Shown here piece after piece: positions 1 through 64,000 of a stretch of DNA of 64,000 nt. The stretch's first letter is position 1. Every line of letters starts with the position of its first letter. Under the pieces are notes generated by a model. The model made no database searches. It was not told the DNA's origin and was given only the letters and a program-made list of their open reading frames with translations. Both the position numbers and the translations under genes were made by a program. The stretch is from Entomortierella parvispora E1425 (lineage: Eukaryota > Fungi > Mortierellomycota): NCBI GenBank assembly GCA_020891255.1, contig BQFW01000005.1, positions 1,674,001 to 1,738,000 of the forward strand, given 5' to 3'.

Positions 1-3000
1 ATACCCGCGGCCGAGGCCGCACTGGCAGTCCGCTCCAGCAACGCCAGCACAGTCGACTACCGCTCCTGGGACCCTTTCCAGGGAGTGTCTCCTCATTACA
101 CACTCTCCGGTATCTTGGTCTTGGGCCAGGTGCAAGTCGACTGCAACGTGAACGTCGTGAACGCATCAAGTGCTGCAAAGGCTGGTCAGGCTATCCTAAC
201 AGCCGTTGACCCATTAAATCCTATTGAGGATACCATTTTGATCCTTCGATACGACTGGTTGGACAACTGCGCGACCTTTGACGATGTAAGTACTTTCTCC
301 TTTTCCTTCCTCATCTCCCTCCTGCGACTCCATCTGCATTCTCTTTCTCCCATCCGGCTCTCTATCCCTCATGACCTTGAATCTCGTATGAAAATTCCCT
401 CACGCGCCACGCGGTGAGAGTGCCTGCATCATGTTCGGCTCCTCTGTGTCACCCAAAAGGCAACATGCTTGCTCCTTTTCTATTCAGTTCAACAAAGGCC
501 CTGAGAGTGCCTGCAGTAGTACGACAGATCTTCCTGCAAGGCGCAAGCCAGCCATGCGTGGGCATTAACCAAGACGGAGTTGAAGCACCACTAGAGCATT
601 GAGCACCCCACTGCGCTGGGTCTAGACCCACTTTTTTTTTTCTATGGGTCTTCTTCAGAGAGCCCTCTTTCCAGGTGTCTTTTTATCCCGGGTCGGCAAT
701 TCCACTCTTCCTGCTTCCTCCTTCCTCATTGATGAGGGATGCTCACATTTTTCATATTGTGTTTTTTTCGGCATGGTTATGGTTTTTTTGTGGTTTACAT
801 TTTCATTCTCCACTTTTCTGCTTTCCGTCTGGCGGCAAAAAAAGAAGTGATGTGATCATGCGAGAGCCTGGCTCGAAACTGGGTGAGGAGGGGAATAAAG
901 TGGGGCTGATGTGCTACGGAGGAGGTCGCGTCGTGGTGATAATGATGATGATGATATTGCATTGCATGCTGATACCCGGGGGCACTGACATTCAATTTTT
1001 TCTAACGCCACCCCCATTCATCTCACCTTTTCCCCCCCTCACCCCTGCTTTCCTCTCTCTGGCGGCGATTTTTTTTTATAGATCTTTGCTAAGCTCGATA
1101 GCCTCGACACCCAGCTCCTGTCCCTGTCCCTGCCCAAGGTCGGGGCAGTCGTCATGGATGGCAATGCTCTCAGCGATGAGGATTTCGGGTCGCCGTTTAT
1201 CCAACTGGCCGATGCCAAACACTGGAACACGGACGAGCGCCTCAACATCTCGTTCGTTGGATCTGATACTGTCCTTGCCTTGGCCGAATTGCTCTTTGAG
1301 GCCGATGCCGCCGCTTTGGCAACGGTCGTGCAAGAGAACGGACCTTGGAATGTCCTTTGGAAGTCGATCTGGTTCAATGTGGTGATCCGAGGTCTGGATG
1401 TCTTGACGGGTCTTATCTTTGTCTATGGACTCTGGGTGTTGGCGTTCATTGCAAGGGCCAAAAAGGACACGCAGCACTACAAGCGTTATCTGATCCTGAT
1501 CCCTGGATGCTTTTACTTGCCCCTCTCGATCGCCTTTGCGCCTTACAAGGTCACTGTGCCCTGGAGGAACGCAGTGTACTACCTGTGCCTGCTCTTCCCC
1601 TTCATCTCGTTGGGTCTTCAAATCACCATGTGGTCCAAGTTGATCTACCGCATCAAGCGCAAAAAGGCCAACAAGATCTTTTCATACTACAGCTATATCA
1701 CGATCTTGGTCCCGGTCTTGTCCTCGTTCCTGGACGGCATTGGCTGGCTCATCCCCTCGGCACCCGTGATCCGTATGATTGGTGAAAGGGGCTTCTCCTA
1801 TGTGACGCCAGCCGTCATCCTGATCCAGGCCGGATTGATTTTCTATTACGCCATCACCTTCTTCAGGTCCCTCCAAGGCGTCGCCGTTTCTCAGACCACA
1901 AGGACTGCCCTGGTCAAGATCACAGTCCTGAACCTGGCCATGATCTCCTTCTTCATCCTCATGCTGCTGTCTCGTATTGTATCGGTCCTGGGCCTGAACA
2001 TGAAGTCCCGCAGTGCCTACGTGACAGAACTAGTCATCTTCCGATTCTCGTTCTTGTTCTTTTACGCAGCCTGTTTCCGAACCCTGTCCATCCGACAACC
2101 TACTGGATCTACTGTCGACTCCAAGGGCGCATCAGGGGATGCCAACAAGAGTGGCAGTCAAGGAAAGCACCAGAAATCGGGCTCTAAGAACCACACACAC
2201 TACCCTATGGACAGCTTCCAACAGGGCAGCAGTAGCGGCCGCAAGAGTACTAGTAAGAGAGACAATGATGTGGAAGAGATTGCCTCCAGACCCAGTCTGC
2301 ACTACAACAAGCATCTTTCGAACCATGCGTCCAAAGGATTCACTATCCCTGATCCGTCCAGTCAAGGTGGCTACAAGACTGCTACTTATGGAGGCCCTAC
2401 CTCCTCAGCTTTGGCTTCGACCGGTGGTGCCACCCCTCGTCTGACGCATGGCTACACTGGCAGCCAGCACCAGCTCTTGGGCGATGATCCTCTGGAATAC
2501 CAAAACCAGGTGATCCCCGATCCATACAAGTTCAGCGAGTTTGGTCATCTGACGCACTTTGACCATGGAGAAACGCCCTCGCCTCAGTTCCACCACAGCC
2601 ACATCCATCCAGACTTGCTTCACCGTCAAGAGGACAGCACGCTCTCGGGTGAGAGCAGTTACATCGATGTGGCGAGCACGTACAACGGCCAAGAAAATCC
2701 TTCGCATTCCGACGATGACACTACAGATCAAGAGAGTGTCTATGGCAGTCACCGGTTCCACTCCTCGGGCCAAAAGACCTCTTCTCCGTCCACCAAGCAC
2801 ATGAATACCAGCAGTAGTAACTTTAACTTCAACCACAGCTACGACCACACGAGTACAAGGGCGTCTTCTCCCAAGCCGCCGGTCCTTCAACGGCCTTTGC
2901 CCTCGGCCGTGGAATCGGCGACGGTGGCGGGCGTTGGTGGGAATGGCGGTCGAGTTGTGGGCGGCAAGGTTCGAAACTCGGAGGGCTACGCCCGTTTCGA

Positions 3001-3010
3001 GTCGTCATAG
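1..3010 (+). CDS. 7-transmembrane receptor-like protein with extracellular (PA-like) N-terminal domain and long Ser-rich cytoplasmic tail; 5' end outside window
   Basis: Frame-1 exon 1..285 is open (…RYDWLDNCATFDD) and ends at donor GTAAGT (286). An acceptor TTTATAG at 1081 resumes in phase (IFAKLDSLDTQLL…) into ORF 1154..3010. Seven hydrophobic segments run from WFNVVIRGL… to …FFYAACFRTL. The PA-like label is tentative. Confidence 0.6.
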
Positions 3011-3790
3011 AACAATGTCTGGAATAGACATCATCCCAGGGGAGTTGGACAAACACGACAGCCCATTCCTCTTTGTAACATAGCTAATCACGCATAAGAA
3101 CAATAAAAAACAAGCATTCAGAAACAAAGCTGCTGTAGACTTTACTGACCCTGAGGTGAGATTGCTACACAGCTCAATAGATGGTCTTTGGCTTTTACTG
3201 GTATGTATGCCAGCCGAGCTTTGACCCGTTTGCTGATCGCCGATATTGTTCCCGGTAAGTTGTTAATCCAGATTGTTCTCGGAATTGAGCCCAGTCAAGC
3301 TGGCCAGAGCAGAGCCGAGCAGTAACCCGAAAAAAAAAAAAAAAAAAAAAAAAAAGCGTACATCCACCCAAGCATCTTGACAAAAAAAAACCGTCCCTAG
3401 AAACACGAATGATCTTCACTGTCCCTGAGCAACAGTAAACACCCTGTTTCGCCCGCACATAGAAACGGCTACAGTATTTCCCAAGCACCAGAAACGGGCG
3501 CACCGTCATCGAGGGCGACAACAGACATCCATTCACAGCTGACTCTGGACTGTTCCTGAAGTTCATCTTTCAAGACCTCTCTAAATTAAGAATGCGTGTC
3601 TCACTTTTCCGAGCCTTCCACGGTAAATAAATTTCAAAAACCTGGAAACTGTTTTTGTTCTTCTTCACGTCTTTTTTTTTTCTCCTTCTCCACACAACGA
3701 ACTCCCCACTCTCTCTTTCTCTCTTTCCTCCCCCTTCCCTTGTCTCTGTTCAACACCTCCCTCCACTCCATCACTCTGCACAGGAAAAAT

Positions 3791-4864
3791 ATGAAGTTCG
3801 CTACAACATCCACAGCCGTCTTGGCTTTCATGATTGGCGCCTCCTCCCTCTCAGACTCGGTCGTGTCCGCTCAGGCACCCGCGCTCTCGGCCGCCTGCAA
3901 CCAATACTTGACCAGTCTCTCCCAGGCCTCCAACCCATTGTCCAAATGCAGAGTCTACACGGCCCTGGGTTTCCCTCAGATGACCCACAAGAACGATCAT
4001 GATACCCCCAAACTCCAAAAGGCCATTGTCGAATACTGCTCTGAACCTGCCTGTACTGCTGAACAGTACACTGGTGTCTACAAGGATCTTCAGACCAATT
4101 GCGCCAGTGACATGATCCCTGCCAATCAAGCTACCTTGGGTGTGACCATGTATATGTGGTATGTATTTTTTTCTAACCGGAGGATGAAAAGCAAAGAAAA
4201 AAAAAGTAGACTCATCCGTTACTTTTAACCCAGTGCATTGTGAAATGAGACTAAAACCCGACCGTTATATCCTTTTTTTAACAGGTACATGTCTCCCGCA
4301 CAGCGCGATGCCATTTGTCTGCGCGAGGATGGATCCTCGATCACCAAGGTCGACTTGCCAGAATCCAACAGCAACAACGTCTCGACCACCTCGTTTGCCT
4401 GTGTCACCAAATCCATCAACACCATGATCCTCAACAACCAGTACCCCAACCAGAACCCCAACGAGGATGATCTCTATGGCTACTTGCAATTCGTCACCCC
4501 TTTCCTCTCTGCCAAGGGCACCAACGTGACCAATGTCAAGGGCCAATTCTGCTCCTCTTGCAACCAACAGGTCGCCAACGTTTTCTCGACCTACTATCAA
4601 AAGACCCCCTCCCCTTTCCCCTCCCTGAGTCTCGATCGTCCCTTGACCACCGATCGTTTGAGCGAGGATCTCAAGTATCAGTACAAGTCCAGCTGTGGCG
4701 TCGATTTGGGCTCTGACACCTTCAAGCCCGTGAACCTCACCGATCCTTCCTCGAACAAGGGCAAATCCGACAACGCCGCGACGGTCATGGCCGCCAAAGA
4801 CGCGCTTTGGGGCTTGGGCCTCGCCACCGTCGCTGCATCCTTGGCTGGGCTCATGGCCATCTAA
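3791..4864 (+). CDS. Secreted Cys-rich, probably GPI-anchored cell-surface protein (2 exons; intron 4159-4284)
   Basis: Signal peptide MKFATTSTAVLAFMIGASS, multiple Cys, GT..AG intron joining MW|YMSPAQRD in phase, and a C-terminal small-residue site followed by a hydrophobic tail (LWGLGLATVAASLAGLMAI). Confidence 0.7.
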
Positions 4865-5050
4865 TTCGCGTACATTTTAATATATACCTTGCCATTCATC
4901 ATCGTTTTGGACAATAAACTGAGAAAGAAGCCTGCAGTCTATTCAACCATTCACATTGCAAGCATAAGATGGTACAAAAGATAAAGATAATAATAAAATC
5001 ATGTTTATATGTGACAACAAGCGACGACGAATACGAGCCCTCTATGAGAC

Positions 5051-6633
5051 TCAGAGATCCTTCTTGCTTGAAGCCTGAGTACGCTGCAGACGTCTGGTTT
5101 GGACAGACGAGAGGACGGATCGGCCTGAAACCAAAGCGACAAGAGAGAGCACGCCCAAATACTGGAGGACGGGGAATAGGGTGACATGGGTCCAGTACGA
5201 GTAAAACACAAACTCGATGGCAGCCAACGATGAAAAGAAGACCAAGCCAGCGACCAACTCGAGAGGGCGCTGAGCCATGGCCTTGAGAGGCTCGAACTTG
5301 ATTCCCAATTGGCTCCACTAAAGATTGATAAGAAGAAGAAGAAAAGACATGACACATGTCAGAACTCGATCCTATTTCCCAAAAAGCAACATACATCATG
5401 ATGCTCGGTCCTCATGTGCACACTCTTACCAACAAGAAAAGGGCGGCGAAGGGGGCGAGAACGAGAAGAGAGAACAATCCAGAGACGGCGCGGTTGATCA
5501 ACTTTTGGTCGGCTCTGAACTGGTGGTGAATCTCATCTAGAGCCTCATATGCGACACGAGAGGGGCGAACGGCAGGGTTGGCGGAAGGTCCCTGGACCTC
5601 AATGTGACCCAAAGCGTACTTGAAAGGCTCCTCGACCTTGGATCCACCGACCAAAAAGGTCATCGAGAACTTGCGCGTGTTGTATCTGAACTTTGGATCA
5701 GCCTTGGCGAAGTTCTATGAAGAGAGGCAACAAAATGTCATAATGCACGCGTCAATGGACTGGTTTGATACACGCGTCGTTGGGTTCAAATGGTGTTGAG
5801 GTTGAAGTCCATCCAGCCAGCAAAGAACAATAGAGTCGGCTATGAGGTCGTTGTAAGTTCCGTATGAGAACACAAGATTGTCTAAAGGGCCAAATAGGGT
5901 CCAGAGCATATCTCCAAGTGCAGTTTGATCCTTTGCTTCTCCATGGTCGATAATTCCCGTAAACAATGTTTTCATTCTTCACGCGAATTCCGCCTTACAA
6001 TTTCGAAGCGGCCCTTTCCAGAGGGCTTGACAGCGGCTGCGACCATGATCTCATCCTGGAACTCATCCTGACTCTGGAACACAACCATGGCCTGATGGGG
6101 GCGCTCCTTGTTCTCGACCTTGAACGAGAACTTGAGGATGTCAGAGTTATCCGCCTTCAAATCTTCGACGGCATATGGGTATTCAAGCCTAGGGAGAAAG
6201 ACAGTGGCGACAAATAATATTGTTAGTTGAAATAAAAAAAAGGAGGGGGTTGCTTTGTGTGAGTGTCGGTCCGAGGAACTGCGATGAGGTCCCACGGTGG
6301 ATGTTCCATGGTCCGACGTGTAAATGCATTAATTACTGCATTTCCAGAGAAAGATCATCCCGGCCATGGTCTCTGTCGATGCTCTGTTCCACGTGTCGAG
6401 TGACGATGTTCAGTCGAGTCCTGAAGAGTAAAGGCATCCTGGATGACTACAGGGTTGCATTCTGCAAGGAAGGATGGATGCATGGACGCGACATCTTACT
6501 TGTGGTCGGCCTTCTTTGCTCCGTTCTTTGCGGTGACACTGAGGTTGATGTCGTTGACGTTCCAAGAAGCGGCGATGGCGGAGGACAGGGATGCCAGCAC
6601 GGCGACGAGCACCAGAGAGCTGAACTTTGCCAT
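5051..6633 (-). CDS. SWP1: Oligosaccharyltransferase subunit ribophorin II / Swp1 (multi-exon)
   Basis: Signal peptide MAKFSSLVLVAVLA; segments RPHQAMVVF, EIHHQFRADQKLINRAVSGLFSLLVLAPF and IEFVFYSYWTHVTLFPVLQYLGVLS…GRSVLS match the RPN2/Swp1 C-terminal three-TM pattern. Confidence 0.85.
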
Positions 6634-7016
6634 TGTGGGATTGAAGAGAGGGGAGAACGGGAAGGAGGGAGAGAGACGGGAGAGTAGGGATGATGAAGAG
6701 ATGATGATGACAAGCGGATGAACCTCGCTGGCAGACACGCACACGGACAGGGCACACTCTCACACAGGGGGGAAGCTACAACAGACCAGAAGGGGTGCGA
6801 AAGTCGTCTCTTTCGGTGCGCCACTGGAGGTGCCTGTCGGTGTCTGTCTGTTCGTTAATTGTGCGTGGATTTAACTTGTTTTGTTCCTTATTTCCTTGCA
6901 CATCACATGACCAGTCAAGTCAGTCAGTCAAGAACAGAGTCCCGCCCTTCTCCTCTGCGCATCTTCTACTCTGCCCCCCCCTTCACTGCATGCACCGTCT
7001 TCCTTCTCTTCTTGCA

Positions 7017-8506
7017 ATGACCATACGCACCAGACGAGCCGCCGCCGAGGCTGCTGCCACCATCACTGCTGGGATCCTCAAGCCCAGCATCTCCTTGACC
7101 TTCAAGCAGACAAAGTCTAGGTATCGACTCGACCCTTCCTCCTCCACTGCTTGACCCTGAATCTCAACTGACATCTGACGCCACCAATTCTTGATTCGTC
7201 CATTGGGCAGATCCATCACTCGGACCTTGGTGACAGTAAGTTTTTTTCTTTTCCAGGCGGTTTACTGCGCCCATACTGATCACTGACCCAAGGTGGCATG
7301 ATTTCATTCTATTGCATTTTAGAAGACTGGCACCAAAAAAGAACACCAAAAGACGTTGTTGAAGATTGAGGTATACTTACGTTCATCCCATCATCGCTCA
7401 TAAAACCTGCAACGACATCGAGCTCGGAAACTAACCTTCTCCGAGATAGACCCTAGCCGTCAGCGATAACATTGAGGAATCTTCATCCCTGAGAAAGACT
7501 GTCAGACGTCGCAAGGCCGCAACGATAACTTCAGACGATGCTGCTAAAGTTGTCACAACCACTACTGTCACCGCCGACACTGTGGTGAAAGAGACCAAGG
7601 TCAAGGCCCCCGCCACCAACCCCTGGGCCAATCGGCCTCGCCATACCCCAGACTATGCTCACGCTGCATTGGAACATCTCTGCACAGCTGATCCTGCGCT
7701 CAAGCCATTGATTGACAGGCATCCTTATTTAATCGATGCAGAACATGAGACCAACTACTTTCGGTATTGTACAGTTGCTCTATTAACAAAGAGATGGTCG
7801 TGAGACTCGGAGGAACACCTAAACTCATCGACATTCGTCCTGTCAACTATACAGAGTTCTTACAAGAACCATCATCGGACAACAGATCCATTGGAAGGCA
7901 GCACGGTCCATCATCTATAAGTTTGTCTCGTACTACTTTCCAGATGGCCAAGTCACCGTGGATTCTTTGGATGCCAATGACAAGACCTTTCCTACGCCCG
8001 AGCAGGTTCTTGCCACCTCAATGGACAGCCTTCGACAGTGTGGGTTGTCGGAACGCAAGGCCTCTTATATCCAAGATCTAGCCCGTCATTTTGCCGAAGG
8101 CAAGATCACATTTACAGATCAAGCCATGTTAAAGGCACTCACAGACCAGGAACTGGCCTCTCAATTGCTCTGTGTGCGTGGAATCGGGCAGTGGACAGTA
8201 GACATGTTTTTGATGAGCTCGCTTGAACGTTTAGATGTACTACCCACCCTGGATCTCGGGGTCCGACGAGGCATGGAAAAGCACTTTTCGAGCGAGTACA
8301 AAAATGGACGCTGGGGCATTGTTGAAGAGAGCAGTCATGGTACCAGTCCGAAATCAAAGGGCAAGGGTAAGAAGGTGAAAGCGGGTGAGATGAGCCTGGA
8401 CGATATGGAGCGGATGGCTGAGAGATGGAGACCTTACCGAAGTATTGCCTCTTGGTACATGTGGAGAAATGCTGATGCTGAAGATATTGTCACCGCCCCG
8501 GTGTAG
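7017..8506 (+). CDS. MAG1: DNA-3-methyladenine glycosylase, HhH-GPD (AlkA/Mag1) family; 5' exons tentative
   Basis: Motifs DPALKPLID, FPTPEQVLA, LRQCGLSERKASYIQDLA, LLCVRGIGQWTVDMFLM…DVLPTLDLGVRRGM and WRPYRSIASWYMW. Several GT-AG introns upstream. Confidence 0.88.
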
Positions 8507-10177
8507 AGATCGTGTCCAGTCGCTCTCCACAGAAAGATGAATCAGATTATTTTTTTTTGAAAAAACGAATGCTCACAGGGGGGGTGAAAATAAACATTCA
8601 CTGGGCGTGATAATTTCTTCTGAGCGCAGCCTCACGCCTTTTTTTTTTGGTGAAATTGAAAACAGAATAAACATCATCATACCCTTTTTACGACCACGGT
8701 TCTCCTCTTCTTTTCAATATTCTCACTCAAGGATATCCGACCTCCTTTTCCAACCCTCGGACCCTGCTACAATTGAATGAACAATGCTAAAAACCAAAAA
8801 CCGGCATTTATTTTGGACATGAAAAAGATTGCAGGAGATGATTGACAACACCACGACCCGGGGATTTTGAGGCAAAAACAAAGAATATTTAAGCCTTGAA
8901 ACCACGGGAGGCACGACGACCACGAGCCTTCTCGAACTTGCGACCCTTGCTCTGGACATAGGGCTTGGCGTGCTTGCCGGGGCCCATGCCGAAGTGCTTG
9001 ACGGCCTCACGGGTGTTCTTCTTGCCGCGGAGCAAGACAGTGTTGGCACCAGTGGGGGCACGGAGAGCGAGCTGATCAAAGGTGATGACCTCACCGCCGG
9101 CCTTCAAGATGCGGGCCTTGGCGGTCTTGGTGATGCGCAAGCAAGCGAGGGAGAGCTTGGGGACCTCGAGGAAGCGGTTATCGTCAGTGACGGTACCGAC
9201 AACAACGGCGGTCTTGCCATCCTTACCTGCCATGTTGCGGGCAACACGGGAGACGGACATGGGGGGGCGGTTGACGCGGGACATAAAGAGACGCTTCAAG
9301 ACGACCTTGTTGAAGGCATAGTCCGTGCGGCGGGCGAGGAATCTGTAGAGCTGTGGGATGAAAAGTAACAGAAAAAGACGCAACGTCGTCAGTCGTGTTG
9401 TCCTTCATAACGTCTTTTCTGTGGGCAATTGTGGGCAATTGTGGGCAATTGTGGGGTGTATCCAGGGAAACAAAGCTGTCCTGTTGTTGTCTATGCCTCT
9501 CTTTTCCCCCGTTGAATTCAAGAATTCCGCATTATCCCTGTACTCAAAAAGTGAGTCGCCCAGTGCTGTGACACTCCCCTCGGGTTGATTGGTTGATTTG
9601 TTGATGCGTGTGGGCGATGTCAAGATCAGATCAGATCACTTTGTAAATCTCTTTTTTTTCTTCCATTCGTACAGTCCTGCCTCATGCTGGCGCGTTTCAA
9701 GCAAGAGTTGCATCCTCCTTGCGCTCCCAAACGTCCGGATTCCTTTGTCTCGCAGTGTGTTTGTCATCCCTTTTTTTCCACCACTGTCTGTCTGAAAAAG
9801 AGACCTATGACCAGTCTCGTATAGTATATATCGACTTCCTGACCACGCCTCAAGCAGGATTTAAAAGGGTAACGATGTCGTAGAGTCGAACAAAAACACT
9901 CGGACGCTTTTTTCCCTAGCCATAAGTCCTGTTCCTTGAAGAGTAGCTTTTCCACTCTTTTTTTTCCTATAATTGGTTTCAAGGTGCTGTAGAAGGGGAG
10001 CTTTCCATACCTTGACGAGCAACAACAGGCAGACATCCTCAGACTTGGGAGCCTGACCGTTCTTGTTGCGAACGTGGTGCTTCTTACTGTCAATACCCTA
10101 CGATATCAAATAGATAGAGGACAAGAGATGAAAAAAGGAGTCAGAAAAAGCTGATGTTGAGGACAGAATCATAGGTT
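8498..10177 (+). repeat. Left copy of long direct duplication (pairs with 20176-21768)
   Basis: Starts CCGGTGTAGAGATCGT (includes the MAG1 stop) and ends …CATAGGTT. Colinear with the right copy apart from scattered SNPs, about 100 bp missing from the right copy near the poly-T, and GTGGGCAATT x3 vs x2. Confidence 0.95.
8889..10097 (-). pseudogene. RPL18: 5'-truncated copy of 60S ribosomal protein L18 (exons 2-3 only: 10097-10011, 9350-8889)
   Basis: Full eL18 coding sequence except the ATG exon; homology breaks inside intron 1. It differs from the right copy by I5S, R15G, Y24C, S41Y and one synonymous change. Confidence 0.8.
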
Positions 10178-10325
10178 TATTCGACATGAGTTGCCTACAG
10201 TACGTTACACTCGGCCTTCTCTCACAATGCTCACCCATGCATGTTGTTATCCCATCACTCTCGGCTCTGTTCCTTACTGGCCCGCCAAAAATCAATCCAT
10301 CGATCCATTTTTTTCCACGGTCTTT

Positions 10326-13115
10326 CTACATCGAGCCAGTCTTTCTCTTCTTGGACTTTGTAGGAGTGGCAGTTGTCACAGAGGTTTTGCAAAGAGCATC
10401 GCACAACTGTTGTTGCATTTCAAAGGATGCAGGTGCTGCAAGATGACGCCTGGAAATTTCCTGCTCGATTCGGAAGGCCAGCCTAAGACAAGACTGAATG
10501 GCCGTGCTCATCCGTCGGCCAAACTCTTTTTTTTCCAGAGGAATCAGAAATAAGTCAAATTGACATAATCGAAAAACACCTTGAAAATCCAATTGGAGTA
10601 GTTTGGTTTCATCTTTGTAGGTGCATGATCCGAAGACAGCAAGGTCTCGTGGTGGGACCGCCTCCCGACAAACCGATTTAACTTGACTTAACCAAGAATC
10701 TCTAAGCTCAAGAGCGAGCTTGAACTGATCCTGGGATTTCTTGTCAGCCTTCACATTGTGGACCTGCGATGCTTCCGCCAGGAAAATTTGGTCCTTCCCA
10801 TTGAAGGCCAAGCCATCACAGTATTGGCCAACCTCGAAGACATCAAGAAATGGATTCTTGTCATGATTTTTCCTTTCCTGAACCCCCGTAACGAGGACCT
10901 CCAGATGTCGAGATTCTATCTTGTTCATGGTAAGCGCTCCTCGAATGAATGACCAAGTAAGATCCGTAAAGCTCTCACGTTCATTCAGGTCCTTGGGAAT
11001 CTCAGAGTGGAAATCGAAGTAATGAGAGCTATGGCAGATAGATTATATGTGAATGAACATCCAATCATAGTATACATCCATCGAACAAGGGGAACACTTA
11101 CTATGCCATCACAACTGAGAACATATATTTAGCTATCGGGTCCTTCATGTCCTCGCTTTGAATTGCTCGGGTGATGTCCTCATAGTCACTGTGCTTGAAT
11201 ACCCGGTCAAATATTTCTGGAAGAGTGGGCCACTTTTCATTGATATTGGGGATCGCAGCAACCCTTCTCGCCTCTAAAAGGACATCTGAATGCAAACTCA
11301 TTGCGAAGGAAGACCCATGGGTCAAGTCTGCAATACCGTCCCGAACGAGAGAGAAAGGCCCCATATTGCCTGGTCGAAAGTCATGAAACTTTGATATCAC
11401 ATCAACACCTTGACAGATAAAGGATGTCGTCTGATTCAGAGTATTAAAGTGCACGAGACTAGTAGTGGGATCTGTAAACCTGTTAGAAACAACCGGTACC
11501 TTAAATTACTGCTCCAAGCAAAGAGTGATTCCACACACCTGGAAATTCATCGCCTTCTTCACTGGCCAGTGCATCCTCAATGAGATTGCTCAGATCGGGA
11601 AACGGAACAGGGCTGGTTCGGGAGAAATCAAACTGAGACTAAAGGAATGAAGGAGAAGGCGTGGGGTTGATAAAATGTTTGGAATGTTAATGCAGGCATG
11701 ACCGTAATCACAAATACTGTATTCACATACATTTTCCGAGTCGACAGGGGGTGTCCGGAGCCGTGATGAAGGTTCATCCAGACCATCTAAGACGTAGGTA
11801 TCTGATGAAGGGCCATATCGTTCTCTGTCTGTTGGTCGGAGTGTGATGAGAAGACTAGGTTCAGTTGCATGAACGAAAAATAAATCGATACTTGTAGAGT
11901 CTCACAAGGTACAATATCGATCTCTTTGGAAATAAATACTTACAGGATCGCTGCAATGGGGTGGGTAAGTCACCACATTTTCCTTGCTTTGTTCGAGTTC
12001 GCTCCAGGCCAGCAGCTATTAATATGTTTAGAAAACAGAGAACAAATTATCAGTGGATGTTTGTGAATGCAGGAATCAAAAGAGAACTTACAGTGTGTCA
12101 CTTCCGCATTCTCAGCCGCGGTTTCTGCCTTCTCCTTTGGGAGTTAAAGAAAGGGCGAGGGCACATGTCAAACACCATTAATACATCAAACTACTGTACC
12201 AAAACCAAGGGCTCTTTTACTAACCTCGATTCTTTGAGCCTTTGAAGAATTACGCCTAGGTTGGAGTTGAGCGGGTAACCTGCTCTTGACGCTTTGGGCA
12301 TTTCTGACTTTCCGTACTGGAATATTGACGGCCGTTACAAACGTCCTGCGAGCTACAGATGAAGCACCTTTCTCGTTTCGAGCAGTAGTCGAGGGAGAGC
12401 CCTCGGAGTCAGCATCGAGAGGGGAATGTGCTTCTATGGCATACAGTTGATACAAGAGAGGGTGGAGGCTAATCACATGTCAGGTGCAGGAATAACCACA
12501 CAACACCGCAACACCTCTGGTTTCATTTACCAGCTGTTTTTTCCAGAGGCTTGTATCTTGCTTGGTATTCAATGTTCATATCGGCCTTCTTGCTCTTCGC
12601 ACCTTGTATGGATGGAGAATGGAAATGTCAACACCAATAGCATGAAATTTGTTATTCCAATCCTCTTTACGTAGCTGTACTTCGAATTTACCTGTAAGAG
12701 GTAGGGGCGTCGGCATGGAGGATGGGAGTGTGATATCGTCTGAGCTCTGGATAACCTCATCTTCCTCCTCATCTTCTTTCTCATCTTGGAAGTGTTGCTT
12801 AAAGATGTTTCGAGACTGTCGATGACCGACCTCCACTGAGTCCCCGGCAGCCCTCATCGCAACAACACCCGCCTTGGCCAGGGTGGCACGCTTTTCCCAG
12901 AAAACAGCAGCCCGGTTGGCAATAAAAGACTCTAGGTTCCTAGAGAGACGTTGACGGCGGGCTTGACGGATTTTGGGATTGCTGATGAGCGCCAGATATT
13001 CTGTCTCTGCTGTTTGTCTGTCGCTATATTTGAATTTTTGCGCAAAAGACGCTATAGAGACGTGTTCCTTAGCAGACTGCTTGGTTGCCCATGCGACATG
13101 TTCCCGATTATCCAT
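10326..13115 (-). CDS. Multi-exon PD-(D/E)xK (REase-like) nuclease of the type found as Crinkler C-terminal domains in Mucoromycota
   Basis: C-terminal motif YCDGLAFNGKDQIFLAEASQ…KKSQDQFKLALELRDSW (D…E…D-x-x-K-L pattern), preceded by EIPKDLNERESFTDLTWSFIRGAL. Upstream coding pieces at 11101-11454 and 12576-13115. Exon structure was not fully resolved. Confidence 0.6.
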
Positions 13116-13258
13116 GATGTGAGAATGCGCCTTCAAATGGTACTATCCGGATTGCTGAACGAAAAGAGGAGGCTCTAATTGGTACTATAAGCAAATGAGA
13201 AAAGCAAAGACAGAGAGAGAGCAAGGCGAGTGGTGTGTGAAGAAACGGCATCATCGGA

Positions 13259-14046
13259 CATCGAAAGTCCCAGTGCATTTGAGGCGATCTAAGCGTGACG
13301 ATTGCTGACCACCAGGCCGCACTCCAACTGCACGAGCGACCCAACGTACTTGTAAATCGCAGGTGTCGAGAAGGGAATGCATTGGCAAGGAGTTCTAGCA
13401 AAACTTGCGAACATCAAACATCGAAAGTCCCAGGGCATGTGAAGCGATCTAGGCGTAACGATGGCTGACCACCAGGCCGCACTCCAACTGCACGAGCGAC
13501 CCAACGTGCTTGTAAATCGCAGGTGTCGAGAAGGCAATGCATTGGCAAGGTGTTGTAGCAAAACTTGCAAACATCAAACATCGAAAGTCCCAGGGCATGT
13601 GAAGCGATCTAGGCGTAACGATGGCTGACCACCAGGCCGCACTCCAACTGCACGAGCGACCCAACGTGCTTGTAAATCGCAGGTGTCGAGAAGGCAATAC
13701 GTATTGGCAAGGTGTTGTAGCAAAACTTGCAAACATCAAACATCGAAAGTCCCAGGGCATGTGAAGCGATCTAGGCGTAACGATGGCTGACCACCAGGCC
13801 GCACTCCAACTGCACGAGCGACCCAACGTGCTTGTAAATCGCAGGTGTCGAGAAGGCAATACGTATTGGCAAGGTGTTGTAGCAAAACTTGCAAACATCA
13901 AACATCGAAAGTCCCAGGGCATGTGAAGCGATCTAGGCGTAACGATGGCTGACCACCAGGCCGCACTCCAACTGCACGAGCGACCCAACGTGCTTGTAAA
14001 TCGCAGGTGTCGAGAAGGCAATGCATTGGCAAGGCGTTGTTCAGCA
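13259..14046. repeat. Tandem array of five 160/162-bp units (last one partial)
   Basis: TCGAAAGTCC recurs at 13261, 13421, 13581, 13743 and 13905. Units 2-5 are nearly identical; unit 1 differs from unit 2 at 11 of 160 positions. Confidence 0.97.
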
Positions 14047-14110
14047 AGGTAGAAATAAAACAGAATCAATTACCTTAGAATGCTTGGAAAATGAGATCCA
14101 GCGCCGCAAG

Positions 14111-14203
14111 GATACAAAGAAGAGGGTGTTGGTGATACAAAGGAGAGGGTGTTGATGATACAAAGGACAGGGTGTATCGTGTTGATGATACAAAGGAGAG
14201 GGT
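14111..14203. repeat. Short 23-bp minisatellite (GAGAGGGTGTTGATGATACAAAG-like)
   Basis: GATACAAAG at 14111, 14134, 14157 and 14187. Confidence 0.85.
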
Positions 14204-14875
14204 CAGAGGTGGTGATGAAGGCGTGGGATTGAATCTATGGAAGTGTGGCACAATTTAACAGCACACAGTGCATTCGTCAAAAAATGCATCACGTGCTTTG
14301 TCAGGATTAAAAATCCACTATGGTGCACGTCACCTAGTCGCGACAAAAACGTGGAAATCCCTATACAGAAGCAAGCGAGGCCTTTTGATCGTAAAAGGCC
14401 CCGTAGTTTGATTGATGCCTTTCACGTCTTCAGGGCTACGATGCTATTTTCACCTACAGCCTTGAAGGCAACTTTGCTATTGAGAGAGATAGCCGTGTTT
14501 AAGGGTACGTATTTTTTTGTAACCTATGGCAGTCTACTTAAGGGTGTATTGTATTGTGCCTTCCTGGCCATCAACAGCCCAACGGCCAGGGCCACCAACG
14601 CGTTTTTGTTTCGTGTCCTCGGCGTTGATTCTTTTCTTCTCCTCGCTGTCCCTCTCACTGTTGACTCAACCCTTACCACAACACAGACACCTCTGCACTC
14701 CATCAGCTTACTCGTCTGTCACCACTCAACTTCCCCCGTCAACTCATAACATCGGTATTGCATCTCGAACTCACTGCAAGCACCTTTTTTTCCCTTGGGC
14801 TGCAATAATCTCTGCAGCTTCTCTGACCTTGTCTTTCTTGTTTTCCTTTTCATGACAACCTTTATTTACTGTAGT

Positions 14876-17800
14876 ATGGGTGTCGTCAAAGCCTTCGAGA
14901 CGCTCAAAGACTGTGAGGCAGTCAAGAGAGTCGACGTCAAGTCCCTTGGTGGGTGCCACATTGATGGCTCAGCCGTCTCTTACATGAGACTCAAATCGAC
15001 GGAAGGACGTCTCCTCCTACGCGCTCTGAAGACCCAAGCAAAGAAAGGAACCATTGCTACCACGGCCTCCCTGCTCCCGCTTGGTCGATGGGTCGGAGGA
15101 CTATGGTCCTTTCCTGTCCCTGTCTCGGATTATGGGTCAATCCACTTGGGTATGGCTCCTCTCCACCCGAGCACAGCATCAACCTCTACCAACAATCCAC
15201 CGATCAACAACGCTGCCCTACAGCTGTCCCTGTTGCCATCCACATTGCCTTCTTTTGGCCCAGTCTCGTCTTTGCAGGAGTCAGCCTCAACATCGGATAC
15301 ACTTCCAGACTTCTCTGACCTGCATAATGCACGTATGGAAGCTTGGCCGCTCCTTGCCAGATCCATGGACCGCATGTTTAATACACATTACAACAAGTCG
15401 GCAGACTTTATCCACTACGATGGCGGACCCACCGTGCAGAAAGCCTTTGCACATGATCGACGACTGAAAGCCAATGAAAAGGCATCGATCAAGATGTCTG
15501 AGCTTCTTGCCTCTACTGACGTACGACTTTCTGTGATGGAGTCAAAGTCAACTCTTTCGAACAAACAATTGTCTCGGCTTAAAAGGCACCTCAACTGTGT
15601 TGTTTTCCCCCATTGGATGAAATGCCGTGGGGTGGATCCTCGGGCTACCGTCTTTGTCTCTCGTGAACTTCACACGTCCCATGGATGGAAGTCCCATATA
15701 TGCCATGGCCAATTTGACATATGTGCAGGAAAATTGGCCAAAAAGGACCCAAACATCACCGTTGTCACCACTGACAGTGACCTGCTATTCAGTGGAGTCA
15801 AAGAGTGTGTCCGGATTCAGCTCAAGGGCACCAGCTTTTACTCATACCCGATTGAGGGCATCTTAGCCCACTGTAAGCTCGACTCCCAAGAGCAATGGGT
15901 GGCAGCGGCGGTCGTTAGTCTCAATGACTATGATCCTAGTGTTGGGAGGACATCGTTTAAGACTGCAATCAAGGAGATGGAAAAACTCCGCAAGACTTTT
16001 TCCCGCACCGCTCGCACCAATATCAAAGTCAGGGACTATGTCGAGGCGTTTTGTAAAGGCAAGCATGTCAACATCAGCTCGGTCGAACGGTCCTTGGAGA
16101 GTTTCATCGATTTGCTTGAGACCCCTATTGAGCAGCACAATCCGCACAACGATGTACTCGATGACTCGATACGTAGGATCGTGTACCGAGTGGAGACGCT
16201 GGCACAACGGTAAGAATGCAATACAGAACTGACCTTTTTGCCGGATATGGCACTCATTAAATCAGTCATATTCCCTTCGCCACTGCACTAGCTGTCGCTC
16301 GTCATGCAGGCGTCCAACAAGCAGCGAGCCAAGCGCATCGTTGGCCACGTTGGAGGTTGACGACCTTCGGCCTGTATCTTTGTCAAAGCGAGGAAAGAGG
16401 GAACGTCGTCCAGGGTAAGTTCGACGAGCCAGAGACTAGCTGGATCGAAAGGCTTGGCACAAAGCTGTCAAACTCTCTTTATTTCTGCAGATTTCGTGGA
16501 TACATCTCTGGTCATGTCTTTCGTCAAAAGGCCTTTGCCCCTGTCTTCACTCATCCAGACAAAAATACAGACCCCATCGGTTGCAAGAACATGACCATTG
16601 GTCGACCTGTTCCTGGAGTTCTGGTCTTGGTGGCCGATGAAGAAGATGACTTTCCGGACGATGACGATCCCAAGAGTCCTATGCCTGCGCCAGTGCCTGC
16701 GCCCGTGCCTTCTCCCGCGTCAGCTTCTAAGCCTACTCTCAAGCCTACCCCGGAGAAAACCACAGCGCTTACTACCGGAAAAGCATCCAAAAAGAGGGCA
16801 AGAGCAGGTATCGTTTTTGCTCCTGCCAAGAGGCGTAGCCGGGACGCAGAAATGCAACAGCGGGAGGACGCAAAGTCAAAGGCAAATGTTCAGCAAGGAG
16901 AGGAAGTGCAGGCAGAGGACGAAAAAAGCGACGAATGACAAACCCCACCAATATGATTGGCGATGTTGTCGCGTCTCGATGCCAAATGGCCGCTATGAGG
17001 CCAGGACGACTAGAATCGTGTCTACGATACAGTCTCAAGAACTCATTCCCAATGCTCTCTAAAGAGCAGCACGAGCTTCTATTGAGGCACATCACCGGCG
17101 TCATTCGCACGTTGGCCAGTGTCCACTCTTATCTGTTGAGAGAGGGCCTCTTGGTGACAGAGCTTTACATTGCCAGCGTCTTCAAGGAATTCCCAGTCGT
17201 GGATGGAGACCTCGGGCAAGATCACGCCAGAGAGAGAAGTGACTTGTTTAACAACATCCTGCTGAAGAAACATCGCGACCCCTTCTTTCAACGGCTTCTG
17301 AAGCGACTGCTCAAGTGGGACTGGGATTCCAACAACACAAATGCCACAAGTCAAGGCTCCATGGCCGCCGACAAAATTTTTGATGATTATTTGAAGCTCA
17401 CCAAAGCCAGCGCAAAGAAGCACCTTTCAAAAAAGAGGACCAGGACATGGACATTTGCGATATAACATTTGTTGAACAGTGCGCAAGAACACTCTCGGAT
17501 ATGGTGGGGGAACACGTATTCAAGCACACCCTGGAGCTGAAATCGAGAGTAAGTCATCATCGAACAAAACTATCGTTGCTCGAAACTCTGGCAAATTGAC
17601 CTTTTCGTTTAATAACGTGTTCATTTCGATTGCTGGTGGTCCTAGGTTATCCTTCATAACCCTTCTTGGTATTCATCGGCCTGTGGAAAGAACTTTCTCG
17701 AATCCGTCAACGAGAAAGGAGTCTCATTGATGCACGACCGGCTGAGTCTACATGCAATAATGACCTGGTTGATTCTGGCTGGAGCCCAGATCAAGATTCT

Positions 17801-20007
17801 GCCCAAGTCGGATTCACGGATGGTTTTTTTGCATTAGCGGAGCGCCAGCTGGTGAGCTGCATCTTGAAAGGCATCCGAGTGGCTAATCCAATGTATCGCA
17901 CCCTCAACAATGTGTTCGGGAATAAGGGAGGGGCGGAAAAAAACACACAGGACGAGGTCGGGAGATTGTCTTTTTTCCTCTTCCTCAACGGCCGCAACAC
18001 ATGTTATCGACGAGGGACCAACGTACTTTGGGCCAAAGACTACTCAGGCACTTCGTCCTCGAACCCTCTACCGACTTTACAGCAGTTACAGCTCCGAGAT
18101 ATGATGTTCTTCGAGTCTGACGCAATTGCAGAATTCGAGCAAGCTTCCGAGGGTTTGGGTACCAATGCCAACGCTCCTGGGTATGAAGACCGCAAAAAAA
18201 GACTCAAGGATGTTATTGGTAAAGGGATCCATAGCTCAGAGCATTATCAGCACCTGATTGACATTGCGGCTCCCAAAGTCAAGCGGCCAAAATACGTCCT
18301 AACAGGAGACATATCCACCAACGGCTACGACCTGCGTGTTATGGCGTACAGTTGACTGAGAAGAAGCGTAGAGCTCTGCCAGCGGCTTCTTCTACTCCGA
18401 ACGTTGCTGACCCTTCGACATCGTCTCTGTTGGCAATTGAAGTCGGTGCGAATGCCTCTAGCGAATTGTTCACCAATCCTGACCTCATCTCAAGAACACC
18501 TGCTCTGGATCTACCTCCATCCGTGGAAGGGCAGTCATCGAGCGAAATGCTGCCGTCCGTGTCAATGCCAGATGTGGCTCCAACGGCTGCGACTGCCTGG
18601 TCAGCAGCCCCTTCCCTTGAATGGTGGCCGTACGTTGCTGAAGCGTTCAACTCCCAAGAGAAAATCAACAAGCTCTACCGAGACAATGCTGGACCTCAGA
18701 CCGGTATTCGGGTCCTCTGTCTAGACCCCGGGGTTGCATGTACAGCCACGGGCACACTTGTCCACTCCAATTATCCAAAAGTCACCATCAACCTGACTAT
18801 CCCTCGCGGCTCCCGAGATATCATCGACAATAGATATCGAATGGAACAGAGTGCTTGTAAGATTAAGGGGGGTATTCCGGATATCGAGGCAAGGCTAGTG
18901 GCATTGAAGCCTGTCGAGGCGGGGCTGGTGCTTGTTAAGCCTACTGACGTCAAGACAACCGATCCCAACAACTTGGACCAAGGTATGAGGGACGTGCCAG
19001 TCGCTGCCAGTGTGAAAAAGGACACAGATTCCTTGAACACAGCGATGAAAGCAGCGGTGCATGAATATGAAGAAACTGTCAAAGCCCATATCATCAGCCA
19101 AGCAAAAGAGTCCTCCGCCCTCCGCAACTTCTACGGTATCAAGAAGTTCAAGAGGGACAAGTACGACTACCGAGAAGCCATTCGCCATGATCTCGACAAG
19201 TCCTCGACGGCTATTCTCAATATGAAACACTGCGTTCCTCATCCCCAAGCAACAGATGCCGATCTGTTGTCTATAATCTCTGCTGTGCAAGAGGATTTCG
19301 AAGGAGCCAGGCATACAGTCTCAAAGCTTCCGAGGGGCAAGCAGTTCGACTGGAGCTCATATTTTAGAGTCATGGATAATGCAAACCGGTTGCAGGGGGA
19401 TGAACGCAGCACGTTCTTGGCATCCGCTGACGCCACTAAGGATCTAGTCAAAACAGCGCAGTCCTTGTACAAGGTTGGCTACATGAGCAAGAATCAACTC
19501 TCGGATGAGGTTCGTCGAGAGTTCCTAGAATCACCACTCATTATCGGAGTTGGCGACGGCGACTATCGCAAGTGGAAGGGGCAGAGTCGGGATGCGGACA
19601 ACTGATAAAAAACTTGATCAGACAGGTAAATACGTGTTGTCGCTCTTGTGTTGTGTAAAACTATAATGTCGATTCTAACCAAAAAGTTTCTATGGTATGA
19701 TTAGAAGCGGGACCTCGTGAAGGATCTTGCCAGGGGCAACACGAAGTCTCCTGTTATCAAACTGGTCAAAATTCCCGAATTCAGGACCTCAGTCTTTTGC
19801 TGCTCGTGTTTATTCCGCGGAAAAGAGGAAGGCCGATCCATCGTTTGTAAAGAGTGCGACAAGAGTCGCGATCGAGACCATAATTCCGCAACCAACATGT
19901 CGAACGCAGTCCTAAACTTACTACGCGGAGAAGAGTGGCCTGCTCCACTTGATTTTGCAAAAGCAAAGTTTGTCGACAAGTTTTCAACAACGACGCTTGA
20001 AGTATGA
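14876..20007 (+). CDS. XPG/FEN1-like PIN nuclease fused to Fanzor/TnpB-like RuvC endonuclease (5 exons; five apparent 1-nt frameshifts in this sequence)
   Basis: N-terminal motifs: MGVVKAFETL…HIDG, HYDGGPTVQKAFAHDRR, GQFD, VTTDSDLL, VVSLNDYDPSVG. C-terminal motifs: YVLTGDISTNGYDL, RuvC-I VLCLDPG (D 18724), IIGVGDG, RuvC-II KIPEFRTS (E 19777), CxxC…CxxC, RuvC-III RDRDHNSATNM (D 19876). In-phase GT-AG introns at 16210-16291, 16415-16490, 17549-17645 and 19626-19704. Confidence 0.8.
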
Positions 20008-20175
20008 CTTCAAGCCTGGGTATCCCCCTTCGGTGTAAGTCTACAAGCCATTCTGCAAAATCTGTCTTCAATTTCTGTTTACTAATTAAGGGCGACTTTT
20101 GTTGCGACTACAGTAGGTGACAGACACTGTATTCGAAGTTTTTATCTGCCTTTACTCTCGAATCTTTTTCTTCTT
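19995..20175 (+). ncRNA. Candidate Fanzor omegaRNA scaffold (3' end of gene to element boundary)
   Basis: Perfect 9-bp hairpin GCTTGAAGT-ATG-ACTTCAAGC over the stop codon, plus GCGAC-TTTT-GTTGC and ACAG-ACA-CTGT hairpins. The position matches known TnpB/Fanzor omegaRNAs. No expression data. Confidence 0.35.
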
Positions 20176-21768
20176 CCGGTGTAGAGATCGTATCCAGTCG
20201 CTCTCCACAAAAGGAAGAATCAGATTTTTTTTTTTTTTTTTTTTTTTGGTGAAATTGAAAACAGAATAAACATCCATCATACCCTTTTTACGACCACGGC
20301 TCTCCTCCTCTTCTCAATATTCTCACTGAAGGACATCCGACCTCCTTTTCCAACCTTCGGACCCTGCTGCAATTGAATGAACAATGCTAAAAACCAAAAA
20401 CCGGCATTTATTTTGGACATGAAAAAGATTGCAGGAGATGATTGACAACACCACGACCCGGGGATTTTGAGGCAAAAACAAAGAATATTTAAGCCTTGAA
20501 ACCACGGGAGGCACGACGACCACGAGCCTTCTCGAACTTGCGACCCTTGCTCTGGACATAGGGCTTGGCGTGCTTGCCGGGGCCCATGCCGAAGTGCTTG
20601 ACGGCCTCACGGGTGTTCTTCTTGCCGCGGAGCAAGACAGTGTTGGCACCAGTGGGGGCACGGAGAGCGAGCTGATCAAAGGTGATGACCTCACCGCCGG
20701 CCTTCAAGATGCGGGCCTTGGCGGTCTTGGTGATGCGCAAGCAAGCGAGGGAGAGCTTGGGGACCTCGAGGAAGCGGTTATCGTCAGTGACGGTACCGAC
20801 AACAACGGCGGTCTTGCCATCCTTACCGGCCATGTTGCGGGCAACACGGGAGACGGACATGGGGGGGCGGTTGACGCGGGACATAAAGAGACGCTTCAAG
20901 ACGACCTTGTTGAAGGCAGAGTCCGTGCGGCGGGCGAGGAATCTGTAGAGCTGTGGGATGAAAAGTAACAGAAAAAGACGCAACGTCGTCAGTCGTGTTG
21001 TCCTTCATAACGTCTTTTCTGTGGGCAATTGTGGGCAATTGTGGGGTGTATCCAGGGAAACAAAGCTGTCCTGTTGTTGTCTATGCCTCTCTTTTCCCCC
21101 GTTGAATTCAAGAATTCCGCATTATCCCTGTACTCAAAAAGTGAGTCGCCCAGTGCTGTGACACTCCCCTCGGGTTGATTGGTTGATTTGTTGATGCGTG
21201 TGGGCGATGTCAAGATCAGATCAGATCACTTTGTAAATCTCTTTTTTTTCTTCCATTCGTACAGTCCTGCCTCATGCTGGCGCGTTTCAAGCAAGAGTTG
21301 CATCCTCCTTGCGCTCCCAAACGTCCGGATTCCTTTGTCTCGCAGTGTGTTTGTCATCCCTTTTTTTCCACCACTGTCTGTCTGAAAAAGAGACCTATGA
21401 CCAGTCTCGTATAGTATATATCGACTTCCTGACCACGCCTCAAGCAGGATTTAAAAGGGTAACGATGTCGTAGAGTCGAACAAAAACACTCGGACGCTTT
21501 TTTCCCTAGCCCATAAGTCCTGTTCCTTGAAGAGTAGCTTTTCCACTCTTTTTTTTCCTATAATTGGTTTCAAGGTGCTGTAGAAGGGGAGCTTTCCATA
21601 CCTTGACGAGCAACAACAGGTAGACATCCTCAGACTTGGGAGCCTGACGGTTCTTGTTGCGAACGTGGTGCTTCTTAATGTCAATACCCTACGATATCAA
21701 ATAGATGGAGGACAAGAGATGAAAAAAGGAGTCAGAAAAAGCTGATGTTGAGGACAGGATCATAGGTT
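20176..21768 (+). repeat. Right copy of long direct duplication (pairs with 8498-10177)
   Basis: Same boundary sequences as the left copy; the RPL18 exon-3 offset is exactly 11600 bp. Confidence 0.95.
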
Positions 21769-22175
21769 CATGAAAGTGGCGGAAAAAAGTCGTCCATGGT
21801 GGGAAAGAGATGTGATTTTCCATGAATGAATCTCTGTCCATGGTGAATCATAGTCCTCCTGTAATCCCAATAGCGATGAAATAGACAGATAGGTGCTGCC
21901 TTTTTCTCCTCCTGGGACCAATGGGTGATCAGAGGCCATTTGATGATGGTGGGCCCATTAGATTAAGTGAATTCATCCATGTCCCAAGATTTTTTTTTGT
22001 GCACAATGTCGTCAAAACTGTCAAGAGGTCGGGTTTAACCCAACCGGTGATGCGCAAGATCCTGTTCCTGCATGTTGGACGATAGGTGATGTGCTCCATG
22101 AGGATGCCGATAGATGGATCGATGGATGGTTTTCCTGAAGCGATGGATGCTGGGATGCCCATGACTGCTAACCAT
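20489..22175 (-). CDS. RPL18: 60S ribosomal protein L18 (eL18), complete: ATG exon 22175-22173, exon 2 21688-21602, exon 3 20950-20489
   Basis: CAAAAATG|GTTAGC first exon. Translation [30 protein letters not shown]|[24 protein letters not shown]…[11 protein letters not shown]. Confidence 0.95.
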
Positions 22176-22325
22176 TTTTGATGAATTGGTTCAGAGAAGG
22201 AACTTCGATCCACGCGAGGAGAGCCGAATATATTTCGCAGCGGGGTCACACACTTTACACCCTTAATGGATTTTGATTCGACAGCTTTTTGTGAGATATT
22301 TATGTACAATAATAGAGGGACAGGT

Positions 22326-25300
22326 CTATAGCTCCCTGGGAGTCGTCTTCTTGCTCCTTCCGTATGCCTTCCGCTTTTGATCCGCGTTACGCTTCATCTT
22401 CCACGTCCGATCATTTCCGTCCAGGCGACCATCGCCTCTGTTGCCTTCAATCGCAGGACTCTTTGCAGAATCATCCCATCTCAGAGCCTTTCCCTTGGCC
22501 GGACGGCGCTTTGGTAGATAACCATCGCCGCCACCTGCAAAGTACTCTTGGATCATTGGCGTGACAATCCCGGGGCTAGCCTCCAAATGTTTGGTCTCAT
22601 CTTCTCCTTCTCCAAGGACAAACGCTGAGGCTTGAAGTGCTGCAGCACCTCCCTTGGCGCCATACATTTTTCGACCGGCAGTCAAGCTGCTCTGGCTCAA
22701 ACTGACGAATCGAGTCTCATCCACGCTAAAGGTCTGGTCTTCCACCTCACCTTCCTCCAAGCTAGCGCCCTCTTCAATCTCGTGGGCTCCTCGAGCCAGA
22801 GCTGCAGTTGCAGCTGCAATGGCTCGGCCGGTCGAAATCACGGGTCCAGCTTCCTGAGCAACGGGCTTCCAGACCGCGCTATCGACATTGCGCCTACGAT
22901 AGGCCTGTACGCGCGACCATTGAACACGATCCAGCCTCATCTGATCCTGAATATCGTACCAGATCTGAATAGGAATTCTTACTGTCGTCAAATCATTGCT
23001 GTCTGGAGTGAGAGTCGCTGCAGGGGGGGTGATCGCTTTGGCCATGGTAGGCGCCAAAAACAGATCCATGACCGTTCTACGATCCTGAGTATCCTTCAAC
23101 ACCTGTTGGAGCTGACTTTTGTTCTCCATCTCAATCCTGAGCAGCTCTCTTGCTGCCTCCTCTCGCTCTCGCTTCTGCTGGCGTCGACGCATCTTGTAAG
23201 TCGTTCCCTTTGTCTTTGGTTGAAGCTCAACTCCATCCGCAGATCTGACAAGAATGTCCGACTCGTTATTTTCATCACACAGATAACTGTGGTCGATGTC
23301 AGGGTCCAAGTGACGATCAAAGGCATCGCTCTCTGTGGCCTCGACAACAATCGCCTGAGCATTCGGCAAGGATCTTTCGCAGAGTCGAATCAGATGATGG
23401 TAGGTGATTGCGTTCCTTGGGATGTCGGTATCCAGCATGTGCTGCCAGATCTTCCAGCCAGAGTCAAAGTCGCGTTGAACAGCAAATCCTTTCAGGAGGG
23501 TCGTCAGGATGACGCCGTTAGGCTCGACGTTCTTGAAGATCATTTCCTGGTAGATCATCTCGGCCAGGTCCATCTTTCCATCTCGCGCGGCCATGTTCAA
23601 GAGAACTCCAAAGATATGCTGATTCGGCTTGAGGCCCTGGAAACACAGCTGGTCGTACAAGGCGCAGGCAAAATTGAGGCCCATGTTGTCTTCGGTTCTG
23701 GCATGGACAGGAAATCGCAAGACAGGTCGCGATCCGAGCGCCGCGTTATCCCGAACAACAGCTCGTCCCAACTTGTTTCGAGGATCCTTGTTCACCAACT
23801 CAAAAAGTGTGGAGTAGGTGTGCAAGTTTGGTCGGATCGACAACTCCATCATCTCCTGGTATAAGCTCCAGCCTAGATCTACGCGCTTCTCATCAACAGC
23901 ACCTTGGAGCAACGTAGAGTAAGTGACCACATCCGGGAGAGCCTTGCCATGAGGCATTGTCTTCATATATTTCAAGACCTGCAATGCGTCCGGAGTATGT
24001 CGGGAGCGAATCAAAGAGTCGATTAGGATGTTAAAGGAAATGGTGTTGGGCCAAAGACCTTTCTTTCCAAACTCCTGGAACGTCTTTGCAAACTTGATCG
24101 TGTTGTTCGAGTCCAAGCATTCTTTGAGTCGGTGGTTGATGGCAATGACTCGGTTCAGACTCTCTAGTCGCAGCGGGTTTTCCTCGGCTTGTTCACTTGA
24201 GATCGCAGCGACCTGATCCTTCCATGCCACAAACGTACTTTGGAACAACTTAGAAGCCCTTTTATGAACTGGAGAGACATCGCCGTTCTGTAGCCGAGCC
24301 AGGTGACTCATAACGTTCTTGCTTTCGCGGTCCAATTCCAAATCTTGACGCTCAAGTAACTGCCTGCGAACCTCACTCGCTCGATCCAACTCGCCAGCTC
24401 GAATAAAATTGGCCATCAAGGACGTGTAAATCGGAAGCGTTGGAGCATGGCCAGCCGCATGCATCATCCTTAGCATGCGACCAAGTTTGCGTAAATCCAT
24501 CTGTCGGCCATATCCCTCCAACATTGAACCAAAAATGACGATTGATGGTTGAACGCCTTTGCGTCTCATTCCATGAAAGACTTCCTGTGCATGATCCATG
24601 CGCCCCTGTCGCACGAGGCCCTGAATCAGCTGTCGGTACATTCCCAGGCTAGGTGTTGAAGACGTGTTGAGACCCTCAGGCTGAGAGTGATCCATATAGT
24701 GGTGAAACGCCAGTTCGACCTCCTGGTATTGGTTGGCTCGTAGACAAACATTCATAAACTTTTCGTACTCGGCTTCACTTGGTATTGTGCCAGTTTCGCG
24801 AGAGATTGCCACTTGCATTCGGAATCGCCTTGATTGAACGCGCCAGTCATCCTTGCCGGTACCCATCTCTGAGAAGCTTGAAGAGTCTTCCGAGATGCAA
24901 GACTGAAGTCTCCAGAGACTTTGCCCTTCAGCCAGGCGAAGAAGATCACAGCTCTGGATCTGACTGAAAAACGCATCGGTCCAGTGGCTGGCAGTGGACG
25001 GAGAAAGACTCATGATGACAGCATCCAAACCTGTACCGACTACGTCTTGCTGGTTCGCATTGGCTTCCACAAAATCTCTGGGGAGGCCAAGGTTCATGAG
25101 TACGGATTTACCGATATCCTGCAGCTCTGTCTCCAGTTCTGATCCAGTAAGCACTTCTGGGCGACTCTTCATTTTCTCGATCAAGACATCCGCTGATGGT
25201 ACCTGAAATGATGCCTTCTCTAAATCGGAAGGATCTGCCTTCAATGAGAGTCCTGGACCAACCTCAGTGCTTGAAAGAAAGGTACTTGAGGCTGCTTCTA

Positions 25301-26033
25301 TCCGCTCGTCCATAAGCTGCCCATGGGTTCTAAAGACGTCGTCGTCTATTGATACAGCAGGCTCTGCACTGTAGTCCGCGCGTGCTCCCATACGCAAGAG
25401 TTCTGGACGGTGGGTGGGTGTCAGCGGTAGAGAATTGATTGTCCAAAAGTTGAGGGTGGAAGAAAGATCGTCTCGGTCTATTCCATCCTGTTGGTTCGTT
25501 ACACTCCGGAATCGGCGACCTTTCTTGGACTGTTGCAAGTTTATGAAGGGATCAAAATCACTCATAGCCTCGGAGTGTAGAGGTGCCTCGGCTTCCTCGA
25601 TGAGTCTATAGCTAGGCGAAACAGCCGCACCGAGGCAGTCCTTCCGTGGTCCGACCATGGGCTTCCAACCTCCATTGACGCCTGATTCCCGGGTGAACAA
25701 AGGGGCGTGTCGAGTGCCATGAGGTTGTGGTTGGTGGTGATGTAGCCGAGATTTCGTTGCTGGCGGGAAAAGGTGAGGATTAAGAGTCATTCTGTGGAAT
25801 GAACGGATCCAATGGCGCGTCCTCTTTGGATCCATGAACACGGTCGAAGTGGTGCCTGAATCATGTCGGGATCGAGGAGATCTGGAGACGGGAATGACCG
25901 CTGGGATAGAGGCATTGGCGGAAGTTGAGTATGGCCTGATCAGGTGGCACCCCAGACTCGTACAGGGCGATGAGGACGACGAGGCTCCTCGCTTGACCAG
26001 GTGAATGGTCGAGGACATGTCAAAGTGCAGCAA
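22326..26033 (-). CDS. Pentatricopeptide-repeat (PPR) protein, probably mitochondrial
   Basis: 1235-aa ORF with repeated PPR motifs (PSIVIFGSMLEGYG, PTLPIYTSLMANF, PNTISFNILIDSL, PDVVTYSTLLQG, PNLHTYSTLF, RNAITYHHLI) and a basic Ser/Arg-rich N-terminus. Confidence 0.9.
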   Translation of the reverse strand: MLHFDMSSTIHLVKRGASSSSSPCTSLGCHLIRPYSTSANASIPAVIPVSRSPRSRHDSGTTSTVFMDPKRTRHWIRSFHRMTLNPHLFPPATKSRLHHHQPQPHGTRHAPLFTRESGVNGGWKPMVGPRKDCLGAAVSPSYRLIEEAEAPLHSEAMSDFDPFINLQQSKKGRRFRSVTNQQDGIDRDDLSSTLNFWTINSLPLTPTHRPELLRMGARADYSAEPAVSIDDDVFRTHGQLMDERIEAASSTFLSSTEVGPGLSLKADPSDLEKASFQVPSADVLIEKMKSRPEVLTGSELETELQDIGKSVLMNLGLPRDFVEANANQQDVVGTGLDAVIMSLSPSTASHWTDAFFSQIQSCDLLRLAEGQSLWRLQSCISEDSSSFSEMGTGKDDWRVQSRRFRMQVAISRETGTIPSEAEYEKFMNVCLRANQYQEVELAFHHYMDHSQPEGLNTSSTPSLGMYRQLIQGLVRQGRMDHAQEVFHGMRRKGVQPSIVIFGSMLEGYGRQMDLRKLGRMLRMMHAAGHAPTLPIYTSLMANFIRAGELDRASEVRRQLLERQDLELDRESKNVMSHLARLQNGDVSPVHKRASKLFQSTFVAWKDQVAAISSEQAEENPLRLESLNRVIAINHRLKECLDSNNTIKFAKTFQEFGKKGLWPNTISFNILIDSLIRSRHTPDALQVLKYMKTMPHGKALPDVVTYSTLLQGAVDEKRVDLGWSLYQEMMELSIRPNLHTYSTLFELVNKDPRNKLGRAVVRDNAALGSRPVLRFPVHARTEDNMGLNFACALYDQLCFQGLKPNQHIFGVLLNMAARDGKMDLAEMIYQEMIFKNVEPNGVILTTLLKGFAVQRDFDSGWKIWQHMLDTDIPRNAITYHHLIRLCERSLPNAQAIVVEATESDAFDRHLDPDIDHSYLCDENNESDILVRSADGVELQPKTKGTTYKMRRRQQKREREEAARELLRIEMENKSQLQQVLKDTQDRRTVMDLFLAPTMAKAITPPAATLTPDSNDLTTVRIPIQIWYDIQDQMRLDRVQWSRVQAYRRRNVDSAVWKPVAQEAGPVISTGRAIAAATAALARGAHEIEEGASLEEGEVEDQTFSVDETRFVSLSQSSLTAGRKMYGAKGGAAALQASAFVLGEGEDETKHLEASPGIVTPMIQEYFAGGGDGYLPKRRPAKGKALRWDDSAKSPAIEGNRGDGRLDGNDRTWKMKRNADQKRKAYGRSKKTTPREL

Positions 26034-26433
26034 TGGTTTCGGCCCTCGGCAATCCTAAAGGAGACACACAAAACACGTTTGTTCAGCCAGAGTCCTCGAT
26101 AAAGCATTGAAGGGTGCAAAATAATGAGCTGAACCTACAATAAGCACTCGGGTTATGCTGTAGATGGTTGAGAGAGATGAGAGAAGCGGGCTATAGGAAG
26201 GGGAGGATTGAGGATGCAGTGAATGAAACGTAGGAAAGGCAAAGGAGATTGTGAATGCTGCATGGACAGTGTTCAGGAACGACTGAACTCGGTTTGTTTG
26301 AACAAGTGGGCCAGTCACTTTTGGTCACGTGTACTTTTTTGCTTTATTTCGTTAGGTGAATCATTGCATGCATGGGAGGTGGGGTCGTATCTTGGAAGGG
26401 TATCCCGCTCCTATCTCGATCGATCCTGCTCAA

Positions 26434-27003
26434 CTAGGCAGTCCGGCCTTGTCGGCGACGGCCTAGAGGCTGGTTCGTGCTAAAGGTACCCCCAGAACCA
26501 GAACCTCCTGGAGGAGGCGTTATATCACGTTTCTTGAGTTTGGAACCGACATCTTGCCCTGACTTGCCCTCTACCGCCAATGCATGTGAAAAGAGGAAGG
26601 GGTCGAGCTCCAGAACCGGTTCTCTGTTGTTATTCAGAATGGAGGCTTCTACATCCCTCGACAGTTGTCGCTTTGACTTCCTTTGGTTCCTTGTCGCTGA
26701 CTTTGAAGAGGATAGAGACACAGAACCGGTGGAGCCCATGATAGCGTGCACAAGGTCATGATGGTTTCCGTCGTTGCCTGTCAACTCTACGTTTTGATTC
26801 AAAAATGGATTCCGGACGACCGAAGCTGCTGCACCCGAGGAAGACACCCCCCTACGCTCTGAGCGGGGTCTAGGGAGTGCTTCTGCTGTGAAAACTGTTG
26901 TGGACGAGATGGACGATGACAGGAAGGTGGCGACGTTGAAGAGTAGAAACGAGACAGCAAGGCTGCGGCGAATAGTAGAAAGACCCTTATATGACCCTGC
27001 CAT
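26434..27003 (-). CDS. Hypothetical secreted protein with dibasic sites
   Basis: ATG at 27003 in good context; hydrophobic segment LAVSFLLFNVATFLSSSI; KR sites (KSKRQ, LKKRD). The 3' end may be spliced. Confidence 0.45.
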   Translation of the reverse strand: MAGSYKGLSTIRRSLAVSFLLFNVATFLSSSISSTTVFTAEALPRPRSERRGVSSSGAAASVVRNPFLNQNVELTGNDGNHHDLVHAIMGSTGSVSLSSSKSATRNQRKSKRQLSRDVEASILNNNREPVLELDPFLFSHALAVEGKSGQDVGSKLKKRDITPPPGGSGSGGTFSTNQPLGRRRQGRTA

Positions 27004-28023
27004 GATATTTTTTTGGAATATGTGTGTGTGTTGTCTGAATGTGGAGAGAGTGACAAATATGTACGGAGAGAGCGAAAGAGCAATGAATTCGTACCTACAA
27101 GGCAAGGGCGAGTGGCGGAGAAAAAAAATGACAAAGAGATGAGGAAAAAGATTATTAAAGGTGGTCTGTGGCAAGATATTTATGAGAACGGAACGGGGTG
27201 ATTACTCTTTGCTGCTATAGTCTCGGCCACACACACCCGCCTAGTCTGTGATTCCAGGAGTCAACTCCAAACACGGCTAATACAACCACGCACCTCCCAA
27301 CCGTCTGAGCAGCTCTTTCGATTGATTACGCCTCTTTTCCTTTGATCCAAAGGACAGGTCAAATCGCGACCGGGCAGGCGACAACTAACGTGACATGTCC
27401 ATGTCCTTGAAAGAATTAACCTAGGGCGCCAACATGGCAGAAAGGGTTGCTATTTTATTATTAGACAAGGGGAGGGGGTTGCAAAGATGGTCGCAAAGTT
27501 CTGGGGGTTGGGCTCACCTCATCTGCCGTACGACGACACTTGAGAATCATCTTTCTACGCATATGGCGCATAGGCACAGGGACCAGGAGAATGGCCGTGG
27601 AGTACTCGAGACAGGGCAGGGGCCAGGGGCCAGGGGGGAAATGTTGGGTGGGTGATAGTAGCTCCTTTTTTTCAGTTAAAAACGATGCAGGTGGTGAACA
27701 TGGCGCAAGCCAGGGGCAGGCACGCGGCCAAAGCGCCTCCGAATCGCTGCTTTTTTCCCGCTCGCTTGGATGATAATAAAACTTCAACAGCCATTTGGAT
27801 ACAAGTCTTTTGTGCCAATGGGAGGCATCCTGTCAAGCATTCCAGCTCTCCCCTTGTTTCGTGTTCTGGTGTGTCTGCAGTTGTATTGCAGTTCCTGCCA
27901 ACAACGCGTCTGGCAACCTTGCCACAACAGTCACGCCCACTGATCACGTGCTCGCACTGATGCTGATGCTCGAAGGTCATGCTTTCAACATTGGCATCAA
28001 GTGCCAAAACCATCACAATTAAC

Positions 28024-30178
28024 ATGGATCCCATGAACCGAGGACATCGCCAAGGATCCGATAAGGAAATGTCCTTTGATGTAAACCGTCATTCTCCTCA
28101 GCCAAGGCAGAACGATGAAAACGAAGTAGTCCAGCCCACTCCATCGGACCGCGCCGCACCTCGCGAGAGTCACCGATACTACCGCGACATGTTGGCCACC
28201 AGAGCCACCAGGAGGAGCACGGATACACTAGATGTTTATACGAGTTATGTCAGTTGGATATTTAGAAACGACGGCCATATCTCAGGGAGACCCTACCTTG
28301 TACAGATACTCAAAGATGCAGTCGACAGATTTGATGGAGTCGATCGATTCAAGAATGACCCTCGCTACGTTCGACTCTACTTGTCTTATGGAAACTACTA
28401 TGGAGGCAGCTACCACGATATCCTGAAGAAGATGGAATCTCTGGGTGTCGGGACCGAAATTGCCTTCTTTTATGAAGCGTTTGCAAGGTGCCAGGTCCTT
28501 TCTGCAGAGTATGTTGATTCAAAATGTTGGTTTTTTTTTTATTTATCAAGATGAGAAAGTTGAGTGCCACCACGCAGTACAGAGTTCTCACCCAACCCAC
28601 CTGTGAATGATATCTGACGATAGGTTCGATAACGCCCGGGAAACACTGCTCCGTGGATTGAGACGGAAGGCAAAGCCGATAAAGCACATGGAGAAATTTT
28701 ACGAGGAATTTGAGGTCACCATGAAAGAATACCTGCATACGAGGGCACGTAAGAATGAAGCTACCGTCGAGTCTGGAGGGCATGGCGAGGCGTCAACAGG
28801 GGCGAGGCGACCCAAACAGCATACGCAGGGACTCTTGCAAAGCCGCACCAATAGGAACGTATCGCAGTCGAGTGGAGCAGGAAGTTCTAGACTGGGATCA
28901 TTGCTGTCATCGAGCTCTCGGGATCAGAACCAAGGGAGAACTCAGCTAGCAAACAAGGAAAACGGCTCAGGGAAAGCTTCAAAACCAGAAGCAAAAAGCT
29001 GTAGCGCCATCCCGCCTACACTCTCGGAACAACTACAGGCTGTTGCGGATTGGGAGTCGAGGTTCCCGGTCAAGCAGGAAGGAGACAAGTGGACAAGGTC
29101 ACTATTTGACTTTAACGAAATCTATCAAGGAGGCCAAGAATTTCAAATCGAGGAAATAAGGGCCAGACAACCAAAATACTCGGTCCCGCCATCAAGATCA
29201 AACCACAGAAAAGGTCGATTGTCAACAGGACAGGAAAAGATATCGGGGGGTTTCGAAGAATCAGCAAATCCAAGCGATAGTCATAACAGTCGTGATAAAG
29301 GGAAAGGAAAGGCAGTGGTATCCTCTATATCAGACAGGGAATCCTGGCAACCCGAGATACCCGAGAATCCGACAGAGGGATATTCCAGGGAAGACAAGTA
29401 CAACGGCATTGACTCGGATGAAGAGGACGTGGTCACAAGCAGTGAGCCAACGATACATACTGCATTTGCGGCAGATCGAATGAACAAACTATTTAGTCAC
29501 GACACGAACCTGTCTGCTGAGCAGATTTTTGGCACATCGTGGGGAGAGGACGAAACCGAGGACCTTGGAAGGGATGAGCTGGACAACTTTACGATGGCAT
29601 ACTCGATCCCTACAAAGGCACTTGCAAACACGGCAGAATACTCGATCCCAAGTCTCGGGTTCTCCAATGCGGCCGAGTTGGATGGTCCACCAGAGCAGGT
29701 TGGTTCTGACGATGAAGTTGACTTGACATCTATCACCCTGGCCATCCAGGCTATGAAGCGCAAGAGTTTGGACCGCGGATCGCAGGATTACCAAGACAGA
29801 TCTGGAAAAATGAGGTCGAGAATGGAACGAGAAATGGAGAGGCAGAGATTTGAAGCAGATACTGGCCCATCAGACATTACGCTGGACCTCCGCCATCAAC
29901 GGCAGCTTTTACAAGAACGGCAGAGATTTGAGGCAGAAGCTGGTCCATCAGATATTACGCTCGACCTCCGTCACCAGCGGCAGCTTTTGCAGGAACGAAA
30001 TCAAGAACACCCTGATGTTAACCCCGGAAACCAAGAGGGCTTGTCTGCATCTTCTTCAACACCGCGTGGGATCTTTCAAGATGATGTTGGCAGCTCAGCT
30101 TTGGATCTGAACGTATCTATGTTAGAGGATGAAGCCCCTCCGCCAGCACTACACACCCAAGATGATACCCTATGGTAG
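28024..30178 (+). CDS. Mad3/Bub1-family spindle-checkpoint protein without kinase domain (intron 28509-28623)
   Basis: TPR region DTLDVYTSYVSWI…FKNDPRYVRLYLSY…VGTEIAFFYEAFA…ARETLLRGLRRKAKP, an NKEN motif, GLEBS-like EFQIEEIRAR and EPTIHTAFAADRMNKLF; stop at 30178. Confidence 0.75.
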
Positions 30179-30897
30179 CGCAAAGGAGTCAGCTTCGAGC
30201 GTCTCGACTACACCCCTCTCTATCTTTCAATAAATTACAATCAAATGATCATGTTGCAAAAGTGTGGCCTTACCAACAGCTCCGACTTTTGCTTTTAAAC
30301 CCGTTGAGAGCCCAAAACATGTTTGTTTTTGACAAGGCAGATCATGAAGCAGCTGTTCTATCGTTTAGGTTACACACTGACATGGCATCAAAACATCTTC
30401 AAGGATTTTTGGACAGACATACATTATTGCCAACTGGTCCCTTCCCATGGCCCAACATTAGCAAGGAAGAGAGTCGGGGCAAACAGCCGTCTGCCTGCGC
30501 GATAAAAACAATCGCGTTTGTTATTTTATTTTTCTTTTCCTTTCTTTTCCTTTCTTTTTTTTTAGGACTCTTTCGTCGCAGCCCAAAGACCGATTGGGTT
30601 TGAAATGGGTCCAGTAACCTCATGTCCGCCCTTCATTCATTCCTTCACCTCGCCTGCGATCTCCGACTGCTATTCTGTGTGGAAGGAACAAGGAAGCATG
30701 GACGGGCGACCCTTTTGACCATCTGTCTGTCCTGCCATATTTCGCTCCTTGTTTCCACTCTTCTCCGACCCTTCTTTGCCCATCTCTCCTTCTTCCTCTA
30801 CTGAGCCGACCCTTGTTTGTCGCAACGGCTCGATCTCTGCACCGAGTTCTAGCCACAGCAGAGTGATCCTCTTTCCCTCCCGCCCCCCACCATCACC

Positions 30898-32064
30898 ATG
30901 GCCACAGCCGACTCGTCCACCTCTGCCACACTCTCGGTGTCACAGAGTCGACTCCAGCGCTTCCTGGGCTATGCCCAGCTAGACCTCTCTCGCCCCATCA
31001 GCTCAAACATCGTCTCTGCACATACCCTCTTCTTTATCCGCCTGGTGATCACTCTGCACCTGGTGGCGGTCTTTATCGCCACCCTCTATGTCTCTGCCAG
31101 GGACAATGTCTTTTACATGGTCCCCACGACCTTTACCAACCTCAGCAACATGGGCTTGACAGCCTATTACCTGGTAGGCTCCTTCTGTCCTCGCTCTTGA
31201 TCGGGGGCAAGCCGGTTAACGTAACGGTGGAAATATCTAACTCGCCTCGCCCTGGTGACACCACGCACACATCCGTAGACAGCAACCTATCATTCTTTCC
31301 GGTTCTACCAGCACAAGGACCTGTGCTCGCTCACGGATCAGCATTGGTTCCTGACCTGCGCTCTCTGGCTGCTGTATGCCTCTGTCGTGGTGTTTCACAT
31401 TGTGGTCCCAGCCATCTACTGGGGCATGCTGTTCGATCCCAACAACACCATGGACACCTTGAACAAATACGTCGACTTTTCGCACCACGGAGCCGACCTT
31501 GGCTGCATTCTTTTCGAGATGATCTTTAACCGAATGGATCTCCCTTGGGTTTGTTTGCTGGGGCCGATCACCATGATTATCCTCTACATGTTCCTGGCTT
31601 GGGTGTACTTTGCTGCGTATGTACCAGTGTTTGATGATCTTTTTTGATACCTGTCCATGCGATGCAATGCAATGCACTGCGAAGTAATCCCAGAGACAGC
31701 TTTACGTTGCAACGATGCTAACTCCACTGCTCTTGTTTCTCTCTCCTCTTGCTCGCTCGCTCACTCTTTCCAACATTCCTTCAATGATCTCTTTTTGCAT
31801 CCATGGAACAACAGTCGGGGAGAGTGGCTGTATGGCTTCTTGGACTGGAGCTCATCGCTTGCAGCTGCGTGGTACATTGGGTTGTTGGTGGCGTTTGCAA
31901 TTTTGTTTGTGCTCCAAAAGTACATCCACCTTGGACGAGACAAGGCGCTGACCACGCGGAGATCGGTCGTTGCTGCGGCGGATGGCACGGCGGCCCTGGA
32001 GGGTCCTCACCGGGACTCGCACGACTCATCGGCAGAGAGCGATATCGAGAAGCAGAAAACCTAA
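30898..32064 (+). CDS. FAR-17a/AIG1-like (rolling-stone-like) multi-pass membrane protein, 3 exons
   Basis: Motifs TFTNLSNMGLTAYY, HIVVPAIYWGML, SHHGADL…FEMIF and GEWLYGFLDW. Confidence 0.7.
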
Positions 32065-32215
32065 AGAGCCACATTTTGGTGGCAAATAAAACGGGCAGCT
32101 TGGGAGAAAGAGATTCTTCATTCATTCTCATTCTTGCATTCACTTCTTGACAAACACCCATTGTTCGCAACTGATTGGGACGTCCTCTTCATCCTTTGAC
32201 ATTCATCCCTGCATC

Positions 32216-32954
32216 ATGACCCCCACAACTGCCAAGAACCTTGATGACTTTGTGATTCGCAAGGTACATGAATATTATTTTTTTTTTTTGGCTAGACTGT
32301 TCTCTGTGGTTTCTTTTTTGTCCGAAAGAACCGCAGTGACCAACTGACATTCTTTTTGCTTTTGTTTTGTAGGCCAGACCAGACGAGGCCGAAACGGTAA
32401 TCGAGATGCTAGAGTTGACATCGAGGACTCTTCTCGAGAACAATATCATCCAATGGCCCGTGGGAATGTTCACGAGTCCCGAGGGTCGACAGCAGATCCA
32501 TGACGGGACCGCAGCGGGACGTTACTTCATGGTGGACTACCGGTCTTGTACCTCCTGCTCTGTTTCGGAGGAACCAGCAGGACAAGGGGCCGAGATTGCC
32601 GGTCTTTTTCTCTTGAATGACGAGGACCCGTTTGATGCTTTGCTTTGGAAAGGATTTGCGGAGGATTGGCTGGATGCGTTGTATCTCCATCGACTGTTGG
32701 TCAAGGAGCCCTTCCAGGGTTGTGGACTGACAGGAAAAGTCATGGCGTTTGCAGAGGACAGGGTGCGACAGATGGGGCGTCACTTTTTGCGACTGGATTG
32801 TCTAGCTGGGAATCTGCCCTTGAGGAGGTTCTATAAAGAAAAGTGCCGAGGCAAGGGCAAAGGAGGCATGAACGAGCTGACGACAGTGTGGAATCCGGAG
32901 CTGGAGCTCGAGTTTGCTCGTTATGAACTGCGTGTGGCTGCAGAAGGGGCATAA
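32216..32954 (+). CDS. GNAT N-acetyltransferase (intron 32264-32372)
   Basis: IRK|ARPDEAETV…QW…LYLHRLLVKEPFQGCGLTGKVMAFAE…LRLDCLAGNLPLRRFY carries GNAT motifs A and B. Confidence 0.85.
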
Positions 32955-33414
32955 AAAAAAATGAGCAGCAGAAGCAGGGCAAGCTGGACCACAACGCGAC
33001 ACGATAGGCAGACAGGACAGGCCAGACAGCGGTGACCCTTTCCTTTGCTGGTCACCGTGCGCGTCCTTGGGTGCATGGGGACAGGAGGGGCAATGTGGGA
33101 TGGGATGGTGGATGATATGATTATGATGTGATTGTCTCTCTTGCCTTCCTTCCTGCCTTCCTTCCTTTCTTCCATTCCATCTTTCCTTCTTTCCCTTCTT
33201 TCTTCTTTCTCTCTTTCTTTCTTTCTTTCTTCATTCATTCATTCATACATTCTCATTCAACTGTACCCCCATCCTTCTTTCGTACATTGACTAGTGTCAT
33301 TCACGCAACGTGTCCGACCTGCCTTTGCTGCTGTCCTGTCATTCTCCTCTTTATATATATATTCTTTTTTATTCCTCTCATGAAAGTCTGAACGTCGTCG
33401 TCTTCTGAACTATA

Positions 33415-36400
33415 ATGGACTCTTACGCGCATCAAGGTCAAAGCCAGGCTCAAGGTGGCCAAGGTCGCGACCCTGCCGAGCAACAGCAACAGCAACAGAG
33501 GTATCGCCACGTCTCTGCCCCCATGCAGCAACACCAACTAAACCAGAACCCCTCCAGCTTCCAGGAGTCGATGCGTCAAGATTCGTTATCTAGCTCAGGA
33601 CATGGCATGGGCATTGGAATTGGCATGGGCGGACCCAGCAACATGGCCTCACACAACAGCGGCAATGGGTCTGCGGGGATCCATCCTTCACACGGGTCCA
33701 TGCAAGGCAGCGGCGGCCATGTCGGTATTACGATCGAGGACAATGGCCATCATTACGACCACAGCAACACTGCCAGCTACCATGGGCAGCATTCTCTCGG
33801 CCAACAAGAAGAGGCCTCTGGCCCAAGCAGGCGCGCCGACCATGTCATTGTCCCGACCACAGACCACGCTTTCCATCCGCCGCCAGGCTCATCGCCCCAG
33901 CATGTCGCCTCCTTCACGGTCCCGCTGCCACCACCCCCGGGGCAACACCATCAGTACTCGCCTGCCCAGAGGGGCCCCTTTGCAGCGATGCAACCGACGA
34001 ACCCCCTTGGGCTCACCCGTGTCGACGACAAGCCTGGGGTCGCAGATCATGCGAGACTGGACCCTTCCTCACCCGCGCTCGCGTCCAAGACGACGCTCGC
34101 CATCCCGACTTCCTTCTCCCCGGGCGTGCCTCTCCACGCTTCCTCCCCGCCAGGACCTCCTGTCGCGTCCTTCATGCCTGGTCTTCCTTCTGGATCTGCC
34201 ATCGCCACTGGTGCACCGGCCTCTGTCTCGCCCAACATCCCAGGCTCGTTTTCCCCAGCGAGATATACCAACATGGCTGCAACACTGAGTGGAATCGCGC
34301 CCTCCTCCTCGTCTCCCTCTCGATCTCCAGTCTCTCCAGTAGTGCTGCAAAAGAGTTCGAGTCTTCGGAGCACAGGCAACCGTACACGTCAACTGTCTGC
34401 TCCGCGGAATGACGTACCGGGCAGCGGAATACGGGAGTCCGGCGGTGGCGCAGAGAACGATCCGGGTCGCCAGGCGATGAATTTGACACCAACAGGAACT
34501 GGATTTGGATCACCTGCAGGATATGGGCCTTTAAATACCGCAACGCATCATCAGTCCCCTGCAATGTCGTCTGGGATGCAATCGGCACAAATAGGCGCTA
34601 GTGCATCGCAGCATCCTCCTCAACAACTTTCAGATACAAAGTCACCGTCCTCCAATTCGAAGAGCCGTAGCAATTATTCGGGAATGTTTCAGCAAGGGTA
34701 CTCGCAATACCAAGGTCAGCTGCCTGGCGCAACCCTTTCTCGCCATCTATCGATCCAGCTCACGCCCAACAACATGCTCCTGCCCCCGCCCCCGCCAGCA
34801 TTGCAGGCTGGGCCACCATCGGCCATGCACTCTTCAATCTCGATGGAGGGCGTTCAGGAAACAGGTTCTCAGCAGCACAGGGACTTTGGAGTCGCACAGC
34901 AAGGATCGTCAGGTCAACGCTCATTACTACAGCAGCACCAGCAACAGCAACAGGCTCCTCCTCAGATCTATCAGCAGCATCAACAACAACCGGGAAACTC
35001 TTCTCAGGGAGTCACTGTGCCCCCTCCTACCATCAAGTACATGCGCTCACCAATGGTGCCCCAGCTATCCTCGCAAGCCATGGCGCATGCTCAGGCTCAG
35101 TCACAATCGCAGTACAGGCAGCAGCATTCATCATATCAGTTCTCGCCTCCCACTGCCCAGTCCAACCATCAATTTCCTCCAAGAACGCACAGGCGAAGTA
35201 TTCAACCTCTCACTCTGGATCAACAGCAACCCAAGGGTGGCTCCTTCCGTTATGTCAGGAATCAGGCCGATCTATGGCCTCAGAAAGGCTCCCAGAAGTA
35301 TCGCTCTATCGATGCTTACGGACATAGTGTCAGCGTATGTGTTTCAACAGAGGATGGGTTGAGTGCACTCTAACCATCATTGACATTTTTTTGCTAATAT
35401 CTCGTGACAATTTTTGTATGTAGCCCCTTCGTGCTCTTACGGAACTCTTGACAAGGACATACTCCCACTGCAACCGGGAATTTAAGTATGAGCCCTCATA
35501 CAATCCCCGTAGAGTGCTAACCAAGCCTTCAAAACCAATGCACAACGAAGGCTATGATAACGAGGACTATGACTACATTCTCTATGTCAGTGATATTCTG
35601 GGCAGCGAGGAACGTCAGAGGTGAGTGTACCTGGATAATTTCGGGATATTGTTCATTAAGGAAATAGGGGCAGCGCTGACCATTTGTTTTGCATTAGATA
35701 TCTCATCTTGGACGTACTGGGACAGGGCACTTTTGGACAGGTCGTCAAATGCCAAAATTTGAAAACCAATGCCATCGTTGCTGTCAAGGTTATCAAGAAC
35801 AAGCCTGCATATTTCAACCAAAGCATGATGGAAGTGACGGTTCTCGAGCTTTTGAATGAGCGTTATGACGTGGACGACAGGCACCACATTTTGAGACTTC
35901 AGGACACGTTTATTCATCGGCGTCATTTGTGCTTGGTTTTTGAGCTGCTCTCTGTCAACTTGTACGAGCTGATCAAGCAGAACCAGTTCAGAGGTTTGAG
36001 TATGAGTTTGGTCCGCGTGTTTTCAGCGCAGCTGCTTGATGCCTTGTGTGTGTTAAATGAGGCCCGCATTATTCACTGCGATCTCAAACCTGAGAACGTC
36101 TTGCTGAAAAAGTGAGTCCTATTTTTTCTCTCCTTTCTGTGTTCCTGAATAACTTGCTGAACTCTAACATTCTGTCAATTGTCTCTAGTCTTGAAACGCC
36201 TACCATCAAGGTCATTGATTTTGGATCTGCCTGTCATGAACAGCAGACTGTATATACCTACATTCAGTCTCGATTCTATCGAAGCCCTGAAGTTTTGGTC
36301 GGACTACCGTACGTAGCGAATGGACTGAATATGAAAATAGCTTTGGATAGGATGTCATCCAAAAGATACGGAATACTAACTAGAAAGATCTCGCGTTGGT

Positions 36401-39382
36401 CTATTTTCAACCATAGGTATTCGTCCTCTATTGACATTTGGTCCGTAGGATGTATTGCTGCCGAGCTATTCTTGGGACTACCACTCTTCCCCGGAAGTTC
36501 CGAGTACAACCAACTGTCGCGTATTGTGGAGATGCTGGGGTAAGACTGATACGAAATGGCTCTGCTCTATTGTTTTTACGAAAAGGTTCAATACTGACGT
36601 CTTTGACCCAACTGCTGTAATAGAATGCCTCCTTCTTACATGCTCGAAATTGGCAAAACAGCGCACGAGTTTTTTGAAGTGAGTCATGGTTTTGGATCTT
36701 CTGCCCCCAAAAAGTTCCGTCTCAAGTCTATGGAAACATACTCGAGGGAACATGGAGTGGTAGAACAACCGAGTAAACGGTACTTCCAAGCAACAACGCT
36801 ACCGGATATCATCAATAGCTACCCATTCAGTAAGAAGGGTATGACTCAGAAGGAAATTGAAAAGGGTAAGTCGTGTGCATGTGTCACAGTGTGGAACGTC
36901 GTCCCCAAGATATTTAGACAACTTCCACGTATTAATTCGAGAATTTTTATTACTGCTAGAAACAACAAACCGTCGTTCGTTTATCAACTTCCTCCAAGGA
37001 CTTTTGAATTTGAATCCCATCGAAAGATGGTCCCCTCACCAGGCCAAGCTGCACCCATTTATCACAGGCGAACCGTTCAACGGCAGCTTTGTCCCACCCA
37101 TGATACCCAAGAAGCCCACAACAATCGAAAACTCTGCCCGTCTAGAGCCCACTCTTCCAGGACGGACTACAAAGGCGCGCCCTTCATCGATGATGTCTTC
37201 TTCATCTGCCTCCAACCTTTTAGGAAAGACTATGAACGCTGCAACATCCCAGGCCTTCAATCCGTCGAAGGATGTACCTGCTCAGGCTTCCCACTCTTCA
37301 GGAAAGATCAAAGCGTCGACAGAACTTCCAAAAGCGTCGACATCATCGTTCGCTGCTCTCGGCGAATCCATGGTGACATCAAGCGACAGCTCCTTGGGAT
37401 CGTCTGCAACTGATGCCTCATCCTTGAATGGAACGCCGATCGTACTGACACCCCCCACTGGCTCGAACAATACAGCGACCGCTTATGTTCCGACAGGCGA
37501 GCCTGCTGCACGTGCATCTGGTGCTGGATTATCCGCAGATGCAGAGTCGATCAGCTCATCGGGATTTCAGACCAGCAACACATTGCCTCTCTCGTCTCAT
37601 TCCCACCAACGCCCTAGAGCGACAACAATGGGAACTGTCGGCGTCCCCAAGAACATGGCCCAATTAGCGGCTGTCATGACCCCACACCAACAGGGTGGTC
37701 CCTCGTCTGGAGGCGCCAGTGGTTCCTCTGGATATCATCGAATTGGACTGAACGACTCCCTACCCTTGTCGCGATTGGAGGATTCGGGAGCTCTTGAGGC
37801 CGAGGGCCACAGAGGTTCTAAATCTGGAAGCATGGACTTGGCTTTTGGTCTCGGTCAGATACCCGAGAGATCAGAGCAAAACTCACCTGTGCATGACGGA
37901 GCGCAGACCGGAACAGTGTCGCTGCCACCAAATAAACAGGAGCAACAGAGGTTGCAACAACCCCGGCACTACCTACTGCGAAGCGGCAGTGACAGCACTG
38001 GCCGAGGTCATCTTCGATCTCAAGGACGACTTTCGAAGGACAGTGTCCAGCCAGAGGCATCTGCTAAGCCTGTAAAACGAGAAGCCGACGACCTGACACC
38101 ACTGCAGCGAATGCAGCAACAGCTTCAGATGGGACAAGGTGGTCGGTCCCTGCAGCAACAGCAGCAGCAGAGTCAGAGGTACCATTTCGGCTATCCACAA
38201 TCCATGGGCGAAGGCAGCCACAGCGGTACGGCAACGAGCGGCAGTGTCGGCAGCAGCGCCCCTGGAAGCGGCTCCAATAGTAACAGCAGCAGCCAACTCG
38301 AGCTTCCTTCCGCTGAACAGGAATTTACAGCATCCGAGGTACCCGGGGCTTTAGGAAGCTTTGGGAACCGCAGAATGTTTCAAAGAATGGACTTGACCAG
38401 GAGCGATAGTTCTGGGAGCGGGAGCAGGTCCAGCGGGAGCGTTGCCATGGATACATTCGACGAGGACGAGGAAGAGGATGCGGGTATGCTCAGGGGTCGA
38501 TTCACGTTTGACCAGGACGCCAGTGAAGATGAGGACGAGGATGAGGACGACGGAGTCCACGTCAACCCTGTGCTTGCCGTCGTCGACCATAGTGCGGAAG
38601 GTGAGGAGAGTCAGAGCAGCGATAGCCAATCAGGGATCCTGAGTGCCAGTGGTACTAGCAGCAGCTTGGATAGTCGGAGCTACAGTAGCAGTGTTGCCGC
38701 CAACGACCCAAGGGACGAAGACGCGCTGCTGATGCATGACGACCAGTCAGTGTCTTCATCCTCATCTGGAATGGACGAGGAAGATGCACCCTCATCAGCT
38801 GCTGCTGCACCGGCCCTGTCCATGTCCTCCTTCGTGCTTGAAGAGGACGATGAGGCAGCACCGTCGTTGCCCTCCCCTCCTCTTCCATCCCTGGAGGCGG
38901 AATCAGCAAAATCCTTGGAAATACCGTCGCCGCCCTTGGAAACTATTCAGGAACAAGGCGAGCCCAAAGAAGACGAAGACCTCCAAATATCTGTCCCCAC
39001 AGAAACCACTTTGTTGACTCCCCAGACAGAAGCAGGAACGGCTGTGGGCAGTGTCCAGGTCCTGCCCAAAGTAGAAGAAGCAGATGATGAGTGGCCAGAG
39101 CAGAGCGCCCCTCTGACTACTACGGAAACGCCGCTTCATGACGCCATGATCGAAGCGCCTGGTCAGGAATCTGTCAAGGAGAGCGAGGAGGGTGGTGGCT
39201 CTGCAGATGCAGATGCTCAAGGCAGAGTCACCACGGACAAAGACACATCAGGACAAGGATCTCTGTCAGAAGTACAGCCATTCTCACCCGCGGACGCGTC
39301 ATCTCTGCCAATCATCTCTGACGGTGCCGTCCTTTCTGCCATAGCGCCGACTGAAGCGGCTGTGAAGAAAGGAGATTCATAG
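33415..39382 (+). CDS. YAK1: DYRK-family protein kinase Yak1 (multi-exon, long low-complexity N- and C-termini)
   Basis: [52 protein letters not shown]…[21 protein letters not shown], and [19 protein letters not shown]. Confidence 0.93.
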
Positions 39383-39689
39383 TCTCTCTATCCCTTCGTG
39401 TACTTCTTGTCTTCTCGCCGGCCTAACAAGTTCCGAGTTTTCATTTTCGATATTAAATTAACTTGACAAGTTATGGACTTTTTTTTCTTGGTTCCCAGAC
39501 ATGGCATCGATGCCGAGCCCCTTGGTCGAATAATAAAAATGGAAGTCATGTCTCTTGTCTCTGTCAAAAAGTCCAAAACGCGCGCGAGATGCACGTGCGC
39601 CTCGCGGCCATCCCTTGGTACCACTCCCCCTCAACACTGCTGTACTTTCTCCCTCCTCATCTACCTTGTCCGTAGATGCCTCGCAGAAC

Positions 39690-40195
39690 TATGACTGACA
39701 ATCAACTGGCTGTTTCGTTCATGGTGATTCATTGCCCGTCTCTGGCTTCATGACCAGTCATCAACTGACTCTCTGTTCTGTCTTGTTGCCGAGGAATCAT
39801 CCCCCTTTTCTGTCAAGGCATCTCCTCATGATACTATCGATGACCTCAAAAACCTCATCAAGTTGAAGAAGACACCACGCTTTGATGGATTTGCTGCCGA
39901 TGAGCTCACTCTGTGGCAAGTGACCATTCCCATCGACGATAACCGTTTTCCTGGGATGCGTTTTCCTGCTTCATTGGACCCTGAAAAAAAAACACCCGGG
40001 CTCTCAAGCGCTTCTAGTCTTGGAAAAAAGCGGCTGAAGGTGACGAATAAGCTCTCAACGCTTTTTGTAAAGAACGCTTCCGAATATTCATGCGGGCAAC
40101 ATCCTCAATGTCACTATATAGTCTCGGCATCTTCAAGGTCTCACCAGAAGCTTCCGAGGCCATTTTCAGGCAAATCCCAGTTGCGTTTCAGTTGA
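39690..40195 (+). pseudogene. Crinkler (CRN) N-terminal ubiquitin-like domain relic
   Basis: FCLVAEESSPFSVKASPHDTIDDLKNLIKLKKTPRFDGFAADELTLWQVTIP is out of frame with the upstream ATG. Close paralog of 43729. Confidence 0.7.
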
Positions 40196-40399
40196 CTACC
40201 TTTGTGAGTTGAGGAGGATTTGCAAGGCAGGCGTTGTTCCAGTGACCATGCAGTCTTTGCTTGTGTGAGATTTTCGGATCAAACGTTTTGAAGTAATTTA
40301 CAGCGGGCTAAAGTCAAGGCGCGGTCTGGACGAAATAGAAAGGATTTTCCACAGCTGCGAACAGGAAAGGATGCTCAGGCTTGGCGCCTTTGACCTTTT

Positions 40400-42259
40400 T
40401 CGTGGATCTCACTTCTGTTTTTTTGTGTGGATTTCATCGCTGGCGTGATCCAGGCCAAACCTAGTTTCAATTCACTCAACTGCCTTGATCTCTTTCAAAA
40501 CAGGAGACACTGCTACAGCTTCGTGAAACAATGCTGGATATGTTATTCCGTCAACATTCTGACACACGGTTGCAGCCCTCTCGCCATTAAGAGGGATTCG
40601 TGGCCATACATGAGACACAATGAATGTATCTCTGTAGTGATAGCAGCCTTCCCGGTGCAGGAGTCGACCCTCCCTAGGAGGGGACCACTTGCCCGAGCTG
40701 ACAGAGCACTCCAGGGCAAATAGAAAAACACTCCAGAATGTGCAACAAACAAAAACATGAAGTTATTCATTTATAATACATTCATAACCTTAAATAAAGG
40801 CGTTACAAGCAAGTACTCACTAGTTATAAACTACGCTTTCCAAATAAGCAACAATAGGGTCGCTGTGGTCTTCTTTTCGCAGTGCAGCAACGACGCTCCT
40901 GTATGAATCCGACGGATCAGGATCAGACGGAAAACGGAGGCGAGCAAGGATGGGGATAAGTGTCGGCCACTGCTCCTCCACATTTGGATCCGATGCAGGG
41001 CATGCATTTGCTAACTTGCGAAGATCTCGGGACATTTCCTTCGTAAAATCCGAACCAGTAGTGATATCCGCAACATCGTCCAGTGCCAACGAGAACTGAG
41101 ACTGGGGTTTGGTTTTAAATGCGTCGAACCTCGCCAAGAAGTCCAGATCACCACATTTCCATTCAACCTTTTGATTCAGTCGCTTCAGGGCGGCCACTTC
41201 ATAGAGGAATAAAAGAATCAATTTCACAGTTAGCCTCAATCTGTTATTTAGTTCACGCTGTCACTCCTCACATCCATGCACAACCAGGCCGAAGCTCTTG
41301 TCAAAAAATCAGATGTTTGCATATATTCCCTCGCGTGACAGACTCCATGTTCAAAAATACCACGACAAAAATGATCTCATACTTACAATACTCTTCTTGG
41401 CGTTGTGGAGATGTCAAGGCTATTGGTACGCAGCATTGAATGCACGTCAATAAATCTGTGGGGTATACGCTTTTACATCGCATCAACACAGCTTACCTTC
41501 TGGCTTCTCTGGTGAGGACTTTTCCGACGGCATCTTTTCCGGCACCTTCTCTGGTGTCTTGGGTGCTGGCCTCTTCAGCGAGAGAGGCTTATTAGCAGAC
41601 CGCGTCCCAAATGAGGAGGGCTGATCTTCTGCATCCTCGCCAGAAACTTTCTGCCTCTTACCACCTGTTGAAAAAAAAAAAAAAAAAAAAAAAAAAAAGA
41701 AGTTAAAAAGAGACGTTGATTAACTCATAATGATTAAAACGGTCTTACCCACGCTTGGATAGGCCGTACAATTCATTGACCCGAGGCCATCTTTGGAAGA
41801 TGCGGAGGCTTCCGCTACAAGTAATGTAGAATTAGTTTGCAATGTAATTAAAGTATTAAACATTCCTAACAAGGTGAATCCATTTTACTCACCCTGGCGT
41901 TTTTCCAAACGCGTTGTCAACTGTTGATCTGTCACATGAAGTTGTATTTTTGAAGATTCAAGCGCATCCTGTTCCCGGCCGACTGTAACTCGAACACGGT
42001 AATATTCGTCGATGTCATCTTGGGTGAGTGCTGATGCGGCAACAGCGGTCCTCCGCGCGACTTCATGAGAACTCTGTTTGAGGTCTGACATCCATCGAGC
42101 CCACTCATGGATCAGAACTGCGGATTGATCACGTGGCAAGGCGCGGTGATGAATGTAATCGCCAGGTTTGAAGCTCAGGTCCCCTCCTTGTGAGAGAAAA
42201 TAACCTGCTCCCTTCCGCCGTTCATTAATGCCGTCGTTCCAGCCTCCTGAGGTAGCCAT
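40400..42259 (-). pseudogene. Second REase-like family member, degenerate at the 3' end
   Basis: VADITTGSDF…NVEEQWPTL…EDHSDPIVAYLESVVYN aligns with IADLTHGSSF…NINEKWPTL…EDMKDPIAKYMFSVVMA at 11101-11454. Downstream frames are broken. Confidence 0.55.
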
Positions 42260-42907
42260 TTCCGCTCAGATCTAGAAAATACAGTCAAAAAGGTGTTTTA
42301 GGCAAATTACAATGCATCCTCAAAGCGCCCAGACTATTTAAAACAACACATAGACATGTTGAGTTCTCTCTTGGCCAGTCGCAGTCAGTGGCTGCCAAGC
42401 AGGAGGCTCTGATGAAGAGCATGCCGCAGGGCCGGCAAAGACCACGAAAAACTAACCCAAACAATGCAGATCTGAGGCCCTTCGTCTGGTTGTAAACCAA
42501 AGGAAGCCAGAAGACAAGGGAGGGCAGGCAGGATGAGAACAAATCTCCCTCTTTGCCAGTCGCGACTGTGATGTGCAAATGAACGCATGGACAGGATCAG
42601 TGGCTGCCAAGTAGGAGGCTCTGATGAAGAGCATGCCACAGGGCCGGCAAAGACCGCGAAAACTAACCCAAACAATGCAGATCTGAGGCCCTTCGTCTGG
42701 TTGTAAACCAAAGGAAGCCAGAAGACAAGGGAGGGCAGGCAGGAATGAGGGGGAGGGAGAGAACCAAACGATATCAGTTACCTGTTGCGAGTGCCCGGCT
42801 AATGTAGTCTCGAAGGAAGTAAACGAACAGAAAGGAAGTGCCGTAGAGCTGTGGCCAATGACAAGATTATGAGTTGGGCGGTGCTTTGTGAATGCAATGA
42901 TAAAGGG
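42204..42907. repeat. Direct repeat, copy 1 (pairs with 44587-45031); contains an internal ~150-bp duplication with 212-bp period
   Basis: Colinear from CCTGCTCCCTTCCGCCG to …GCAATGAT(T)AAAGGG. Internal CAGTGGCTGCCAAG at 42386 and 42598. Confidence 0.9.
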
Positions 42908-43728
42908 TGATTGTGATTCAAGTATGTTGAAAGGAGCGAGGAAGGAAGGTGCAGTAGTTGCTTGGTCTTGGCAGGCATGGTCTCTTTATTTCCCTGCAGA
43001 GTAGGAATTAACGGCATCAGCATCCCCCATAGTCTACTATCAGCGTGTCCAGTATCTACTCATCTCTCCCCAAGGTCCTCCCTGCTTCCCCCTCTCTCTA
43101 CTCAGATGTATCTGATAAGTCATCGCGTGTCCTGCTCTTCTTACTCCAACTTGGCCTGACCTTCTCTCCCTCGTGGTTGATCCACTGGTTTTGGTTGTTC
43201 TCGTCATCTTTTTTCTTCTGGTTACAATCTCTTTACCAGCTGGTTTTCAGAAGGAAGGAGATACTTCGAGTCGTCTTCCGTTGGAACGTCGCTGTCCTCA
43301 AGTTCTCTCTTACCCTCGCCATTACCAGACTCGCCCTCAAATTTCTCTCTATCACCTTCAGCAACCTTGAAGACCACTACTCAGAACTCCTCCACTACTA
43401 CAGTCACTACATCCTTGTCCGCCTCCACAATCTCTTTGACCACGAGTGACCTAGTCAGTACCGCCATCTCAGCTTCATCAACAACAACCACCGCTGTTCC
43501 CTCTTACCCAGAGTCTATGTCCGAGTCTCAGTCTACTACTACGATCCCCTTCTCAACTATTTCCACTACAACCGCCCCTTTCTTGACCTTCACGGCAACA
43601 ACACTTCTATCACCCTTCAAACCCCTGACTCTCTCTTCACGCTATCCCCCACGATGAGTGAAGACATCACAGCTGATACCAGCCAGCAACCTGAGTTGCC
43701 CCCTCATCATCTGATTCTTCGCTAGTCT

Positions 43729-44438
43729 ATGACCGAGAACCTCCTGACCCTGTTCTGTCTCATCGATGGCGAGGCGTCCCCCTTCTCTGTCAAGGCGTCT
43801 CCTCATGACACGGTCGATGATCTCAAGAACTTGATCAAGACCAAGAAGACGCCCCGCTTGGATGCACTCGCCGCTGATGAGCTCACTTTATGGCGCGTTT
43901 CCCTTCCCATCGACGATGCTGGGATCCCAGCTCCACTTGGCTCTGACTTTAAGAAGAAGAGACTCAAGGTCAGCATCAAGCTCTCTAGCGTTTTCACCAC
44001 AGAATTGAGCGAGGACACGATTCACGTTCTTGTTCAGCGTCCTTCGCCTGGTAAATATGACCGCCTTCTTTTGACTTTACTTGTATACTGTTCGACCGTC
44101 CAAGGTTTCTAATCTCATTGAACCTTCTAAACAAACTAGACAAAGACCAGAGCCCCGTCACCTCTGGAAAAGTATACGTCGTCCACTCGTATAAAGACTA
44201 CCGGAAAGAAGTCTTTTGCGAGATCCTTGATGTATACGGCGACTACGAAGATGCCGTCGCGTTTGCAGAGACCATCTGCGTTCCGGAAGGGAGCCATGAA
44301 GATACCAAGCATGAATATGTGTACTCCAAAGGCTGTTTGTTTGACAGGAGACTGGCAGGTTGGGGTGATGAACGTGTTGCGATTAGTGAGGCTTGTCATT
44401 ACACACGCCAGTACCTGCAGGCCATGCCGACCGAGTAA
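43729..44438 (+). CDS. Crinkler-type ubiquitin-like N-terminal domain joined to a small unknown C-terminal domain (intron ~44051-44139)
   Basis: MTENLLTLFCLIDGEASPFSVK…ADELTLWRVSLP…TIHVLVQRPSP is the canonical CRN N-terminus; in-phase splice into DKDQSPVTSGKVYVVHSY…QAMPTE. Confidence 0.75.
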
Positions 44439-44586
44439 ACTGGAGTCCAGTTCAGAATGTTGCACACATCACGCCTGAGGACTTCGTTCTTCGTAGATTC
44501 GACAATACGGCTTTAGTGCCCACGTCTTGCGAGGCAAGAAGTGATGTTTATTCGATTGACGTCAGTTGTTATAATAGTGAAATGAG

Positions 44587-45031
44587 CCTGCTCCCTTCCG
44601 CCGATCATTAATGCCATCGTTCCAGCTTCCTGAGGTAGCCATTTCCGCTCAGATCTAGGAAATACAGTCAAAAAGGTGTTTTAGGCAAATTACAATGCAT
44701 CCTCAAAGCGCCCAGACTATTTAAAACAACACATAGACATGTGTTGAGTTCTCTCTTGGCCAGTCGCAGTCAGTGGCTGCCAAGCAGGAGGCTCTGAGCT
44801 CTGATGAAGAGCATGCCACAGGGCCGGCAAAGACCATGAAAACTAACCCAAACAGTGAGGGCAGGCAGGAACGAGGGAGAGGGAGAGAATCAAACGACAT
44901 CAGTTACCTGTTGCGAGTGCCGGCTGCTGTAGTCTCGAAGGAAGTAAACGAACAAAGGAAGTGCCATAGAGCTGCGGCCAATGACAAGATTATGAGCTGG
45001 GCGGTGCTTTGTGAAGGCAATGATTAAAGGG
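44587..45031. repeat. Direct repeat, copy 2 (pairs with 42204-42907)
   Basis: Lacks the internal duplication of copy 1 and abuts the 3' end of the second Fanzor relic. Confidence 0.9.
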
Positions 45032-46320
45032 GGATGTGGAAGTGGTACAATGGGATCCATCTTGGTCATCCTCAAGGGTGTAAGTGTTGGAAACGGCGTT
45101 GAAGCTGATGCTACTGTCGCCTGGTCCTGGAGCTTGGTCCATTAATACGTCGTTTGCTCGCCAAATAACATCTGGCTCGGTCGATAATCCCTCCTCATCG
45201 TTCAGCCGATTGTGGCCCTTGCCGCCGTTACTGCAACTGGCGCCGGCGTCCTCAATTTGCTCGCCCATATTGTGCTTGATATCATCCGACGCCATCCACG
45301 GGTAGCGGCCATGCTCGTTGACGGGCTGCAGGTATAACGGTCGCTGTTGGTGAAGCAAGCACCCCTGCACGGCATTCACCATGTTATAACCCGCCATTTG
45401 AATGGTGTTCCATAACTCTCACAAAAGAGACTTCGGATCGTCTTTTGAGATTCTTGGATGTATAGTGCTCCTCAATTCCGACAACGATGTACCCTAGGGA
45501 CCGCAACTAAAACCATATCGATCATGAAATGCACATTAGATTCTCATTCAAACCTAAGAAGAACTCTAAAGCGTCAGCTACGGAGTAGTGCACTGACCAA
45601 ACGTACAAAAGAACCAAAAGAAGGCAGTGTGAAGTGTTGTGAGCCGAAAACTGAAGCCGAATTTCCCTAGTCCATGGGCAATTATAACCATGTTGTTCTC
45701 GTCTCTCTTGGCACCGATAGATCCTCCTATCAACTTCAACAATCGGTCCGTAATCACTAGAAACTCTTCATGAAGAGCCCGTTTGGCGTCTCATGCGAGG
45801 CTCTGATAGTGTTCGAACCGTTGTAAAATTGGGTCATATGATGCTCTACCCCTTCAAGCTGACGAGGATGTTCCACGATATTTGCATCAGGCCCTCTCAA
45901 GGCGGGGAGACGAAGCTCATTCTGTTGGATCGACTGAGTTGCGCCTGTAGACACTGCTCGCTTCTGGTCTTCAGTCCATCTGCGAAACTTGAATATGGGT
46001 TGATAAATGGCTTTCTGTTTCACATATATACTGTAATAAAAGTCGTAGGATAGGGCGGGTCCGCTAAAGGTGGTGATGTGGTCGTGGTGGCTTTCCTGAC
46101 GGCTGCTTCCCTTTTTAACGATCGCGCTGCGATTGTTCCAACTCTATTATCATGCACACTAGTATTTGCAAGCGGGCAACTATTAAGGCAGATCTGGCGA
46201 TGGTGTATATTCAAGCCCCAGCTGACGAATGTTGTGCACATCACAGTTCGAGGACTCCCTCGCAAAAAAATGACGTAGCTTTGGTACCCTACCTCCTTCA
46301 CGTTATTCCTGGTACTCAAC
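44990..46320 (-). pseudogene. Degenerate Fanzor/TnpB-like C-terminal (RuvC) region
   Basis: Reading across frameshifts and one intron: VKQKAIYQPIFKFRRW, LPALRGPDA, FYNGSN, DAKRALHEEF…LLKLIGGSIGAKRDENNMVIIAHGLGKF, LRSLGYIVVGIEEHYTSK (RuvC-II), MAGYNMVNAVQGCLLHQQRPLYLQP (RuvC-III flank). The Zn finger and the RD of RuvC-III are lost. Confidence 0.65.
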
Positions 46321-59855: not shown

Positions 59856-60725
59856 TCGGTGGAGGAGTGGGGGGGAAGGAAGAAGAAAAAAAAAAGAGGT
59901 GAGCCGATGAGCAAGGGGTGAAGGAAGAAGGGGCGGAGGGAGGAAGAGAGCTTGGAAAGAGAGAAAAGGAACAAAGATGCGCAAAAGGATGGACAGAAGA
60001 ACAAAGCAAGTCTGTGCGTCCACTCTAACTCTGCAGACAAGGAAGGCAAGGGGACATGCATTCGTTCGCAGGACAGGGCACAGGGGATAGGGCAAACAAG
60101 CCAGCTGGCTCTCTCTCTGCCCATGGTAGGATCCTCTCTTGCTTGGGCCTCAACCCCTCTCTTTTTCCTTCCTTCGTCTTTGCAGGCTCTGCTGACCCAC
60201 ACCAGGCCAAGCTCGCACCTCCTTTTCTATCGTGCAAATGCTGCCTCTATCCCCACGACGTCCGGCAGTAACGGGGTAAGTCAACTGAAGTCCAACAGAA
60301 AAGACGGAGCCCGCGCTTCCATCCACGCGTAAACAATTTTTGGTAAGGAATCAGGCAGTTACCTCTCATCCTTCGTTTTCTCGTTCTCTTCGATATCATT
60401 CTAGCGACGTCGTCTTCATCGTTGTTGCTGCTCTTTGTTTCGAGAATTGTCTCCCCTGAAACACCGCACCCCTGCCTGCAAATGAAATACACGCAATGCG
60501 TGCGCATGGTCCTCTTTTCTTGAGATTAACATATTACGCATTGCGCATGGGCGCCCAAAACAGGCGCTCCGTCCATCTATCCATCCATCCCAACGGAAAA
60601 GTCGTAGATCCTTCCCTGGTTCAGGCACATTTTTCAACAACAACCCTTGTCCCCTCACTCCATCTCTATCCTCACTCTCGAGCATGTTGGGCAAAAAAGA
60701 ACTGAACTGCTCACAAACACACGTT

Positions 60726-61445
60726 TCATCCTAGATCATCATCAAACATACCTTGATCAATGTTGACCACATGCACCGTCGAGTCTCTGTCGAGAACATC
60801 CTCGATCCTGTCTGAGAATCGAAGCTGGACTCCTCTGGACTCGGCCTCAGTCCTATGGTCTACTTCGTCCTCTGTGTCATTGTCGCACAGATGCTCATGC
60901 TCGTGTACACTGTCATCCTCGTCACCGTCACAAATTTGATCTTCATCTCCATTATCCACAGCAGACAGGTGGTTGTTTTCCCGGGGTACTTGTTGATCGC
61001 AATCCACACTTACTCGAGTGGTTGAGGTGAGAGTGGAAGCAGTAGCGAGACCCTGTGTTGAATCGTCTTTTCGTCTTTCTCGTTCTCGCCCTCGCTGCAC
61101 TTGTTCTTGTGGTCGTTGTGGTTGTGCGTGCTGCTGTTTCTGAAGGCCAAGAGACTTTGCTGACTGGGCGAGGGCCGGTCTTTTAGATCCTTTAAAGTCG
61201 ACATGATCAAAGAGCGCGCCACACTCAATGACGGGATAGTTGGATCCACCGGGAATCTCGCGCTCAACCAGATAGGCGTATTCGGCCTCGATCTGACGCG
61301 CGAGCTGCTCGATGGTCCAGGACTTTGAGACGGTGATGGAGAAGCTGATACCAGCAGGCTCGTTCAACAGGATATGGAGCGGGATGTAGTTTGAGATAGA
61401 GGACAACGTCTTTTGACGGCGAGAAAGCATCAGATCCTCGTGCAT
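60726..61445 (-). CDS. Hypothetical protein exon with a ubiquitin-like-looking N-terminal segment; continues past a donor at ~60750
   Basis: LHILLNEPAGISFSITVSKSWTIEQLARQIEAEY followed by a low-complexity region; GTATGT donor after NIDQ. It may be a 5' exon of the RGS gene. Confidence 0.45.
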   Translation of the reverse strand: MHEDLMLSRRQKTLSSISNYIPLHILLNEPAGISFSITVSKSWTIEQLARQIEAEYAYLVEREIPGGSNYPVIECGALFDHVDFKGSKRPALAQSAKSLGLQKQQHAQPQRPQEQVQRGRERERRKDDSTQGLATASTLTSTTRVSVDCDQQVPRENNHLSAVDNGDEDQICDGDEDDSVHEHEHLCDNDTEDEVDHRTEAESRGVQLRFSDRIEDVLDRDSTVHVVNIDQGMFDDDLG

Positions 61446-62259
61446 GTTGTTAATGAAAATGAATGGTCAAAGAGGAAAAAATGAAAGGAAGCGGTGGGTA
61501 TATAAATGACTGAGGCGGAGAAGGGCAACAAAGTGGGGAGGGACGTGAGAGATAGGAAGATGGAGAGATGGAGAGAAGGAGAGAAGGAAAGAGAAAGAAA
61601 GAGAGAAAGAGAAAGCAAGGAGGGATGGAAGGCCAAATGAAGAAAGGACACAGCAGAGACGGTCTGTTCGCGCGTGTTCTTTTCGTTCATAGGAACGATT
61701 CTCTCATGAGCCCTCATGGTCCTCATGACCACGGGTGTCCATACATGCATGCATGCACTGCATTGCATTCCATTCGTGCTTACTCTTCATTCTCTGTGTC
61801 TCTCTCTTTCTCTTGCTCTTTTTTCCCTCTATTTCTTTCTTGCTCCCCTTGTTGATCGGTCCCCTTCCCCTGCTTTTTTTTTCATTCCCCTTCTTTATTC
61901 TTTCATCTAACCCCTGTCGAAATTACCGTCCGACGGAAGGGCTCCCCCCCCCTTCTCTCCCTCCTCCTCGCGTCCAGGACAGAGCGGTTCCCCTTCTCCT
62001 TGAGATCCCCCCTCCTCTTCCCCTTGTTTATCAGTTCGCAATACCGCGTTTTTTTTTTAATATCTTTAATTCGTTCAAAGAACTCCCATTGGAACACGGT
62101 TGCTGTGGTTGCCATGGCTGACGGCCATCCTAAATACATTGTTCGCTTCTGGCCCTATTTGTCTTGCATCCTGCGTCCCGATCTCTCATGCGTCAATTCG
62201 ATAGAGTTGTGTTTATGGACTGCACCTACAAGACCAACACGGTGGGACTTCCATTTCTT

Positions 62260-63126
62260 CATATTATCGGCTTTACAGCAACAGGGGTTACTAGCGAGCG
62301 CGCCGTCGATCTCGGATGAAGATGTGGACAAAAAGTGGCCTGAAGATGTGGACAAAAAGTGGCCATCTCTCATCAGTTCTCTCATATCTGCACGCATTGG
62401 ACCTCCTGTGATGAAGCCGTCAAAGCGTTGGAAAAAGGAGGCAGGCCAATGATCCTCTTATCAATTACCTCCGAACCATAACAGATTACCAGTAATTGCC
62501 CCTGAACTGCATCGGCACATTGAGTTTTCGAATGTGTCTGATACCTCTCATTGATCATGGCTCTGCACTACCTGTCTTTCTCGGATGAGGTGCCTTCAGA
62601 CCTCAAGGAGAGGGATGGTTTTGGTGACTTCACCTGGTCCTTTATTCGGGGTGCACTGCACAGTCATTGGATGGAATCCGATCGCGGCACTTTGAAGTCC
62701 CAGTGGAAGGGATCAAGGCGAGAAAAACTTTCGGCGCGATCTAATGGTGGAGGTAGAGGACTTCGGAGCCACGGCTGATGGTGTCGCCATGTTTGAAGAT
62801 CACAGATATACATGGCGGAAGCATCGCAGGTTTGTGACGCCAGGTCAGACAAGAAACCAAGGGACAAATTCAAGGTCGTCCGGTGCGCGGGACTCTTGGA
62901 ACACTTGAATCCGGGCGATCGCCCAAGAGTATAAACCTCCTGGCTCCAGAGCACTTAAAGACGAGACCTTGTTCTTTGCGATGGACTTCATTGGTATATA
63001 CCGGCTGAATGAAGTTGGGAGGATGTTTGTGCTGCTAAGAAAGTCTCACTTCTCAAAAAGGATGGAGACACATATCAGGACCTGCTTGAAGTTTGATCTT
63101 CTCCTGAAAGAACAAATAAACTGAGA
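62260..63126 (+). pseudogene. Fourth REase-like family relic
   Basis: DVDKKWP, YLSFSDEVPSDLKERDGFGDFTWSFIRGAL, then across frameshifts DGVAMFEDH, QIYMAEASQV…DKFK, RDSW and KDETLFFAMDFIGIYRL, all colinear with 10326-11454. Confidence 0.7.
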
Positions 63127-64000
63127 CGATATCATGATGATAACATACAACGCACTGAGCATATCACAGTCACCACGATCAGTCTTGAAAACTGCCGATC
63201 GGCCAGCACCCATGTAGCGAGACTAGAGAATGGAGAAAGAGAAGCCAGACCAGGGCGTCCAACGCGTCGACTGAATTGGTGGCGCACGCTAGCCGACTGG
63301 CGCGTGCGGACGGACCGACCGACCGACCGACAAACAAACAAACACAGCAACAATGTCCTGTTCACCGACAGAGTGCAGTTGGTGAAAACAGTGTTCACTG
63401 AGAAGAAAAAAAGAACTGCATGGGATCGTAGTCTACATGAGTTGTATTAACTGTAGATGGTGCAAGAAGGTTCGCTCGCTCACTCTCTTGCACCACGCAC
63501 GCGAACCATCCTTGTTTCTTTCTTTCCTTCTCCAGCAGCAGCAGCAGCAGACAAGCATGTCGTGCTAAGAATAGCAAGAGGACAACAAGATTCATCTCCT
63601 CTTCTACGAACACAACAGCACGCGTCCACTGCCCGCCCTTTGTTCGTTGCTGTCTTCAAGAGCCAGCGGTAGTTCAACCGCCGCCCAGTGCTCTCAAAGG
63701 AATTCGCCCTGCTGCTGTTTGTTCCTGGATAAGAATAATGATAATGAAAACAAGACCCTCTTCGCCCAGAGTGGGCTGCCGCCCTCTTACCCAGGCAGGC
63801 AGACGCTCGCTCGTGCTCCTGCTGTTCTGGGGAACAAGAGGACAAGAGGACCTCTCTGTTCGTTCGTGTCCAAAGGCAGCGATTGCAATCAGGGCTGCAG
63901 GGCGGGCGAGTCGGCGAGTTTTCTGGTTGGAATCTCGTTCTTCTCTACTCTCCCTCCGTTCCCCCTTTGGTCCTTTGTCATCCGTCCATCCATCCGCTCT

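What the first reader, a model, noticed from the sequence alone, without database searches (positions are those of the whole stretch)
8498..21768. 10-kb insert flanked by a 1.6-1.7 kb duplication that preserves an essential ribosomal-protein gene
Seen: the layout is MAG1 stop-[D1]-insert-[D2]-RPL18 exon 1. One breakpoint is in RPL18 intron 1, the other 9 bp before the end of MAG1, so both flanking genes stay intact. Established: DDE transposon target duplications are only a few bp, while integrative elements that restore their target gene carry part of it. Inference: either a circular element carrying the RPL18 3' region integrated by homologous crossover, or repair after widely staggered cleavage (plausibly by the insert's own nucleases) made a kilobase-scale target duplication.
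Basis: partly seen in the sequence, partly recalled or inferred. Interest (0 to 1): 0.75.

Follow-up and report, generated by a model that had tools for sequence, protein, structure and literature searches.

The report
Fungal duplication beside nuclease-carrying Fanzor transposon
A soil fungus carries two copies of a 1.6-kb gene piece around a 10-kb insert, likely left by a one-off DNA repair accident, and the insert holds a broken jumping gene whose RNA-guided cutter (Fanzor) is fused to a domain predicted to be a second DNA-trimming nuclease.

Summary
The duplication is in the sequence: D1 8498-10177 and D2 20176-21768, 98% alike, with short-read depth about twice single copy in one run and single copy in two other studies' runs. 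The insert is not one element. Bases 14321-20129 are a multi-copy transposon bounded by TA; other copies end at the same place with unlike flanks, and a relative carries a likely Tc1/mariner transposase. It encodes a Fanzor1 fused to a FEN1-fold domain, frameshifted here but spliced from sister copies. The other 4.2 kb holds a Mortierellaceae gene and tandem repeats. Neither duplication breakpoint is a transposon end (44 bp and 4.1 kb away), and no other copy showed RPL18. Most likely a one-off template-switch duplication, later part-homogenised by gene conversion. A role for the transposon's right end stays open: it is close, and a 7-bp echo links it to the far junction. Neither insert junction was seen bridged in reads. 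The FEN1-Fanzor fusion, tabulated in a published supplement but not described in the texts I searched, is the more interesting part.

The parts
7823..8506 (+). Last exon of a host HhH-GPD DNA glycosylase (MAG1-like); its last 9 bp begin D1
   Evidence: PF00730 E 1.5e-17; its end joins D in run X2 (loose end at the D start)
8498..10177 (+). D1, left copy of the duplication: intergenic DNA, RPL18 exons 3 and 2, part of intron 1; no start codon or promoter, likely a pseudogene
   Evidence: 4 of 5 coding differences from D2 change the residue
10178..10189 (+). Left junction: TATTCGA (same as 20130-20136) followed by CATGA (same as 21769-21773)
10326..13115 (-). Multi-exon gene of a Mortierellaceae family without Pfam match; restriction-endonuclease-like fold is a lead only
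   Evidence: Atlas structure row 4 (HSDR_N cluster, TM 0.30 by query, 0.71 by target, under the naming bar)
13258..14040 (.). 162-bp tandem repeat, 4.9 copies, 97% alike; shorter 23/30-bp repeats follow at 14111-14218
14319..14320 (.). Left TA target duplication of the transposon
   Evidence: another copy in X1 and a short contig in X2 begin at 14318; relative L001 has the same 13 bases at 40-52
14321..20129 (+). 5809-bp non-autonomous transposon, likely Tc1/mariner type, no transposase in this copy
14876..16210 (+). Exon encoding a FEN1/XPG-fold (PIN-like) nuclease domain at the N-terminus of the Fanzor
   Evidence: model pLDDT 81.8; Foldseek top hits human FEN1 E 5.5e-8, also Exo1, Rad2, XPG
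14876..20007 (+). FEN1-fold + Fanzor1 fusion gene; frameshifted in this copy at about 16921, 17400, 17801, 18349 and 19588
   Evidence: tblastn with 1506-1705-aa sister proteins; single-base differences from other copies and splice joints; PF07282 E 1.6e-8
20130..20131 (.). Right TA target duplication; element ends CACTG then TA
   Evidence: 2 contigs of X1 run on with unlike flanks behind 20131; four flanks in L001, L003, L004, L006
20132..20175 (+). 44-bp spacer of unknown origin; would be the guide region of this copy's RNA
   Evidence: no match in the window beyond short chance words or in 8 loci
20176..21768 (+). D2, right copy; completes the intact RPL18 gene (minus strand)
   Evidence: spliced exon 2-3 contigs in X2 bear the D2 letter
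22173..22175 (-). Inferred RPL18 exon 1 start codon, followed by a GT donor

Best explanation
The two 1.6-kb copies likely come from a one-off repair or replication accident in which copying left RPL18 intron 1, ran through a stretch of repeat-rich DNA from elsewhere and rejoined 1.7 kb upstream, while the Fanzor transposon inside the insert is a separate TA-bounded element whose ends are not the breakpoints. Shown: the layout, the element's ends, unlike flanks at other copies, and differences between D1 and D2 confined to their ends. Inferred: template switching as the route; a donor locus for the 4.2-kb remainder; the transposon was either already in the donor or jumped in soon after; a later gene-conversion tract of about 1.25 kb evened out the middle of the repeats; D1 then decayed as a promoterless pseudogene while D2 stayed in use. 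The element itself most likely moves by cut-and-paste with a transposase supplied from elsewhere, its Fanzor1 would cut emptied sites, and the fused FEN1-fold domain would trim the cut ends to favour repair from a sister copy (inferred from the domains only).
For: Element ends at 14321 and 20129 with TA on both sides; breakpoints 4.1 kb and 44 bp away. X1: 2 contigs leave at 20131 and 1 at 14318 with unlike letters; X2: two internally deleted copies end in the same terminus with other flanks. Relatives: 4 of 8 loci reach the right end, each with a different flank; 0 of 8 match RPL18, the glycosylase, D, the left 4.1 kb or the spacer. The left gene's record stands alone in its 90% cluster while the Fanzor has 3 other annotated copies in its cluster. 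D1/D2 substitutions: 12 of 192 left, 2 of 1250 middle, 5 of 148 right; 0 of 200,000 uniform simulations gave so long a clean stretch. A short insertion plus a 5-base match at the left junction fits template switching (established for microhomology-mediated repair, recalled). Element copy differs from collapsed sister copies by 124 of 4897 bases, 2.5%, the same order as the decay at the ends of D.
Against: The donor of the 4.2-kb remainder was not found (no genome held), so microhomology at the junctions cannot be judged. Only 7 of 171 TA sites of that remainder lie within 46 bp of an end (4%), and the 7 bases after the element's right end recur exactly at the far junction (6 matches in the window, 5.2 expected): both hint that the element's end took part. 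Two other copies share 11-17 bases left of the left TA (X2 at 14308, X3 at 14302), which blurs the left end. The diverged-ends pattern fits ends-in integration of a circle equally well.
Confidence: 0.5

Rival explanations
1. The element's own nucleases made the duplication: a Fanzor-guided break, widened by the fused FEN1-fold nuclease, was repaired by one-ended copying that began just past the element's right end, ran through it into 4.1 kb of donor flank and left a long target duplication. This would extend the variable long duplications reported for algal Fanzor elements.
For: Right breakpoint 44 bp from the element end (7 of 171 TA sites so close); 7-bp echo; similar age of element decay and D decay; intact sister genes are spliced in X2; PMC3627910 section 8 reports duplications of 7-19 bp and up to 443 bp with captured 5' DNA at CRe-1,2,3, and section 12 variable 5' regions at MCi-2.
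Against: In those published cases the duplication flanks the element; here 44 foreign bases intervene. Other copies begin and end at TA. Neither breakpoint in the host resembles the spacer beyond a few bases (by eye). No activity was tested.
Confidence: 0.2
2. A circle carrying the RPL18 3' piece plus the insert integrated by a homologous crossover, with gap repair making the middle of the two copies identical.
For: Diverged ends and identical middle are what ends-in integration gives (mechanism recalled).
Against: No other copy seen carries RPL18 or the spacer; no recombinase in the insert; making the circle needs the same two non-homologous junctions first, so it adds a step.
Confidence: 0.12
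3. The 4.2-kb remainder with its nuclease-like gene is the mobile unit, and genes of this kind spread by a process that leaves long direct repeats; the Fanzor element is a later passenger.
For: A second direct-repeat pair (42193-42911 and 44576-45035) surrounds a Crinkler-domain gene in the same window; the left gene has three more relatives in the window and 79-87% identical relatives in other genera.
Against: No transposase or recombinase in it; its record is a single-member cluster; the second repeat pair lies in a nest of decayed elements and may be two copies of a dispersed repeat.
Confidence: 0.08
4. Assembly artefact: two haplotypes or a collapsed repeat mis-joined through the insert.
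For: Neither insert junction was seen bridged in the rows shown (155 piece rows and 23 loose-end rows hidden); X1 may be the assembly's own sample.
Against: In X1 D has depth 139 (intron 2) and 159 (233.9 minus the paralog's 74.8 at 20501) against 64-75 for single-copy contigs, while X3 has 119.6 against 107-120 and X6 72-80 per contig (the tool warns that depth is no copy number). D1 has 4 residue changes and no start, as a pseudogene would. X1 holds 0.82 of the words of 7000-16999, more than is possible without the left 4.1 kb.
Confidence: 0.05

Closest known systems
Fanzor1 in Tc1/mariner elements (PGv-1, PUl-1, PUl-4; PMC3627910 section 7)
   Same: TA duplication; Fanzor1 with or without a Mariner-like transposase upstream (L001 has one, the window copy lacks it).
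   Different: Inverted repeats here are weak and differ in the first two bases; the Fanzor is about 1600 aa with an N-terminal FEN1-fold domain, not named in the passages read.
CRe-1,2,3 of Chlamydomonas and MCi-2 of Mucor (PMC3627910 sections 8, 12)
   Same: Fanzor1 elements with a fixed 3' end, variable or captured 5' DNA and target duplications longer than usual (7-19 bp, up to 443 bp; 11-12 bp).
   Different: Those duplications flank the element; here D2 starts 44 bp after the end, is 1.6 kb, and the element has its own TA duplication. CRe elements are Helitron2-derived.
Fanzor1 branch FZ1 of PMC10432273, supplementary file 3
   Same: Sister protein P0027 (93% identical to the window's gene) is a row marked FZ1.
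   Different: Listed as hypothetical protein; the main text has 0 hits for XPG, fusion, fused or mariner.
Duplication with templated insertion by microhomology-mediated template switching (FoSTeS/MMBIR; recalled)
   Same: Direct duplication with foreign DNA between the copies and a short insertion plus microhomology at a junction.
   Different: Donor not found; not an element-encoded process.
Integrative elements that restore their target gene (recalled)
   Same: Both flanking genes stay whole.
   Different: No recombinase; no shared attachment core; other copies do not carry the host gene piece.

Membership tests
Fanzor1 | TnpB-like RuvC with C-terminal zinc-finger (TNB) region | tested here: met
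   PF07282 35 bits, cut-off 26.3; D, E, D motifs LCLDPG, PEFRTS, DRDHN in sister proteins (motif roles recalled); best structural rows SpuFz Z 7.4, rmsd 6.0, 156 aligned, on a weak model
Fanzor1 | Placement in the Fanzor1 clade | tested here: met
   Sister copy P0027 is marked FZ1 in PMC10432273 file 3; no tree of my own
Fanzor1 | Structured guide RNA at the element's right end | tested here: inconclusive
   19990-20131 folds at z -1.06; no Rfam match; little conservation with relatives
Fanzor1 | RNA-guided DNA cleavage | not testable with these tools
   needs an assay; the window copy is frameshifted
Tc1/mariner (IS630-like) transposon | TA target duplication | tested here: met
   TA at 14319-14320 and 20130-20131; other copies diverge there; L001 43-44 and 8766-8767
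Tc1/mariner (IS630-like) transposon | Terminal inverted repeats | tested here: inconclusive
   window ends score 29 (shuffles 95th 28, max 30); L001 right end against window left end 33 (95th 29, max 34) with 13 identical bases at the mapped end; L001's own ends score 17
Tc1/mariner (IS630-like) transposon | DDE transposase in autonomous members | tested here: inconclusive
   L001 upstream ORFs: DDE_3 E 0.0093 and HTH_33 E 0.0028, both under cut-off; absent from the window copy
FEN1/XPG 5' nuclease superfamily | PIN-like FEN1 fold | tested here: met
   Foldseek 85 matches with E up to 0.001, top rows FEN1, Exo1, Rad2, XPG; sequence searches found none
FEN1/XPG 5' nuclease superfamily | Full set of acidic active-site residues | tested here: inconclusive
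   D281, D300, D351 and Q279 are at least 90% conserved in 21 sequences; Q279 stands where FEN1 has a glutamate (numbering recalled), so activity may differ
Integrative element that restores its target gene | Recombinase and target-gene piece carried by all copies | tested here: not met
   no recombinase in the insert; flanks shown for other copies lack the spacer, and 0 of 8 related loci match RPL18
Fanzor elements with long variable target duplications (CRe-1,2,3 type) | Duplication flanks the element's 3' end directly | tested here: not met
   D2 starts 44 bp after the right TA; a 7-bp repeat does abut it
Fanzor elements with long variable target duplications (CRe-1,2,3 type) | Long duplications recur at many copies | not testable with these tools
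   no genome held; loose ends give 30 bases

The most novel reading that the evidence does not exclude
Mortierellaceae Tc1/mariner elements encode a natural Fanzor1-FEN1 fusion that cuts by RNA guidance and resects its own break, driving one-ended copying that can carry kilobases of flank and leave kilobase target duplications; this locus is such a footprint.
Probability: 0.17. Interest if true: 0.78.

Novelty: new variant of a known kind. Interest (0 to 1): 0.38.

Why it matters
As a one-off duplication the locus is ordinary structural variation. The element is worth more: a multi-copy, spliced Fanzor1 with a built-in FEN1-fold domain offers a direct test of what Fanzors do for cut-and-paste transposons, which already leave a break and so should gain little from a second nuclease (PMC13565253 section 20). 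If the domain trims the guided break, it is a natural cut-and-resect editor, and it could explain the long variable duplications noted at Fanzor elements in 2013.

Tried and rejected
No genome held. Rfam: 0 matches. Earlier findings: 3 look-ups, none. No relative of the Fanzor in viral or prokaryote contigs, nor of the left gene in viral contigs. Sequence search of solved structures: nothing meaningful for either domain; Foldseek on the RuvC model gave no E under 0.001. No RNA holder was listed by the run search; X2 is read as RNA only from its splice joints. Papers: 0 hits for Fanzor+Mortierella, Fanzor+Mucoromycota, Fanzor+XPG; 3 hits for three of Fanzor/XPG/PIN domain/fungal, none with Fanzor; 5 hits for Fanzor+flap endonuclease, 4 listed, none on this by title or abstract start. 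The paper on transposon origins of Crinkler proteins was not held. Rejected: the 10 kb as one element (ends map inside it); RIP-like mutation (both directions occur); alternative transposition (breakpoints are not element ends). Not excluded: unequal crossover between two copies of the 4.2-kb remainder; Crypton affinity of the left end (it starts TATGG, named for CryptonS in PMC13565253 section 20), which the upstream DDE-like ORF of L001 argues against.
Full report
Observation. Self-comparison of the window gives a direct repeat, 8639-10180 against 20238-21771 at 98.3%, with a further 61-bp block at 8498/20176. A global alignment sets D1 = 8498-10177 and D2 = 20176-21768, with 19 substitutions, 80 bp missing from D2 and small indels. 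D begins 9 bp before the end of an HhH-GPD glycosylase ORF and holds RPL18 exons 2 and 3; the right breakpoint lies in intron 1, with an inferred ATG exon at 22173-22175. Proteins that NCBI names from Entomortierella parvispora match the window's Fanzor exons at 100% (P0024, P0026), so the host is a Mortierellaceae fungus.

Is it real? One read lay succeeded, on 14225-21010, with four runs kept as contigs (three samples, X1 = X2, which may be the assembly's own sample). In X1, single-copy contigs have depth 64-75; D has 139 in intron 2, and at 20501 the total 233.9 splits into 74.8 for a second RPL18 gene and 159 for D. In X3 D has 119.6 against 107-120, and X6 has 72-80 per contig. The tool warns that depth is no copy number; read within one run it suggests two copies of D in X1 and one in the other two studies' runs. 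X3's RPL18 contig runs 11 kb leftwards with no listed piece on the element, which fits an empty allele but does not show it. The glycosylase-D junction appears as a loose end in X2. Neither insert junction was seen bridged: 155 piece rows and 23 loose-end rows were hidden, and the left junction lay outside the stretch. X1 holds 0.82 of the words of 7000-16999, X3 0.06.

History of the two copies. Substitutions number 12 of 192 columns at the left end, 2 of 1250 in the middle and 5 of 148 at the right end (boundaries chosen after looking; 0 of 200,000 uniform simulations gave so long a clean stretch). I read this as an older duplication with a later conversion tract; ends-in integration would look the same. 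Four of 5 coding differences change the residue, D1 has no start, and spliced exon 2-3 contigs in X2 bear the D2 letter (the paralog could also supply them). I could not polarise the differences.

The insert is composite. The right part encodes one long gene. Sister proteins of 1506-1708 aa align across 14876-20004; there are 3 other records in the window gene's 90% cluster and 6 in a second cluster about 50% alike. The window copy differs from other copies by single bases at five places that break the frame, and X2 shows those copies spliced: 4 of 5 joints are GT..AG, in two overlapping contigs that run from the first domain to the last (X2 is labelled DNA? and I infer RNA). The C-terminus hits PF07282, a weak model ranks S. 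punctatus Fanzor first (Z 7.4, rmsd 6.0, 156 aligned), and sister P0027 is marked FZ1 in supplementary file 3 of PMC10432273. The N-terminal 445 residues fold confidently and match FEN1, Exo1, Rad2 and XPG; a conserved glutamine stands at one acidic site (FEN1 numbering recalled). Relatives are named from five more Mortierellaceae species.

Ends of the element. A metagenome scan gave 8 loci, six of them one near-identical family. Four reach the right end, GGTGACnnnCACTG-TA, each with a different flank; the window has that motif ending at 20131. In X1 two contigs leave at 20131 and one at 14318 with unlike letters; X2 has two internally deleted copies with the same terminus and other flanks. 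Against a sharp left end, two copies share 11-17 more bases (X2 14308, X3 14302). L001 starts with the same 13 bases as 14316-14328, then has ORFs with weak DDE_3 and HTH_33 hits, then the fusion gene; being a short-read contig of a repeat it may be chimeric. Inverted repeats are weak. So the element is 14321-20129 with a TA duplication, likely Tc1/mariner type, as known for Fanzor1 (PMC3627910 section 7). None of the 8 loci matches RPL18, the glycosylase, D, the left 4.1 kb or the spacer.

The remainder, 4187 bp, holds a minus-strand gene with 9 relatives among 810 candidates, no Pfam match for a full-length relative and only a lead towards a restriction-endonuclease fold, plus a 162-bp tandem array and the 44-bp spacer. 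Its annotated record, an automatic fusion with D1's RPL18 exons, is alone in its cluster, so it does not appear to travel with the other Fanzor copies.

Junctions. After D1 come TATTCGA, then CATGA; the first equals the 7 bases from the element's right TA, the second equals the 5 bases that follow D2. TATTCGA occurs 6 times in the window, 5.2 expected, so this pairing is unlikely by chance, though noticed after the fact. Seven of 171 TA sites of the remainder lie within 46 bp of an end. The element copy is 2.5% from its collapsed sisters (124 of 4897 bases; 7 of the 8 listed X1 pieces, the window-identical one left out), the same order as the decay at the ends of D.

Mechanism. Best reading (0.5): one template-switch event duplicated D and inserted foreign DNA, with the transposon already in the donor or arriving soon after; conversion later evened out the middle. 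Both outer genes stay whole by geometry. Rival (0.2): the element's nucleases drove one-ended copying, extending the duplications of up to 443 bp reported at algal Fanzor elements (PMC3627910 section 8). Lesser rivals: a one-off circle, mobility of the remainder (a second repeat pair surrounds a Crinkler-domain gene at 42193-45035), and mis-assembly. For the element, cut-and-paste with Fanzor-aided restoration is the published model (PMC13565253 section 20); resection by the FEN1-fold domain is my inference.

Literature seen. PMC3627910: passages and sections 7, 8, 12. PMC10432273: passages and supplement searches (file 2 unreadable). PMC10530073 and PMC10711439: passages and supplement searches. 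PMC13565253: passages and section 20. Others: search listings only. XPG has 0 hits in the main texts of the first four and FEN1 0 in the fifth; searches found no paper on the fusion. The sequences themselves are tabulated, several with XPG-like starts by eye. Subscription papers, Repbase and bioRxiv supplements were not seen and may describe it.

Verdict. Real duplication, likely one-off; ordinary TA-bounded element; a domain fusion that is catalogued but seemingly undescribed. New variant of a known kind, interest 0.38.

Noticed in passing
window 42193-45035: Second direct-repeat pair (42193-42911 and 44576-45035, 92.6% over the first 283 columns, with indels) around a Crinkler N-terminal-domain gene at 43726-44438 (PF20147 E 1.7e-23); a smaller repeat-insert-repeat layout.
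   Followed up: partly
window 48261-52265 (-): Crypton-like tyrosine-recombinase gene, NDC10_II and GCR1_C hits.
   Followed up: partly
window 45665-46143 (-): Decayed piece that matches the C-terminal part of P0041 (E 3e-17) and resembles, by eye, Fanzor rows in a supplement: likely a second, unrelated Fanzor remnant.
   Followed up: partly
window 40829-41197, 54002-54575, 62548-63205: Three more broken relatives of the insert's left gene; the family is 79-87% identical across Mortierellaceae genera, which hints at mobility.
   Followed up: partly
window 14318-14474 (run X2): A short derivative joins the element's left end straight to its right terminus, at high depth: likely a multi-copy miniature element.
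   Followed up: no
window 20487-20501 (runs X1, X2, X3): A second RPL18 gene with a different 3' flank exists in this species.
   Followed up: partly
window 8892-13115 (-): The public annotation (P0040, 687 aa) fuses the left gene to D1's RPL18 exons; probably a prediction artefact, not tested with RNA.
   Followed up: no
window 14263-14318: Bases left of the TA resemble L007's terminus (score 24, shuffles 95th 26, not significant) and 11-17 of them are shared by two other copies: a target preference or an older element end.
   Followed up: partly
window 44549-44555: A third plus-strand TATTCGA lies 27 bp before the right copy of the second repeat pair; probably chance.
   Followed up: no
L001 1-8793: Apparently complete autonomous relative: TA, transposase-like ORFs, FEN1-Fanzor gene, TA; its flanks form a short inverted repeat around the target.
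   Followed up: partly
window 39728-40192: Another Crinkler N-terminal domain, broken downstream (PF20147 E 2.4e-17).
   Followed up: no
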